64,000 nucleotides of DNA, from contig JAKQKX010000073.1 in the NCBI GenBank assembly GCA_029560465.1, positions 79,411 to 143,410 of the forward strand, read 5' to 3'. The DNA is from Candidatus Omnitrophota bacterium. Lineage in GTDB: Bacteria; Omnitrophota; Gorgyraeia; Zapsychrales; JANLHA01. The notes beneath the pieces are model-generated. The model made no database searches. It worked only from the letters and a program-made list of their open reading frames with translations, and had not been told where the DNA came from. Of this stretch, positions 1 through 64,000 are shown piece after piece. The translations under genes and the position numbers were made by a program. The first letter of the stretch is position 1. Each line of letters begins with the position of its first letter.

Positions 1-1094
1 GGTATCGCGCTATTTTGGCTTCGGAAAAGAAGATGGATGAAATTATTAAAAACGAGCTGATAGAAGTAAAGAAGATTTATGGGGACGAGAGAAGAACAGA
101 AATCGCCGCCAAAGCCGAAGAAATCGAGCTGGAAGACCTGATTGCGGAAGAAGACATGGCGATCACGATTAGCAACACAGGATATATTAAACGTTTGGGG
201 GTGGGCGCTTATCGTAAGCAGAAAAGAGGGGGAAAGGGCGTCAGCGCCATGGCGACCAAAGAAGAAGATTTTGTGAAGCAGATTTTTGTTGCTTCGTCGA
301 AAGATTATTTGCTGATATTTTCTAACAAAGGAATCGTTCGTTGGCTTAAAGTTTATGAAATCCCGATTGCTTCGCGCAGCGCGAAAGGGAAGGCGATCGT
401 GAACCTTCTTTCATTTGAAAAAGAGGAGTATATCAGCTCTATTGTCGCCGTCAAAGAGTTTCCAGAGGACCGGTATGTTGTTATGGGAACGGCGCAGGGA
501 AACGTTAAGAAAACAACGTTATCGGCTTTTGGGAACCCGCGTAAGGGAGGTATTGTCGGAATTAATTTAGACCAAGACGATTATCTGATTGGGACCGCCA
601 TTAGCGGGGGGAAACACGAAATTTTGCTGGCTACGAAACAAGGGAAGGCCCTTCGTTTTTCGGAAAAGCAGATTCGAGACATGGGCCGCGCGGCACGCGG
701 AGTGAGGGGGATTAATTTATCAAAAGGAGATATCGTTGTTTCTATGCAGGTTTTTCCTTCCGAGATTGACAGGACGGAAAGCACGTTGTTAACGGTCACG
801 GCCCTTGGCTTTGCCAAGAGGTCTTCTTTTGGGGAATACCGCATCCAATCCCGAGGAGGCAAGGGGATTATTAATGTAAAAGTAACCCCGAAAAACGGAA
901 CAGTTGTGAGCGTTTTAGGGGTCATGCCCGATGATGAGGTCATGGCTGTCACGAAGGTCGGAATGATGGTTCGCTGTCCAGTGGTTGATATCCGAGAGTC
1001 TTCGCGGAGCACGCAAGGCGTTAAGCTTATTTCTTTGCAACAAGGAGACGTTGTTATGTCTGTTGCCAATGTTGTTGCCAAAGAGGAAGAATAA
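1..1094 (+). CDS. gyrA: DNA gyrase subunit A, C-terminal domain (5'-truncated at window edge)
   Basis: Frame is open to position 1 (no upstream stop). Contains the GyrA-box 'QKRGGKG' and repeated beta-pinwheel blade segments typical of the GyrA CTD. Stop at 1092-1094. Confidence 0.85.
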   Translation, partial: YRAILASEKKMDEIIKNELIEVKKIYGDERRTEIAAKAEEIELEDLIAEEDMAITISNTGYIKRLGVGAYRKQKRGGKGVSAMATKEEDFVKQIFVASSKDYLLIFSNKGIVRWLKVYEIPIASRSAKGKAIVNLLSFEKEEYISSIVAVKEFPEDRYVVMGTAQGNVKKTTLSAFGNPRKGGIVGINLDQDDYLIGTAISGGKHEILLATKQGKALRFSEKQIRDMGRAARGVRGINLSKGDIVVSMQVFPSEIDRTESTLLTVTALGFAKRSSFGEYRIQSRGGKGIINVKVTPKNGTVVSVLGVMPDDEVMAVTKVGMMVRCPVVDIRESSRSTQGVKLISLQQGDVVMSVANVVAKEEE

Positions 1095-1201
1095 TTCCCA
1101 CGGTTCCGTGGAAACACAGAAACCCTGCGGGGCGTATTTTTTCTTGACCATAAAAGAATCTAGAATATAATAATAAAACTGTATTTTAATTTTTATCTAT
1201 C

Positions 1202-1275
1202 GACCCCATCGTCTAGCCTGGTTAGGACACAAGCTTTTCAAGCTTGCAGCGCGGGTTCAAATCCCGCTGGGGTCG
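1202..1275 (+). tRNA. tRNA-Glu (anticodon UUC)
   Basis: Hand-folded cloverleaf. Acceptor GACCCCA/TGGGGTC, anticodon loop TTTTCAA (anticodon TTC at positions 34-36), T-arm GCGGG-TTCAAAT-CCCGC, discriminator G, no encoded CCA. Strong similarity to canonical bacterial tRNA-Glu (TTCGTCTAG...AGGACAC). Confidence 0.85.
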
Positions 1276-1286
1276 CTTATATTCTT

Positions 1287-1320
1287 GGGGCCGCGAATGG
1301 GCCCCAGTTCGTTTTAAAGG
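1287..1320 (+). terminator. hairpin GGGGCC-(7 nt)-GGCCCC followed by T-rich tract, downstream of the tRNA
   Basis: Perfect 6-bp GC stem at 1287-1305 followed by 'agttcgtttt'. Seen directly in sequence. Confidence 0.4.
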
Positions 1321-1658
1321 GTTTCCAAACTTTTGCCCCCCACATCCTCTCCTCCTCCTCCGGCCCTTTCTTTTAAAAGCACAAAGGCAGAAAACACAAA
1401 AAAAGATGTTCAATCGGTTAAACATCTTATATATTTATATTATAAAAATATTTTACTCTTGGGCTTTGGAAAGACCTTGATGAGAAAGCGTTTGTCAAGG
1501 GAAAGCTGCAAGAGAATAAGTTGTGGTGCGGTTTTTCAGGCCTTTCAATTCCAAAGAGCCCTTGGCGATTTTCTGTGAGATTCTTGCGGATGTCAACGAG
1601 CGCTGTTAGCGGCGGGCCACGACATATAATAATCGTGAAGGTGTTTTATTCTTTGTTT

Positions 1659-2453
1659 ATGCGAGTTGCCGTTCTTCAAATACAGGCTCGGCCTAAAAAA
1701 TCATGCAATCTTAATAAGGTCCTGGATTTTCTTTCCGAAGCTGCCGGGAACAGGGCGGAGCTGATTGCGTTGCCGGAAGTATTTAATTACAGGGGATTTT
1801 TGAATACGAGCGACCTTCGGGAGCATGTTTTTGAAACTGTTCCTGGCCCGTCTACGTTGCCTTTGTTGGCTTTTGCGAAAAAAAAACGAGTTTCCATTTT
1901 GGCCGGGTCTGTGTATGAGAGGTCAGGTTGTTTAGAGAAGGCGTATAATACCTCGATAGCAATCAATCAGAGAGGCGAAATTATTGCCAAGTATAGAAAA
2001 AGGCACCTTTTTGATGCTAAGGTTGAATCCCGGGTTATAAAAGAAACGCAAACGTTTCTTCCTGGAACGCAAAGAAGAGTTTTTCAGATAGCCCGGTTTC
2101 GCTTCGGGATGAGCATTTGTTTTGATTTGCGATTTCCGGAACATTACCGCAAGTACGCGCAGAACGGTTGTCATGTTTTGTGTGTTCCGTCTGCCTTTAC
2201 CCAGGCCACCGGCCAGCATCATTGGGAACCGCTGCTAAAAGCGCGGGCTATTGAAAATTTAAGTTATGTTGTGGCGCCGAATCAATTCGGAAAGGACGAA
2301 TGCGGAATTGTTTGTTTTGGGCACAGCATGATTCTTTCGCCTTGGGGAGAGATTATGGCAGAAGCTTCGGCGGACAAAGAAGAAATTATTTATGCGGATT
2401 TTGATTTGAGGACAGTCCAGGAGGCTCGAGCCCGATTTTCGGGTGTATATTAA
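1659..2453 (+). CDS. carbon-nitrogen hydrolase family protein (nitrilase/omega-amidase-like)
   Basis: E-K-C catalytic triad context: 'ALPEVF' (Glu), 'KYRKRHLF' (Lys), 'GMSICFDLRFPE' (Cys). The ORF track starts at 1521, but the N-terminal 46 aa look non-coding. ATG at 1659 gives 'MRVAVLQIQA', typical of CN-hydrolase N-termini. Confidence 0.75.
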   Translation: MRVAVLQIQARPKKSCNLNKVLDFLSEAAGNRAELIALPEVFNYRGFLNTSDLREHVFETVPGPSTLPLLAFAKKKRVSILAGSVYERSGCLEKAYNTSIAINQRGEIIAKYRKRHLFDAKVESRVIKETQTFLPGTQRRVFQIARFRFGMSICFDLRFPEHYRKYAQNGCHVLCVPSAFTQATGQHHWEPLLKARAIENLSYVVAPNQFGKDECGIVCFGHSMILSPWGEIMAEASADKEEIIYADFDLRTVQEARARFSGVY

Positions 2454-2489
2454 GGAAAAAATATTATTTCAACAAAATGTATTTCTTTG

Positions 2490-2495
2490 TATAAT
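2490..2495 (+). promoter_or_regulatory. perfect -10 hexamer TATAAT 13 nt upstream of the mdh ATG (near-leaderless transcript candidate)
   Basis: TATAAT at 2490-2495. The -35 region is weak (TTCAAC). Seen in sequence. Confidence 0.3.
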
Positions 2496-2508
2496 TTAAG
2501 TATAAAAA

Positions 2509-3507
2509 ATGTATAGAAATGTAAAAATAGCGATAACTGGGGCAGCCGGCCAAATTGGCTATGCTTTTCTTTTCCGGCTTGCTTCTGGTGAAGTTTTTGG
2601 TCCGGACACAGATATTCACCTTTCCTTGCTCGAAATCGAGCCAGCGTTGCCCGCATTGAAAGGAACGGTTATGGAATTGCAGGATTGTGCTTTCCCTCGC
2701 CTGAAATCTATTACCGCCACGTCCGTTGTCCAAGAGGCTTTTTGTGATGCTGATTGGGCGGTTTTGATCGGAAGCGTGCCCAGGAAAGCCGGAATGGAAC
2801 GGGGAGATTTATTAAAAATTAATGGAAGGATTTTTATAGAACAGGGCAAAGCACTTGACCAGTATGCCAAAAAATCTTGCCGCATTTTGGTTGTTGGAAA
2901 CCCTTGTAATACAAACTGTTACATTGCTAAAGCTGTCTGTCGACATATCCCGGCCACTAACTTTTTTGCCCTTATGATGCTTGATCAAAAAAGGGCAGAG
3001 GCCCAGCTGGCTGTTAAGGCCCAAGTAGACAGCCGTTTTATTAAGAATATTGCCGTTTGGGGAAATCATTCTGCGACACAGTTTCCAGACTTTTATCACG
3101 GGGTCGTTCAAGGACGCCCGCTCGTAGATGTCATATCTGATATTAAATGGCTTAAAAATGATTTTATTGATATAATTCGGAAACGAGGGGCAGAGATTAT
3201 AAAAATTCGCGGGCAATCTTCAGCCGCCTCCGCAGCGAACGCTATTGTTGAGACAATAAAAAATTTAATCACCCCGACGGAAACAGGCGAATATTTTTCT
3301 GTTGCGGTTTCATCGGATGGCAGTTATGGGATTAACAAAGGGTTAATTTTTGGCTTTCCAGTTCAATCAGAAGGGACTCATTGGAGTATCGTGACAGGGT
3401 TGGAGCACGATGCGTTTGCTCAAGAGAAAATTGAAACGACAAAACAGGAGCTCTTAAAAGAACAAAAGGAGGTTGAATTTTTGTTCCCAAATATTTTTAA
3501 ATATTAA
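2509..3507 (+). CDS. mdh: malate dehydrogenase (NAD-dependent, LDH/MDH family type 2)
   Basis: N-terminal Rossmann motif 'KIAITGAAGQIGYA', 'VVGNPCNTNC' (cf. VVGNPANTNA), and 'GNHS' catalytic-His region. Length 332 aa. Confidence 0.85.
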   Translation: MYRNVKIAITGAAGQIGYAFLFRLASGEVFGPDTDIHLSLLEIEPALPALKGTVMELQDCAFPRLKSITATSVVQEAFCDADWAVLIGSVPRKAGMERGDLLKINGRIFIEQGKALDQYAKKSCRILVVGNPCNTNCYIAKAVCRHIPATNFFALMMLDQKRAEAQLAVKAQVDSRFIKNIAVWGNHSATQFPDFYHGVVQGRPLVDVISDIKWLKNDFIDIIRKRGAEIIKIRGQSSAASAANAIVETIKNLITPTETGEYFSVAVSSDGSYGINKGLIFGFPVQSEGTHWSIVTGLEHDAFAQEKIETTKQELLKEQKEVEFLFPNIFKY

Positions 3508-3625
3508 TAATAATATTAATATTAAATAAATAAAATTAATTATTAAAAAAATTGGCTTTCCGCTTGTTTTTTGATATTTCAAAGGGTATACTTACATTTG
3601 TAACACAGTAACTTAAGGAGGAGAT

Positions 3626-4639
3626 ATGTTGCATAATAAACAAAAATTGACAATCGTAGTTGGCTTTTTTTTATTTGTGTTTGCTTTTGGGTGTGAAAAA
3701 ACATCATCATCTCAAATCAATAATCCTCAAGCTATTAAAACCAAACCAACCACCCCTGTTCAGCTTGCGCAAAATACCGCCCCTGTTAAACAGGCGGTTG
3801 TGTCCCCTGCTCAAGCGGAAGAAAAAAAACCTGTCGCCCCTGCGGGCCTTACCAAAGAAGCTGCTCTTTCCTCACCTGTTGCCGGGAATGTTTTAGCCAA
3901 AGTCGGGACCTGGACGTTGACCATAGAGGACTTTAATGAACGGCTGGAAGCGCTAAAAGAAGTTGTTCCGGATTATGATGCCACGGATATTGAGCAGAAT
4001 AAAATGATTTTGGAAGAACTTATTCGTCAGCAACTTTTAGTGCAGGACGCAGAGAATACGGGTGTTTCTAAAAACAAAGATATAGCACAGGCTGTTGAAG
4101 AATTTCGACGCACTCTTTTGGTGAGAGAAGTAGCCAATACCCTCACGAAGGATATTTCAGTGACAGAAGAGGAAGCTAAAGAATATTATGAAGCAAATAA
4201 AGAAGAATTTATGGATCAGGCACAGTGGAGGGTTAGAGAACTTGTTTTAAATACAGAAGAGGAAGCTAAGCAGGTTTTGGTAGAGCTTTATCAAGGCGCT
4301 GATTTTGTAGAAAAGGTAAAAGAGAAATCAAAAAGCAACTCGGCTTGGCAAAAAGGAGACTTGGGATTAAAATCCGAGTTTGATTTTCCAAAAATGCAAA
4401 AGGTCGTTGAGGCCTTAGAGGTCGGAGACGTGAGCGGGGTTTTTCAAGGGCCAAATGGCTATTATATTGTTAAATTAGAGGAAAAACAAGGCGGGGAGCC
4501 TCAGGATTTTGAGGATATTAAGGAAGATATAATTACAGGGTTGACTTTATTAACACAACAACAGGCTATTTTGGGGCATTTAGAAAAGTTAAGACAGCAG
4601 ACGGATATACAAGTTAACTTAAAATTATTAGAGGAGTAG
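3626..4639 (+). CDS. SurA/PrsA-like peptidyl-prolyl cis-trans isomerase lipoprotein (parvulin-type)
   Basis: Signal peptide with lipobox 'FAFGC'. C-terminal parvulin/rotamase-like segment 'WQKGDLGLKSEFDFPKMQKVVEALEVGDVSGVFQGPNGYYIVKL'. Strong RBS AAGGAGGAG. Confidence 0.6.
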   Translation: MLHNKQKLTIVVGFFLFVFAFGCEKTSSSQINNPQAIKTKPTTPVQLAQNTAPVKQAVVSPAQAEEKKPVAPAGLTKEAALSSPVAGNVLAKVGTWTLTIEDFNERLEALKEVVPDYDATDIEQNKMILEELIRQQLLVQDAENTGVSKNKDIAQAVEEFRRTLLVREVANTLTKDISVTEEEAKEYYEANKEEFMDQAQWRVRELVLNTEEEAKQVLVELYQGADFVEKVKEKSKSNSAWQKGDLGLKSEFDFPKMQKVVEALEVGDVSGVFQGPNGYYIVKLEEKQGGEPQDFEDIKEDIITGLTLLTQQQAILGHLEKLRQQTDIQVNLKLLEE

Positions 4640-4643
4640 GCAA

Positions 4644-5447
4644 ATGAATTTAGAAAACAAGAAACAAATAGCCATTATTATTTTGGCCGTGGGGCTCGGG
4701 CTTGTGGCTTCTGTAGGAACTGGCCACTATATTCAAACCCGGGTTGACCAGGAAACGGCTAAAATATCTCAAGAATTTGAGAATAAAAAAGTTAAGCCTA
4801 TGATGCGGGAGATTGATTCTTTGCGCAAGGAAATGCAGAAGCTTGCCAGCATGCAGGCGGCCACGGCTACAAAGGTCCAAGAGCAAAAACCCTCGGAATT
4901 ACCAGCCGTTCCCAAGTCATCATTGGCGTTGCGTACTCCTGCGGGGAAGCGGGCTTATACCGTCCGCATCGATTCTTTATCGGCCGTTGGTGGTTTGGTC
5001 AATCCAGGGGATTATATTGATGTGATTGCGCACATGGATATCCCCGACCCGGTTTCTAATTCTAATCAAAATGTGTCTTCCATGGTTTTTCAGAATATTC
5101 AGATATTGGCGGTCGGGACGAACCTTCAGGCGCCGGGCGGGTATGAACAGCAGCAGACCGCAAGGGCGCTTAATATTACGTTTGCGTTAACTCCGGAAGA
5201 AGCCAGTTTGATGTCTTTTATTGAAAAACACGGGAGAATGCAACTTATTCTTCGCGCTCCCGCTGAAACAGAAACGGAAATTATTCAGGCGGCATCCTGG
5301 AGCGCGTTAGCCGATTATGTGTTTGAAAAACAAGGAACGGAGTTAATAATTCCTAAAGAAAGAGCGGTTATTCAGCCTGTTTCTACCGGTCGAGTTGATG
5401 AAGTGAAGCCGTTTATTCAAATCTTTCAGGGAGGCAGAAGCCTTTAA
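4644..5447 (+). CDS. cpaB: Flp pilus assembly protein CpaB/RcpC-like
   Basis: N-terminal TM anchor. Conserved CpaB-like blocks 'AYTVRIDSLSAVGGLVNPGDYIDVIAHM', 'QNIQILAVGTN', 'ITFALTPEEASLMSFIEKHGRMQLILR'. Lies immediately upstream of a secretin. Confidence 0.65.
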   Translation: MNLENKKQIAIIILAVGLGLVASVGTGHYIQTRVDQETAKISQEFENKKVKPMMREIDSLRKEMQKLASMQAATATKVQEQKPSELPAVPKSSLALRTPAGKRAYTVRIDSLSAVGGLVNPGDYIDVIAHMDIPDPVSNSNQNVSSMVFQNIQILAVGTNLQAPGGYEQQQTARALNITFALTPEEASLMSFIEKHGRMQLILRAPAETETEIIQAASWSALADYVFEKQGTELIIPKERAVIQPVSTGRVDEVKPFIQIFQGGRSL

Positions 5448-5535
5448 AACGGCTGGCTTTTTAGAGCATCCCGATGATTTGAGGTTAGTGTGGGGTTTTT
5501 CGGATAAATTATTCTGATGGCAAGGGAGTGATTGT

Positions 5536-7479
5536 ATGCACAAAATAACTAGTACTAAACAATTAATCGTTAGGGGTGTTCTGGTTCTCTGTTTTATTGT
5601 ATCTCAAATTTCCGTGACTCCGGCCCTGGCTCAGGTTCAGGAGGTTTTTGATTCTGCGGAGACACAGGATGTTTATTTGTATAAAGGGGACCTGATTTCG
5701 TTAAAAGTGTATCAACTGACAAGAATCGCCATTAGTACGCCGGGTATAGTAGAGATTGCGAACGCGGATATTGACGAATTGCTTATCGTTGGGCAACAAA
5801 TAGGAGAAACGCGGCTGTTTATTTGGGATGAATATGGGAAAAGACAGGTTTTTGTCCGGGTTTTACCTGAAGATTTGGATGCGATTATGGCGCGCATACA
5901 AAGGCTGTTGGACGCTATCGGGGTCTCGACGGTTAAAATGGAAAAAAATGTTTTTGAACGAAAAATTGTTTTAACCGGGACTGTTCTTAGTCAAAAAGAA
6001 GCGGCTCTTAATAAGGTGTTGGACCCTTTTGAGAGCATTGTCTTTAATTATGTGGACGTATATAGCGAGCTTATACAGATTGATGTGCAGATTTCAGAGT
6101 TGAACACAACGATACAAAAGGCGTTGGGGATTGATTGGAACACCGGCGCTGACGGGATGATTCTGGCTTATGAGGAAACGATGCCCGCCTTTGATGGCAG
6201 CGTTAAGGATTTGTTCAAGATCGGAGATTTTCGAAGAACTTCCGCTATCCAGGCGATTGTGACGGCGCTCATTGCGGAAGGGGAGGCTAGAATTTTGTCG
6301 AAGCCCAGCATTGTGGTTAAAAATGGGGAACAAGCATCGTTTCTCGTTGGCGGGGAAATTCCGGTGAGGAGCACCACAACCTCTACGGGAGGAGCCAGCG
6401 TTCAAGAAAATGTAGAGTATACATCTTATGGGATTGATGTTAAAGTCACGCCGGAGATTGTTGGGGAAAAAATCGAAATTAAATTAGCAGTCGCGATCAG
6501 AGATATTGATGCTTCCAATGCTGTTGGAGAGAACGTGGCGTTTACGAGCAGGAACGCAGACACAACGCTTTTTTTGGATGACGGACAAACCATTGTTTTG
6601 GCGGGGCTTATTAAACACAATAAAGCAGAGACCGTTTCCGGTGTCCCGTTTTTACGAAGGATCCCGATTGTCGGCTTTTTATTCCGCAACAAAAACTGGC
6701 CGACGGACTCAGAGCAGGAAGTGGTTATTTCTATGACGCCCAGGATCGTAACGCAGAAAAATATGAATTTCGAAAACAGGGAGATTCGCAAGAAATATTC
6801 TATAGCGGAAGATTTATATCAAGAAGAAGCCGGGCTGGTGGCGGAAGCAAGTCCGAGGAAGACAGCGGAGAAAAAACAGCCGGTTGATGACGAAGTAAGT
6901 TCTGATAAGCTGGATTCTATATCGGACGAAATTGACGCTATCCTCGCCGAAGATTTAGAAGATGTCGACGACTTTCCTGTTTCGGAAGAGTTAACCGATC
7001 AGGAAATGGACGCGATGGTCTCCGGGGAAGATGCGGTGGTTGCGGACCTGGTGGAAGAGGCTGACGCTGATGCGTCTCAGTCAGAGCCTGAAATCGAGGA
7101 AGAAGCGCCGTTACCCGAGCCTTCAGTTGAAGAAGGCGTGAGCATTGATGAGGCAACGTCTCAAGCCATTACGGAATATGTTCAAACGGTTCAGAAGAAG
7201 ATTTCTAGGGCGATCTCTTTTCCCATGGAGGCCAAAGAGCATGGATGGGAAGGAACGGTTGTTCTTTCGTTGGTTATTTTAAACGACGGCACGCTAAACG
7301 ACGCGCGTGTTCAAACGTCTTCAGGGCACGAGGCTTTTGATAAAGACGCTATTAATACGGCGCGCATTTTAGCCCCGTTTTCCTCTTTCCCCGAGGCATT
7401 GAAATTAGAAGAATTGGTTGTAACCATACCGATTGTTTACAGCCAGGAAGCTGTATTAGAGGGAGCGGGCGCAGAATAA
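5536..7479 (+). CDS. cpaC: Tad/T2SS-type secretin (CpaC/RcpA-like) with acidic linker and C-terminal TonB_C-like domain
   Basis: Secretin core 'ILSKPSIVVKNGEQASFLVGGEIPV...DGQTIVLAGLIKHNKAETVSGVPFLRRIPIVGFLFRN...EVVISMTPRIV'. Followed by a D/E-rich linker, then 'YVQTVQKKISRAISFPMEAKEHGWEGTVVLSLVILNDGTLNDARVQTSSGHEAFDKDAINTA', matching the TonB C-terminal domain consensus (Y..I...YP..A...G.EG.V....I..DG.V.D..V..SSG...LD.AA). Confidence 0.8.
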   Translation: MHKITSTKQLIVRGVLVLCFIVSQISVTPALAQVQEVFDSAETQDVYLYKGDLISLKVYQLTRIAISTPGIVEIANADIDELLIVGQQIGETRLFIWDEYGKRQVFVRVLPEDLDAIMARIQRLLDAIGVSTVKMEKNVFERKIVLTGTVLSQKEAALNKVLDPFESIVFNYVDVYSELIQIDVQISELNTTIQKALGIDWNTGADGMILAYEETMPAFDGSVKDLFKIGDFRRTSAIQAIVTALIAEGEARILSKPSIVVKNGEQASFLVGGEIPVRSTTTSTGGASVQENVEYTSYGIDVKVTPEIVGEKIEIKLAVAIRDIDASNAVGENVAFTSRNADTTLFLDDGQTIVLAGLIKHNKAETVSGVPFLRRIPIVGFLFRNKNWPTDSEQEVVISMTPRIVTQKNMNFENREIRKKYSIAEDLYQEEAGLVAEASPRKTAEKKQPVDDEVSSDKLDSISDEIDAILAEDLEDVDDFPVSEELTDQEMDAMVSGEDAVVADLVEEADADASQSEPEIEEEAPLPEPSVEEGVSIDEATSQAITEYVQTVQKKISRAISFPMEAKEHGWEGTVVLSLVILNDGTLNDARVQTSSGHEAFDKDAINTARILAPFSSFPEALKLEELVVTIPIVYSQEAVLEGAGAE

Positions 7480-7658
7480 AATTTAGTTTGTTTCGAAGCG
7501 TCCGTTGAGGGAAAAATGGCCTGCCCTTTCCTTTTCAAGAGGGGATGCTTCGATTTCCTTCCAAAGAATTCTTGCCAAAAGCAATTTTCGTTTGTATACT
7601 AAAAACTATTAGTTAAAAGATGTTTTTAAAAACAATCGTAGGGAGCTCTTAAAATTTA

Positions 7659-9821
7659 ATGAGTTCAAAAATAGTTACTATTTTTAGCAACAAAGGCGGT
7701 GTTGGAAAAACGTTTGTCAGCGTTAATTTGGCAACCGCTTTAGCCTTGTCTGGAAAGCGGGTTTTGTTGCTTGATATGGATTTTCAGGCCGCGCATGATA
7801 TGGCCCGCATGTTAAATTTGGCGCCCAGAAACAGCTTGGTTAATTTGTTGGCTGAAATAGAAAAGAGCGAAGATGCCGAGGTCATCAAAAAGTACGTGAG
7901 CTCTCATTCCAGCGGGTTGGATTTTCTCCCGGGCGTTTTGCATGCCAAGCAAGCAGGACACATCTCTTCCGATAATATTAAACCTTTTTTTAGAAAGGTC
8001 GGCCAGGTTTACGACTTTATCATTGTTGATGTTGGGAAATTATTCAGTGAGACAATGTTAACGGTTCTTGACCACTGCAATGTTATTTTTCTTGTCGCGA
8101 CGCCTGATGTTTTGGCCGTCTATCAGGTGAAGTGGTGTTTGGAGATGTTGCAAAGCCTGCATTTTCCTTTAAAGATGGTTAAGCTGATTTTAAACCGGGC
8201 AGAAAGCCGAGGAGGTGTTGCTTGGCAGGAGGTCCGGTCTGCTTTGGCCTGCGAAATTTTTTCTCGCATTCCTTCCGACGGGCGCGCTGTCGGCATGGCC
8301 TTAAATCGCGGGATTCCCGTTATTATCGATTCTCCCAAGAGCCCGGTAACCGAAGCGTTTAGCCGGATGGTTAATGACCTGAAAAAAGAAGAACTTTTTG
8401 TCCAGGCTTTTGAGATTGAACGGGAAAGGACCACTGAAGGACTGGATAAATCCGGGAAGTTTTGGGAAAAATTTGGCATTACACCACAAAATATTCCAGG
8501 AGGCGTTTTTTCAAAAGAAGAGGATGAAATTACTTCCCTAAAAAGAAGGATTCATGAAAAATTGGTCAGCAGGCTTAATATTGAAGATTTAAGCCCGGAC
8601 AACCTCAGCGACCCCGCCAAAGCGGCGGAACTTAAGGATGATGCCAGAAAAATTGTCAGCAATTTGCTCATTGAAGAAAAAGGAGCGATGATCTCTTCTC
8701 ATGAAGAACGGCGACGCCTTGTTAAAGAAATTGTGGACGAAGCGTTGGGGTTAGGGGCGTTAGAAGAGTTTTTGGCTGACCCCGATGTTTCAGATATTAT
8801 GGGAAACAATAAAGATGAATTATATATTGAAAAACACGGGAAGCTCATTTTAACAAACAGAAAGTTTGTTTCCGACCAGCAGATGAGGGCTATTATTGAC
8901 CGCATTATTGCCCCTTTGGGCCGGCGTATCGATGAATCAACTCCTATGGTGGACGCGCGGCTTCCGGATGGATCACGGTTTAATGCCATTATCCCCCCGC
9001 TTTCTTTGAATGGCCCGATGATTACGATCCGTAAATTTGGGGCGGAGCGATTAGACGTCGAAGACCTCGAACAAAAATATCGCAGCTTTAGCAAAACGAT
9101 GAGAGAACTTTTGCAGGCCTGTGTCTTGGCGAGAAAGAATATTATTGTGTCGGGAGGAACCGGGTCCGGGAAGACCACCTTGTTGAATGTTATTTCGCAG
9201 TTTATTCCGGACAATGAGCGCATTATTACGATCGAGGATGCTGCGGAATTGCGGTTAAAAAAGAGCCATTGGGGAAGGCTCGAATCCCGCCCGACCAACA
9301 TTGAGGGGAAAGGCGCGGTGACCATCCGGGACCTCTTTATAAATTCTTTACGTATGCGTCCGGACCGGATTCTTATCGGGGAGTGTCGAGGTCCAGAAGT
9401 CCTGGATATGTTGCAGGCCATGAATACGGGCCATGATGGATCCATGACCACCTTGCATGCCAACTCTACCCGGGATGTTTTAGTCCGCATGAGTTCCATG
9501 ATCCTGCTTAGCGGAATCGAATTGCCGGTGAGAGCTATTAATGAAATGATCGCATCCGCCATAGACCTTGTGGTTCATGTGGCCAGATTTTCCGATGGAT
9601 CCAGAAAAATTACAGGGATAACAGAGGTTGTTGGCCTTACCAGTGAACACGCCTTGGATTTGCGGGACATTTTTATTTTTAATCAGAAAGGCATTGATGA
9701 AAACGGAACAATTATTGGAGATTTCGAAGCCACGGGGTATGTTCCGAAATGTTTTGAAGATTTCGTGACGATGGGGCTTTCTATTGACAAGACGATGTTT
9801 GTTAAACCCTCCAAAAGCTAG
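7659..9821 (+). CDS. fused CpaE/TadZ-like (ParA/MinD-family) + CpaF/TadA (VirB11-family secretion ATPase)
   Basis: N-terminal deviant Walker A 'SNKGGVGKT' (MinD/ParA class). C-terminal 'SGGTGSGKTTLLN' Walker A at ~9155-9180, 'RILIGECRG' and 'GHDGSMTTLHANS' typical of TadA/CpaF. One continuous 720-aa ORF. Confidence 0.8.
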   Translation: MSSKIVTIFSNKGGVGKTFVSVNLATALALSGKRVLLLDMDFQAAHDMARMLNLAPRNSLVNLLAEIEKSEDAEVIKKYVSSHSSGLDFLPGVLHAKQAGHISSDNIKPFFRKVGQVYDFIIVDVGKLFSETMLTVLDHCNVIFLVATPDVLAVYQVKWCLEMLQSLHFPLKMVKLILNRAESRGGVAWQEVRSALACEIFSRIPSDGRAVGMALNRGIPVIIDSPKSPVTEAFSRMVNDLKKEELFVQAFEIERERTTEGLDKSGKFWEKFGITPQNIPGGVFSKEEDEITSLKRRIHEKLVSRLNIEDLSPDNLSDPAKAAELKDDARKIVSNLLIEEKGAMISSHEERRRLVKEIVDEALGLGALEEFLADPDVSDIMGNNKDELYIEKHGKLILTNRKFVSDQQMRAIIDRIIAPLGRRIDESTPMVDARLPDGSRFNAIIPPLSLNGPMITIRKFGAERLDVEDLEQKYRSFSKTMRELLQACVLARKNIIVSGGTGSGKTTLLNVISQFIPDNERIITIEDAAELRLKKSHWGRLESRPTNIEGKGAVTIRDLFINSLRMRPDRILIGECRGPEVLDMLQAMNTGHDGSMTTLHANSTRDVLVRMSSMILLSGIELPVRAINEMIASAIDLVVHVARFSDGSRKITGITEVVGLTSEHALDLRDIFIFNQKGIDENGTIIGDFEATGYVPKCFEDFVTMGLSIDKTMFVKPSKS

Positions 9822-10171
9822 TGCGTATCACTAATCAAACAAAAAACACGCTTATTGCCGACCGAGCCCGGTTAGCCGACACGATTGTGTCGCGCTTGGT
9901 GGGGCTTCTTTCCCGGGCATCGTTGTCTTCCCAGGAAGGGTTGGTGATTACAGAGTGCCGGCAAATCCACATGTTGTTTATGCGATTTGCTATAGATGTC
10001 ATTTTCGTCAACAGGGACAACAAGGTTGTAGGGCTGGTCAGAGATATTAAACCTTTCCGAATGAGCCCGTACTTTTTTCGGGCCCAGAAAGCCATAGAAT
10101 TGCCCGTCGGGGTGATTGATTCCTCTCGAACAGAAAAAGGAGACACCCTTTTCTTGAAGGACGAAGAATAG
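9821..10171 (+). CDS. DUF192-like (COG1430) small protein
   Basis: GTG start overlapping the previous stop. Motif 'IDVIFVNRDNKVVGL ... PVGV' resembles the DUF192 family. Weak call. Confidence 0.45.
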   Translation: MRITNQTKNTLIADRARLADTIVSRLVGLLSRASLSSQEGLVITECRQIHMLFMRFAIDVIFVNRDNKVVGLVRDIKPFRMSPYFFRAQKAIELPVGVIDSSRTEKGDTLFLKDEE

Positions 10172-10191
10172 TCTTTTTTCGAGAGGCTTAA

Positions 10192-10476
10192 TTAAACCAG
10201 GTCTTCGGGATCAATGTCTTTGGCCGCCTGCTCGATTTCGTCGAGCCATCGTTTACAATGTCGGCAAATTTTTGCTTCCAGTAGTATTTTTTTCCCGCAA
10301 AACAGACAATGCTTTTTATCAAGGCTTGGAAAGTCTGTTCTTATCACGGTATCAATGATGAATTGTAAACAATGTGGACAACGGAGATTTTCTTCTGATG
10401 GGAGGATTTCGTAGCAATAAGGACATTTAATCATGGCTCGGTGCTTTTCTGTGTCGACGTCCTCTTTCAGCGCCAT
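10192..10476 (-). CDS. zinc-ribbon protein (four CxxC pairs), hypothetical
   Basis: 94-aa ORF with CPYC...CPHC...CLFC...CRHC spacing typical of double zinc ribbons. Sits in a gap between + strand genes, divergent from 10730. Confidence 0.45.
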   Translation of the reverse strand: MALKEDVDTEKHRAMIKCPYCYEILPSEENLRCPHCLQFIIDTVIRTDFPSLDKKHCLFCGKKILLEAKICRHCKRWLDEIEQAAKDIDPEDLV

Positions 10477-10729
10477 GTTTTTGTTTTTTTCTTCGATACA
10501 TTTTTTTGGCGGTCCTTTGTTTATAAAAAGCGGGGGTTCTTGTGTCTATTGCGTGGGAAGACTGAATGATACAATTATATAGACATTTTTACGTTTTTAC
10601 TAATAATACTTATTTTTTTTGGCAGGAAAGAAGTTGGTAATATCTTTGGGTTTTGGACAATAGTTCTTTGCTTTGGCAAGGATTATGTTATACTATTTTT
10701 ATTAATGTCCAATCAAATTTCTTCCATTT

Positions 10730-12433
10730 ATGGGTGTCGTATATAAACTTACACAAAGTGTTATTGATTTTATTCTGGCTGAAAAGGCCGCGAGCCCAAC
10801 CTTAAGTTGCCGGAAACTCGCCGAGTTGGTTTATAAAAATTTTTCGATTAGATTATCAAAATCTTCTATAAGTGCGGTTTTAAAAGAAGCGCATTTGAAT
10901 AGCCCTGTTGGACGAAGGACCTTGCCCGGATCTTCATGCCCCCCCCAGTTAACTAGAAAAAAGCCTAAGAAAGTTTTGATCAACAAGATCGCTTTTCAAC
11001 CTTATCCGCAAGAAGTTTTTGATGTAAAAGCTGGGATTTCTGATCTTTCTTCCTTGCCGGATGAAACTAAAAAAGCTTTTCAAGTGGTTCCTGATATTGG
11101 TTATATGTTTATAAAAGCAGCGGAATGGGAGCTCTTCAGGGAATCCTTTTTAGCAGAAATTTTTTCCGAAAGATTTTCGTTTTTTGATAAGATCCAAATT
11201 AATAGTTTGGTTGAAAAATTGCTTTATATGGAAATTTTTGAAAAAAACGACGCTTCTGAAGGTCTATGGAAAGAGGGCCTTTCTCAGAATGATAAGCGTA
11301 TATTCAACGTAGAAGGGCTTTGGTCCGAATTAAGTGGTATGGACAATTGGGCTGAAACCGTGATGAAATTTGTTGTAAATTTGCAGTATTATATGACAAA
11401 AGTGTCTTTTGTTCAGTTGAAGTTGGAAAACGGGAAAAATCTCTTCTTGGATGCGGAGGTAAGTTCAGTTTGGACAAATGATTCAGATTTGCCATTCTTT
11501 AATACGGTAAACCAAAGTACCAAAGCAATTTCTGACGAAATTATTAATAATGTCCAACCTGTAACGTTTTGTTTTTGTCCAATCTTAAACATCAAAGAAA
11601 ATCTTTCTCAAAAAGTATATTGTGCTCAACAATTTTTAGATTTATGTGCGACCTTTGATAATAAGGAAGGAAAACGAATTCTTCAAATTTCCATGTTGGA
11701 TTCCGAGATGAACGAAATAGCCTGTTTTGGTTCGATTCCACCGAAGAAACGGTATTTCATTACCTGTCTTTGGCCTTGGCAACCAGAATTTCATCCTTTA
11801 TTGAGAGCTATTAGAGCAAACAGATTAGAAAAATTTATGGATCCTTTTTTTGAAACCTGTGTGTATTTTTTTGAAACTTTTACCACCCTTCCTGTTGATG
11901 ATGACTTTCAGCCAAGATTAGGATTGAGGGTCTTTCCTTTAAAAGAAAATCGAATGTCAAGCCCCTTTGGGATTATATTAACGAATGCCCCTAATGATTT
12001 GTATCCTGCTAGTAAGATATTAGAGCGATATTGTCGTCGATGGCCAAATTTTCAACGAGGATTTAACTATTCTGTTGGAAAAATTAAGGCGAAGGATTCC
12101 CAATTTTTGTTATTTCAAGGAAATAATTTTAATATAAATAAAAATATTAATATTAAAAAAATTTTCGCCGACTTTTTAGCTCATTACGCTTGGCATACTT
12201 ATTTTTCATCCGGGAAAAAAAGTCTAATTCCTGTGCACCTGAAAGACATTATCCTTCCTTTGTCTGGAACGATCACGGTTCACCCCGAGTCGAGGCAGAT
12301 CCTTTTGATGCCGAGCAGTGATTATGCCTGCCTCGAGGAACTTAACTCTGCTGTGACTCGGATTAATGAAAGAAACATCGTGGATTTTTATGGCAAGCGG
12401 CTGATGATGAAGATCGTTTCTCGTCGACAATAA
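10730..12433 (+). CDS. hypothetical protein with N-terminal HTH-like domain
   Basis: 567-aa ORF. The N-terminal ~60 aa 'LTQSVIDFILAEKAASPTLSCRKLAELVYKNFSIRLSKSSISAVLKEAHL' resembles HTH domains of IS630/resolvase type. The remainder has no motif I recognise. Confidence 0.5.
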   Translation: MGVVYKLTQSVIDFILAEKAASPTLSCRKLAELVYKNFSIRLSKSSISAVLKEAHLNSPVGRRTLPGSSCPPQLTRKKPKKVLINKIAFQPYPQEVFDVKAGISDLSSLPDETKKAFQVVPDIGYMFIKAAEWELFRESFLAEIFSERFSFFDKIQINSLVEKLLYMEIFEKNDASEGLWKEGLSQNDKRIFNVEGLWSELSGMDNWAETVMKFVVNLQYYMTKVSFVQLKLENGKNLFLDAEVSSVWTNDSDLPFFNTVNQSTKAISDEIINNVQPVTFCFCPILNIKENLSQKVYCAQQFLDLCATFDNKEGKRILQISMLDSEMNEIACFGSIPPKKRYFITCLWPWQPEFHPLLRAIRANRLEKFMDPFFETCVYFFETFTTLPVDDDFQPRLGLRVFPLKENRMSSPFGIILTNAPNDLYPASKILERYCRRWPNFQRGFNYSVGKIKAKDSQFLLFQGNNFNINKNINIKKIFADFLAHYAWHTYFSSGKKSLIPVHLKDIILPLSGTITVHPESRQILLMPSSDYACLEELNSAVTRINERNIVDFYGKRLMMKIVSRRQ

Positions 12434-12603
12434 TATATTTTTACCCCAAGATTCAATCCTTGACATTTTGTAATATATTATGATATACTTCATTCAACGT
12501 TGGGAAATAAATGACAGGTCATTATATGACAAATATTTTAAGAACCATAGTTCAGTCTTTGGTGAGATTTTTAAAAGCGTTGGTTGATAAGCCCGCTTTC
12601 TTT

Positions 12604-12645
12604 AACAGGCTTCTTTATATAAATAAAGAAGCCTGTTTTGTTTTA
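12604..12645 (+). terminator. Rho-independent terminator (perfect 14-bp stem, 6-nt loop, T-tract)
   Basis: AACAGGCTTCTTTA-tataaa-TAAAGAAGCCTGTT followed by TTGTTTT. Lies 170 nt downstream of the 10730..12433 stop. Confidence 0.6.
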
Positions 12646-12833
12646 GCTCTTTCATAATTTTAAAAATTGCTTTTTACCCCTTTGTGGGGTTTAATCCGTT
12701 AGATTTGGGTTGTTTTTTGTGGGCCCAAACTAATGGATACCGGAAATATCCGGTAATATAGCCCGTAGTGAATCCACTCTTTGGTTGCAAGAGTTGGGTA
12801 CGAATCATCTGGGGGCACGGAGGTGAGGGCGCG

Positions 12834-12992
12834 ATGGGGCATAATAAGGGTAAGCAAGAAAAAGGACAAAACATAGTTGAATATGCCATCGTCGTGGCCT
12901 TGGTCGCATCAGCCATGCTTGCCATGAGCACCTACGTGTTTAGATCTATTCAGGCAACACAACAGGTGATTTCAGAAGGATTCAGAGATTAA
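12834..12992 (+). CDS. flp: Flp/Fap-type pilin (pilin 1)
   Basis: 52 aa. 'GQNIVEYAIVVALVASAMLAM' is a G/XXXXEY Flp prepilin processing motif plus hydrophobic helix. RBS GGAGGTGA 7 nt upstream of ATG 12834. The ORF track's longer start at 12768 adds non-pilin N-terminal residues. Confidence 0.7.
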   Translation: MGHNKGKQEKGQNIVEYAIVVALVASAMLAMSTYVFRSIQATQQVISEGFRD

Positions 12993-13056
12993 AATGGCGG
13001 AATGGAAAACCGCCTAGCTTTGAGTGGTATGGATCAAACTATAGGAGGAATTACTA

Positions 13057-13263
13057 ATGGTATACAAGAACAGAAAAAAGAAAGGGCAAAGCACCCTCGA
13101 GTATATTATCCTGGTGACAGGTGTTATTGCCATTCTGATTATTTTCTTAAACCCGACTAATGGTATTTTTAACACAGCGTTTAATTCAACCTTGCGTACG
13201 GGTACGAATGGCATGTTTGATATGGCCAATCGGTTACAAACATCTCGTTATGATAATCCGTAA
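13057..13263 (+). CDS. Flp-type pilin (pilin 2)
   Basis: 'KKKGQSTLEYIILVTGVIAILIIF'. RBS AGGAGGA. Confidence 0.7.
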   Translation: MVYKNRKKKGQSTLEYIILVTGVIAILIIFLNPTNGIFNTAFNSTLRTGTNGMFDMANRLQTSRYDNP

Positions 13264-13302
13264 TTAATTATCAAGAGACAAAAGTAAATGGAGGAAACAT
13301 AA

Positions 13303-13677
13303 ATGTTTAGAAAGTTAATTAAGAATAAAAAAGCACAGCAAACAGCCGAATACGCGCTGTTAATTTCTCTTGTTGTCGCGGCGGTCATTGCTATGCAAAC
13401 TTATGCGCAACGAACCATTCAGGCGAGAATTCGTGACGCTTCTGCCTATTTGACAGACTCTACAAGCGCCTTAGGTAGAACCAACCAGTATGAACCTTAT
13501 TATCTGGAATCTGATTACAATGTCCTGCGTGATGACAGGGAAGAAGAATTGCAAGGGCAAAGAGCCGACTCCTCTGGGTTGTTCCAGTTAGACACAACCA
13601 GCAATAGAACTCGCGCAACCGGCGGTTATCAGACATCCAATTATGACACCAATTTTGGTGTAATTAATGGTATCTAA
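13303..13677 (+). CDS. Flp-type pilin with extended C-terminus (pilin 3)
   Basis: 'KKAQQTAEYALLISLVVAAVIAM' (Ala at -1 instead of Gly), then 'QRTIQARIRDA'. RBS GGAGGA. Confidence 0.65.
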   Translation: MFRKLIKNKKAQQTAEYALLISLVVAAVIAMQTYAQRTIQARIRDASAYLTDSTSALGRTNQYEPYYLESDYNVLRDDREEELQGQRADSSGLFQLDTTSNRTRATGGYQTSNYDTNFGVINGI

Positions 13678-13730
13678 GATCCAGATAACTTAGTGTAACG
13701 AAAATCTGAATTTTAAGGGAGGAATTTTCA

Positions 13731-14051
13731 ATGTTTAAGTTTCTAAGAAAAATAAAAGGGCAAAGTACTTTAGAGTACGCCGTCTTGATTATCATCGTCA
13801 TCGGTGCTCTTTTATCTATCCAGGTTTACATCAAAAGAGGTGTTCAGGGTAGATTAAAGAGTGCAACAGATGACATCGGTGATCAATATTCACCGGGCAA
13901 CTCAAACATCCGTCGTGTTGTGACTACAGTTAGCAATACTGCTGAAACGTTCACCTATGGTGTTTCTTCAACAACCTTGAACACGGATGAAGTTACCGAA
14001 ACATTGCAGAACCAGGTTATCATTAACGCCGAACAGGAATTCTGGGGTTAA
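13731..14051 (+). CDS. Flp-type pilin (pilin 4)
   Basis: 'KIKGQSTLEYAVLIIIVIGALLSI' followed by the conserved 'KRGVQGRLK'. RBS AGGGAGGA. Confidence 0.7.
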   Translation: MFKFLRKIKGQSTLEYAVLIIIVIGALLSIQVYIKRGVQGRLKSATDDIGDQYSPGNSNIRRVVTTVSNTAETFTYGVSSTTLNTDEVTETLQNQVIINAEQEFWG

Positions 14052-14173
14052 TTTTAGTTTATTAGATAACCAGAATGTTTTAAGCTAAATAAAGTATGGC
14101 TTACTTGAGGGGGAGAACAACTTTCGGGTAAGCCATACTTTATTTATAATCAGTTTGAACATTAAAATACTCT

Positions 14174-14566
14174 ATGAAACTTAACAAGAAGGGCCAAAAT
14201 TCTTTTGTTGAATATGCCACGACTTTTTTTCTGGTTGTTTCGATTATTTCGGTGATGGGCACGTATGTCCGTCGAGTATTGCAGGGGCGCACAAGAGACG
14301 CCCTGTATTATATGGCCGGCACCGTGCAGGCGGATTATAATTGCGGTGGAGCCGCAGATTGCGCCCTTCCGAATCATGGCTCTTTTTATTTTCAATATGA
14401 GCCGTATTACAGCAATTCAACGACAACGCGATATACGGACACGACCACGACCATGACAGAACAGGGCGCCTTTCCTCTGGGGTCGGGGATCGTAGAGCAG
14501 ATTTTTAATCACCAGATTAGCGCCATAACAAACCAAACGCAGTTGCCACCGGCTTTGGCTGATTAA
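14174..14566 (+). CDS. Flp-type pilin (pilin 5)
   Basis: 'KKGQNSFVEYATTFFLVVSIISV' then 'RRVLQGRTRDA'. Confidence 0.6.
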   Translation: MKLNKKGQNSFVEYATTFFLVVSIISVMGTYVRRVLQGRTRDALYYMAGTVQADYNCGGAADCALPNHGSFYFQYEPYYSNSTTTRYTDTTTTMTEQGAFPLGSGIVEQIFNHQISAITNQTQLPPALAD

Positions 14567-14586
14567 TTAAAAATTTTAATAAGAAT

Positions 14587-14925
14587 ATGAGAAGAAAGTA
14601 TAAGAATTCCGCGCAAACATTTTTAGAGTATGCTATGCTAGTGAGTGTCGTTGTCGCGGTCCTGATTTCTCTTACCCCGTTATTGCGCAGAGGGGTCCAG
14701 GGGATGATTCGGGTTGTTTCCGACCAAGTCGGCAATCAATCCGGCGCGGAGCAGCCCGGCGGGCTCGATGGGCATTTGGTTGAGCAGATAATAGACGTGG
14801 ATCAAGCCTCCGTCAGGCGGCGGAGGGAAGATTTTGGAGAGACGCGGGTGGATTATGACGGCACGGTGTCACAAACAGTTACGACCACAACCACGAATTT
14901 AGGATTTCAGTATAGAGATAACTAA
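14587..14925 (+). CDS. Flp-type pilin (pilin 6)
   Basis: 'NSAQTFLEYAMLVSVVVAVLISL' then 'RRGVQGMIR'. Confidence 0.65.
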   Translation: MRRKYKNSAQTFLEYAMLVSVVVAVLISLTPLLRRGVQGMIRVVSDQVGNQSGAEQPGGLDGHLVEQIIDVDQASVRRRREDFGETRVDYDGTVSQTVTTTTTNLGFQYRDN

Positions 14926-14950
14926 AAGGCTTTAAAATGAGGGTACGGGC

Positions 14951-15259
14951 ATGAAGTTATTACGAGGGCAAAGCACTTTGGAATATGTGACGCTTATTAC
15001 AATTATTTTAGGGGTATTCCTGGGGATGGGGACTTATTTTAAAAGAGGGGTTCAGGGGCGGTGGAAGGAATCCGTTGACGGAATGGGCGACCAATACGAC
15101 CCGCGGGTGACTAATACAGATATTACTGAGCGGGCGAGTGGGTTTTCCTCCACGCGTATTACCACAATCCCGGTTAACGCCGGGGTCTGGACAATGCGGG
15201 ATGACGATTCCAACATGCTTGAAGAAAAGTACGGGGCGTCAAGAGTGGCCGCCTATTAA
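14951..15259 (+). CDS. Flp-type pilin (pilin 7)
   Basis: 'LRGQSTLEYVTLITIILGVFLGM' then 'KRGVQGRWK'. Confidence 0.7.
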   Translation: MKLLRGQSTLEYVTLITIILGVFLGMGTYFKRGVQGRWKESVDGMGDQYDPRVTNTDITERASGFSSTRITTIPVNAGVWTMRDDDSNMLEEKYGASRVAAY

Positions 15260-15279
15260 TGAAACGTAAATTTTAAATT

Positions 15280-16995
15280 ATGAAATGTGACAAAGGAAAG
15301 ATTCGGAACCCTCGATTAGGCCAATCAGGGACGGAGTTGGCTATCTTTGGGGCCATGCTTATTTTTATAATCGGTTCCATTATTAAAGCGGGACTGCAGG
15401 TTAGTATGCTTAACAATATGCAATTACGAGCTTTGCGCCTTGCCTTGAGCGAATCTTACCGGACGTCCGAAGGCGAGTACATTGGTTTTGCTGGGGACGA
15501 AGGCGCGAACTCCCGGAACGTGGCGTCTATTGTTATTTTGGAAGACAGATTGAATGTGGATGCGGGTAAGAAATTCGGGTCTCGGGACAGGTTCCCGATG
15601 ACAGCCAGCGCCAGCGCTTCTATGACAAAAAATTTATTCCGTCCGACAGATTTTGGAGATCGCCGGGACCTGCCGGTGTCGGATATTTATATTAACGGCC
15701 AACGCTTTCCGTTATTAGGGGCGGATTTCAAAACAGTCACCCTTGCCAACGCTGACGGAAGCCGACCTGCCTGGATACCAGCGTGCAATGGCGCGGCACC
15801 GGCATATTTTAATTCCAGCGCCCCGCCCGCGAATCCTCCCTACGGAATGTGCTGGTGGAATAGCTGTGTTACTTATTCGAGTTGTGTTTATGTGGGATAC
15901 GGGGGCAATTATGAATTAGGTTACATGGGGGAATGTGTTATGGCAACAGGAGGGGCCGGCACGGGAGAGTATGATTTGGTGACAAATTCTGCGGGATGTT
16001 CGTTGCTGTTTACTATATCAGGCAATTATCCTAAGAGTAAAACGTGTTGTTTTGGGACCACATGTCAAAAAAATTGTAATAATCTTCCTCAAGACGTCCG
16101 TTTTGATTATGATTTTGACGGCGTATCTGATGTGCCTGCCGGGAGCCGGGACGGACAATTCTGGCAGTGGTTTTTAATCGCCGGGGTAGTTGACGGAACA
16201 GCGTTAACCTTGCCGTGGGGTGGCGTGCCGGGAATTTATGTTGATCCCAGCGGAGAGAAGGAATCGAAGAACGACAGCGTTGATGTTGACGGCGATTATT
16301 ATGAAGAGTCTATCCTTAGTTATTCTGCCTTGAGTTCTGGCGTTCTTCGAACCGTGAACGTGATTGACGGGGAGGAAGGAGATATGACCAGTTCATTCCT
16401 TTCGGATGCCCGTCAAGCCGGGGAATGGCGTTTTGCCGGGACCATCGGAGGCTCTTGTGGAGTTGAGCCGACAGGGAATTGCGTTATCGGATCAACGACG
16501 ACCGGAGAGAATGCTCTGGGGGTGTGTTCGAATTATAAATGCCTTGCTCGTTCAGTTGGTTTTTCTGAGGGCGCGCAGGTTTATACATTTACGGAATCTA
16601 ATCCAGGCCAAGAAACAGGTCAGGGAATGTATCTTCGGACGGAAGAAGGCCCGATTTTTAATGCCAACATGTCGCAATACACCCGGAGCACGGAAAGGCA
16701 TGACCAGCTAGATGTTGTGGAGCGGTTGGTTCAGCTTACCAAGGACACGGGCAGGTTTTGTGCCGACGATGTTAATCCTCGCGTCTGGGGAACTTCGGCG
16801 TGGGCGCGCGATAATGGGCTGTATGGAATTCAGAATCCGGTCGAAGTTTGTACCCGGCCCAGCACGGGAACCAATTGTTATATGGGGGGCGTCGCACAGT
16901 TGACATGTTTTGACAGGGACAACTTGATGTTGTTTGTCAGGAGCCGGATTGCCGATCTTAGAGGGAGGCGTTGGATAAGAAGATACGCCCCGTAA
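15280..16995 (+). CDS. TadE-like pseudopilin with large Cys-rich extracellular domain
   Basis: N-terminus 'GQSGTELAIFGAMLIFIIGSII' matches the TadE-family signature (G/XXXE[LF]A + hydrophobic helix). The 571-aa body has about 25 Cys in clusters (CWWNSCVTYSSCVYVG, CCFGTTCQKNC). Confidence 0.6.
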   Translation: MKCDKGKIRNPRLGQSGTELAIFGAMLIFIIGSIIKAGLQVSMLNNMQLRALRLALSESYRTSEGEYIGFAGDEGANSRNVASIVILEDRLNVDAGKKFGSRDRFPMTASASASMTKNLFRPTDFGDRRDLPVSDIYINGQRFPLLGADFKTVTLANADGSRPAWIPACNGAAPAYFNSSAPPANPPYGMCWWNSCVTYSSCVYVGYGGNYELGYMGECVMATGGAGTGEYDLVTNSAGCSLLFTISGNYPKSKTCCFGTTCQKNCNNLPQDVRFDYDFDGVSDVPAGSRDGQFWQWFLIAGVVDGTALTLPWGGVPGIYVDPSGEKESKNDSVDVDGDYYEESILSYSALSSGVLRTVNVIDGEEGDMTSSFLSDARQAGEWRFAGTIGGSCGVEPTGNCVIGSTTTGENALGVCSNYKCLARSVGFSEGAQVYTFTESNPGQETGQGMYLRTEEGPIFNANMSQYTRSTERHDQLDVVERLVQLTKDTGRFCADDVNPRVWGTSAWARDNGLYGIQNPVEVCTRPSTGTNCYMGGVAQLTCFDRDNLMLFVRSRIADLRGRRWIRRYAP

Positions 16996-17014
16996 GGATT
17001 ATAGGTGAATTGTT

Positions 17015-17314
17015 ATGAAAACACGGAAAAGGAATCAAAGGAAAAAGCTTTATAAATGGCCGGGACAGGTGTCTTTGGAGTTTATGTTTGGGATGATCGG
17101 TGTCGTTTTGCTTGTGGTCGGGATGATTCAGGTTTTTGCCTGGACAGGCAATGACCTGATGAAACGTTTTAACTCTCATGAAGCTCTTTTGGTTTCTCCG
17201 GTTGGCACTTCTCAACCTGCGGCTCCTTTAGAACAGGTCCGGCCGATGTTTTATTCGGTCACAAAAATAAACGCAACGGTTAATAGCAATATTTTTGGAG
17301 AGGAAGCTCCTTAA
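17015..17314 (+). CDS. small TadE-like pseudopilin
   Basis: 'WPGQVSLEFMFGMIGVVLLVVGMIQ' pilin-like N-terminus. 99 aa. Its 3' end overlaps the next ORF start by 20 nt. Confidence 0.45.
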   Translation: MKTRKRNQRKKLYKWPGQVSLEFMFGMIGVVLLVVGMIQVFAWTGNDLMKRFNSHEALLVSPVGTSQPAAPLEQVRPMFYSVTKINATVNSNIFGEEAP

Positions 17315-20300
17315 TTCTAAATTTATTACCCCGGGGGTCAAGTTGTTGCATGTTTTTTACAAAGGCGTAAGGCGAGTCCGAAGATGGCAACATAAAAAGC
17401 GGAATGCTTTTTTCTTTGTTCCCAACAACAGCGGTGATTCCACAAGAATGCCGCCTCGGCATGTTGCCGGGCAAGTCGGGCTGATCCTGATTCTGGCCGC
17501 GGCCATAGGGCTGATTTTATATGCGGTCACGATTAATATCGGCAGGATTTCTCAAGGCAAAACCTTGACTATTATTGCCGCCAACACGGCGGCATCCAAG
17601 ATGGCGTCGTTTATCGCCAGTTATGGCCAAATGCTTTTTATGACGTCTTTGGGGGGAGAAACAAAAATTTGTGCCTGGACCGGATTTTTAGTAAAGCTCA
17701 TTGCGGCCATTATTGTTGTGGTCATTGTTGTTATTTGCGCCGCTACCGAACAATGTGAGGGATGGGGGTTAGCCGCTGCGATTGTCGCGGCGGTTCTTGT
17801 TGTGGCTGCCGCGGTTATTGATGTCACAATAACCCAGCCGGGCATTACGTCCATGTGGAACAAAATGATGAAGGACTCGATGGGGCCGAAAGAAATGGCC
17901 GTGGAACTGGGGGTGCAAACCGCCTTGATGACAGCGGTGAATGACCCTGCCCAAATTCCGGATTTATTCGACTTTGACACTGACGGTTCTTTTGGCAATT
18001 TAGCGGACCCTCTTAATAAAACCACGGCCCCGGATTATATTTCCCGCTTTGCGTATTATTATACCCGCCGCCTTCAAGGTATTCCTGATTTGAATCTTAC
18101 GATCATTGATGACTTCTTGTCTGCGTTGACGGATTTCTTGTTTGGAGGCGATCCCAATCGCTGTACGGTTTGGGGGTGCGACACGGATGATTGGGGCCTT
18201 ATTGATCCCCTAGATTGCCTGTTAACTCCCGGGCACCCCTGTTGCCCGGCCAATCCCGTTGGGAACATGCGTTTCCCGGCCATGTGTGACCCCTGTTGCG
18301 TCATTAACGATCCAGACCTTCGGCCAGCGTGCTGTGCTACGGGAACTTGCGTGGAGGACGAGGGGTTTGCCGGCGGGGATCCAAACACATGTGATGAGAG
18401 AAGCCCTTACCACACCCCGCTTCCTCCCGCAGCGCCAAACGCAAGCTTGACGTACCCGTATATTTTTAGAGGCATAAATGAAAACTCCACGAACAATAAA
18501 AACAGTTCAGGCGCTTGGGTTCCGGCCAATATTTCTTTTCGTGAATGGCTCGGCTTTGACGACGAGCATCATCAATACGCCGTTAATCCGGCCCGGCCTA
18601 ATTGGCATTATTTAATTGACGGAACCGGGGCGAATTTAGACCACTCGCAGTTGATCCGTTCCGCTCCGTTGGAGTATGATTTTTATATGGAAGACGCAAC
18701 CGGTTATTATTTGAATGACGAGAGGCCGGGGATTTTTCCGTTTTTCTATAAACTGGCGGACTGGGGTATGGATTTACAGGCTTTGACCTATGGCGCCCTG
18801 ACGCCGGATCCGCCTGATCCTCATCCGGTCCGGGATAACCTTGAGTGCCATTTATGCGATGTAGACGGGATTGCCGCGGGCACGGTCCCTGCGGTTTGCG
18901 CCGGAATGACGTATCCTTCTGAAATTGGTGTTGCGCTTGAACTTCCCGAAACTCCGGATACAGCGCTTTATAGCGGCGGCTGGTGTGTGGATGCTGCGAA
19001 TACCGGAGCCGACGGCGACCCACCCCAGTTGTTGGACGTGGTCCCCAATATTGTTGATCTTTTAGCCGATGATGCTGTCTGCGCTCAGGATGTGGGCGGC
19101 TGGAAAAGAGGGGCTGATCAATTCTGTGATCCGCCTGACCAGTGGCCTTATATGGCCGAATGCATAAAAGCCGGTGGTCCTTCCGGCGGGGGGGGGCCAC
19201 CTTGCGTGGAGGTCGATCCCGTAAGTGGGACTTCTTGGCCGGTTGATTGTGCTTGCGGAACCGGCGGGGCTTTGCCTCCGACGCCTCCCGTAGACCGGAC
19301 GTTGGCCGCGAACAACTTTCAATATGTGACCACCAACTGGCCTGATGATAAATTAGATGATTTTATCTATGGATTGCCGGAATTCTATGAATGGGCGACA
19401 ACCCTTTTTGGCAAAGATAAGGATACTTTAGAAGACACTTTCGATGATTGGTATGAGGAAGCCGCTACTTGGATTGAAGCGCCGTGCCCGAGCGGTAATG
19501 CTGCGGATTGTGCGGGAAGTTGTACCGGAGACGTGGATGGCGGATACTGGTATGTCTGGCGCGATGATTTGGGCTCTTTCTATACTCCAATTGTAAATTG
19601 GCTGAACCCACCCGATGCGGATCTTTATGTTGGTTCCGGGTGTTTTACGAACAGCTCCGCAGACCCGGCGGTTTGGTGTGTTCCTCCGCCTCAAGCGGCC
19701 GCTAATAAATATGCGGACCCCACATATCTGGGTTTTCAGTCAGGATATAACGGGTTGGAATGCCCTGGAGTAAGCCAGGAGGAACAGGCGTCTTTTGACA
19801 TTAGCGCAGATGGCCGAGGCGACATTGAAGATGTTATTGCGTGTTTTAATTGGAACCTTTTTGATCCGGCTGAAGATCCGTCCGGGGCCCCAATTATTCA
19901 CCCTGTAACCGGGGCGCAGGCTGTAGGAAATTTTGAAAAATTTGAGGCGTGTAAGTGGGATTGCGACAATAATCCGGTTAATTCCATAAACAGCTGTCCG
20001 ATCTTGCCCAGGTCGCTGGTGCCGGGGTTTGATGCTTTAATATTTACGGTTCCAATGCCCGAAGCAGATTTGATCGCGTTAACATTGTGTTTAGGAACAG
20101 AATCGATTCCAACCTGTAATGATGATTGTTCGTCGTTGCCTGGCGGATATGGCATCCCCGCTTTTGTTCCAACGTCCGATAACGCGGCCCTTCCGGCGCC
20201 AGACACGTCTTTGTTGACCAATTTAAGGGCCCTGTATGCTTTTTGCGAGGCGAATCCAGCTTCAAGTCTTCCAAACCAGTGCCGGGACCAGGGGACAACG

Positions 20301-21341
20301 ATTGCTTGTGCCAGCCCCACCATTTTGTCAGACGCCTTAAACTGTTCCTGCACGTGGTACGGGTTACCGACGGATCTTTTGGGAACCTGTGGACAGCTTT
20401 GCGGTATTGGGGCGACCCCGTTTTTTGATGCCATTGAAACAGCCCTTGATGATAATATAGGCTCGTGCGGAGAAACTGATCCTGGAGAATGGAAAGATTT
20501 GTTAGACCAGAGCGTTTTAGCCGCGGGGAATCAGGCGATGAAAATGTCAAAACGCTTGAATTTGTTGGAGGGACGAGAGGAAGAGGCGATTTCGATAAGG
20601 AATGTGTTGTATAATGCGCTTCTTCATATCGACGCCTTTCTCACGGGCCCGGCCCAGGGGCTTATTGATGCTTGTAAGGCATGGGGGAATATTTATCCTC
20701 CGGCCACCACCTCTTTCGCCATTTATGCCTGGCAGGATCTCCCCAAAGATGTTTATAACACGATTCGGGGGGATTGGCATGTTGTTAAAGTGGAAGTTCG
20801 AACTCCGGGGCGGTGTAACGCCGCGTGTGGAACGGATCGATGGCCGTATATTGACACATACACCAAAAGCTGGGGGATGAAACGCTGTTATGAATTAAAG
20901 GAATGGACAGGCAGGGTCAAAGCCCGGGTGATCCGTTATGACGAGGATACTGTCGGCAGCCGGATACTTTTCCCGGATGGAACTCTATTATGGAAACCAC
21001 AATACTATCATCCGGAAGGGTCAGATCAGGATCCTACGGATTTGGAGCTGACCTGCGCTATTATGATTGATCCCAATATCGCCGCCCAGACATGGGAATG
21101 GGGGTGGAGGAGCGCTTTTATGGTTAATCAGACGCCGACAGCCAGCGCCACGCCACCTAGGGGGTCGCCCGAGTATTTGGATTGCTGGAATTTTCTGCAT
21201 GAAAGTTTGTTAAGATATGGTTATTCAACGGCGACGTGCGCTCAATATTTTCTAGGAGGCGGATCGGGGTACAGTGGAGACCAGGGGTTTCGTGTCCGTT
21301 TTGTGGAGTGTGATAACGCCTTTATTAGTGGAAATAATTAG
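17295..21341 (+). CDS. TadG-like large Cys-rich membrane-anchored protein (putative pilus-associated adhesin/tip protein)
   Basis: 1348-aa ORF. After an in-frame Met at 17448, 'GQVGLILILAAAIGLILYAVTINIGRISQGKTLTIIAANTAASKMA' resembles the TadG N-terminal domain (TM helix followed by D/N.GR...LQ..ADAAALA). Two further very hydrophobic helices follow. The ~1100-aa extracellular region has many Cys clusters (CCPANPVGNMRFPAMCDPCCV, CCATGTC). The true start may be 17448 rather than 17295. Confidence 0.55.
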   Translation: MERKLLNSKFITPGVKLLHVFYKGVRRVRRWQHKKRNAFFFVPNNSGDSTRMPPRHVAGQVGLILILAAAIGLILYAVTINIGRISQGKTLTIIAANTAASKMASFIASYGQMLFMTSLGGETKICAWTGFLVKLIAAIIVVVIVVICAATEQCEGWGLAAAIVAAVLVVAAAVIDVTITQPGITSMWNKMMKDSMGPKEMAVELGVQTALMTAVNDPAQIPDLFDFDTDGSFGNLADPLNKTTAPDYISRFAYYYTRRLQGIPDLNLTIIDDFLSALTDFLFGGDPNRCTVWGCDTDDWGLIDPLDCLLTPGHPCCPANPVGNMRFPAMCDPCCVINDPDLRPACCATGTCVEDEGFAGGDPNTCDERSPYHTPLPPAAPNASLTYPYIFRGINENSTNNKNSSGAWVPANISFREWLGFDDEHHQYAVNPARPNWHYLIDGTGANLDHSQLIRSAPLEYDFYMEDATGYYLNDERPGIFPFFYKLADWGMDLQALTYGALTPDPPDPHPVRDNLECHLCDVDGIAAGTVPAVCAGMTYPSEIGVALELPETPDTALYSGGWCVDAANTGADGDPPQLLDVVPNIVDLLADDAVCAQDVGGWKRGADQFCDPPDQWPYMAECIKAGGPSGGGGPPCVEVDPVSGTSWPVDCACGTGGALPPTPPVDRTLAANNFQYVTTNWPDDKLDDFIYGLPEFYEWATTLFGKDKDTLEDTFDDWYEEAATWIEAPCPSGNAADCAGSCTGDVDGGYWYVWRDDLGSFYTPIVNWLNPPDADLYVGSGCFTNSSADPAVWCVPPPQAAANKYADPTYLGFQSGYNGLECPGVSQEEQASFDISADGRGDIEDVIACFNWNLFDPAEDPSGAPIIHPVTGAQAVGNFEKFEACKWDCDNNPVNSINSCPILPRSLVPGFDALIFTVPMPEADLIALTLCLGTESIPTCNDDCSSLPGGYGIPAFVPTSDNAALPAPDTSLLTNLRALYAFCEANPASSLPNQCRDQGTTIACASPTILSDALNCSCTWYGLPTDLLGTCGQLCGIGATPFFDAIETALDDNIGSCGETDPGEWKDLLDQSVLAAGNQAMKMSKRLNLLEGREEEAISIRNVLYNALLHIDAFLTGPAQGLIDACKAWGNIYPPATTSFAIYAWQDLPKDVYNTIRGDWHVVKVEVRTPGRCNAACGTDRWPYIDTYTKSWGMKRCYELKEWTGRVKARVIRYDEDTVGSRILFPDGTLLWKPQYYHPEGSDQDPTDLELTCAIMIDPNIAAQTWEWGWRSAFMVNQTPTASATPPRGSPEYLDCWNFLHESLLRYGYSTATCAQYFLGGGSGYSGDQGFRVRFVECDNAFISGNN

Positions 21342-21362
21342 AAAAGTATTTAAGGACGAAAT

Positions 21363-21806
21363 ATGTTTCGGCAAAGGAGAAGTGCTCAATCTATATTGGA
21401 GTATATGACCTTGATTGTTTTTTTATTATCAAGCTTGTTTGTCTTTCAAGGTTATATTTTAAGGGGTTATTATGGAAGCTGGAAAAAGGCGGGGGATGCT
21501 TTTGGCTCAGGGCGTCAGTATGACCCCAGGCCTTTTGGGAATTATGGAGATGGCGGCGGGACTTTAGAATGTTTTTTTGATGCCACCCACTGTACGTCAG
21601 GGACCGGCCCGGCCCGGCCGTGTACGTTAATTAACAGATGGATTTCAAAGGCCTGTTATGATGCGACACCCTGTGATTGCACGATGCCAATCGGAACGAC
21701 GGGGTATATCACACAGTGTTTGCAGTGTTTAGAAAATTGTAGCGAGTCTGTAGCTGCGGGAGCGCTTTGTGGGGACGTGACGACATCGAGGGTTTTAATT
21801 GATTAA
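21363..21806 (+). CDS. Flp-like pilin with Cys-rich C-terminal domain (pilin 8)
   Basis: 'RRSAQSILEYMTLIVFLLSSLFV' Flp-type N-terminus. The 100-aa tail has 12 Cys (CTSGTGPARPCTLINRWISKACYDATPCDCTM...CLQCLENC). Confidence 0.55.
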   Translation: MFRQRRSAQSILEYMTLIVFLLSSLFVFQGYILRGYYGSWKKAGDAFGSGRQYDPRPFGNYGDGGGTLECFFDATHCTSGTGPARPCTLINRWISKACYDATPCDCTMPIGTTGYITQCLQCLENCSESVAAGALCGDVTTSRVLID

Positions 21807-21841
21807 TGATTAGGGGTTTATAAGGAGGCATAGGTTAAGCG

Positions 21842-22696
21842 ATGTATGTTTCTCTATTTTGTATATTTATATCTGCGACAATGTTTGGGTATTTTGTCAT
21901 TCCGTTAATTTATAATAAATCCGTAGAAGTTGGCCAAAAACGGGCGCATAAACTTTCTTCAAAACTGGACAGGGTTTTGCCCCGCTCCAAGGTTGAAAAG
22001 ATAACCCGCTTTTATATCATTGCTCCGATTGTTTTTGGAGGGGCTTGCTATATGTTTTTCCCGGAAGACCTGCGGCTTTTCGGTATAGGAATCGGACTGG
22101 TTTTCGGTTTAATTTTTCCAGGAGTTTATAACAACCTCCTTATAGGGCAAAACAGGAGGAAATTTGATGACCAGTTAATAGATGCGCTTATGATTATGTC
22201 AAGCTCCTTCCGAGGGGGGTTGAGTTTGGTTCAGGCCATGGAAGCCGTTGTGGAAGAGATGCCGGATCCGATAAACCAGGAATTTTCGATTGTTTTGGGG
22301 GAGAACAATATGGGGGTTTCTCTGGATGAAGCCCTTAATCATCTTTATAATAGGCAGCCTTCTCCGGCCGTGCAGCAAATGACAACGGCTATTTTGCTGG
22401 CAAGAGAAACAGGGGGGAATTTGCCCAGTATTTTTCAGCGGATTGTGAATGTTATTCGTGAACAAAAAAGAATAAAATCTCAGATAGACACTTTGACAGT
22501 TCAAGGAAAAATTCAAGGTGTTGTTATGTCGGCCTTGCCTATTATGTTTTTTACGATTATTTACGGAACGAATCCGACTTTCTTTGATCATATGTTTAAG
22601 TCCACGGTAGGGAGGGGCATGCTTGTTTATGCGGTTTTTTCGGAAATTTTAGGCGCCATTATGATTTGGAAGATTAGTAGTTTTAAAGATTTTTAA
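21842..22696 (+). CDS. tadB: TadB-like inner-membrane platform protein (T2SS-F domain)
   Basis: T2SSF-domain pattern 'LIDALMIMSSSFRGGLSLVQAMEAV...EFSIVLGENNMGVSLDEAL...TAILLARETGGNLPSIF'. Flanked by TM helices. Confidence 0.7.
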   Translation: MYVSLFCIFISATMFGYFVIPLIYNKSVEVGQKRAHKLSSKLDRVLPRSKVEKITRFYIIAPIVFGGACYMFFPEDLRLFGIGIGLVFGLIFPGVYNNLLIGQNRRKFDDQLIDALMIMSSSFRGGLSLVQAMEAVVEEMPDPINQEFSIVLGENNMGVSLDEALNHLYNRQPSPAVQQMTTAILLARETGGNLPSIFQRIVNVIREQKRIKSQIDTLTVQGKIQGVVMSALPIMFFTIIYGTNPTFFDHMFKSTVGRGMLVYAVFSEILGAIMIWKISSFKDF

Positions 22697-22734
22697 TAAA
22701 TCAAACAAAGCCTAACCTAAGGAAGAGGTATATC

Positions 22735-23625
22735 ATGTTAATGCTGACATTTGTTTTGACGATGTGTTTTTTGGCGGGATTTAGTTTTGTTGTTGGGCTT
22801 TTTCCGATGGAAATGGAGAGCCGGCCTACGTTAAAAGCTTTTGGATATGAGGTGGCCCCGGCAAAGAAGAAAAAGAATGCGACGTCCATGTTGCGTGCTT
22901 TAGCCATGTTTAATAAACCATTGTGTTCAGGGGGCCTTCGGAAGAGAATTTCAAAAGATTTATCTGTGGGGCATGTTAACTTGACGCCGGAAGAATTTTT
23001 CTTAATGAAGGAAATCGGTATTATTTTGGTGCTTTTGTTGACTTTTCAGATGATTCAGCCAGACATGATTCTTTTTTGGCTTTTTATGAGTCTTTCTATT
23101 GGTTATATGATGCCGGAATTTTGGCTTAAGGGAAAAATTAAAAAAGTCAAAGCTGTTATTGTGAAGGAATTGCCGAATGCCATTGATTTGCTTGGCCTTT
23201 GTGTGAATGCTGGGTTGGACTTTATGTTGGCTTTGAAGTGGGTTGTTGAGAAATCAACACCATCGGTCATGATTAACGAGCTTAATATCCTTTTGCAGGA
23301 AATCAACGTTGGAAAGACCCGCCGTGACGCATTAAAAGATTTGGCGGTAAAATTTGACCTTCCGGAAGTTTCTTCCTTTTCAAGGACGCTTCTCCAGGCA
23401 GATAAAATGGGGACCTCTGTTTCCGAAGCCCTGAATCTTTTGTCTGAAGACATGCGCCTTGCCCGATTCCGCAGAGGGGAACAAATGGCCATGAAAGCGC
23501 CTATGAAGCTGTTGGTGCCCCTGTTGTTCTTTATTTTCCCTGTTGTCGGAATTCTTGTCGCCGGCCCAATATTTCTGCAGTTTATTGAGGAGAATCCGTT
23601 GTCAGAATTGGGTGGGAAAAAATAA
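22735..23625 (+). CDS. tadC: TadC-like inner-membrane platform protein (T2SS-F domain)
   Basis: 'LPNAIDLLGLCVNAGLDFMLALKWVVEK...ELNILLQEINVGKTRRDALKDLAVKFDLPEVSSFSRTLLQADKMGTSVSEAL' T2SSF pattern. RBS AGGAAGAGG. N- and C-terminal TM helices. Confidence 0.7.
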   Translation: MLMLTFVLTMCFLAGFSFVVGLFPMEMESRPTLKAFGYEVAPAKKKKNATSMLRALAMFNKPLCSGGLRKRISKDLSVGHVNLTPEEFFLMKEIGIILVLLLTFQMIQPDMILFWLFMSLSIGYMMPEFWLKGKIKKVKAVIVKELPNAIDLLGLCVNAGLDFMLALKWVVEKSTPSVMINELNILLQEINVGKTRRDALKDLAVKFDLPEVSSFSRTLLQADKMGTSVSEALNLLSEDMRLARFRRGEQMAMKAPMKLLVPLLFFIFPVVGILVAGPIFLQFIEENPLSELGGKK

Positions 23626-23971
23626 CCCCTGTTTGGAAAATGAGAAGCAATCCCGTTTTTGATCAATTATCAAAAAGTGTCTTATAAAAACGGTGTTTTT
23701 GTGAAATTTCTAGAAAACCTTGAGTTGTCCATTCTGATTTGTCCATTCTGAGAAAATTGTGTTTTTAATAATTAAATAAATATAAAAATTAAGCAATATT
23801 CTAAAATTATTTTTCAAGCGAATAGAAATTTTTAAGATGTTTTTAAACCATTAAGTTTTTTTTGGAAGCGTTTTCTTGTTTTTTCTCCTGATTCTCAAAA
23901 GACAATTTCAAAAAATATTTCTTTTGGGCTGTAACTATCTGAAAATAAACAACATTTTCTTTAAAAAAAAA

Positions 23972-24000
23972 TTGCATATTCATTGTTGCCCCTCTATAAT
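23972..24000 (+). promoter_or_regulatory. sigma70-type promoter: TTGCAT -17 bp- TATAAT
   Basis: -35 TTGCAT at 23972-23977, exact 17-bp spacer, perfect -10 TATAAT at 23995-24000, preceded by an A8 tract (UP-like). It is 327 nt upstream of the giant ORF start. Confidence 0.5.
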
Positions 24001-24009
24001 AATGCTATA

Positions 24010-24162
24010 CTTATAGGGCAAGTGGTAAAGGGTTGCCTTATAAGAATATCCTGAAAGAGGGCCAACAAAATAATGAGATGCACATCATTTATTAAGCTCT
24101 TCAGAGTATTTGAGTAAACTACTGGGCTACCAAGAGACCACTTGGTAGCTTTTTGTTTTTAA
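24010..24162 (+). ncRNA. structured leader / candidate small RNA: 5' 12-bp hairpin plus 3' terminator-like hairpin with T-tract
   Basis: Hairpin 1 is CTTATAGGGCAA-(11 nt)-TTGCCTTATAAG at 24010-24044 (one G-U). Hairpin 2 is GCTACCAAG-agacca-CTTGGTAGC immediately followed by TTTTTGTTTTT (~24127-24162). Both lie between the predicted promoter and the giant gene ATG. Confidence 0.4.
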
Positions 24163-24326
24163 AAAATGGCAAAAATTATAAAAATTATAGGAGGAGCAGA
24201 AAAAAAACTAAATAGTTTTTTGTTGAATTCTTTCAGCTTGTTTCAAAAAATTCCTTCCACTTGTATTCGAGGGCACCAGTTAGCCCATTGTTTCGTTAAT
24301 AATCTGGTTAATTTCTAGAAAAATAT

Positions 24327-27300
24327 ATGAATTTTAGATTGGACAAAAAACTAGGTGCCGAAACTGTCTCTAAAGGTATATTAGAGAATAGGTTAATTTC
24401 TGCGTCTGAAAGTATTGTCCAAAATGAATTAAAAGAAGAGTCTTTTAAAAGTAGATTTAAGTCTTGGATTCGGCTTGTTGCCCTTGTTGTTGTTTTAATT
24501 TTCCTTCCAGAGCAGGTTAGCTGGGCTTTCAACTACAATCCCGCTGTTCTTTGGGGACACTCGTCTTCGTCTGTTCAGGTGATTGACTTGGATTCTCCCA
24601 ATCCCCAGGTTTCTCAAGAAGAAATGATGGCGATACAGCTTTCCTCCGGTGTCGCCAATCTTTTGGAACAAATTGAGAACAAAGAAAATGCACAAATTAA
24701 ACTCGGGCTGTCTTCAGATATAAATAATTCTCTTTCTAGTGAGAAAAGCGTTTTAATTTCTGCGAAGAGGAAAATCACTCCGGATTATGTCCAATCTGTT
24801 AAATCTTGGATTCGTAATCCTAATATTCACCCATTTAATTGTGGTGTTTATGCTTTAAAAGATTTGTTAGATGGCAACAAAATTTCAACGTCTTTGGCTG
24901 AAATTGCTGTGGCAACTCTTTCCGTCGATCTTTTAAATAATATTATTGAGCCTGGAGAAAAATTCTTAAAAACTTCTCTTTTTGCGATTGAAGAAGTTGC
25001 CCGCGGATATGGTCTTAATGTTCAGGCCGTCAAGGTTGACACGCAAGACATCCTTTATCTGAAAACTCCGTTTATTGCCAATTTTGGTTCGGAACACTTT
25101 GTGACTGTTCGGTCCGTTGATGCTCAGAATGTGTACTTCTCTGATATTGGCAAGCAACAGTCTATGCCACGAGATCAATTTAAAGAGAAGATCAGCGGTT
25201 TTGTTCTTGCTGTCAATTTGGATCGCCAAGAAGATATGGAATACGAACCCATTTCAGACGCCATGAAGGTGTTTGTTTGGGGTAATAAATGGATAGACAG
25301 ATCAGATGATTTGCCCGGGTTGTTGTCTGGGGCGGATGTTTTTGCTGCTGTAATTTCCATGGTGGTTCAGATTGTCATCGCTTATATTATGGGTGGCCCG
25401 CTTGGAGTTATTATTTCTTTAGCTTCTTCAACTTTTGGTTCTGCCGTAGGGGAAGCGTATTATGTTAACTGTGTGAATGATGGCGGAGATGATTGTGAAA
25501 GCAATGCGTTTATTTTAAGCACAGCTATTACAATTGCTGTTTCAGTAGGTTTGAATTATATGGCCGGGATAGGATCTGAGGCCGGAAATGCAGCGGGCGA
25601 GGCTGCCGCCAGTGGTGGGGAAACCGCATTGGAGTCTACTGCCAGTACCGGCGCAACCAGCTCCCTTAGCACAGCTTTACAAAATGCGGCAGTTGGTGCG
25701 GCAGTTGGTGCGGCTCTCGGGTGGGCCGTTGCGAAGATGACGGGAAAAGATGCTACCAAGGCGGCGCTTATTGGTGGGTTAATTGGAGCTGCAGGAGGAT
25801 TAATTGCTGGTTATGGTGGGTTTGGTGAGGGGATTCAAAGCGCTTGGCAGAGTTTGATAACAAAACTTCAGAATATATGGTCTAGTATTAAAGGGTTTTT
25901 TAATAAGGTTTTTGGCGGCGGCGCTGCATCTACGGCAACGAGCACTACTTCCACAACGAGCATGACAGTGACTCAGCGGTTGTGGGATATTGCGAAGGCC
26001 TTTGCCAAAGGCTTTACGGTCGGGATGATTAAGGCTTATGTTCAAGTTAAAATTGCCGAATTTTTAGAAGAGCATTTGGATATTGATAGTGAAATTTTGA
26101 AATCGGTTTTAGTTGGGTTGATTTCTTCTTTGGCTGCGGATTTGGCGGTGGGTGTTGTTGCCATGGGATTGGACGCGGCCGCAGATGCGTTGTTTGACAA
26201 GCCTGCCAGTGGTGATACCGAGGATTTGGGCTGGCGTGAAATGTTGGGCATGAAAGATGACTCGGAAGCGTCAAAGAAACAATATGCCAATCAGCAGGTT
26301 GAAAAAGCGCAAATTAAGGCAAAGGCTGAAGGGAAGGGGCCGCTTACTGGTGATCAAATTGCGCAAGTTAAAGCGGACGCAATGAGTAGCTATAGTTCTT
26401 TTAAGTTAAATCTAGCAGACATGGGAATGATGGCCCTTCAGCGGTTAGCAGGGGGGATGGGGAGTTTTATATTAAGATATATATTTAAAGATAAATTCGA
26501 CCCAAGCTCCATGATGTCTCAAATTCTTGGCAATTTTGGGTCTTTAATCGGGATGACGCTGTTTAATGTGATCGCTTACGGAGACACTTGGGGAACAACA
26601 TATGATATTAAGAAAGAAAAAGACGAAAATGGAAATGATGTATATACTTATGAAAATGTTGGAACGAAAGAGAACATAAAATCTACTACAACTACAACCG
26701 AAGAGGGGAAAACGGTAACGAGTCATTATTCCGGAACGCATAATGTCACCATGCTTGATACGGATGGTAATCTAGATAACGGTTATGAAAAAGCGTTTGT
26801 TCAGGGATCTTTTTTGGGAACGATTTGGCGGGGTGCGGTTCAAACATTGGTATCGATGTTGTTGGCCCTTGCCCTTTTTGGTAAAGAAGATTTTTCAGAA
26901 GCTGAAGGGGCGGATGGGAAGACGCGAGACAAGGATGAGCGAGCCAAGCAATTTTGGACGTGTAGTTTAATTTTCTTAGGGTCTGTTCTTACGCAGGGTA
27001 TATTCGCATCAATAGCCGGAATGTTTAAAACGTCTGATTTGGCTGCTATAGGAACAAAAGATTATGAAAACCAACAAAAAGCAGGCGGAAAAACAGACGG
27101 GGAAGACAAGCAAAGCATAGGTTCTATTTTCTTGAATGTAACAGGAAATGCTTTTCAAGAGTTTGCTTCTAATTTAGTGGGCGATTGGGTTGGAACAGCC
27201 CCCACTGGCGGAAAGTTTGCTAACTTGTCTTCCTTTGGCACCTATGTTGAATCTATGCAAAAAATGGGCGGCATTACTTTAGATACTGTGTTGAAGGCCC

Positions 27301-30300
27301 AGGAAAAAAGAGAAGAGCTTGAAGAGAAAAGAGAAGAAGCAAAAGAGCAAATGGGTGGATATAATGCTCCGGAGGAGTGGTATGCCTGGGGTTGGGATGA
27401 CAGTATGGCAATTCCAGATGACCTGAAAGACGATGCAGAGAAAACAGATGAAGACATGGCCCAGGAAGCGGGGTTGCAGTTTTTGATTATGGCGGAAGAT
27501 AACCGGGTCGGTTTCTGGGTAGACAATTTTTCCCAGGTGGCGGCGATGTCTGCCATTACTAATTTTAAAAATAGTTTTGAATATGTAGCGTCCGCAATTT
27601 CACACGATTCCGGATACATAAAATTTTACCGGGATTTTCTTGGTTTTACCTTCCGTCCCATTGCCAAAGACGGGTCTTTTCTTGGGAAGAATTACATTCA
27701 ACTAAAAAGAAAAACAATCGGAGAGGATTTTGATCCCGAAAAAGAGGCGACAGAGTTGGTTGCCAAAATAGAAGAAGCAAAGGAAAAAGGCGACATAGAA
27801 GCGGACGGTACCCTGCTTACTATCGAGATGGAAGCCGACGTGGACTCGGCAGAAGATGTGGATGCTTTGGTTAGTTTTATGACGCTGGTAGAGGAAAAGC
27901 TGTCTGGAACAGCGGAAGAATCAAAGGGTGAAAAGGGTGATGTGCTTATTAAGGCGAAAGTGTTTTCCTCTAAAACTCAGGAAGAGGGGGGCACCGAAAG
28001 TCTTATTGCTGGTTACGGATCAGGGGATATAAAGCTAGTAGCCGGTTACGGAGCGGGAAGTCAACAGACAAGTGATTTTATGGTTGTGCCAAGACAACAT
28101 ATTCTTATTGGGGCAAATAGTGCGGACTCCGCAAACTATATTTCTTACAATTTAGTCGGAGCGGGAAATAAGGGAAGAGGCTGGGTTCAGACGGATACAG
28201 CCACAGGGGATGTTTATGAGGGGTTCCTTTCGTATAATCCATATACAGGACAATATTCTTATGATGGCCGGGCGTTCACGGTTGAAGAAGCGAATAAATT
28301 AGGCTTGGATCCTTCTATAATGAAGATTATCGCTAAGAAAGAAGAAGGAGATAAATCAGGAGGGGCGGAAGTAGATCTTTTTGGTGAAGGTTTTACGAAG
28401 TCGAAAGAATTGTCTATTATGGAAACAAGCCCCTCGGAATCGGAAAACTTTGGTGGAGAAGCGCAAACCGGTTACAATCGCTTGGTCGCGCTTGGTTTTG
28501 AGGATTTGGGGTTTGCCATTTATGATAAAGATGCGGGAACAGACGGGCAGGTTGATGGTGGGGGGAGTGTTTATCGTAGAGTTTTACAAGGCGGAGTTGA
28601 AGGGTGGCGGGCTAGGGCAGACGCAAGGGCGGAATATGCTGACCAGATGCGTGAGGCCAAAATTAAGCGTATTATTAACTGGCTGGTTCCGTTTGTGGAT
28701 ATTTGGGGAGAAGGCGAAATTCCGAATCCGGAAAAGGTTGTTTCTCCCGACAAGATGATTGAGGAAACGGTGAGTGCTATGCCGCTGACACAAAAGCAGC
28801 GGCAAGGTCAGGCAGAGGCAAAATTTAAAGCTGCCCAGTCGACGCCGATTCGTGTTAAGAATGCTATGTTAGAGAAGATAAAAGAGTTGGATGCGCAAAA
28901 AGACGCTGATCAGATAACGGAAGAAGCTTATACGACAGAGGTCGCTAAGTTGAACGCTTCCATTGCTAAGATAGATGAGCTTTTAAATGTTGACCCGGAG
29001 CAGGGTGTTTATGACACCTTGGCCACTGTTCCTGTTTATGCTGGTTCTTCTAAGCACAGATATATGCAGCTTTTTGAAGCCGGCGTATTTCTGGGAAATG
29101 CAGAAACAAATAAGTTAATAGGAGAATCGACAACTTCGTATGCAAAATATGAAAACGGAATAATCCAAGGTGGCGTTGTTGGTTGGGTTTTGGGAGATGG
29201 AATTGTTAAAAATCAGGGTGAAGTTACTTCTTTAGTAGGGAAAGCAGAAAATGTCCGCGCTGTTATGAAACAACTGGGTTTGGATAACTTTATTAATATG
29301 TCTGAAGAAGAGAAAAAGCAGGTTACGGATAAATTAATTGCGGCGTTGACGGAACAAGGTCAGGACGGGCTTTTGGCGAGCGTGAAGATTGGCTTTGAAG
29401 GCGGGGCCTTGGTTGCTGATAGTCAATTTGAAGGCGAAGGTGAGACCGACCCGGGAACCAAGCTTAGAAAGAGGATGTCAGCTGCGGATGTTGAACTTTT
29501 GAAGGCGCTTATTGCCACTGCCGCCTTAACGAGCGGATTGTCGGAAGAAGAGAGAATCAAGGCGGTAGAAGAGCTTTCTGTTGCCTTAAATGACGTGCAA
29601 AATATGGGTGATGTGGAAGCCCGGCTTATGGATATGACGACCCAGGATAATCCGATTAAAGATTTTCTGATTAACGCCTTGGAAAACACCTATGCTGGAA
29701 GTCCTACCAAGAATGTTACGATTAATGCTATGAATAAGTCTATGACAGAAGATGGGTGGGATCAGTATACCGCCAAAATGGAGGCGGGAACTAAACTAAA
29801 AGCCAGGGCAGAGGCGATTATTTCCGTTATTGAAGAGGTGGGTTTGGGGGATGTGCTTGGTCTTTCCGAAGAAGAAAAGAAAACCAAGGGCGCGGAACTT
29901 ATTGCCGCTTTACAGCAGGCGGGATTATTAGATAAAGATCAAAAAGTTCCAGACCTGTTTGATGCAGCCACATTGCAATCCATGAAGCTTGCGCTTGGAA
30001 CAATGTTGTCTGGCGGGGTTGCCGATGCAATTGTGGCAGATATGTTAAATCATCAGATATTGAATACCCTTATTAATGTGTTTACCAGCGGCCTTTCTGA
30101 AGAAGATAAAAAGAAGGCCGCTGTTTCTTTGCAGGGTGTGGAAACGATATCTGCTCTTAAAGATGCGGTCGTGAATTTTGCCACGAAAGAACCCCTGGCA
30201 GATGTCATCCGCGCTAGTGAAATTGATGATCTTGTCTTCAGTTACCATGGGGCGCTTGATGATGCCGGGAACGTAAGGTCAGATTTTGCTTTTAATTTGG

Positions 30301-33300
30301 ATGCCTATAATCCTGCCGCAACCCTAAAATCCCAGGCAAATGTATTCCTCCCCGGAATTGGTTTAGCACAAATATTAATCAGTGCTTTTGGCGGCGAATT
30401 GAGCGAAGAGGAAACGTCTTCACTAGTGCAGAATATGGCGAAAGTTTTTATAAATGGCCTTTCAGAGGTGGATAAAAAGAAGGCAGCTAGTGCTTTTAAA
30501 GATGTGCAAACGTTTGATGAACTTAAAAATGCGATTATGGGGTTGTCTTCGGGTGTAAGAAAAATTACCTTAGATGAAAATCTTTCTCCGGTTGACCCTG
30601 GATCTGGGCTTATGGTTCGCTCGATTTCCCAGGGAGGGCAGCTCTCTTTGATGAATTTATTACAGGGGGATGTTTTCTCCTCCAAGCTGAAGGGCCGGGC
30701 AGACACCCTTATGTCTATTATTGAAAGTGTCGGGTTGAATGATCTGGCGAACCTCTCTTCAGAGGATAAAAAAGCCAAGAGAGATCAGTTGGTCACCGCC
30801 CTGAAAAATGCCGGGCTTTTTGAAGGAGAAGGAAATGTTTCTTTGTTTGACCCAGCGGTTTTAAATGCCTTGGTTGCCTTGGGTTTTATGTCGCCCGAAG
30901 CCGTTGATACCATAGCATCCGGTATTATGGATACTGAAATGACGAATTTGCTGGTGAATGCGGTGGTGTCTTCCGGATTAACCGAAAGAGACTCAGAAAA
31001 GGCCGTTGCTGCTGTTAAAGGGGTGAAGACCATTGAGGAACTAAAAGCCGCCACAGAAGGTTTTTCTGGTTTTGAGGGCACGTCTTCTTTTATTGCGAAG
31101 GCTATTTATGGGGTTGATTCCCGCACCACGGAAGAATTGCCAAACGGACAAACCCGTGAAATTGCTAATATATCAGGCGGGGTCTTTTCCACCATCGCCG
31201 CTAAGTCTGAGGATGCGCGGTTGTCTAATGTTGTGAGCCTGATCACCTCTAACAAAATTTCAAACGAAGAATTGGAAGCCGCTTATAAAGCAGATTTACC
31301 TGTTATTAAAGGCGATAATTTAAATGACGAGCAAATAAAAATAAATGAAAGGAACGCTTTGGTCAATTCCCTTGTGGATCAAATGGAAGCCATGGGGATT
31401 TCTTTAATTGATTTTGTCAAAGCGGTTCAAACAGAAGGAACTTTATCCCAGCAGCTCTCCACAATGACTGTTGATACCAAAAAGCAGGCTTTGGCCGTTG
31501 CTTTGGATACAATTAAGGCGGAAAAAATAACGGCGGATGAACTGAAATCAGCGTATGAAGGCAAAGCTTCTTCTAAAGATAATAACGGTGTAGAACAAAA
31601 AGAAAGCAGCAGAACGAAATTAATAAAAGCCATTGTTTCTGATTTAAGAGACGTGGGAGCGACTTTTGCCGATGTGGCGGGGCTTTTGCAGGTTGCCGAA
31701 GGCCAAGATTTAAATCAATCTATTGATGCGAAAGCCCAGGAGCTTTTTACAAGGGATTCCTCGGTCTTCAAGGCCGCAGGGTTGATGACCAGTGGTAGAT
31801 CTTTCATTAATCAAGAAGGGCAATTGCAGTTTTCAGATGCATCTGTTTTAGGAGATTATATCCGCTTGCGGCAGGCTGGTGGGCAGGGTGGAACGGAACA
31901 GCCAGAGGGTTCGGTTGTCCGAAGCAAGGTTCTTGTGGGAGGGGTTGCTGATCTTTATACCGCGGATATTGGCGGTGCGCAGTTCCTGAAAGACACATCC
32001 TCCGGCGTATTTGAGATGAGTCCTTTTGTTATCCGTATGGATGAATTTGTTGCCCGTAATCCTAAAGTTGCGGTTTATGGTGATGAATGGGGCGCTCATC
32101 TTGCCAATGATAAAATAGAAGTGAAAAACATGGTTCTTAAGATTTCGGAAAAAGACGGAATCAAAGCCATTGATCATTATCTCACAGGACAAGAAGGCCA
32201 AATGCGTTATACGGGGGACACGCATTTAGCGGATATTATTAAGATTTCAAAGAAGGACTTGGTTAATGATGAAAAGTTGCAGCAGGCGGTAAAATATTTG
32301 GGTTTAACCATACCGGAAGAAGGCGATTTTTCTCTAGAACAAAAAGTGCAAATTCAGGGATATCTTGATGGGTACAGGGTGTCTATTTCCAGCAAGTCGG
32401 GTGATTTGGGATCTGAAGAGTGGGCTTCTAAAGTTCCTGCTGATGAAATATTGCAGAAATTCCTTGGCGGGAGCGGCATGCTTACGGATATGCCGGTTGT
32501 GACCCAGTCTGTGATTAAATACGGGGGAAATGGTGTAGAAACCATAATTGAGCAGAAAGAAATTAAGTTTGAATATAGCGATGACTCGGCTTCCAAAAAA
32601 AGCCGGCTGTCTATTGATGAAGACGGGTCGTTGCGGGTTGTTTTGGCGTCTCCGTATTCCATGCTGAAAACTGAAATGAAAGTTGATGGGGAAACAGGTG
32701 TGCCTTATATAGAGAAGATGAATGAGAAAGACCCTGTTTACCTTTTGGCCAGAATACCCGGGTTGGGGAATGAAGTCCTTGCTCCGAATAATCCTGGTGA
32801 GCAAAATGATAAAAAGACCGTAAGCTCCTATGATGTTATGCTCACTAATATTATAAAAGTCGGCGCCGCGGAATATGCTGGGCAAATGATGGATGTGTAT
32901 GCTGGCAACATCAATGGCGATATTGAAACCGAAACATACACGGCCAAAGGGAAAGATGGGGCTGTAAAGGAGACATACGCGGCTCCTCTTCCGGCAGATA
33001 AGAATGACCGTTATCGGAGAATCAGTTTTCTGGCGATGCCGTTCCTATACGGGAATTTTGGCACTAAAGATAACCCGGTAGGCATGAATCAATCCCTCCA
33101 TAGTTTTTATATTGAAAACAATGTTTCTGATATGGTGGCCGGAGCAACAGCGGCATATTCTACGCAAGATCCAACCGAAAAAGGGCCTGGAACGGTTTCG
33201 ATGAATTCCAGGCAAAGAATTTTGTCCAGGGCCGGGCTTTTGCCGATTAATCGTATTTTATCATCAAACGGCACTATCGTTTCGCGTTTTCTGGGGAATG

Positions 33301-36300
33301 GGGCTTTAACTATTATTGACGGCGTGGTTTCCACGGTGGATGGAAGTCAAACATACTTGATTGCGGAAAGCGTCCCGGGCGTAGCAAGGGATTTGAAAAA
33401 AGGTGAAGAGTTTCAATTAGATGTTTTGGAATCTTCGGATGATCGCGATGGTATGAAGCAGTCTTATGCGTATGATTATAAAGTGACAGATACCTGGGAG
33501 CAGATCGGCTTCGAAGAAGGCGGGAGACAGGAGTATGTGGCAGCGCATCGTTATACCGGACGCACTAACGATGAGACAAATAGGGGAAAAATATTAGTGC
33601 TGGGCGCCGCCTCTGGATTGATGACAGCGAAAGGGAAAGAAAAAGGGATCCCTGAATATCTTAAATTGAACAAAAATGGCGCCACGGTTTATGGGGATTT
33701 TGAGATATTCGCCGATGAACAAACCCCGGCATGGGTTAGAGAGCATTACAAAGATGTCGGCGGCGTTATTACCTTCCAATGGGCGGCTGATGGAGATATT
33801 GCGAGCAGCCGCATGAAGGCTTCGGAAGGGGATATGTTTGTCGAAGAGAATATTTTTAGTGTTTATAATATTGATAAGTCGCTCGCTGAGGCTGTTGAGA
33901 GTTTAGGCGGGTTGGAGAGTTTGGATGCGAGGGATGCCGATAAAATCGTGGCGGCATTGAAAAAAGCAGGCGTTAAGGGTGTAACTAAGCAAGGCTTACA
34001 ACTTGTTATGCGCGGAAATTCGGCGGGTATTGAAGCGAAGCTGAAGAACGCCGGTATTAAAGTAGAAGAAGGTAGCGTACAGGCCCCCGCTTTAACGGGT
34101 TCTGGTTTGTATGAATCGGCTACAGTGTATTATGATTCGGTCTTAAAAGGATTCAAGCACCGTGCGACAGATTTTGTTGTTGATGGTAAAAATATAGAGT
34201 CTGGACATGTTTTTGCTTTGGGTCAGCCAACGGCCGAAGGAATATATGTTATGACAGGGGCGACTCATATCCCGGGAGTTGCCGGAAGCTATTATGCCAT
34301 TGGTCCGACCAAGAAAGAAGCCGGGTTGCCTACACATTTTTATTTTTATGATTCTGAACGTGAATATAAAGCAGATGGCAAGCTGTATAAATCCCCAGAT
34401 TCAAAAGGTTTTGTGGGTATTACGATTAGCCCGGACGGCCAGAAGGAAGGCGTTAATACAAAAAGCATGTATATGCAGGTTGGCGCTGATGCCTCGGTTG
34501 GGTTGGGCAAGTCGTATATGAGGGGTTTATTCGACTTGGCTGCCAAGAGGGAGCAGTTTGATGAGAGCAAAAATATAACAGCAGAACAGGCAGTGGCGAT
34601 TGAGAACGGGATGGAGGCTGCGTTTCAAGACTATTCTAAATTAAGTGATGCCGAGAAACAGGGCATGAGTTTTATGGATTATATTAAGCAAAAGAAAATG
34701 CCCGCGAGTTTTTATCTTTCCTTAATTGCCATGGCAGAGGATGCGGAAATTAAAGAGTCGCACGGGGATTGGCCGGAAATGCAAAAACGGTCGCAGTCAA
34801 AAACCCCAACTTTTAAATCCGAGTTAGCCAATAAGTATTTTGGCAGCCTTTCTCCTGAAGCTAAAAAAGAACTTTTATTCAGGGCTTGGAAACGAGAGGA
34901 AGAGAGGCAAATCCCGCTGTTTTTGGCTAATGACGAATATAAAGAGAATTTTGGGAGTAATGGGTTTACTCGGTTTATTGCCAAGGTGGGTTTAAGACAG
35001 TACCAAGCGCAGGAGGCGCAGTCTGCGGCTTATACTGGTGATTTGATTGAATCGTTAGAGGCAGCAGGGGTAAGTACTATAGTAAACGGGATGACGAGTA
35101 AGGAAGAGATTGCTAAAAGCAATGATTTTCTTATTAATTCGGTTTTAGCTCCGAAACAAACTGAATTATGGCATGGAACAGGAGCAAAAGGAGAGAAATT
35201 TAATATTTATGAGAAACTTTACGGCGCGCAAAAACATGTGGCTTATGTTGATGCGGCGTTTGAAGGAGAGATGCGTTTTATTAGGGACGGAACCTGGGGC
35301 CCTGCTAATTTGACTTTTGGCATAGGAGACAAAGACGGGGATGGCATCCCAGAGGTCTTGGCTCGTATTATTGGCGGATCAGTGGACGGCACCCCGGCAG
35401 TTTTCCTTACGGATGATTCTGGGCCGCAAGGCGGCTTGTTAAGAGATAGATTTGTACGAACCTCTTATATTGATGGAGCATTACAAGTTACTAAGAGCGG
35501 TGGATGGGCGTTTAATGTGATTTCTGGGAGTGCTGTTTTACCTAGTGATTATGGGACTTTGGCGAAAACAGGCGGATTGAACCCGAATTCTTTGATAACC
35601 GGTTTGGGGCTTTCTGATTACAGGGCTGGCCTGATCAATGGTGCAGGGAAAGCTGACTCGCTTCAACAACTATCCCCGGCACAGTTGTTGAAAGTCATGT
35701 CTCTGTTTTCTCAAAAAACGTTAGTGACGGATCTCCTTACACCAGAGGAAGTCGGTAAAGATAATAAATATGTTGGCTCCATCGTTGCTCAATTTGGAGA
35801 CACATCCAAAGGATTTTCTTCATTGATGCTTGAATCGGCCGGGTTTTTCCAGCTTGTTTCCACATTAGGAGAAGGACAGATAGTCCCTGCGAATGAAGCT
35901 CTTGCAGCAGAGGCTGTTTATGACTTGCTTTTGAATGACGATTATGGGGGAGGGTATCAATATTCTTTTCAACAAAATAAGCTTGGCGCTATTATTATGC
36001 CAACCACCCTTTCATCGAAACAAGTTGTGGATGAACTTAAGGCACAATCCAAAGAAGGGGTTCTTGTTAAGTCTGAGACCGGCATGGTTTTTCTTGTTTC
36101 CCCGGAGGAGTTTAAGAATGGACAAAATAGGTATGAAAAGGGGAAGAAAAAAGGAATAGTTGTAAAAGATATAAAGACAGGAAAGGTCGCCATAATTGAT
36201 AATGACGACATGATGACCGCGTCAGATTTTTATGTCAATGGGGTAATTAATGACTATAGAATTGGCTCGGAACGCGTAGATGGAAAATGGAAAGAAATTC

Positions 36301-39300
36301 TAGGAGACTTGCCTGTAAGAATAAAGGCGTTGAAATGGGAAGAAAAGAGACCCATTGCCAAGGGGAGTACCCGTTCTGGTTTTGAGCTGACCATTAATGG
36401 CGTAACGAAACATTTAGATTCTTCCCAGGAAGTGCAAGTTTTGGTTACACTTGACGACGGCAGACAGGGGTGGGTGGATTTGGCGGATGCTTTCTCTGGT
36501 AGTTCTTCTAAAGACTGGTATGGTGGGCCAGCGACCCTTACCGATGCAGAGGGTAGAACCTTTACCAGAAGAGTGTTGTATTCTAATGTGGAAGAGCTTT
36601 TTGTGACTGCGGAAGTGTATGAAGGAAAAGATTCAGCAGGCAATGATATTGTTAGACAAATTCAGGTTCCTTATAACAAATATAAAGCGGGCCACGAATA
36701 TAAAGGAGAAGAAGGCAAGAATCTTTGGACGGGGAAAGACCATGGATGGGCCATAAGTTTTCGTAGTGCGGGGTTGGCTGGATGGGATGATTATGTGGTG
36801 CGGGTACAAACAGGAGAAAATGAGTTTACTTATATTAGAGTAGACAATAAATACGCCGATGCGCCTGTAGATGGAAAAATAGGAGACAGGTCTTTTTGGA
36901 AGGGGACTATTGATGCGCGTCCTTATTATGATGGCTTTTTCCAGGGAGTAGTAGGAAACTATGCTGTGGATGATGCGTTAGGTCTGTTTATGCGAAACGG
37001 CAAGGTGTTTTTTGCTAATTTTGATAATGAGGATGATGGCCCTATAGGCATGTTAGTTAGGGACGAAGTTCTTAATAAAGACGGGTCGGTGTTGTTGCCG
37101 GCGGGGATTGGAAGTCGTAACAGCGATGCTCGGCAATTATTTAGAGTAGGAGAATCATTACAGACAGCGGCCAACATTCAAGGGACTTTAGATGCTGTTA
37201 CAGGGATTGTTACTGTTGCCACGATTCCTTTGACGTTTGGTGGAAGCAGCGCTGTAGGCGGGGCGGCTGGAAAATTTGCTGCGAATCTTGCAACAAAAGG
37301 TCTCGTTGGGAAAATTGCGGCTGGGGCAGTTAGACTTGCCGCACAAGCTGGAAAGACGTATCTTACCAAAGGGGTTTTGGTTTCCTGGGGGTTGGGAGAA
37401 GCCTTGGCATTCGCACAGAGTGGTGAAATTAATGTTGGTCAGTCAGCTAAGAATCTGTTGCTTTTGGGTGGATTGGCCAGGGGCTTGGGCTTTGTTGGTT
37501 CTTTGGCCAAGGGCGCCACGATGGCCGAAGCCATGGCCGCCGGGTCGATAGGTACTGGGACAGCAGCCGGTGGTTTTAAGTCATTGATGATCAAAGAGGC
37601 CATTGCTGTGGGTGTTCCGAATGCGATTTCAATTATGCAGGGCAATGGTTTGTTGGCTCCGGAAACGAACATGGTTTTAGTTGCCTTAGGTTTCTTCAGT
37701 CCGGGTGGGGCCTCCATCGCCAATGTTGGTAAGAATATTTCCACCGCCGCCCGACTTGGCGCTATGTCTTTATCTGCCGGTTTGGGGTTTGTGTATTGGG
37801 GTGGCGCTTCAATTGCGTCTCTTGGCGCTTTTCACGGCAATACCCAACCGGGTTGGGATGTTATTAAGTCCGTTCCGTCTAATTTCCTTATGGGTTTTGG
37901 CTTCGGCGGAGCTTTTGGTTTGGCTGGCATGGGCTTTGCCAAAGCCGGACAATCTGCGTTCTTTTCTAATTTTTCAACAAATTTCCCGAGAGTATACAAA
38001 TTTTTATCTAATCCCATTACGGTAAACGCCGGAGTCGCAACCGCAGGAGCGGTTGGATTACCGACCATAAGAGGCGTTTTAAAGACATTTGAAGCCAGAA
38101 CGGTTGCGGATAAAAATTTAATGGATAATATAGGAAGTGAATTCACATTAGCCAACATGGTAACTGGAGCTTTTATTGCGTTGGCTTATAGAGGATTGGT
38201 TGGGAAGGGATTGACCAGTAAAGGGCCGTTATTAAAAGCCCCGGCAGCAAGCACAGTAGAACAAAGTGCTTTAGCGGCACAGAAAGCCGGACATACTGCC
38301 AAGTATGGAATGGATGCTGTCAGTATTAAGTATGGCTTACAAAAGATTGGGATTGGTGCCGGGATCGGTGCCAGTGCGAAAGTATTAAATACTGCGATCA
38401 AAGATATTTCTGGAGAAGATGTTAAATGGCAACAGTATGGGTTGGATGTGTTGTCCGGCGGTGCTTTAGGGGCGTTGACCGTTGCTTTTATGGTTCAGCC
38501 CAAAAATATAACAGGAACAGCGCAAGGGAGTCCGGGGTATTATTGGGCGAATCCTGAGAAGCTATTCGCAGCTATGGAACATGGGGCGGCAAAATGGGTT
38601 TATGTTTCTCCCACCTTTGAAACAATGGGGGCTTTTTGGAAAGGGGTTTCCGCGCGGATAGAGAATGCTATTTTAGGAGAAGATTCCCGCTATGCCAAGC
38701 AAACAGGAAAAGAAATGCCCTGGTTCGCGGTGGAAAATGTGGATGAAGAAGGCAAGTTTAAAAATGAAGACAAAAAACTGATTTCAGTTTTTAGAGATGA
38801 TAAGGGGAGGTTCACACCAGATCGTTTAATAGATGCTAGTTTGCAAGGGCCGCAATCTGGTCTTTGGATGGCGCCATTGTTTGGGGCAATCCAAACCCAG
38901 GGGTTAAACGGCGGGCTTGCTCAGCGGGGATGGCAAAAAGCTCTGGCGGTTGTTCAGAACCCGTTTTCCGCCTCTCCCACGCTTATGAGTTTGGCAGAGG
39001 GCAAAGTGGGGATGGTGCTTTCGACTCTTTATCGGGACGCGTTATACATGCCGGGATTAGTTACAGGGTTAAAAGAAGTCGCGTCTTTTTCCAACCAGGC
39101 CGCGAAAGCTTGGACCGGAGAGGACTCGGTTGTTGTCTTTGACGCAGCCGAGGCTTCGGGATTTGGATGGTTGGGGATGCTGGCTTTGCCGACATATACT
39201 TTACTACCGAAGCCGGTCACAAAATTGTCCTCCAGTGACGAAACTAAAAAAGAAGTTATGGAGTTGAGCGGAAAAACAGAGGCGGATATTACCGCGCTTT

Positions 39301-42300
39301 CTAAGGGAGAAGCGGGCGATGGCAAAGGTTCTTCTTCTCCTGTTGCCTATACGAAAGACGGGACCAGGATTTATTTGGTTGAGAATGCCGATGTGATTAA
39401 AAAAGGAAGAAATGTTATCGCTTATCAGCACAATGCTGGTGTTGATGGGAAGTCCATCATTGTGGCGGTATATTCCGGATCCGCGGAAGCTGCTTTGGGC
39501 CAGATATCAAAACAGCTTTCCGCCTATAACGCAGCCCAGTTTAACAGCGCCGGTGTCAAAACTGGGAAAAAGAATGTCTTCTCTTCTAAGGGAGGGTGGG
39601 TTAATAGAGTGTTTTCTCGCTTGGGGGGAGGGGAAGTCTTAGTAAATGGTGAAACAGCCAGGGGGGCTGTTGTATCTAAAATTTTAGGTATGTTCGTTGG
39701 TAAAGGTGCTAAAGCTGAAGCAAATATTTTGATCGGCAAGTATGAAAATCTTAAAGGTCAGACACCGTCACAAATTTTATTTAAATATGCAGAGAGCAGG
39801 GGGGGAAAGAGAGGGATAACGAGTGCTGAAAAGATAGCGACCGTTTATTCCTCTATTTATTCCGCAACTGCAGGTGATCGCACAGCCGTGATAAATAAGT
39901 CAAAGTTGACGTCTGGGCAGAAAGAGGTGTTGAAGAGCATGTTATCTGCTTATGATCGTGTGCAGGCTGATCTTTCCTCGGTTCAAAGCACCAGTAGATT
40001 TTTTAGAAGTAAGAAAAGCGCGGCTCTTCAGAGTGTTTTGCTCTCCATGTTGGATATAAACGACTCGATCCTGAATCCTACCAATCCATATGGGAGCAAG
40101 AAAGGGTTGGAAGTGAGACCAGAGCAGGTGGCGGTCCAGATTTTGACTGAGAAAGCCGGCCGTATGCTCGGCGGTGAAGTTTCGCTTGGTAAAACAATCG
40201 CCACAATAAGCGGTATTTTGCAGGATATAAGGGGTGGCCGTGTTTCTTCTTCTAAAGGGAAGACTGTGGTTATTGAATATATATTGAGAGAAGACTTAAT
40301 AGGGCGGTTAAATATAGAGGCCGCCCAGGGGACATTAGATATTTTGAGCGGAAAGGGGAAATTAGGTCTCTCAAACGGAAAAATAGTTATCCGTGACGGC
40401 AAGAATGCGGGCAAAGAGGTTAAAGTTAAGGTTAAAGTTTTTGAGCCACCCACAGAAGGGTCGGCTAATGCCGAACAATACAAAGATTTAGTCGATGTCA
40501 GTGGTGCAGTGGATGCTTCTGGCCGCCGAAGATTTGCTTTTGCAGACGCTAGCCCGGTGGAAGCGGGCGACATTGTTCTGGCGATTCTGGGGCCGAGAGC
40601 ATTTCAGCACAGAGAGTTAGGAATGAAGTATCATTTTAAAGGCGCGCCTAAGAAAGGAATGTTTGGGGCAGGCGAAGGGGTGCAATGGACCCGAGTTAAG
40701 GCGTATGCGGATGATATTGACCGTTTGGTCGCGGAACCCGGGATGCGTTATGCCGGCCGTATGAATATGTCGGCGTTGGCGGATGCGGGATTGAATAAAG
40801 AAGCTTTGGATGGTTTAGCGGAACTGTTGCTGGGGGTATATACTCGGTATGATGCGGCGAAAGGCGGCAAGGTAGGAGGAAACAAAGAAGAAGCCGCCAT
40901 TGGCGAAGCCATGGATCCGGCTTTAAAGCTTTTGGATCCTTCTTCAAGAAAAATATTGCAGACTGCCCAAATTCAGCAATTATATGGACAATTAGTAAGA
41001 GAATTTTATGACAGCGTTACCGGGCCTAACGGAAAAACTAAATTGGTGGCTAACAAGAAAACCCAGTTGTTGGAGAAATTGTTAAATATATCTTCGGAAT
41101 ACCGGGATTTCTCCAAGGCCATGGGAAAAAGGCAAGACGCGGCTTTGCTTTATCTGACGCAGAGTTGGGCTCAGGCGACGTCTGGAACAAAGGACACCCC
41201 TGGCCTTTATAAAACAGGGCGGGATGTGTTCAGTTCTTTCATAGATCGGCATGTTTCTGATTGGGGCGAAGGGTTGATTCTTAATATGGGCGGCGGCGGG
41301 CTTCGTAATCCGGGAACTATGCCCGGGCATAAGGGTTTGGAAATTATGCTGGTCATACGTATGATACTTGAAACAAACCCGAAGAATCAGTCTGCGGAGC
41401 TAAAAGAGTACGTAAAGTATCTTGAGGAAAATATGGGTGTTACGCCGCAGACAATCAAATTAAATACAAAGGCCGGTAAAGCGGAAGCTGTGCAGTATAT
41501 TGTTAACGCCATGGCTTCCACCTCCCAGTTTGATATGAGTTTTGGGGAAGCTTTGCGCGGGAAAGCCGGAGGGGTAAAACCATGGAAGTATCTTGTGGGG
41601 CTTACCGGGACCCCGAGGTCAGCGAAAATAGGGTTTAGTGAATTAGGTTTGGTGTCAGCCATTGTCAGCCAGAGAGCGCCCTTGAGAACCGATTCTCAAC
41701 AAGGGCAGGTGGCTCGTGCGGATGTGGTTGCCTTGACCGGAAAACAACCGGGCAAGGGCTGGGAAGGGATTTTTACAAATAAGAATTTGAACGATAGCCA
41801 ATTGTATTTTGTTGCAAATGCCAAAGACGCAATTAAGGCCTCTTCTCTTCCTGATAATGTAAAGCTCAAACTGATAAGTTTGGCGGAAAAAACCACCACC
41901 TTAACGTTGGCAGGAAAGGAAGGGGTCGTTGGTACTTTAAAACAGAAAATTCAATATGTGGTTAAATTAGCTCAAGGTCTGGAAAAAATTAATGGAGAGG
42001 ATCGTTCCGGGTCCCGGGTTATTTTGGTGTCCCCGTCTGGCGACACCGAGGCGGCCATGATAAACAAGACCTTTAAAAACATGAAAGGGGTTGAGGTTAT
42101 CGGAGTCGGGTTCGGTAGCGACAAGGGTTCCCGTGATGCGGTTATAGAAAAAGTTACGGAGAGAGTCAAAGGCATGACAAAAGACGAGAACAAGGTTTTT
42201 CTCGTCGTAATTGCCGGCGAGTTGTCCGGGTCAAACTTAATGCCCATCGCCAAAGATTTGTCTAACGAGGGGGTCAGAGCTATCCCGGTTTTTACGGACA

Positions 42301-45300
42301 TCAGAAGTGAGGCCGCTTTGCTTCAGTTTATCGGTCGCGCGAGCATGCCCTGGAACCGCTCCGGGCGTGTAATAATGGATGATATAGGGAGCATGGGTAT
42401 TTTTGATATGATGAATACCGGGCTTACGACAGATTTGAGAACAGAGATTAAAACTGTTCAGGCCCAGACGGTGTTGGATCTTTCTAAGGCCAAGGCCGAT
42501 GGAGCCTCCTTTGTTAAGCAGGCGGCAATAGTTGCTAAGGGCGAAGCGAAAGTAGAGCAGATTTTTCTTAAAGCAATTGCGAGGCAGGAAGCTTTTGAAG
42601 CCCGGAACATACGCGGGTTGATCGTTCAGAACAATTTGATGTCGGCGGCCCAGACCACGGAAATTTTAGCCATGGCTGAAAAAGCCGGTTCTGGAGACCG
42701 GACTGGACAGATGAAGGGACAAAAAATAGCGCAGTTGATTTCCAACCGTGCTGCCGAGATCGCCAGCGGTAATACCACCATGGCAAACATAGGTTTTATG
42801 CCGGTTGCGGATTCTAATGTGTTGGGTGGAAATTTTGTGGGGACAGGAGACGGAAGCATCGCGTTATCTCAAATAGGGTCTTGGACACAGAATTTAGGGG
42901 GGCAAGAATCTTTTGATGTAATCCGAGAAGGTTTCAATATAGAGGTATTAGAAGCTGGAATTGGGACGCAGACAATAAATACAAAAGGTGGGAAGGTCTG
43001 GACGATTCCCGGCTTGTCTTTCTCTTTGTTCACTCCTGCGGAGGACAGCAAGAAGCTTTATGCCGTTTATACTGACAGCACAGGAATCGTGACTTCTAAA
43101 GTTGAGCTTGATCAGGATTGGGCGGCAACGCTGAATAAAGAAGGTGGCAGTATCACAATCCCCACAGGAAACAAGAGCGAGACCATGACCCTGACAAAAG
43201 GGGCGAGAGCAGATACGTTTAAGTTGGCGTATGCCTCCACAACAGGCTTCCAAAAAGATTCTTGGACTTTAAAAGCCCAGGACGCCTATACGATGAATGT
43301 GGAAGGTTTTGGCGTCATGCCGATTGCCACGGAGCAAGATCTCCTGTCAGCCCTGAAGAGCACCGACGTGCGCAAATATCAGACAGGCGTGTTGCAGCCT
43401 GTGAGCAGACAAGCGGTTGTCGCTTTGCTGGGTGAGAAATCGATGGGTGACCTGGAAGATATTTTTGAAAAAACAGGGAATCAGGGAACAGAAGTAACCT
43501 TTACGCAAAATTATCAGGCAGGAATTGACCGGGCGGTGAGTGAAGGCACGATAGAAAAGAGCCAGGGTGACGCTTTAAAGAAGATGGCTAAAACTAAAAA
43601 GGTGGCTAATTTGAGCCGTCAGTTCCTGATGCCTGGCAGCGGTGAAGATACTGCTCAGCAGGAGCCGCGGGTGCAGAATCTTGATATAACGGTTCAGTAT
43701 AAAGGGAATAATATTTTGACTCGTAACAAGAGGGGCGGTTTGGAAATTGGGGTGACCCCGATGATCGGTAGATTTGCGAATGCGTCCACGCGTGCCCGGG
43801 CCTACCGTATGATGGCGCAAACGCTCATGTTGAACAATAATTCTCTGGGCGTGGTCAGTCTTTTAGATGCCGTGATAGCGCAGCAGACGACAAAAGAGTA
43901 TTATGGATACACAGCGGATGAAGATATTGACCAGGAAACACGGTTAGCTATTAAGCGGGCGACATTGCTTTCTTCTCGGAGCGCAGAGGCAAAGGCTCAA
44001 ATTAGTGAATATTTGTCAGCAGGTTCTGGCGAAGGGGTAGCAGAGACGGCTGGAAAACAAATTCAGCAAAAAATGGCTAATGCGACCGCCCGGAGATTGC
44101 TGTCCTCTTATGAAACCATGGTGGATATTTATGGGTATATCGCCCCCAGTTTTGTTTATAATGATGCTTATGCGCAGGATTTTGCACAACAGGTAGAGCA
44201 AATTCGTCAAGAGCAGGGAACGGACGCGGTGGCGCGGGTATTAGCGATTGCTCAAAACGCGAAGAAAATAATCAACGATGGTGTTACTCCTTTAAATTTC
44301 CGGCAGAGATATATATTAACAAAGTTGGCGGAATTGGCCGAACCGGAGAACGAATCGAAAGTCAGGAATTTGATCAGTGCGCCGGTTAGTCTGGGGGAAG
44401 GACTGTATTCCAAAGAGTCCGGTGCTGGCATAAGATTGTTATTGCCTGAAGAAATGACAGACCGGGATCAGGGGCGCGCCGCTTATAGCTCGGATAGACA
44501 TGAAGTTCAGGTTTCCATGATCAACCTTGACCTGACCGGAAAGATTAGTGATAAGACATTTTGGGGGTATGATTTTTGGCATGAGAGCGTGGATCACCCT
44601 GGCTTGGACATTACCAATACCATATTGATGACAAGAGTCAATCTGAACGAAGTCGGCGCTCAATTATTATCTAATTTAAGAATGCAGGACGCCACCCTCG
44701 CTGATACAGAAGAAGGGAAGGATTTGCGGCAGTCAACAGACGTGTTTAATAAGATTTTTGGTAATCTTATGGACATTAAGACAGTTAAGAAATTACAGGA
44801 AACATCATTGCCGGAAATGGCGGATATAGCCTTTAAGAAATATAGTCTCATCCAGCCGGAAGGCGTTAAAAGAGAATTAGAAGCTGAAAGATTTGCTTTT
44901 ACCGCTATTAATTTGATGCAGACCGCTTTAAAAAAGGGCGGAGTGGATGTTTTATATCAGCTGGACGATGAACTCAACGCTTCCAATAATAGAGAAGGGG
45001 TCTACACTCCGAATATCTTGGCTAATTATAGTGAAGCTGAGCATGGGGCAAAAATTTATGTGAAAAAAGGTGGCGTGATTGGAATGGGCAAGGAAGTGTC
45101 TCATTTGATGGCGCTTTTCCATGATGGCAACCATGCTTTAAGCGAAAAGAAAGAAACCGCGTCTCCGGGGTATATGTCCGCCAAGGTCGCTGAGTTGCGC
45201 CAGATTGTCAGTGAAATGAATGACCCGAACCTTACGGAAGCCGTGGGCAGGCTTTTGGATCGGTTCCAGGCTATAGGAAATAATAAATATGACCATCCCG

Positions 45301-48300
45301 TAGAGGATTTGATAGTTGCGCTGAATGATACCAGCCGGACAGATATTACTCCCGCGACTATAAAAACCGAATTGGGTCATATTAAGGACCGCGTTTCTGG
45401 AAGCCGGCAGTTTGATCAAACAGCGCAAAGCACACAAGATTTTGTGGTGGCAGTAGATCAGTTATTAGGTCAGGATACTGTCAGCTCCGATGACCTGAGT
45501 CGCCTGGCATCCATGCCTTTGGCTAAAACCGAATTCGGGGCCGGGGTTGAGCTTATGGGACATGTAGCGCCATTTTTATTCATGCCAGCAGAGGCGGGTC
45601 AGTTCCATGGCAATGACGCAGATTTGTTGACCGTCGCTAACGCCATTATTTCCAATGACCAGTTGGGGCAATTTATGCGTCAATATAATGCCGATATCGG
45701 TGTGCCGGTTGAAGCTATTGCAAAAGCTAAGCAAGCTGAAACTTCTTCTCCGATTAGCGGCACAGAAACAACGGCCGCGTCCTCCAGTTCTCCGATTCAT
45801 GTTATAGGCCAAGATAGTATTTTGGCTTTGAATACGGAAGATGCGCAAGAGTTGTTTTTAGGTATCGCAAATGCGAGCCTTGCGGTTCCGCCGGCGTATA
45901 AACAATATGCGCCGCTTATTCCTGATAACTATCAAGGAACTCTTCCTCCGGATGCAGCCTCGGCGGGTGGTTCTGATGGTAAAAAAAGAAAAACATCTAG
46001 AATTACACGAAAGATCCTTTTTGAAGAAGAGGTTACTGCCGGAGAAACAAGAGATAAAGGAGATTCCGGGGACGGTCTTTCTCATAGTTTAGGTCGTCTG
46101 CAGAACAGCAGAGGAGAAAGAAAAGGTCGGACTCGCAGTGGCTTGGAATCAAAAGAACCAACGACAGCAGTGGCAGGGCGCTTTGCTCCGACTTCTTCTG
46201 CGCCCAGAACTTCTTCTTCGTCAAATCAGGGGGTTACGGCGCCATATGCTTTGGATATTATGATGCCGGTTACCTCTGCGTATTACTCGAATCAGTCCGG
46301 ACAGATTTCTTCTGTGTCTTCAAATATAACCCAGCAGCCTTTGGGGAATATCGTTTCCTCTCCGGTTGCCGGTGAAATGCGGCAATTTGGCTCCGTGTCT
46401 TCGGAGTCTATTGTAGATATGACGACCAGAGACCTTTCTGTTTCTTCTGGTTTGGCGCCTCCGGTCAATATGCCAACGCCGACGTTTAAGCAGCCCGCGG
46501 TATCTTCGTCGATTGTTCCGGTGTCCCCTGTTTCCCCTGTTTTATTGCCGTCTTTCCATGTTTCTTCCACTCCGAAAATTACAACCACTGGTTTTAGCGC
46601 CAGCAATATATCAAGCTCTCCGATTAATTATAATGCGAATATCCAGCAGCGGCCCAGTGCGATCGTTAAGTTACCCACGATTCAGGCCATGGCGTTATTT
46701 AACAACCAAAACGAATTGCGGAATATTATCCGTAGTGAAGCGGAAAATGACTATAACCAGTTAGATAACGCCGGGCTTATTGATCTTTTTGTTGACACCC
46801 TGAAAGATAAGAAGATGGGTGTTGACTCGGAGATTTCCGGCCTGCAGAGCATTGAAGTCGAAAAAGCGGACAGTATCTTAGACCGAGTATTGTATGTTGT
46901 TGCCGGTAAAACGTCATCTGAAGTTAAGAGTTTGGGGCTTACGAGCAATGAAGGGTATCCTCAACAGGGTTATCGTATTGGGCAAGCTGGGCCAAAAGAG
47001 ATGCGCGTTGAGTTGGACGTTATGACTCCGGAAGTCGTTATGCCGATGCTGGACCAGGTGAAGAGTAAGGCGGAAGTCAAAGAATGGTTGATTCAGCAAT
47101 TCAGCGTTCAGAGGATGGCAGAGAGCCTGCCGAAGATGGTTGGCGAGGAAAACCTGCAGGCCGGAGTCGGGAGCCATTATCATCACAGTCGCGCCGAAGA
47201 TTATGACCAGGAAACAGCGCAGGCCATGGAAGTTTACCAGATTTCCACGGAATTTTATCGAAACATCCTCGAGGGGATGGCGACGGATAATGTGCAGTTG
47301 TCAGCGATGCCTTTGTCCCCCAGCCCGACGTCCATTGTCGGCCATCTGCAGGATTATCGTCGTGTTTCGACGGGGAAAGATTTCACTAGCAAACAAAAAG
47401 GCATTGCTGGCCAATATCATTCCGAAGAACGCGTCCCGTATTTGACGAAAAGCGCCCGCGCTTTTGTCGAGACCGCCGTTGTGACGGCCAAGATGAACGA
47501 AGTCAATAGAAGAGTGCTCGAAGATAAAGGGTACAGGGAAGGCATTAAGAAAGATGTTTTGACAAAAACAGTTGTTAAGATGAAGCAGGCGGGCAATTTG
47601 ACGGATGAGCAAATCAAACAAAAAGTCGCTGTTTTGGATAAAGTGATCGGAGACGACGCTTTCTTCCCGGCGGACTTCAATGTTTCTTATACAAAAGATG
47701 CGGGCGCGTTTAAAGAAGTGTTAGAAGCCAGTTATGAAGTTTTTGTGGGTGAGCTTGATTTGCCGGAAAGCATGTCCAGCCGCGCTTTGGCCGCATACCA
47801 GGAATACAATGCCACCGTAGACAAAGTTAAATCTTTATCGGCGAATGACAGCACCCAATTAACCGAAACTCAACAATCCTTGGTCAGCGCGGTAAATAAC
47901 TGGGCCAATGTTTCCACTTTGGATTTCGTTCAGGCGATTAACAATAAGAAGCAAGCCATTGATTTTTCTGGAATTCAAAGCAACCTCTCTGCCCAGAGCG
48001 CATCTTCTCCTGTTAGTATTGAGCAAGCCAAACAGGAATTTAATAAAGCCGTTCGGAGTTATAACGAAGCGGTGGAAAGCGGAAACCGCCTCTATGATGT
48101 GCGTCCGATTGTTAAGGGGATGGCGGCGGCAAACAGGGAATTGAATGCCCTCCCCACCAGCAAAGAAAAGACCGAAATTAGCAAGAAGATCAATCAGGGA
48201 AGTCAGCAGATGTTATTAGAGGGCATAGAGGGCGCCCCGTCGGTCATTAATCGGTTAGGCAAGGCGATCAGTCGTGACGAATATACCCCGAAGGGTCAGG

Positions 48301-51300
48301 AAAAAGCGCAGGTTCAGGAAATTATAGAAATGGCCGCAGTTCAAATGAAGCAATTGGAAGCAGAGAACGGCAAGGCGGCGGTGGCTAATATTCGCCGGGA
48401 CTTCAATGACAGTGTCCGTTCGATGATGGATAAGATTGAAGTTAGCCCGGAGGTCAAGAAAGATATAAGGTTAAGCAGCTATGAACAGAAAAATCCGGCG
48501 ATGTACGGATGGCTGACACAGGCGATCAACGAAGTGGATGAAGCAGCGAATGATGCTCAAGGGCCTTTGTCACACGGGATTACTTATGTGGTCAAAGGTG
48601 GAAAGATATACACGGATGGAACAAAGGCCCCGCACGCCACCTTTATGAATGAGAAGAATTATCCGGAGTTGGGTGGCTTGAAGACCGGCGGCGCCGATTA
48701 TATAGGGTATATGCGGGTCGGCAAACAAAACGGGAAATTGGTATTGGCGGTTGACAAGGGGTCTAATACGGCCAACAGCAGTGCCCAATTGAGAGACTTC
48801 TCTCGTAAGATTGGCGAGTTAAAACGGGTATTAAATGACTTGGGAATTCAAGCCATTGTTTCGGTCAATGGCCGCGGGTTAGAAGCCGATGGTACGTCCT
48901 TAAACGGCCTGAGAGCCCAGAATTATATAACCGATGCGCCCACTAATATTGTTGTTTCTTCCGCGATTACAAAGATGGCGGCCGGTGATGTTTTACGGAC
49001 TCAGGGCAAAAATCTTTGGGCTAACCCGGCGGTGCAGGATACGGCCGTGTATCTGTCGCAGAACGGGTTGGATGAGAGCTTCCAGCGTGTGGAAAAATCT
49101 TCTCTTCCGGCTTACATGGAAGTCTACGAGAAAGACGGGATTCAGATTATTCGTAAGGAATTAACCCGTGAAAACGCCAATGAAATTAGGCAATTAGCGC
49201 AGGCGCAACGCCAGTCGAATGTCCCTGTTTTCTTTGCCAAGGGTGACACGGAGCATTATTATGAAGTTAATCTTGCTCCCGAGGGATATACGACAGCTTA
49301 TCAGGTTGTCCGGAATTCTCCTGATAGATTGGCGAAACTAGCTGAGATTCAGCCGTATATTATGGCGGCGGCTGACGACGGGTTGAGATTTGACAACAGC
49401 CAGTGGTTTGTCCATAATCACCTGCATCCTAAGAATATTATGATCAAACAGAACGATGCCGGTGAAATTGAAGATGTGAAATTTATCGATTGGAAAAAGT
49501 TAAGTAGCTTTAACCCTGCGGCGAAACCAGAAACAGCGCTTCTTCAGCAGGGCGACCAGAACGCGTTAAAAGGCGTCAAGGTTGAGGATGTGGGGTTAGA
49601 GTGGTTTGATTTCACGGATTACGATTTGAGTGGCACTGACTTTACAAAGACCGCCAAGATTTTCGGGTCTTATGTGGATCAGGCCAAGACATCTCAAGAA
49701 ACCAATGTGCCGGAGATGGAAGTTGGTTTGAACTTTGTGGCGTTGGTTCCAGCTATCCCGGCTAACAGGAAAGACGCTACGCCGCGTTTAAGAGGCGGAA
49801 TTCAATCGTCTCCTGTTCAGTTGACCCAGAAGCCGACCGCGGAACAATTCTTGGCTATTAAACAGGCGGTTGCCAAGTCTGATTTCTTCAAGGAAAAGAG
49901 CATTGTCAGCATAAGATCCAATGCCTCTGAACAAGATAAGGCTATTTATGAAGACGGGAAATTAAATGTTAACTTAAATAATTTTGATCTTAAAACAGTT
50001 AATGCCCTCCAGTCTTCCATGGGGGTTGGCGTGGAGCAGGCTTATACGGAATACGCGACGGTTGTTTATAACCATGAAAAATTCCATCGCGAAACGATCA
50101 GTAACGAAAAGAAACAGCGTAGTGCTCAGCCGAGAAAATCCGGCGATTATACCCAGCGCGAGTTGCAGGGCATTATTAGTGAGGCAAGAAAATCCGAGGA
50201 TGATAATATCCGGACGGCGGTTGCAGAAATTGATAAGATTATGTCGCAATCTTACCATTACTCTCCGCAAGACGCAGATTTCGGCGAAGAGATGTTCGCT
50301 AATTATATAGAGAATGGCGGATTAATGGTAAGAGGGGTTTCTGGATCTGGAACCCGGGACGTAAAATTCGTGCTGGCGGCCAACGCTTTAATGCAGAATT
50401 TGGTTAAGCAGAATAAGATTTCCAGGGCTTTTGTTGATCGGATCGCGGAGAAAGCCGAAACAAAGGACACGGCCTTTGATCCTATGGCCACGGATGCGGC
50501 CCGTTTCGTCGCCAATCCCGAATCTTATGCTAAGACGATGTTGGTTGCGGCCAAGAGCAGTTCTGTTTCTTCTCCGATTGAAAGTGATGATTATTCTGAC
50601 TTTGAAGCGGATCGGCCGTATCAGCCGTATACGAACGTGGCGGCTCGGGATGTTTTACAGCCGTTATTCGCCGGAACGCCCGACGCTAGTTCCTTGTCAT
50701 TCCTGGATGTAGGGTCTGGTTCCGGCATTAACACGGTTGCAGCTGCTTCCGAATATAAGGTGAACGCGATTGGTATAGATCCTCAAGCCAGCAATGTGCA
50801 GTTCGCGCAGAATTTGGTTAAATCTTATGCCGGCAATTTAAAAGAGCAGGGCGCTTTTGAAAAACCCGGGGTTGTGGATACCCAGATTGAAGATTTTGTC
50901 GCGCAGGGTGTTCAGCCGAAATCGGTTGAAAACGCGAATTTTGTCGAAGGCAGCGCTACGGATCTCCCGTTCTCCGATAATTCCATTAACAGAATCGTTT
51001 ATACGGATGTTGAGCCTTTCATCTATGATCAAGAAGGTAAAGATAAAGCTATTGATGAAATTTTAAGAGTGGTCAGTAAACAGGACGGGAAGATTATGGC
51101 CCGACCTAAAGCTGGGGCCAAAGAAAATGACGTGGCTGTCTTTGTCGACCGCTTCCGGAATACCGCCGCCCAGAGAGGGCTTGCCTTAGACGTCCAGCGA
51201 ACGGAGATCGCTGGGTCGAACAATGGTATTCTGTTCACGGTTCGGCAGTCAACCCCGGCTTCTTCTCCGATTAACGTGGCTCAAATAGACTCCTTAGAAA

Positions 51301-54300
51301 CACTTCTTAAAGGGGATCTGAAAGGGAAGAGAATTCTTGAAATCGGGCCGGGCGCCAAGACCGATTTGATTGAAGCTTTGGTGGATGCCGGTGCGGAAGT
51401 TTGGGCGGTTGATTCCAGGATTATAGGTCGGGGTGAAGAAGCGCTTATTTTTAACAATCCTGATAAGCAGAGCGGAGTGGTTGCTGGTGCTCAGGCGCAA
51501 ATAGCCGACATGACGCAGTTTCTTAAAAATTATATGACTCAAAATCCGGACAAACCTTTTGATGCCGTTATTTCAAGAGGGGGCTTTGAGATCGGTTATG
51601 TGACGCAGGAAGGGAAAGCGCAGTTCTTAGAGAAAGATCAAGTTAAGACTTTGACGGACACATTAAGCCTCTTAAAAGGTGGCGCGCTTAAAGAAGACGG
51701 CGTGTTGGTGGCGGAAATGCATTGGCCGGAAATGTCCTTGGCTGCGATGGCTCCAGGAAAGATCGAAGAGGCAGGGTTCCGTAATAGATCTGTGACAGAT
51801 AAAGTGCTTGTCCTTCAGCCGGCTCGGGTGAGCGAGGCGAAGTCTTCTCCGATTTCTTTGGGTGATTCTGAAAAGCGTTCCGCCCCTGCTCAAATGACTC
51901 GCGCCCAATTGGAAACAGAGGTTCAGGCTTTGAGGAGTTTAGTTATTACCGATCCATTAACGAAAATTTATAATCGTGCCGGTTTTGAGAAACGTTTGGC
52001 AGAAGATGTTTCTGTTGTGAGTCGCGACCGCCGTCACCGGCTACAGGTTGTTCTTCAGGATTTGGACCATTTCAAGGCAGTAAACGACCTCTTTGGACAT
52101 CAGGTCGGGGACAATGTTTTGGCAGGCGCGGCTCGCATTATGCAGGAAAGTATTCCGGAAACCGCGACGGTTGGCCGTTGGGGTGGAGAAGAATTCACGC
52201 TTTCCTTGCCGGGCATGAGCGCTGTCCAGGCAGTAGAAGTGGTTGATGGTATTCGGAGCAATCTCGTGAACGGCGTTTTGCCGGGTGAAGACCAGTTGAA
52301 TGACCGCGAGTTTGTCCAGAATGCTATTACCAGCATGGTCAAAGCTGCTGAAACGGGCCGATTGACTAAACAGGAAGCAAATAATTTTAAAGCGGCGCTT
52401 ATTCATCAGTTTGAAGAGCAAGGGCTTTCCGGCGTTACTCCTACGACGGCAGCGGGAGAAGACGGATTAAAGGTCTTTTTGGTTGGCATGGAAGGGATTT
52501 CTAACATGCCGACTGCGGAACAGATGCGGCAAATGCCGTTGGCCGAATTGCCGTATGAACAGTTGAGCCGTTGGGTGAGTACCAGTGGACAGGAAGGGGA
52601 AGACTTCGCCATTTCCATCCCTGGCGTGAGCGCGGCCGAGGCCCAGAAGATTGTCGGGGATATCCGGGTGAAATTGAGCTCCGAGAGCATCCCGGAATTC
52701 GTCCAGTTGAATGACCGAGATTTTGTCCAGCAGAAAATTCGCAGTTTCGTGGATGATGCCGTTGCCGGTAAGCATACGCAGAAAGAAATCAGTAAGGTCA
52801 GGTCTGCTATTGTTCACCAATTTAAGGTGCAGGGAATCGAAGTTGAGGGTTCTCCAACCCCAGCGCAGATGATGCAGATGCCGCTGGCCGAGTTGCCTTA
52901 TGAAAAATTAGACCGCTGGGTGGTGACAAACAGCGCGGGTGTGGCGACGTTTGATCCGAAGGAAGACACCATTAATACGGCAATCTTGCACGCGGATGTG
53001 GCTTTGGCGCAGGCTAAGTCGGAACGCGCTAAGACCCAGATTATTAAGAATGCCATCGGGGAACGCGACGCCGGTATTGAATTTTCACACAGTTATAGTC
53101 AGGGTGAAGCGATAGTTGAGCAGATGACCCGTGAAGACCTGGAAAAAGAAGTCGCGGTATTAAGAGATCTGGAAAGTTTTGATCAGTTGACGAGGGTTTA
53201 TAATCGCCGCGCTTTTGATAAAAAAGTTGAAGAGGCCGTGGCCTCCGTAAGAGCTCCTGGCGAACGCCGTAAACGTTTGAATTTTGTTATGGTGGACATT
53301 GATTATTTCAAGTCCATCAACGATTTGTTTGGGCACGATGTGGGCGATGATGTTTTGCGCGGGTTGGGTGTCGTGGCCAAGGCTTCTGTCCGGGACAGCG
53401 ACAAAGTAGGCCGCTGGGGCGGAGAAGAATTCGGCATAGTTATCCCCAATGCCAGTGCCATGGATACGGTCCGCATTGTGGATAGAATCCGGGCAGGGTT
53501 AAGAAATGCGATGATTCCGGAATTATCAGCTTTGAATGACCGGAACTTTGTGCAGGGGAAATTAAGAGAGTTTGTTGATGCGTCCCTGTCCGGGAAAAAG
53601 ACCGAAGATGACGTCACGGCAACTAAGGTCGCCTTGATTCATCAGTTCCGCGTTCAGGGTTTTAAAGATTTGCCTTCTAATGAAGCGATGATGGACATGC
53701 CTCTTGTCGAGCTTCCTTATGATCAGTTGGACCGTTGGGTAGTGACGCATAGCGCCGGAGTCAGCGACTATAATGCGGCTCAGGAAAACCCGACAGAAAA
53801 CATGGTTTTGAAGGCGGATCTCGCTTTATATTCGGCAAAAGAAACCCGTAGCAACACCCGCGTTTATGAAACCAATGTCCAGCAGGCAGTTAATAAATAC
53901 GCTAAAGAATTAGCGCATAGTTCCAAGCATTTTATTTGGCAGTTGGAAACCGTTGCTGACACTGCCGTGCAGGGAGCTCCACAGAGCCGGGAGGCAAAAA
54001 GCGCCTTTAAGATCGCCCAGGCCCATGGCCGGAAAGTGTTGGCAACGTATGGTGTCACCGAAGGGCATGAAGATTTTCAGCCGCTAATGGATTCTTTTAT
54101 CCAGACTCTTGCCCAGGAGCGCGGACGCGTTTCTTCGTCTCCGGTGGAACAAACTTTGGGGAGCGTAAGTTCTCCTGTTCCTGTCGAACCGTTCAAGGCG
54201 CAGCTTTCCTTTGGGCGCGGCCGGAAGAGCGATAATGTTGTTAGAATTCTTGGGGAACTCGATAAGACCGATTTGAAAGAACAGCCGCAGCAATATCTTG

Positions 54301-57300
54301 GTTTGTTGGTTTCTTATTCTCGTGAAGTTAATGATAAGCCCGAGCGGGCGATTGAGGCTAGGGCGGAAATCACCCGGGCAAAGACGTATATTAAAGAGAA
54401 CTATATCGCCTCCGCCGATGATTTGGTTAAATACAGCGATGCTTTGGACATATCGCCTAAGGGCCAGGCTTTGGTTGCGGCTTATACCAGGCTTCGTGAT
54501 GATGAAATTCACATTACTTTGCCGCGCATGGCTGATGTCGCTAAGATTTCCAACACCGAAGCGCAGGAAATATTCGACGCAGAAATCCGGCCGGTAATAA
54601 AGATTGCTGAGCAGAAGCTCCCCGCCGATCAGGAAATCATGGCGATTATGGATAGTGCGGAAGCGGATGACTTGGAAGAAAAGGCTTTTGCGAGCCTTGA
54701 GAGCGATATCCGGGACGCGGTTAATAAAGGCGAGTTTGCGACGTATGATGATGTGGTGGCTGTCACGCAGGGCATGACACAGTCGACGAAGCACCGGGTG
54801 TTGGGTAAGCTGCAGAGCTGGCAGTTGTCCGGCAGAGATTTTAAGAATATCCAAGAGGCGGCCACGCAAGCCGAGGCCGTGGCGCCGCGGCCAGTCCAAG
54901 TGATGGGGCATGTGGTCAGAGTTCATAATCAAGTTAAATCGTCAAAGTTGCAGAATTTACAGTCTAACGACGATTTGGTGCCCAGGATCCAGGAATTTTA
55001 TGCCGGGATTGAAGGCTTCCACTTAAAAGGTAATTTAAAAGGGCTTGAAAGAGCGCACATAGGCAATCAGCGGGCTATTTTCAGGCAACTTAATAATGGC
55101 GGAGTTGTCCTCCTCGGCGTAGAAAACAGGGGTGACATTGATTATGGTGCTTATGAAAAATTCACTCCGGCTAACATGTCAGACGAGGAGTTGCTGGCGA
55201 AGTCTTATGAGTTAACAGAAAAAGTTTCGTCTCCGATTGAATCTCAGGATAGAATTGCCGTGGTTGTCTCCCGGGATTCTAAAGATATTGATTATGAAGA
55301 TCTCCGTACCTTGACCGGCGCAGTAAATAATGCGTCCCCAGATCAGCGCTCTGTGGTTTTGGCTAAGATTTCCGATGTGATGAAGTCGAATCCCAAGATA
55401 GAGAGCGAAATTCGATCGCAGGGTGAAGTCGTTCTTGATGTTCAGCCGCCGGCCGGGTATAGCGAACTCGTGACTCTCACGCCGGAACAGGTGCAGAATC
55501 TTTCTCCGAAGATGGCAAACTTGAGTCCTTACCGTACCGAAAGAGCTATCTTGGCGGTTGTGGCGCAGGATCCGGTTGTGTTAAAAGGTGACGGGACTGC
55601 TTATGATGGAAACAACCGCATTATTTGGGCGCAAAAAATGAATGCGCCGTTGAAGGCATACGTTCCTAAGGGGCAGAAGGAAATGCTTTTGGCGTCGTTA
55701 TCTCAGTCCAGCAGAGATAAGGGAACAGCCAGCAGCAGTCCGGTTGCGTGGCAATTAACGCAGAGTCCGGCTCGTCAAATGCCGTTAACTTCCCAGGAAA
55801 GAGCGCATTCTTTAGAAACAAAAGAGATCGTTAAACGAGGCGGTATGTTGCAGGTGTCCTCTTCTGTTGTGGCACGGCCATCGCCCATGGCTATGGCGCA
55901 GGCTCAGCCGGGCGGTATGATGCAGGTTTCTTCCGCGGTTGTCGAAAGGCCGTCACCGGTGGCTATGGCGCAGGCTCAACCAGGTGGATTGATGACCGTC
56001 TCTTCAACGGTTGTTAAAGAACAACAACAGTTTCCGGCGATATCCGTGCCGACCATAGAATCGCCAAAACCGTTTGAAGTGACAGCGCCTGCGATTATTG
56101 CGACACCGGAAGCCCCGGCCGTTACTTTGCCGATCACAACAATGCCGGTTTTCATGCCCTCTCCTTTAAGTGAAGCGCCGCGGGTTGAGGCTCGGCCGGC
56201 TGAAATAGCCTCGGCTTCGCGCAAAGAGGGCCGTTCTTCTCGTCAGAATAGTGAGTCATCAAGCGCAAAACCGGAAAAACGCGGTGGCATGATGCAGGTG
56301 TCCTCTTCTGTTGTGGCACGGCCATCGCCCATGGCTATGGCGCAGGCTCAACCGGGCGGCATGATGCAGGTTTCTTCCGCGGTTGTTGAAAGGCCGTCAC
56401 CGGTGGCTATGGCGCAGGCTCAGCCGGGCGGCATGATGCAGGTTTCTTCCGCGGTCGTTGAAAGGCCGTCTACGCAGATGGAAATAACTCAGCCGGGCGG
56501 CATGATGACAGTATCCTCTTCGATTATTGAGAAACCTCAAATTGCCAGTCTTGAGGCCGAAACATCTAGACCGTTTGAAATGACGGCCGTCGCTCCGGCC
56601 CTTTCAGCGCCGGTATTTCCAGTTCTATCTTCTCCGTTAAGTCAGAGCCTTATGCAACAAACAGAACAACCTTCCGTCCAATCTGCTCAGGCGGCTGATT
56701 TTATGGACAGGTCGGCTATTCAGCAGCAAGAACGCTTATCCGTTCCGTCCCAAACAACGATGTCTGGTGTTCGCCCGACGCCATCACCCGTGCGTAATCT
56801 TAATCTGACCAGGCCTGAAATGAACTTTGCGGCTATTCCTAAACCGGAAAAACGAGGCGGGATGCTTACGGTGTCTTCTACTGTTATTGACCGCCGGTCA
56901 TTGCCGGTTTCCGCCCAAGCCAAGGTTTCCAATCCTGAAGAAGATGCGGGCTTGTCTGCGGCAGAGATGGTTACTGAATTGCCGGTTAGTGCGCCCTTGT
57001 CTGCACCGATGCCGGTTCTTTCTGCTCCTATCGTTCTTCCCGCGTTCACAGGTGGCCCGTTTGCTTCTGAACAGCGGACTTTGACTACGGAGATTTCAAA
57101 AGATTTAGCGCAAGCAAATACTTATTATGATGCTCGCAGCCAGATCCAGCAGGAACAAGAAGGCGAGATACAAGATTTGTCATTCTGGGACATCACATCT
57201 GGTGCTATGAGCCAGGCTGTTTCCTTGGATGAGAAAGTCCGATTGGCTCATGATGCGAATAAATCCGTTGTGTTGTTTGAGCAAGGAAGAACCCTTCCTG

Positions 57301-60300
57301 AATTGTTGTCTGCCGCTAATAAGACAGTTGCCGAGACATCCCGGCCAGTCTATGTTTATGTTCCGACAATGGAATCCATGGAAGTGGAGCGTGTCGCCAC
57401 TCAGATGGGGATAAATTTACCGAAAGAGACTTTGGGGCAGATTTCACAACTTATGGCTGAAAAACCGCTTGTTTTGGGCGGCTTGGATACTTTAATCAGC
57501 GCTGTGCCGGAATTGGAAAAATACGATATCGTGCTGGTCAGGAATTTCATGATGGCTCTTCAGCAGGCCAGAAAAGCCCCGTTTGTGTCTTACCAGAAGA
57601 GCCTTGATGGAGAAATAATTTCTCAACGATTAGCGTTTGAGCAGTTGCCTAAGAATTATCCGATAGTTTTGTTAGGAAACGACGAGACCCTTAAACCGTC
57701 TTCCGAAGAGTTGCGTAAATATATCGTTGCCCGTAAACCATATTTGGATAATGAGCTGGTTCAGCATATTTTGCCGACAACAGAGCGGCTTCAGTTGGCT
57801 AAAGGGGAAATTTTGGAAATTGCACCGGTGTCGTCATCCATTTCGACAACTGCGGCAGAGAAAGAAGGGGCGGCGATTATTTATGCGGCCAGCCTTTCGG
57901 TTTCTGAGAAGATGGGTGTGATCGATTTTATCGGAAGATATCCCGAATTTAAAGATGGGACAACGAAGGTTGAGATAATTCGCGGGAAGGATCTTGAGTC
58001 AAAAATTTATATGGCTGATGACACGGGGAAGACCCGGACGGTTCTTATTCCCGAAGATGTGTTCTATAGTGTGATTTCTAACCCGGTTTTGGGAGAAAAG
58101 AATCAGCGGATTGGCATAGAGAAGAGCGACAGGGTTGATCTGGCCATGAAGACCGGGAAATATGCCCATTCGTTGCCATCGGAATATCATACAGTTGATT
58201 TAGGTCAGGTTTTGAAAAAGCATGACTTGACCTCCGGGTTGCAGATTACCGATGAAAATCCGCTTTTGGTTGCTTATGATCGCCGCGATTTTGACGTAGC
58301 TCAGGATCAGATGGAGAATATTTTGGTCTCTTTGGCGAAGACGGTTGATGTTTCCGATTTATCGCAGATCACCCGTCTCCAGGTTGTTCCTTCTGACATG
58401 AATCTGCCGGCGAAAATTATGTTGACGGACATGAACAAGCAAGGACAGCCCAAGACATTGATTTTGGCACAGTCTTTGATACAGAATCCCCAGGAGATTC
58501 AAAACGCTTCTTTGATGGTTGATAGTCGGAGTTCTATCGTGAGATTGGCAGAAAAGCAACGGGCAGAGACGATTGCCCGGAATCAGATTGATCCGGACGC
58601 AATTACGGTCGTACGCCTGCCGGGCGGGGACAGGGCTTATATCGAGAAGAATTTTGTTAGATTTGTCGACGACCGTGGCCGGGTCCGTAAACAGCAGATG
58701 GAGTTTAAGGGCGTTAATATTATTGAAGTGGGGCGCATTATTGCCGGGTTGAGCGATCAGCAGCGCAGGAGCTTGTACTTGATCGAGGCGGACAAAACAG
58801 CGGATATTTATGTGGATAAGGCTTCTGGAGAAAAGTGGCTTCCGGTTTCAGTTCATCTTGGTAGCACGAGATATTTGGCTTGGGCCAGATTTGATGAAGA
58901 GATGGAGTTGGCTGTGCCGGTTAACGGAAATCAATTGATTTACGCTGAGAAGATGGTCATGTCCGCGGTCAATGAAAGTGGCCGTCCACAGTTTAAGCCG
59001 GTCGGGTTTGATAAGCGCATTGATTTCGATACGTTAATGCCCGGCGCCGACTATTCGGTGGGTGACTATGTGGAATCGTTAACAAGGCAATTAGCGATGG
59101 AAGAAAACATTTCTATCGATTTTGTCAAAATTGATGATTTCAATTATTTTGTTAAGCCCACAGGCGTTCGGATTATTAAGAATGATAAAGGCCAGACGTA
59201 TTTGATTCTTGGAACCGAGTATGTTAAGGCCCAGAACGACCGGATCGCAGAGGCCCAGAAATATGATTTGGCCATCACAGATCCGTTAGGGATGTATCGA
59301 GCATTTATCGAAGAATCTCAGGCGAAAGAGCTTGAGGTCAAAGATGCGTTCGGTGTTTTTGTTGTGGCTGTGACGAACAAAGTCGGTCAGATTTTAACCA
59401 GAGATTCGAGATCTGGTGGGCAGGATCAAATCGCGTTGAAAGATATTCCGATCCTTTATACCACATTAACCGGGGAGCAAATTATTGTGGCTTCTACCAA
59501 GAAGTCTGATATTGAGCAATATCAGTTTGATATTGCTATTGATCGCGGCATCACGACACGTAAGGAACAGTTGGCCGAACCGAAGGTGTTCGAAGCAGTT
59601 CCGAGTTCAGCTCCTGTGACCACACTGCCGTTGTTGCCGGGCACAGATACTTCAATTATGCCTCCGATCGGCCTGTTGTCTCAGGCTGTTCCGGTTCAGG
59701 CAAGTACGACAGAAACAGTAGAAACAGCACAGATTGAGAAATTGGCTTTAGCCAGTATCCCGATTAGCGATGAAGAGCTTAATGGGCAATTATCAAAGGT
59801 GGGCAGTACGGTTGAGATGCTGGATATAGAAACAAATGAGGTTGGAAGAATCGTTTCTAACGTTCAGTTCAAGAATCCGTTCAGCGGTCAAGAAGTCCGG
59901 TTGGCCAGCGTAGAGATGAAGAATGGGGATGTCCAATCGTTTACTTTTGATGAGTTTAAGAAAAAGAATATTCGTATTGTTCGTCCTTCTGCCGAGCAAC
60001 CTTTGTCAGAAAAGACTAAAATCGCTTCGGCTCAAAAACAGCTTTCAAAACCGACTGCGGTTGAAATTCGACCGGCAGCTTCACCAGTACGTAATTTGCC
60101 GTCGACTGCTACGGAACGAACATGGGTAGATGCTCAGGCGACGAGAAAAGACCGGATGAAAGAACGCCAGTCTGGCGGGTTGTTAATGATGTCGGCTATG
60201 GTTATTATGAATCCGGCTGACGCGGCTGTCCAGGAAGGACAGTTTGAAGAGGCTAAAGATTCGTCATCGCCGATTATGGTGGCGTTAACCAATCCGATGG

Positions 60301-63300
60301 TGTTGCCGGAAGATGCTAGGGCTGGCGGTGTTCGAAAAGACAGCGTAAAGTATGTTGAGGTAGCCCGAGTGTCCTCTTCTCTGAAGCAGGCGGCTCCCGC
60401 GAAGATCACGGAAGTTCCTATGTTGGCAAAACAAATGCCGAATATAGCCACGATAAGTAGTTTGTCTCTTAATAATCGTGCAGCGTATGATATTTTAAGA
60501 ACCGCCATGACGCAGACCATGAATTCTCGGCAGGATAGAGCGGACTTATCTAGGGAAATGAACACTATTTTGGCAAGGGCGGCTCAGGAAGGGCAGCGAG
60601 TCATTAGCCCCGAAGGCTATCCGTTAACTGAAAAAGCCTTACAACAGTTATCAAAGCTCAAAACTAAAGAAGATCTTGCCGCTTTGGTTGGGAAAGACGG
60701 AGCTGAAAGCCTGTGGGATCAATTAAAAGACGCCTTGAAGATGCTTTTCGGCGGAGAAATCAAAGCGGATGAAAAAGAAGAGAGTGTTCACCTGGCTAAA
60801 GTCGACCAGGAGGCCATGCAGGGTGAAGGGGTGTTGACATCACCACAATATATAGAAGAAGGAACGGTGTCGACAGAAACAGGCGTTCTTAAGTCTGACG
60901 TGACTGTATTGAAGGAAGCTTCGAGGGCTCCTCCGGAGGAAATGAAAGCCGATGTAACGATTGCTGAAACAACGGTTAAGAAAGAGGATCAAGAAGCAGC
61001 TCCGACGCTTGCAACAGCGCCTCCGTTAGCGCCGCCGATTGTTAGTCCGGAAACATTGGTACCTCAATTACCAGCACAAACAGCCCCGTCTTCACCGATA
61101 TTTGTGCCTGTATTGCCTATTGCCGCATTTACTCTGGGTAAGGCGACGACCTTGCCGTCTAACCAAAAGAATCCGATAGAAGGACGTAAAGAAACCGGAA
61201 CAAAGGGCATTCCTGTTACGAGTATGCCATTTAGTTCCTCAGTTCCTGTTGAGGAAGAGCCTGTGCCTGGAGGCGGATCAACAGGGCCTGTGAGTGGCTC
61301 TACGAAAGCCAAGACTGCTTTAGTTATTGCGTATGTCAGGGATATGGCAGCGAATAAGGGAGCTGTTGCCAGCGCTCCGGTTGTTAAACCCGAAGCGAAG
61401 CGACAGCATGTAGATTTAAGTACTGACAAAGAATCTAAAAAGAATTTTAGAAGTTCTGGTTCTAGTCCTACGCCGTGGGGCGCTGCCGAGACTTCCTCAA
61501 GTCTCCAGGCAGGAAAATCCGAAGAGAGGACAAGACTTGAACGTGTTGTAATGGTTGTAACGGTTGGTGTGCGTACGGCTGAAACGATAGCAGGTAATGA
61601 AGAGTTAAAAACTAATTGGGTGAGAAACGCCAATCGCGGTAACGATAACGCGAACGGTGTAAGCAGCGCAATCGTTGAATCGGCTCGTGTGACCATCGCT
61701 GCATCGAAAGCGGTCACATCAGAGTTAAAAACTGGTTGGGTGAGAAACGTCAGCCGTAGTGACGATAATACGGTTGGTGGTGGCAAAGAAATCGTCAATA
61801 TTGTAACTAGCAGTACGGTTCTCTCGGCGAAGACAGAAGCCGAGGATGAGTTAGAGACTCGATGGGTGAGCGCCGATCGCGAAGGCGTTAGCGCGATAGG
61901 TGTAGAAGGTGCATACGCCAAAGCCGGTTCTTTGAGAACGTCTGGTATTAATGGCTTAGCTGCCATCAATTGGTTTGGCCTCTTCGGAGGTTTTGCCAAG
62001 GCAATTAAGGCTGTTTTGACTGGATGGTTACAGAGAATTGCTAGATCTGGGTCTGGTAACGGGTCTAGAGAGGGTACATTACCGGAAGCTGTGCCTGCAG
62101 CCAGCTATAGCCTTGAGGGTTCTATCGTCAAGGTGGCTGAAGGAATATTCGTGGCTGCCAAGTCTACGCTGACGAAAGTTGGTGAGTGGCTGAAGCAGTA
62201 TGCGAACCGTGTTGTAACGATTCTTAGAACGTACGACAGCAAATGGACTAATCGCTCTGTACTTATCATTGGCGTTGTCGAGGATACGACTACAAGTGAA
62301 GGTGTGCATGCATCTGCGCTTGGAAGCGAATCTGGTAGCATGGCTGGTGATAGGTCTGGTACACATTCAAATGATGTGTTTGGTGTGTCCAGTGTAATCA
62401 GTAATGGATATGACTATCTGTATAGTCGTATTGATTCCATTGCTGGTGTTGAAACAGTTGTATCTCGTTCTGTTAAAGGTAGTGCTGACAGATTAGCGGT
62501 ATTGCTTAGTGCCAATGCTGGTAGTGTGGCTGACGTAACAAGCGATTCTGGTGTTCTGTCCAACAATGCTCTCAGGGGTTCGGCTGTAAGTGTTGCTGAT
62601 GTCTCTGAGAAAGAGTCCTTTGGTGCGCTTGATCAAGAGATTGGTCAAGGATATGTAGCTGTTGATGTAAGCTATATCAAAGGTTTGCGGTTTGATGGAT
62701 GTGTAGCTTCTGTGCTCAGTAATGGGTATGGATTAAGCACATTGGCATCAACTTCGATTCTTGGCGCTTTGGTCAGTGATGATCTGAGTTCTAAGAATGT
62801 GACCTTTGTGTTAGGTTATGTGAATAATCTGACTGCTACATCTAAGGTTGCGTATGTAGGTGCTATAAAGGGTATTGCTGGTAAGGCTGCCATATCGTTA
62901 GTTGCGCTGAAGCAGTTACATGAGGTTGAGGCGTTAAGCGGTTCTGTGGATCTGTATAGTAGAGTTCTTGGAGTGTCTGCCTCTATAAGGGTAAGTACTT
63001 CCAAGGATAAAGCCTTTACGCAAAAGCTTGATCGAAGTAACGTTCAGGCCATTGTTGCTGAAGCAGTATTAACTGAAGGTGTGTTGGCTGGAGAAGGTGT
63101 CCTGGCTGAAGGAACTGAAGGTGTTCTGATGCCGGTTGAAGCTATATCCAGTCCGGTTCTTAGTATACAGCCTGAAAAGGTCGAAGGTGCTAAGAATGCT
63201 GCCTTTGGTGTGAGGCTTGGTCAAGAAATTGATCAGGTAATACCTGCTGAAGATGCGTTCAATGTATCTGCTGAGGTTGTGCTTAGCAGCGTTAATGAAT

Positions 63301-64000
63301 TGCTGAGAGCTTGGATTGCGAAAGCGATCGAAGTGATTAGTGGTTCTGAAAGCTTGTTGAGTAAGGTTCTTGGTGTGTTGACTGCTGGTAAAACAGCAGA
63401 AGCCGCCGAGAATAATGCCTTAGTAGAGAAGCTTGATCAGAATGTCGCTCAGGTTGGCAGTAGTGCGAAGTCTGACAAAGGCTCTGTTCGTATACAGTAT
63501 GATTATGTGAAGGAATTGCTTGGTGCCGAAGTTGTGGATGTGAGAACGGCCATAAGCGGTTCTGGATTAGTTTATACTAAAGATCTTGGTGTGTCGGTAA
63601 ATACGGCCGCTAAGAGCAATGCTGTTAGAACAGACAGAGATGCGGATGAGAATGCGGTAACTGTTACAGACGATAGAAGCACCTTTAGAACTGTTCTTGG
63701 GTCTCGTTGGATGGCTCGAGAAGGTTCTTTGAGTGCTGAGAAACCATTGGCTGCTACGGAAACTCCGATTAGCACGCCTGTATACTTTGTTGTTCCGGTT
63801 TCATTCTCTAAGAGCATTAGCCTCTTCATTCAAAACTTTAAGCGAGTAAATCTCGCCAAAGCCATTCGTGTTGTCTCTAAAGACATATTTGAGACATATG
63901 TCTTCATAAGGACAGCTCTTGCCTTAAACAAGGCTAAATATGTCATCTCTCCGAGAGCGGCAGGATTAACTTCTGTTGCCTCTACTACTATTTCTAATAC
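24327..64000 (+). CDS. giant multidomain protein, 3'-truncated by window edge (at least 13,224 codons)
   Basis: ATG at 24327 follows an in-frame TAA at 24309-24311. Frame (position mod 3 = 0) checked at ~24.8, 25.3, 52.1 and 53.4 kb and is continuous. The track shows no long + ORF here only because no stop occurs before 64000. Only short antisense or alternate-frame shadow ORFs are listed across 39.7 kb. Uniform coding character throughout. Confidence 0.85.
   Translation, partial: [13224 protein letters not shown]
24780..25230 (+). other. C39/papain-like cysteine peptidase-like domain inside the giant protein
   Basis: '[17 protein letters not shown]' (Cys in an xxCGxxALxxLL context) and, downstream, '[14 protein letters not shown]' (HFVxV His motif, then Asp). 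Cys...His...Asp order and spacing resemble peptidase C39 bacteriocin-processing domains. It follows the N-terminal TM anchor (~24465-24520). Confidence 0.45.
29250..31800 (+). repeat. in-frame tandem protein repeats (~170-180 aa unit, 'LSEEEKK...LIAAL..G' signature), at least 4 copies
   Basis: Recurring blocks '[26 protein letters not shown]', '[26 protein letters not shown]', '[27 protein letters not shown]', '[26 protein letters not shown]', '[26 protein letters not shown]' read from the translation. Confidence 0.6.
48700..49560 (+). other. protein-kinase-like (APH/Kdo-kinase-type) domain with non-canonical catalytic loop
   Basis: '[15 protein letters not shown]' (~49406-49450) aligns to the PKL catalytic loop H-G-D-L-H-P-G-N, but with His in place of the catalytic Asp. 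'VKFIDWKKL' (~49480-49505) aligns to the IDWE/DFG-equivalent metal-binding motif. Confidence 0.4.
50600..51250 (+). other. class I SAM-dependent methyltransferase domain 1
   Basis: Motif I '[14 protein letters not shown]' (~50698-50740). Acidic residue at end of beta-2 'IGIDPQ'. Motif IV-like '[17 protein letters not shown]'. Confidence 0.6.
51270..51830 (+). other. class I SAM-dependent methyltransferase-like domain 2
   Basis: '[30 protein letters not shown]' (motif I + beta-2 Asp, ~51328-51420) and '[11 protein letters not shown]' (post-II). More degenerate than domain 1. Confidence 0.45.
51945..53050 (+). other. GGDEF (diguanylate-cyclase-type) domain 1 with ~250-aa internal insertion
   Basis: '[18 protein letters not shown]', '[25 protein letters not shown]' (metal-binding D), '[13 protein letters not shown]' (GGEEF at 52182-52196). 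The C-terminal GGDEF helix '[19 protein letters not shown]' appears only at ~52985-53045. The insert contains duplicated 'LNDR(E/D)FVQ...' and 'M(R/M)QMPLAELPY(E)(Q/K)L(S/D)RWV' units. Confidence 0.7.
53190..53870 (+). other. GGDEF domain 2 with internal insertion
   Basis: '[16 protein letters not shown]', '[24 protein letters not shown]', '[13 protein letters not shown]' (GGEEF ~53418-53432). Insert with '[15 protein letters not shown]' and '[25 protein letters not shown]'. C-terminal '[21 protein letters not shown]'. Confidence 0.7.
55800..56900 (+). repeat. Met/Gln-rich in-frame tandem repeats (~25-aa unit '[24 protein letters not shown]') including a near-identical ~140-nt duplication
   Basis: About 7 copies of the unit. 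The nucleotide segment ~55841-55980 is almost identical (about 3 mismatches by hand count) to ~56299-56438. Direct reading. Confidence 0.7.
61560..63700 (+). repeat. C-terminal in-frame tandem repeats ('ELKTxWVRNxxRxxDN' ~40-aa units, then longer 'GS(V/E)(D/S)L(Y/L)S(R/K)VLGV...' units)
   Basis: Three consecutive ~120-nt units at ~61590-61900 ('agagttaaaaactaattgggtgagaaacgcc' / 'agagttaaaaactggttgggtgagaaacgtc' / 'gagttagagactcgatgggtgagcgccgat'). Two longer related units at ~62930-63060 and ~63340-63450. Confidence 0.55.

Follow-up and report, generated by a model that had tools for sequence, protein, structure and literature searches.

The locus studied here raises the question of whether two GGDEF domains that lie in one giant protein, each seemingly broken by a long insertion, are complete diguanylate cyclases, and of what the insertions may do. 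The window, that is the whole stretch of 64,000 nucleotides analysed in our study, belongs to Candidatus Omnitrophota and was found to contain an ORF of more than 13,224 aa, the 3' end of which lies beyond the window. A Peptidase_C39 domain was found near the N-terminus of the giant ORF at aa 216–297 (E 4e-9), and a crude hydrophobicity scan showed TM-like peaks at aa 44–897. The genes upstream encoded RcpC, a secretin fused to TonB_C, and a ParA-like/T2SSE fusion, and methyltransferase and kinase-like modules adjoined the GGDEF module. Neighbouring proteins bear the NCBI name 'Candidatus Omnitrophota bacterium'. The long ORF, the C39 domain, the N-terminal TM-like cluster and the T2SS-like genes were all present, and the host is accordingly an Omnitrophota giant protein, which is probably anchored in the membrane. 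Most Omnitrophota giant proteins were reported to contain a divergent SecA DEAD helicase domain (West-Roberts et al., 2023; 10.1101/2023.11.21.568195). The 13,224 aa inside the window, beyond which the C-terminus lies, gave no match to a SecA-DEAD, dockerin or HEAT domain. The crude scan found no TM-like segment within thousands of residues of the GGDEF module. A strongly enriched SSP[IV] motif separated domain-sized modules of the giant protein. Scans of individual SSP-delimited modules, those on either side of the GGDEF module among them, revealed neither PilZ nor any other effector domain for c-di-GMP; pilZ genes are reported to lie downstream of most giant genes. The features are listed in Table 1.

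Table 1. The giant ORF and the parts of its GGDEF module, in window coordinates.
Feature	Position	Strand	Remarks
Giant ORF hosting the GGDEF module	24327..64000	+	ATG start at 24327; L005 ortholog ~90% identical at the nucleotide level
'SSPI' delimiter opening the GGDEF module (giant aa 9173-9176)	51843..51854	+	
Stalk helix before domain 1, 'MTRAQLETEVQALRSLVI'	51894..51947	+	AF2 helix 16-31 of the 424-aa model; paralogous to the domain 2 stalk
Domain 1 N-terminal part, DxLT turn to alpha3 end	51948..52274	+	DLDHFK, NDLFGHQVGD, RWGGEEF (nt 52182-52196)
Insert unit A, 'LNDREFVQ...IHQFEEQG...MPLAELPYEQLSRWVSTS'	52275..52586	+	Extra ~24-aa variable loop; low AF2 confidence
Duplicated beta3/alpha3 remnant, degenerate motif 'GQEGEDFAISIPGVSAAEAQKIVGDIRVKLSS'	52587..52682	+	Paralog alignment; pLDDT <55
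Insert unit B, 'SIPEFVQLNDRDFVQ...VHQFKVQG...MPLAELPYEKLDRW'	52686..52925	+	Helical, pLDDT >87
Domain 1 C-terminal part: beta4 'VVTNSAGV', alpha4 'HADVALAQAK', beta5	52926..53048	+	
Stalk helix before domain 2, 'MTREDLEKEVAVLRDLES'	53124..53177	+	AF2 helix 2-17
Domain 2 N-terminal part	53178..53510	+	DxLT turn, DIDYFK, NDLFGHDVGD, RDSD (nt 53391-53402), RWGGEEF (nt 53418-53432), 'VDRIR'
Insert unit C, 'MIPELSALNDRNFVQ...IHQFRVQG...MPLVELPYDQLDRW'	53511..53744	+	Three helices in the alpha3-beta4 loop; AF2 pLDDT 87-97
Domain 2 C-terminal part: beta4 'VVTHSAGV', alpha4 'KADLALYSAK', beta5 'TRVYE'	53745..53870	+	
'SSPV' closing delimiter (giant aa 9937-9940), within 'VSSSPV'	54135..54146	+	After ~90-aa tail; second 'SSPV' at nt 54168

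The presence of two GGDEF domains in the giant protein, as proposed in the first-pass annotation, was confirmed by PF00990 (E 3.8e-69, 232 bits; cut-off 23.8 bits) and TIGR00254 (239 bits; cut-off 37.4 bits). The Pfam/HMMER boundaries agreed with a split, as both PF00990 matches ended at profile position 113 of 161 and the remaining C-terminal part, consisting of beta4 'VTxSAGV' and the alpha4 'ADxALxxAK' helix, was located downstream. HMMER aligned 'RWVVTHSAGV...KADLALYSAKETRSN' to the C-terminal GGDEF segment of 5llw, and its T, S, G, D and K fell at positions that varied little or not at all in an alignment of 61 GGDEF sequences. The catalytic set was complete in both domains, in line with the first-pass annotation. 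It comprised the DxLT turn, the metal site DxD, the K, the N and D that bind guanine, RxGGEEF and the AD...AK helix, and each domain retained 21 of the 21 invariant columns of that alignment. The 'GRWGGEEF' motif was present twice, once per domain, its R, G, G, E and F being invariant. The equivalents of PleD D327, K332, N335 and D344, also invariant columns in the 61-sequence alignments, were found in 'DLDHFKAVNDLFGHQVGD' and 'DIDYFKSINDLFGHDVGD'. The Hypr GGDEF domains, which produce cGAMP, are recognised by a Ser or Thr that replaces the guanine-binding Asp. This Asp (PleD D344) was kept in both domains ('VGD'), and a Hypr/cGAMP-type specificity was rejected. The alpha4 Lys was invariant, whereas the usual 'GRN' of 'AKxxGRN' read 'TRSN' or 'ERAK', which places the phosphate-binding Arg one position earlier.

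Completion of the fold was examined in AF2 models of the single domains (424 aa for domain 1 and 248 aa for domain 2). The model of domain 2 had a pLDDT of 94.7 and a pTM of 0.90, and its core superposed on GcbC over 160 of 164 residues at 2.0 A; the core of domain 1 had a pLDDT above 90 and superposed on GcbC over 159 of 164 residues at 1.8 A. In both domains the fold was complete, including beta4-alpha4-beta5 after the GGDEF hairpin. The first-pass annotation would have been overturned by displaced C-terminal helices that failed to complete the GGDEF fold; in these confident models the helices completed it.

The topology of the GGDEF domain, its requirement for a pair of active sites that face each other, and the inhibitory sites Ip (RxxD together with PleD R390) and Is have been described (PMC8041772). 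In our study, the two domains were found to differ in this respect. Domain 2 contained a complete primary I-site, 'RDSD-KVGRW-GGEEF', in which RxxD lies five residues before GGEEF, followed by the alpha3 Arg in 'VDRIR'. Domain 1 had no primary I-site; 'PETA' was present in place of RxxD, and in 'VDGIR' a Gly replaced the Arg that corresponds to PleD R390. Known receptors include GGDEF domains whose I-site is intact. The domains could accordingly serve mainly as receptors of c-di-GMP (or GTP) that regulate other modules or the adjacent secretion/pilus machinery instead of being net producers, and the complete I-site of domain 2, as defined in PMC8041772, is consistent with this. We consider it quite improbable, as the A-sites of receptor-type GGDEF domains are usually degenerate, whereas in the two domains of the window the A-sites and guanine pockets were all intact and conserved.

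The insertions were shorter than had been described. Each domain was said to be split by about 250 aa; however, domain 1 had 269 aa between GGEEF and the AD helix, and domain 2 only 131 aa. The displacement of the helix was borne out, whereas its size was not in the case of domain 2. The same distance is roughly 65–70 aa in ordinary GGDEF domains, and the insert of domain 2 is therefore about 65 aa long. The extra 200 aa or so of domain 1 were accounted for by two insert units and a duplicated beta3/alpha3. The conserved units 'LNDRxFVQ...HQFxxQG' and 'MPLxELPYxxLxRWV' were found in three copies each, as first reported, with no further copy anywhere in the 13,224 aa. The duplication of the strand and helix after GGEEF in domain 1 was likewise verified, since three paralogous units, each of which begins at GGEEF/beta3, spans alpha3 and the insert and ends at 'RWVxT', were about 47% identical in pairwise comparison. 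Domain 1 contains two insert copies because of a duplication that takes in GGEEF/beta3, alpha3 and the insert and ends where beta4 starts, and the GGEEF of the duplicated copy has degenerated to 'EGEDF'. This internal tandem duplication is old. In the 248-aa model of domain 2 the helices of the insert were present at residues 139–154, 160–176 and 185–190. The 'PLxELPYxxLxxWV' half leads straight into beta4, so that the insert is an elaborated loop and not an autonomous domain; it is a three-helix elaboration of about 65 aa in the alpha3-beta4 loop, not a module of about 250 aa. Relatives of the insert were not detectable among Pfam families, PDB sequences and solved folds, the best PDB-sequence match being a chance one (E = 1). 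Weak Pfam matches within the inserts, to DMAP_binding (E 0.016) and Phytoreo_S7 (E 0.09), were rejected as noise. The literature search returned nothing relevant on a helical insertion in GGDEF or on tandem GGDEF.

The region was conserved in related genomes. In an independent MAG (L005, labelled 'uncultured Planctomycetales'), 612 of the 642 aa were identical to the window region (95%) with zero gaps and an identical architecture, and the C-terminal part of domain 1 was 100% identical. A third assembly (P0131) showed the same architecture; the contig encoding it was not found. Between the window and L005 the dN/dS of the region was 0.058, against 0.114 when 5,958 codons of the whole giant ORF were compared, and this comparison of coding sequences indicates that the GGDEF region is under purifying selection. 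By part, the dN/dS was 0.041 in the N-terminal and 0 in the C-terminal part of domain 1, 0.065 in insert A, 0.10 in the duplicate and 0.022 in insert B, and that of the inserts ranged from 0.02 to 0.14. Giant genes with repeats misassemble readily, an N-gap is present in L005 and frameshifts occur elsewhere in another relative (L006), so that the split domains and the internal repeat might be thought an assembly or frameshift artefact or a decaying pseudogene. The probability of this is negligible, the idea being already refuted by the gap-free 642-aa architecture of the two further independent assemblies, L005 and P0131, and by the low dN/dS of the region. A stop at 18745 in the orthologous ORF of L005 was rejected as the gene end, as it follows an N run inside a repeat.

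An exhaustive HMMER search together with DNA-pattern scans recovered homologous inserts at the same GGDEF position in only two other lineages, L006/P0132 and L007. In one of these two lineages the insert-bearing GGDEF was located inside another giant ORF. The L007 relative contained a REC domain, followed by a coiled-coil stalk and a single insert-bearing GGDEF. The motifs 'HQ[FL]xVQG' and 'PLxxLPYxxLxxWVxT' were conserved in this sub-lineage, throughout which the alpha4 Arg was shifted as in the window. A word-indexed search of 5.8 billion protein clusters gave zero matches for the insert or for an extended profile, and it missed P0132 too, these fragments being outside the index. The suggestion of the first-pass annotation that the insert is a novel sensor or regulatory element, which would make it an independent ligand-binding domain nested in the GGDEF fold, did not hold up well. 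Conservation of the insert extends over four lineages, in which polar and aromatic positions (H, Q, Q, Y and W) do not vary, and its confident AF2 model is compact and helical. However, it is a loop of about 65 aa with three helices, had no match in Pfam, PDB sequences or solved folds, and contained neither a cofactor-binding motif nor any other ligand-sensing feature; we regard a sensor as very doubtful.

The reading that we favour, and hold to be more likely than not, is that the SSP[IV]-bounded module of about 765 aa is a cytoplasmic tandem of guanine-specific diguanylate cyclases, with half-sites paired in cis and feedback through domain 2. Both domains belong to a rare GGDEF sub-lineage in which the alpha3-beta4 loop has grown into a three-helix excursion of about 65 aa, and each is preceded by its own short stalk helix. 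A cis pseudo-dimer, in which the tandem domains supply both half-sites in one chain, is the most likely arrangement, since synthesis requires two GTP-loaded GGDEF half-sites face to face; it would spare a low-copy, membrane-tethered giant protein the need to dimerise. Product feedback would act through the complete primary I-site (RxxD and alpha3 Arg) of domain 2 only. The inserts emerge directly after alpha3 in the models and are most likely a lineage-specific surface for structure, docking or dimer orientation, not a ligand sensor. The module should be cytoplasmic because GTP is needed and the neighbouring modules need SAM or ATP; however, published topology predictions place many domains of giant proteins outside the cell. 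Other observations also speak against this reading. The single GGDEF behind REC in L007 means that a tandem is not required in the sub-lineage, the alpha4 Arg is displaced by one position across it, and domain 1 carries a conserved appendage of about 140 aa (insert A and the 'EGEDF' remnant) without a confident fold, which could hinder catalysis.

The state of domain 1 is the point at which another arrangement enters. Only domain 2 might be a working cyclase, with domain 1 a pseudo-enzyme that serves as a scaffold or allosteric partner, and domain 2 would then pair in trans between two giant copies. The appendage of domain 1, modelled at pLDDT 27–70 in insert A and the duplicate, the loss of RxxD and the alpha3 Arg, and the single GGDEF of the related L007 protein, which must pair in trans, fit this arrangement. 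On the other hand, domain 1 retains every invariant catalytic residue, its N- and C-terminal parts were the most constrained in the region, and its core superposed closely on GcbC. We consider a pseudo-enzyme rather unlikely, and prefer two active domains in cis.

A wider proposal concerns the delimiters. The C-terminal 8,000 aa or so of the giant protein, and of its relatives, could be a series of enzyme and signalling modules, each a single domain, separated by SSP[IV] as a site of processing or modification; the GGDEF pair would be a self-sufficient single-chain cyclase released or positioned by it, with the inserts as the pairing surface. We hold this as a whole to be unlikely; if true, it would be the first handle on the subdivision and local c-di-GMP regulation of giant proteins. 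A DNA-level cause of the motif was rejected, as the Ser codons differ (TCT TCT CCG in the window and TCC AGC CCG in L007). Published work calls the cleavage sites and module boundaries of giant proteins unknown, and the SSP[IV] delimiter may be the more useful lead. GGDEF cyclases normally rely on dimerisation driven by sensor domains. A tandem pair whose two sites are both intact, housed in a membrane-tethered giant of over 13,000 aa, would amount to a naturally occurring single-chain cyclase and would supply this molecular machine with c-di-GMP locally. The alpha3-beta4 helical insert marks a sub-lineage, in four lineages so far, always within GGDEF and, where the context could be seen, in a giant ORF, and is a useful signature for finding related modules.

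The insert-bearing tandem departs only modestly in structure from a domain that is very common, and the presence of GGDEF in giant Omnitrophota proteins has, like the notion that c-di-GMP signals locally, already been published (West-Roberts et al., 2023, bioRxiv 10.1101/2023.11.21.568195; 10.64898/2026.06.04.730025). Like the published giants, the protein of the window is longer than 13,000 aa, carries a C39 peptidase and a hydrophobic cluster towards its N-terminus, includes methyltransferase and GGDEF domains, and is encoded downstream of secretin/T2SSE-type genes. GGDEF was listed there only as a Pfam hit, whereas the split and insert, the tandem, the internal duplication and the SSP-delimited modules were not described before in either of the two preprints. 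The domains of the window share the Pfam/TIGRFAM family and the beta1-alpha1-alpha2-beta2-beta3-alpha3-beta4-alpha4-beta5 fold of the canonical cyclases (PleD, WspR, DgcR, GcbC 5EUH, and PadC 5LLW), and likewise contain the DxLT turn, the metal-binding Asp, the guanine-binding N and D, the GGEEF hairpin, one stalk helix per domain and, in domain 2, the RxxD I-site. Unlike these cyclases, they contain a three-helix insertion of about 65 aa in place of the short alpha3-beta4 link, of which the hairpin 'SGSPFTVAHGREML' of PleD is an example. A partial internal duplication was found in domain 1, the alpha4 'GRN' was changed to 'xRSN' and 'ERAK', and two active-looking GGDEF domains were present in one chain with no adjoining REC, PAS or GAF. 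The L007 relative has the same order of REC, coiled-coil stalk and GGDEF as the regulators of the PleD/WspR/DgcR type, whereas in the window no Response_reg match was found in or near the module and a second GGDEF takes the position of the partner.

The presence of two GGDEF domains in the giant protein is beyond doubt (PF00990, E 3.8e-69, 232 bits; TIGR00254, 239 bits). In both domains the PF00990 match stopped at profile position 113 of 161, right after helix alpha3. The missing C-terminal part was found downstream, as the first-pass annotation had proposed, where 'RWVVTHSAGVSDY...KADLALYSAKETRSN' aligned to the final strand and helix of the GGDEF domain of PadC (phmmer against PDB sequences). 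When aligned by MAFFT with 59 ordinary GGDEF proteins, domain 1 and domain 2 were each found to contain 21 of the 21 invariant residues, namely the L, N and R of the DxLT/NRR region, D.D.FK, ND, GH, GD, R.GG.EF, the G of beta4 and the D and K of alpha4; both also kept the T and S of beta4, which are nearly invariant. The catalytic residues are intact, as claimed earlier, and the interpretation as catalytic domains is supported. Apart from the insert sizes, the first-pass observation largely holds. The closest database relatives of domain 2 were ordinary GGDEF proteins, with 34-49% identity over only 41-69% of the query.

The distance from GGEEF to the AD-helix was 269 aa in domain 1 and 131 aa in domain 2. 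An insertion of ~250 aa had been claimed for each domain; this size fits domain 1 but not domain 2, which contained about 65 extra residues relative to its homologues, between alpha3 and beta4. Domain 1 does not hold a single 250-aa insertion either, but a tandem duplication of a unit with its insert. The two short conserved units noted earlier were each present in exactly three copies, with no further copy elsewhere in that protein. Three paralogous units, running GGEEF/beta3, alpha3, insert and 'RWVxT', showed ~47% identity; domain 2 contained one and domain 1 two in tandem, the second opening with a degenerate 'EGEDF', which accounts for the unequal spacing. Within domain 1, roughly a beta-alpha-beta element plus the insert has thus been duplicated, and the duplication is old. 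The AF2 model of domain 2 (248 aa, 61-sequence alignment) had a pLDDT of 94.7 and a pTM of 0.90, and in it the displaced helix completes the GGDEF fold, so the refuting outcome named in the first-pass annotation, displaced helices that leave the fold incomplete, did not arise. The Foldseek TM-score was up to 0.88 when target-normalised but only about 0.6 when query-normalised, so the insert is extra and unmatched in Foldseek; in the model it forms a compact, helical extension of a single loop and not a nested domain.

The insert had no match in Pfam families or PDB sequences. When the insert profile was run exhaustively with HMMER against 1.84 billion representative proteins, only two clusters came up, P0131 (440 bits), which is the same protein as the window's, and P0132 (48 bits, E 1.3e-7). 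The source of P0132 is L006, a Logan contig of 2.6 kb, which, frameshifts notwithstanding, encodes 'RLGGEEF', the same insert and the GGDEF C-terminal part. Another giant ORF, of 6,255 aa within the locus and with both ends open, was found by metagenome scan in L007 (Ga0172380_10001581). Its REC-GGDEF module, with a homologous, shorter insert (39% identity), is preceded by a Tse3-like muramidase module and followed by a GNAT module. The residues P5, A43, H46, Q47, Q51, G52, P66, L67, L70, P71, Y72, L75, W78, V79 and T81 were invariant in the five insert copies.

With the insert profile as query, a DNA-pattern scan across 185,579 species genomes turned up one locus only, L005. It sits in a MAG that carries the label 'uncultured Planctomycetales', on a contig of 348 kb, and has about 90% nucleotide identity to the window over the giant gene. 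The GGDEF region was gap-free, with 612 of 642 aa identical, and the C-terminal parts of both GGDEF domains were unchanged. By Nei-Gojobori counting between the window and L005, dN/dS was 0.058 in the GGDEF region against 0.114 over 5,958 aligned codons of the giant gene; it was 0.065 in insert A and 0.022 in insert B (before and after the duplicated beta3/alpha3 of domain 1), 0.138 in insert C (domain 2) and 0.10 in the duplicated beta3/alpha3. The 1,885-aa fragment P0131, from a third assembly, showed the same architecture. Because of the L005 identity, the low dN/dS and the P0131 architecture, an assembly artefact and pseudogene decay are excluded.

Since both domains retain the guanine-binding Asp, they belong to the canonical c-di-GMP type, and a Hypr-type identity is ruled out. 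Following the I-site definitions of PMC8041772, the primary I-site was found to be full in domain 2, with 'RDSD' five residues before GGEEF and an alpha3 Arg equivalent to PleD R390; domain 1 contained neither part ('PETA' and Gly at those positions). A stalk helix of ~17 aa lies ahead of each domain, and the two stalks are paralogous. For catalysis, two GGDEF domains, each loaded with GTP, must face each other across a two-fold axis (PMC8041772). The simplest interpretation is therefore that the tandem pair would supply both catalytic half-sites within one chain; feedback inhibition would run through domain 2. The insert exits the fold directly after alpha3, the bearer of the I-site Arg, so it may plausibly orient or dock the partner domain or another module. 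Its proposed role as a sensor found no support, and no sensor domain was detectable within or adjoining the GGDEF module. From the need for GTP and the SAM-/ATP-dependent neighbouring modules, we infer that the module sits in the cytoplasm.

The flagged stretch lies inside one ORF (Table), in whose product few domains were detected by Pfam. A Kyte-Doolittle scan showed six hydrophobic TM-like peaks at giant aa 44-897 (window 24456-27017), flanking Peptidase_C39; the other ~12,300 aa had a single weak peak, at 4705. This pattern suggests a huge soluble body anchored in the membrane at its N-terminus. For the genes 5' of the giant ORF, NCBI lists identical copies under the name 'Candidatus Omnitrophota bacterium'. 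A Tad/Cpa-like secretion or pilus cluster was present upstream, and three large ORFs between it and the giant gene had no Pfam match. The last of these lies in a stretch where GC is locally higher (0.52, compared with about 0.45) and the AT skew is negative. Directly 5' of the giant gene start, at 22001-24326, GC falls to 0.387, resembling the low-GC leader of another Omnitrophota giant gene (10.64898/2026.06.04.730025). A 72-nt (24-aa) tandem repeat, 'GGMMQVSSAVVERPSPMAMAQAQP', forms two arrays in the giant ORF, and probably breaks assemblies, since P0131 terminates within it. A divergent ~35-aa repeat, 'NGVSSAIVESARVTIAASxAVTSExKTxxVRN...', had a higher copy number in L005, where the copy region holds a run of N; the L005 ORF stop at 18745 was rejected as a true gene end, being an artefact of this N gap.

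Table. Positions of features in the window, the giant protein, the domain 2 model and the related loci
Feature	Position	Strand	Details
Giant ORF	ATG 24327, open at right window end	+	at least 13,224 aa; stop at 24309 just before
Peptidase_C39	giant aa 216-297; window 24972-25217		Pfam E 4e-9
EcKL kinase-like	near giant aa 8318-8393		weak Pfam match
SAM-methyltransferase	near giant aa 8788-8921		Pfam matches
Flagged stretch with two GGDEF matches	window 51945-53870		Pfam
Methyltransferase piece	giant aa 8748-8979		bracketed by SSP
Second methyltransferase piece	giant aa 8979-9173		weak; bracketed by SSP
GGDEF pair piece	giant aa 9173-9937		bracketed by SSP
Genes 5' of giant ORF			gyrA (C-terminal part), CN-hydrolase, mdh, PPIase, RcpC, secretin-TonB_C fusion, ParA-like/T2SSE ATPase fusion
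Tad/Cpa-like cluster	window 4644-9821		RcpC; secretin with C-terminal TonB_C; 720-aa single fusion of ParA/MinD-like (CpaE-like) NTPase and T2SSE (CpaF-like) ATPase
Pfam-less ORF	window 10730-12433		567 aa
Pfam-less ORF	window 15280-16995		571 aa
Pfam-less ORF	window 17295-21341		1,348 aa
72-nt repeat arrays	window 55839-55978; 56286-56470
~35-aa repeat	window ~61560-61760; L005 18400-18745
Domain 2 alpha3	model 111-127
Domain 2 insert helices	model 139-154; 160-176; 185-190
Domain 2 beta4; alpha4; beta5	model 208-214; 222-240; 244-247
L007 module	L007 9107-10261		REC, coiled-coil stalk, single GGDEF ('RYGGEEF') with alpha3-beta4 insert
L007 Tse3-like muramidase piece	L007 ORF aa 2718-3036		bracketed by SSP
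L007 REC; GGDEF pieces	L007 ORF aa 3036-3155; 3155-3417		bracketed by SSP
L007 GNAT piece	L007 ORF aa 3745-3889		bracketed by SSP

The giant protein is strongly enriched in the tripeptide 'SSP', with I or V almost always as the next residue: it contained 19 copies, where shuffles gave 3.15 +/- 1.8. All 19 lie within giant aa 5003-12941 (window 39333-63158); the first 5,000 aa had no copy, and the other window ORFs contained only 2 in 6,050 aa. In both the giant protein and L007, the motifs flank pieces the size of a domain (Table). L007 contained 16 against 1.0 +/- 0.9 expected (span L007 3077-11677), and the SSP[IV] motif was also present in L006. Different lineages use different codons for it, so it is the protein that is constrained. 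Candidate roles for SSP[IV] are a linker between modules, a site of modification or a site of processing. No SSP delimiter was found between domain 1 and domain 2; in L007 one separates REC from its own GGDEF, which favours a linker or a site of modification over obligatory cleavage. Cleavage points in giant proteins were stated to be unknown by West-Roberts et al. (bioRxiv 10.1101/2023.11.21.568195), and the motif is not mentioned in the cited giant-protein papers; the modular organisation delimited by SSP is a separate lead worth pursuing.

The window protein belongs to the giant Omnitrophota protein class of West-Roberts et al., in which an N-terminal C39 and nearby type II secretion genes were described, with GGDEF domains in many members and pilZ genes downstream (bioRxiv 10.1101/2023.11.21.568195). 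Methyltransferase and GGDEF domains were again listed in such a giant protein in a 2026 preprint (10.64898/2026.06.04.730025). GGDEF domains are already known in this class; what is new is a structural variant of a very well-known domain, combining loop insertion, partial internal duplication and tandem arrangement.

Follow-up and report, generated by a model that had tools for sequence, protein, structure and literature searches.

An old repeat array with apparently homogenised units in a giant Omnitrophota-like gene

The 64-kb stretch of DNA analysed here (the window) contains a giant gene with an array of short repeats arranged in clusters. This arrangement is older than the divergence from a relative that is already saturated at synonymous sites. 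A 130-nt tract shared by two of the clusters is best read, from the pattern of its differences, as recent gene conversion (concerted evolution) inside two older clusters. For the whole, we moderately favour an explanation in which an old conserved array lies in a disordered linker, its DNA copies evolve in concert and its cores act as docking sites.

Anatomy and conservation of the array

The core motif GG[ML][ML][QT]VSS[SAT][VI][VI], 11 residues long (GGMMQVSSxVV), occurs eight times in 55839-56888 in clusters of three, four and one, and the span from A1 to D1 is about 1.05 kb. The repeat unit measures 23-24 aa; four copies (A1, A2, B1 and B2) have the full 24-aa unit with the linker ...RPSP[MV]AMAQAQP. 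The clusters follow one plan, with a basic K/R-R just before the start and a Pro/Ala-rich hydrophobic spacer after the end. Orthologs in two other genomes (L007 and L008) carry the same array as 3+4+3+1, that is 11 copies. The initial annotation had described about seven copies of a Met/Gln-rich unit. The repeats are real, but the count is eight core motifs plus a degenerate ninth, and Met and Gln are indeed enriched, though less than Pro.

All features of the array lie on the plus strand. Cluster A (55839-56015) consists of A1 (GGMLQVSSSVV, 55839), A2 (GGMMQVSSAVV, 55911) and A3 (GGLMTVSSTVV, 55983), the last of which (GGLMTVSSTVVK) is kept by position in both orthologs. The Pro/Ala-rich hydrophobic spacer after it (56070-56174; PFEVTAPAIIATPEAPAVTLPITTMPVFMPSPLSE) ends with an SSPL-like element and is partly conserved in L007 and L008. 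Cluster B (56283-56528) consists of B1 (56283), B2 (56355), B3 (56427) and B4 (56496), with B3 and B4 aligning to C2 and C3 of the orthologs; the Pro/Ala-rich spacer following it (56568-56645; RPFEMTAVAPALSAPVFPVLSSPLSQ) is orthologous to their post-cluster-C spacer. The single unit D1 (GGMLTVSSTVI, 56856-56888), identical in L007, is preceded by a conserved element with invariant alignment columns (56769-56855; VRPTPSPVRNLNLTRPEMNFAAIPKPEKR). A paralogous RPxxSPVRNL element is located at 60066-60098, ahead of the degenerate ninth copy (60174-60209; GGLLMMSAMVIM), which is conserved in L007 and L008. A Pro/Ala-rich segment, highly conserved in the alignment with the orthologs, closes the array (56976-57062; ELPVSAPLSAPMPVLSAPIVLPAFTGGPF).

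Purifying selection acts on the protein sequence of the core. Among 30 copies from three genomes, G0, G1, V5 and S6 were invariant and S7 was present in 29, a small sample in which the array is represented by three genomes or populations and copies homogenised within one genome are non-independent observations. The invariant core positions are each encoded by two to four synonymous codons. The linkers vary between genomes (RPSPMAMAQAQP, NRPSTQMETTQP and QPSPMTMTETQA), and the flanks compared with L007 gave dN/dS of about 0.06-0.12, indicating purifying selection there as well.

Few related sequences were found. The query 55212-57611 had no homolog in an index of 5.8 billion proteins, and a HMMER scan of 1.84 billion representatives returned just two fragments from the same species and one distant giant protein without the array. 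The species itself is also present in ERZ795059 and in JGI 3300010355 and 3300009780. Metagenome scans with the ortholog alignment or with a degenerate GGMMQVSS DNA pattern yielded nothing, or 12 out-of-frame chance matches, and the viral contigs searched gave no match. No Pfam family scored above threshold on the array (the best, DUF6372, reached 19.3 bits, below its cut-off of 27.4), and a PDB sequence search with the array found no match at E <= 10.

Compared with the whole ORF, 55812-57100 is enriched in Pro (3.4x), Met (2.6x), Ser (1.7x) and Gln (1.6x), while W, Y, C and H are absent. This composition and the absence of aromatics fit disorder, and the array region is probably a disordered, Pro/Met/Ser/Gln-rich linker between modules. 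In a single-sequence AlphaFold model the cores form short strands and the spacers low-confidence coil, which is weak evidence because the mean pLDDT was 44.

The near-identical tract and the copy-number difference

The near-identical pair of DNA segments reported earlier does exist. Positions 55849-55978 (copy 1) match 56293-56422 (copy 2) on the same strand over 130 nt, with three mismatches (55907, 55916 and 55943), 97.7% identity and an exact run of 58 nt starting at 55849. The second copy had been placed 14 nt off and the true offset is 444 nt; segments 55841-55980 and 56299-56438, as first proposed, are out of register and mismatch at 99 of 140 positions. TRF identified arrays of 72-nt period at 55839-55978 (1.9 copies, score 189) and 56286-56470 (2.6 copies, score 272). 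The 55849/56293 pair is the sole direct repeat of at least 60 nt within the window and is therefore far beyond chance. Over 55851-55979 the copies show four synonymous and no non-synonymous differences, as third-position changes.

The initial annotation took this pair for a very recent intragenic duplication that made the second, downstream copy. The high identity over 130 nt and the silent nature of all differences agree with such an event. However, clusters A and B are both present in L007 and L008, at a spacing of 441 nt, against 444 nt in the window, and synonymous sites between the window and L008 are saturated (dS > 2.7). The clusters are therefore ancient. The identical tract also starts and stops within the clusters, and the flanking contexts have diverged (ETKEIVKRGG against SAKPEKRGG; A3 against B3) and match their positional orthologs. 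A fresh duplication is thus very improbable.

Comparison between genomes pointed instead to exchange of sequence between existing units. The identity between clusters A and B was 93% in the window (150 nt), 71% in L007 and 85% in L008, while the clusters of the window shared only 77-83% identity with their own orthologs in L007. The homogenised unit pairs differ genome by genome; in L007, it is the B3/C2 pair that reaches 96% identity. The dS of the tract was 0.13, against 0.25-1.26 for the flanks between the window and L007 and up to > 2.7 for orthologs. Gene conversion is preferred because copies within a genome exceed orthologs in identity, the tract edges lie inside repeats and the tract dS is low. 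On this reading it gave rise to the 130-nt tract here and to others in the relatives.

Known intragenic tandem repeats under concerted evolution include polyubiquitin genes and the repeats of Gram-positive surface proteins. The array shares with them in-frame units, a within-genome likeness above the orthologous one, silent differences and shifts of copy number via unequal exchange. It differs in that a unit is very short, at 23-24 aa, and forms no folded domain, and that internal units alone are homogenised whereas the units at cluster ends remain recognisable by position from one species to another. Unlike the surface-exposed Gram-positive repeats, it is probably cytoplasmic. A family relationship suggested by the likeness of RGG-MMQV to the polyubiquitin junction RGG-MQIF was rejected, the units being far too short for the ubiquitin fold.

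Exchange between units may also lead to in-frame changes of copy number, and the length variation anticipated for this protein was borne out by the eight copies of the window against 11 in both orthologs. Relative to the orthologs, a stretch of about 140 aa is missing from the window between two units. This gap preserves the frame, and its two ends fall within different repeat units. It reflects a deletion or a collapse in the assembly.

The suspected assembly hazard is real, since the array is precisely where two short-read contigs from the same species break off or deviate. One independent contig (P0002) ends within the 58-nt exact repeat and reads MM instead of ML in A1. The other (L009) has an extra exact 72-nt unit, a hairpin artefact and 4x coverage. 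The 3+4+1 arrangement of the window could accordingly be a collapsed 3+4+3+1 (or larger) array, with the A/B identity perhaps partly due to consensus mixing of repeat reads. The gap edges within repeat units, the two exact B2 units that L009 has in place of B1-B2 of the window, and the end and the A1 variant of P0002 agree with a collapse. Nevertheless, the window is continuous through the array and in frame within a 39.7-kb ORF, and L009 matches it at every base between 56352 and about 56950, where the order B3-B4-spacer-D1 is the same. We regard a collapse as unlikely. A search with the L007 sequence for the B/C1 spacer in the species of the window returned P0001 alone, via its repeat units, and is uninformative because even the existing spacer A has no database fragment. 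Short-read assemblies demonstrably break at the array, which also marks the left boundary of a 5.6-kb block of the gene whose divergence from the closest relative greatly exceeds that of the adjoining parts. Copy number and sequence in the array are therefore not trustworthy without spanning reads.

The giant host gene and possible cleavage

The array belongs to a giant ORF (24327-63998, plus strand) that is stop-free from 24312, has its first ATG at 24327 and runs off the window end, giving at least 13,229 aa. Its Pfam domains are Peptidase_C39, Methyltransf_11/25/31, an EcKL-like domain and two GGDEF domains. The C39 domain (PF03412) lies near the N-terminus, at about aa 150-300, and scored 37.1 bits, above the cut-off of 22. 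Its catalytic region (24834-25151, plus strand) contains a candidate triad, assigned by eye, of Cys177 (24840-24842, FNCGVYAL), His262 (25095-25097, EHFVTV) and Asp278 (25143-25145, FSDIG). A PDB search with this region gave a weak match to the double-glycine protease 6mpz, and the other matches were mostly spurious designed-armadillo proteins. A Tad pilus operon with RcpC, a secretin, T2SSE and two T2SSF genes lies directly upstream of the ORF.

By a crude hydropathy threshold, hydrophobic segments were confined to aa 49-900 (the first at aa 49-67) and to about aa 4710, and no strongly hydrophobic segment was detected from aa 4730 to the window end. The array is probably cytoplasmic, since no membrane segment follows aa 4730 and SAM- and GTP-using domains are located there. 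A ParB/Srx-like identity considered for the module just upstream of the array (DGTAYDGNNRIIWAQKMN) was supported neither by Pfam nor by a 4-sequence profile against the PDB.

The gene fits the published giant genes of Omnitrophota. It shares with the Archaeovorin-type giant proteins a very long single ORF, a C39 domain near the N-terminus beside a signal-like hydrophobic segment, several membrane segments, methyltransferase and GGDEF domains and an adjoining Tad/T2SS-like pilus cassette. The nearest genomic relative carries the label Candidatus Omnitrophota. The length that defines the Archaeovorin type is >30,000 aa, whereas the ORF here is incomplete at the window end. The glycosyl hydrolase and NUDIX domains of Archaeovorin were not detected in the available 13,229 aa. 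SecA_DEAD, expected from the literature, had no Pfam match in the whole ORF at E <= 0.01 or in aa 5200-6200 at E <= 1, searches that a very divergent form could escape. Fuzzy tandem repeats have been found in 86% of long genes (Nielsen & Lui 2026, bioRxiv 10.64898/2026.06.07.730766), a study with 176 complete Omnitrophota genomes.

C39 or S8 domains have been proposed to cleave giant proteins, at points stated to be unknown (West-Roberts et al. 2023, bioRxiv 10.1101/2023.11.21.568195), and neither that paper nor Nielsen & Lui (2026) mentions the GGMMQVSS array or an SSP[IV] motif. The motif copies might be such processing sites, with the C39 cysteine peptidase at the N-terminus of the same protein cutting behind the invariant Gly-Gly. 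Cleavage would sever the polyprotein at the array, each cluster yielding Met-rich peptides of roughly 23 aa (MMQVSSxVV...QPGG), and AMAQAQPGGMMQVSSAVV and AMAQAQPGGMMQVSSAVVERP would then be candidate C39 substrates. Besides the published proposal, the presence of GG in all 30 copies and a C39 domain above the Pfam threshold, with a triad plausible by eye, are in line with this reading. As in the double-glycine leaders cleaved by C39 (PCAT/AMS transporters), an invariant Gly-Gly would occupy P2-P1 and C39 is part of the same polypeptide. In C39 substrates, recognition depends on an amphipathic leader helix that precedes GG (LSxxELxxIxGG) and has hydrophobic residues at -4, -7 and -12. In the array this consensus is absent; the conserved residues are on the prime side, downstream of GG, the upstream sequence is variable and contains Pro, and position -4 is Gln in internal units and, in the unit that opens a cluster, Lys, Pro or Ile. 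The motif is also internal and repeated and not a single N-terminal one. We consider cleavage at these sites quite unlikely.

The SSP[IV] motif occurs 17 times in the giant ORF against 0.45 expected, mostly at positions common to an ortholog, and 26 times in a distant 7,546-aa relative. It punctuates the post-membrane part of these giant proteins, and its positions are conserved between orthologs as the flanks drift. The codons vary (TCT/TCG/TCC/AGT/AGC...), although the second Ser is TCT at 13 of the 17 sites; SSP[IV] is therefore mainly a protein-level motif. A joint role, in which the GG-MMQVSSxV cores and SSP[IV] together mark the giant polyprotein for recognition and for cutting or modification, with the cis-encoded C39 cleaving after GG, is improbable on our estimate.

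Putative function and meaning of the array

Within the explanation that we favour, an old array with docking cores, the cores would be multivalent short strand-forming sites that bind a partner or one another by strand addition, and the Pro-rich linkers would hold them apart. Docking by strand addition itself is put forward tentatively, as a possibility. Among short-linear-motif arrays of disordered regions, the FG repeats of nucleoporins offer a comparison. They share with the array a short conserved hydrophobic or strand-prone core, regular spacing and variable low-complexity spacers. The sequences are unrelated, and the likeness is one of analogy.

A Met-rich metal-binding role (Cu(I)/Ag(I)-type), or that of a spacer defined by composition alone, whose cores are not specifically recognised, could be suggested by the 2.6x enrichment of Met and by recurring MM and MxM spacings (GGMM, PMAMA and PMTMT). 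The invariant residues, however, are G, G, V, S and S, and Met is replaced by Leu or Val in several copies, with a single Met left in the L007 linkers. His and Cys are absent, and the location is probably cytoplasmic. A compositional spacer would not hold five of 11 positions invariant at saturated dS. Both roles are highly unlikely.

Giant Omnitrophota proteins, which may work as single chains or as cut pieces, are almost uncharacterised. The array is a rare giant-protein part with clear residue-level constraint that lies outside any known domain. Together with a double-glycine peptidase in the same chain and the SSP[IV] motif, it provides specific testable peptides. If the marking by GG and SSP[IV] were true, it would be the first concrete cleavage map for the giant proteins of Omnitrophota.

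The giant gene and its neighborhood

The region 55800-56900 does not represent a small gene but is part of one stop-free frame on the forward strand, which extends from 24312 to the end of the window. From its first ATG at 24327 to 63998, where it continues past the window end, this giant ORF comprises at least 13,229 codons. Pfam searches identified a C39 peptidase close to the N-terminus (37 bits, with a cut-off of 22), along with SAM-methyltransferase domains, two GGDEF domains and a weak EcKL/APH-like kinase signal. Strongly hydrophobic segments were confined to aa 49-900 and the vicinity of aa 4710. Giant genes of Omnitrophota were described as encoding C39 near the N-terminus, many membrane segments and enzyme domains, with adjoining T2SS/Tad genes (West-Roberts et al., 2023; Nielsen and Lui, 2026). 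The ORF shares the C39 domain, membrane segments, enzyme domains and Tad neighborhood with these genes, and is an Omnitrophota-type giant gene. However, the SecA_DEAD domain that is common among the published giant proteins was not detected by Pfam in the available part of the ORF.

Two other repetitive stretches were observed in the giant protein, both on the forward strand. The N-terminal part (about 29200-31100) carries another repeat family with units of about 100 aa built on GLSEEE(K/R)KK...(L/V)xAL motifs, the DNA of which has diverged and was missed by TRF. An ELK/ETxWVRN...GVSSAIV-type unit is present in three copies at about 61550-61950, within a C-terminal stretch rich in Val, Ala, Ser and Gly; this stretch may correspond to the repetitive, beta-helix-like region reported for giant proteins of this type.

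A complete Tad/Flp pilus operon is located directly upstream of the giant gene (4644-23625, forward strand). It encodes RcpC/CpaB, a secretin with a fused TonB C-terminal domain (5536-7479), a fusion of a ParA-like TadZ with the TadA ATPase (T2SSE; 7659-9821), Flp-like pilins (13303-13677 and 14174-14566) and the two T2SSF proteins TadB and TadC, all in the same orientation. Between the pilin-like genes and tadB, two large Cys-rich proteins of 571 aa (15280-16995) and 1,348 aa (17295-21341) are encoded on the forward strand; neither had a Pfam match and both may be pilus-associated. The operon is interrupted at 10000-14000 by a stretch with a GC content of 37-39%, compared with about 45-50% elsewhere. 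This stretch contains a 567-aa ORF (10730-12433) without a Pfam match and may be an inserted element.

Structure and concerted evolution of the repeat array

In the protein sequence, the core GG[ML][ML][QT]VSS[SAT][VI][VI] occurs in eight copies in three groups on the forward strand: cluster A with three units (from 55839), cluster B with four units (from 56283) and the single unit D1 (56856). A degenerate copy follows at 60174. The start of each cluster is preceded by K/R-R-GG and its last unit gives way to a hydrophobic spacer rich in Pro and Ala, therefore a higher-order repeat is present as well. The region is enriched in Pro (3.4-fold), Met (2.6-fold), Ser and Gln, and contains no W, Y, C or H.

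The DNA duplication reported in the initial annotation is real, with a register of 444 nt instead of 458 nt; the segments originally paired mismatch at 99 of 140 positions. Positions 55849-55978 are identical to 56293-56422 except for three positions, including an exact run of 58 nt, and the codon comparison of 55851-55979 with the second copy displayed four synonymous and no non-synonymous differences. TRF detected arrays with a 72-nt period at 55839-55978 and 56286-56470. A scan of the whole window found no further direct repeats of at least 60 nt besides this A/B tract.

The nearest genomic relatives are L007, a MAG deposited as 'uncultured Planctomycetales', and L008, a complete Candidatus Omnitrophota chromosome. 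Both carry the array at the orthologous place, with amino acid identities in the aligned region of 81% (L007) and about 56-57% (L008). When the initial 150 nt of each cluster were compared, A and B shared 93% nucleotide identity in the window, 71% in L007 and 85% in L008, while the window and L007 shared 83% in cluster A and 77% in cluster B. The dS of the A/B tract was 0.13; that between the window and L007 was 0.25 upstream and 1.26 downstream of the array, and the flanks were saturated against L008 (>2.7). L007 possesses its own homogenised pair, B3 and C2 (a unit of the further cluster C of L007 and L008), with 96% identity over 107 nt. Since the clusters have an old origin and each lineage homogenised its own set of unit pairs, the A/B tract is best explained, from these comparisons, by concerted evolution through gene conversion. 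The same two observations speak against the very recent intragenic duplication proposed earlier.

The divergence from L007, the closest relative, is mosaic. Nucleotide identity was 79-96% (mostly 85-96%) at 44.9-55.8 kb, 75-84% at 55.8-61.4 kb and 91-97% beyond 61.4 kb (to 64000). The divergent 5.6-kb block has its left edge at the array, suggesting that it may have been replaced by recombination. In L007, the giant frame switches at 17140-17335 of that sequence (frame 1 ends at 17335 and frame 0 opens at 17140), while the window frame continues; this switch reflects either a frameshift or assembly error in the MAG, or else a genuine gene boundary.

Conservation of the core and variation in copy number

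Among the 30 copies of the three genomes, G0, G1, V5 and S6 were invariant and S7 changed once. Cluster A had GGLMTVSSTVVK as its third unit in all three genomes, which also shared T instead of Q in the last unit of every cluster; D1 was identical in the window and L007. The residues G0, G1, V5, S6 and S7 were each encoded by between two and four synonymous codons, and the linkers of 12 aa varied from genome to genome. This combination argues that the core is kept by selection at the protein level and not by recent common descent alone. A full HMMER search of 1.84 billion cluster representatives matched only two same-species fragments along with a distant giant protein in which the array is absent, and metagenome pattern scans for the array gave only chance matches. 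As far as the searched collections show, the array appears confined to a narrow clade.

The predicted length variation was supported: both L007 and L008 display 3+4+3+1 = 11 copies, compared with eight in the window, and both also have its degenerate downstream copy. About 140 aa of both orthologs have no counterpart in the window. The gap opens within cluster B and closes within cluster C, thus B3, B4 and the next spacer of the window have C2, C3 and spacer C as their orthologs. It could reflect an in-frame deletion, caused by repeat units exchanging with each other, or a collapse during assembly. Several public metagenome assemblies contain the window's species, in short contigs every time. 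The independent same-species fragment P0002 differed from the window at two of 1,885 aa, with MM in unit A1 where the window has ML, and its contig ends at window position 55895, within the 58-nt exact repeat. Between 56352 and about 56950, the independent same-species contig L009 (713 nt, 4x coverage) is identical to the window, but it starts with two exact B2 units in place of B1-B2. The 3' end of this ENA contig (about 676-713) repeats, in reverse complement, a sequence lying a few dozen nt further upstream in the contig; this hairpin artefact serves as a warning on the low-coverage contigs compared here. The array is, as the initial annotation had cautioned, a fragile spot for assembly. 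The 'missing' spacer had no match in the databases, a negative that carries no information since even the spacer after cluster A lacked a fragment there.

Possible roles of the core and of the SSP[IV] motif

The giant ORF contains 17 SSP[IV] motifs, all within aa 5008-12946, compared with a mean of 0.45 and a maximum of 3 in 1,000 shuffles. Their first bases are 39333, 45744, 45786, 46356, 46614, 48003, 49806, 50568, 51261, 51843, 54135, 54168, 55227, 55734, 60264, 61089 and 63147 (forward strand). The sites only occur past the last membrane segment, in linkers between recognisable modules, and the second Ser is TCT at 13 of them. With one SSPL added, 11 of the 18 SSP[IVL] sites had an SSP[IVL] at precisely the aligned position of L008, despite different flanks; several others aligned with SSSI, SQPI or SSGI. 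A distant giant fragment (7,546 aa) holds 26 SSP[IV] sites. The motif, of which no mention was found in the literature searched, may serve in module-boundary recognition, cleavage or modification. Since the repeat spacers end in SSPL or PSPL and the core holds SS[SAT]V, the motif and the core may, speculatively, be related.

The repeat region had no above-threshold Pfam match and no PDB match. In a single-sequence AlphaFold model of low confidence (mean pLDDT 44), the cores formed short strands and the spacers were coil. The array and the methyltransferase and GGDEF domains have no hydrophobic segment between them, so they probably share one side of the membrane, which we infer to be cytoplasmic. 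The preferred reading, of low confidence, is that the cores would act as multivalent, short strand-forming docking sites kept apart by Pro-rich linkers. The main rival is that the protein's own C39 double-glycine peptidase would cut after the invariant GG. Such cleavage was suggested in general terms (West-Roberts et al., 2023), but the canonical leader signature upstream of GG is absent and the residues downstream are conserved. A metal-binding or purely compositional role would fit the Met richness but not the pattern of invariant positions.

The feature is an intragenic repeat array in concerted evolution inside a giant Omnitrophota gene. Its kind is already known, while its core motif is unusually well conserved and undescribed.
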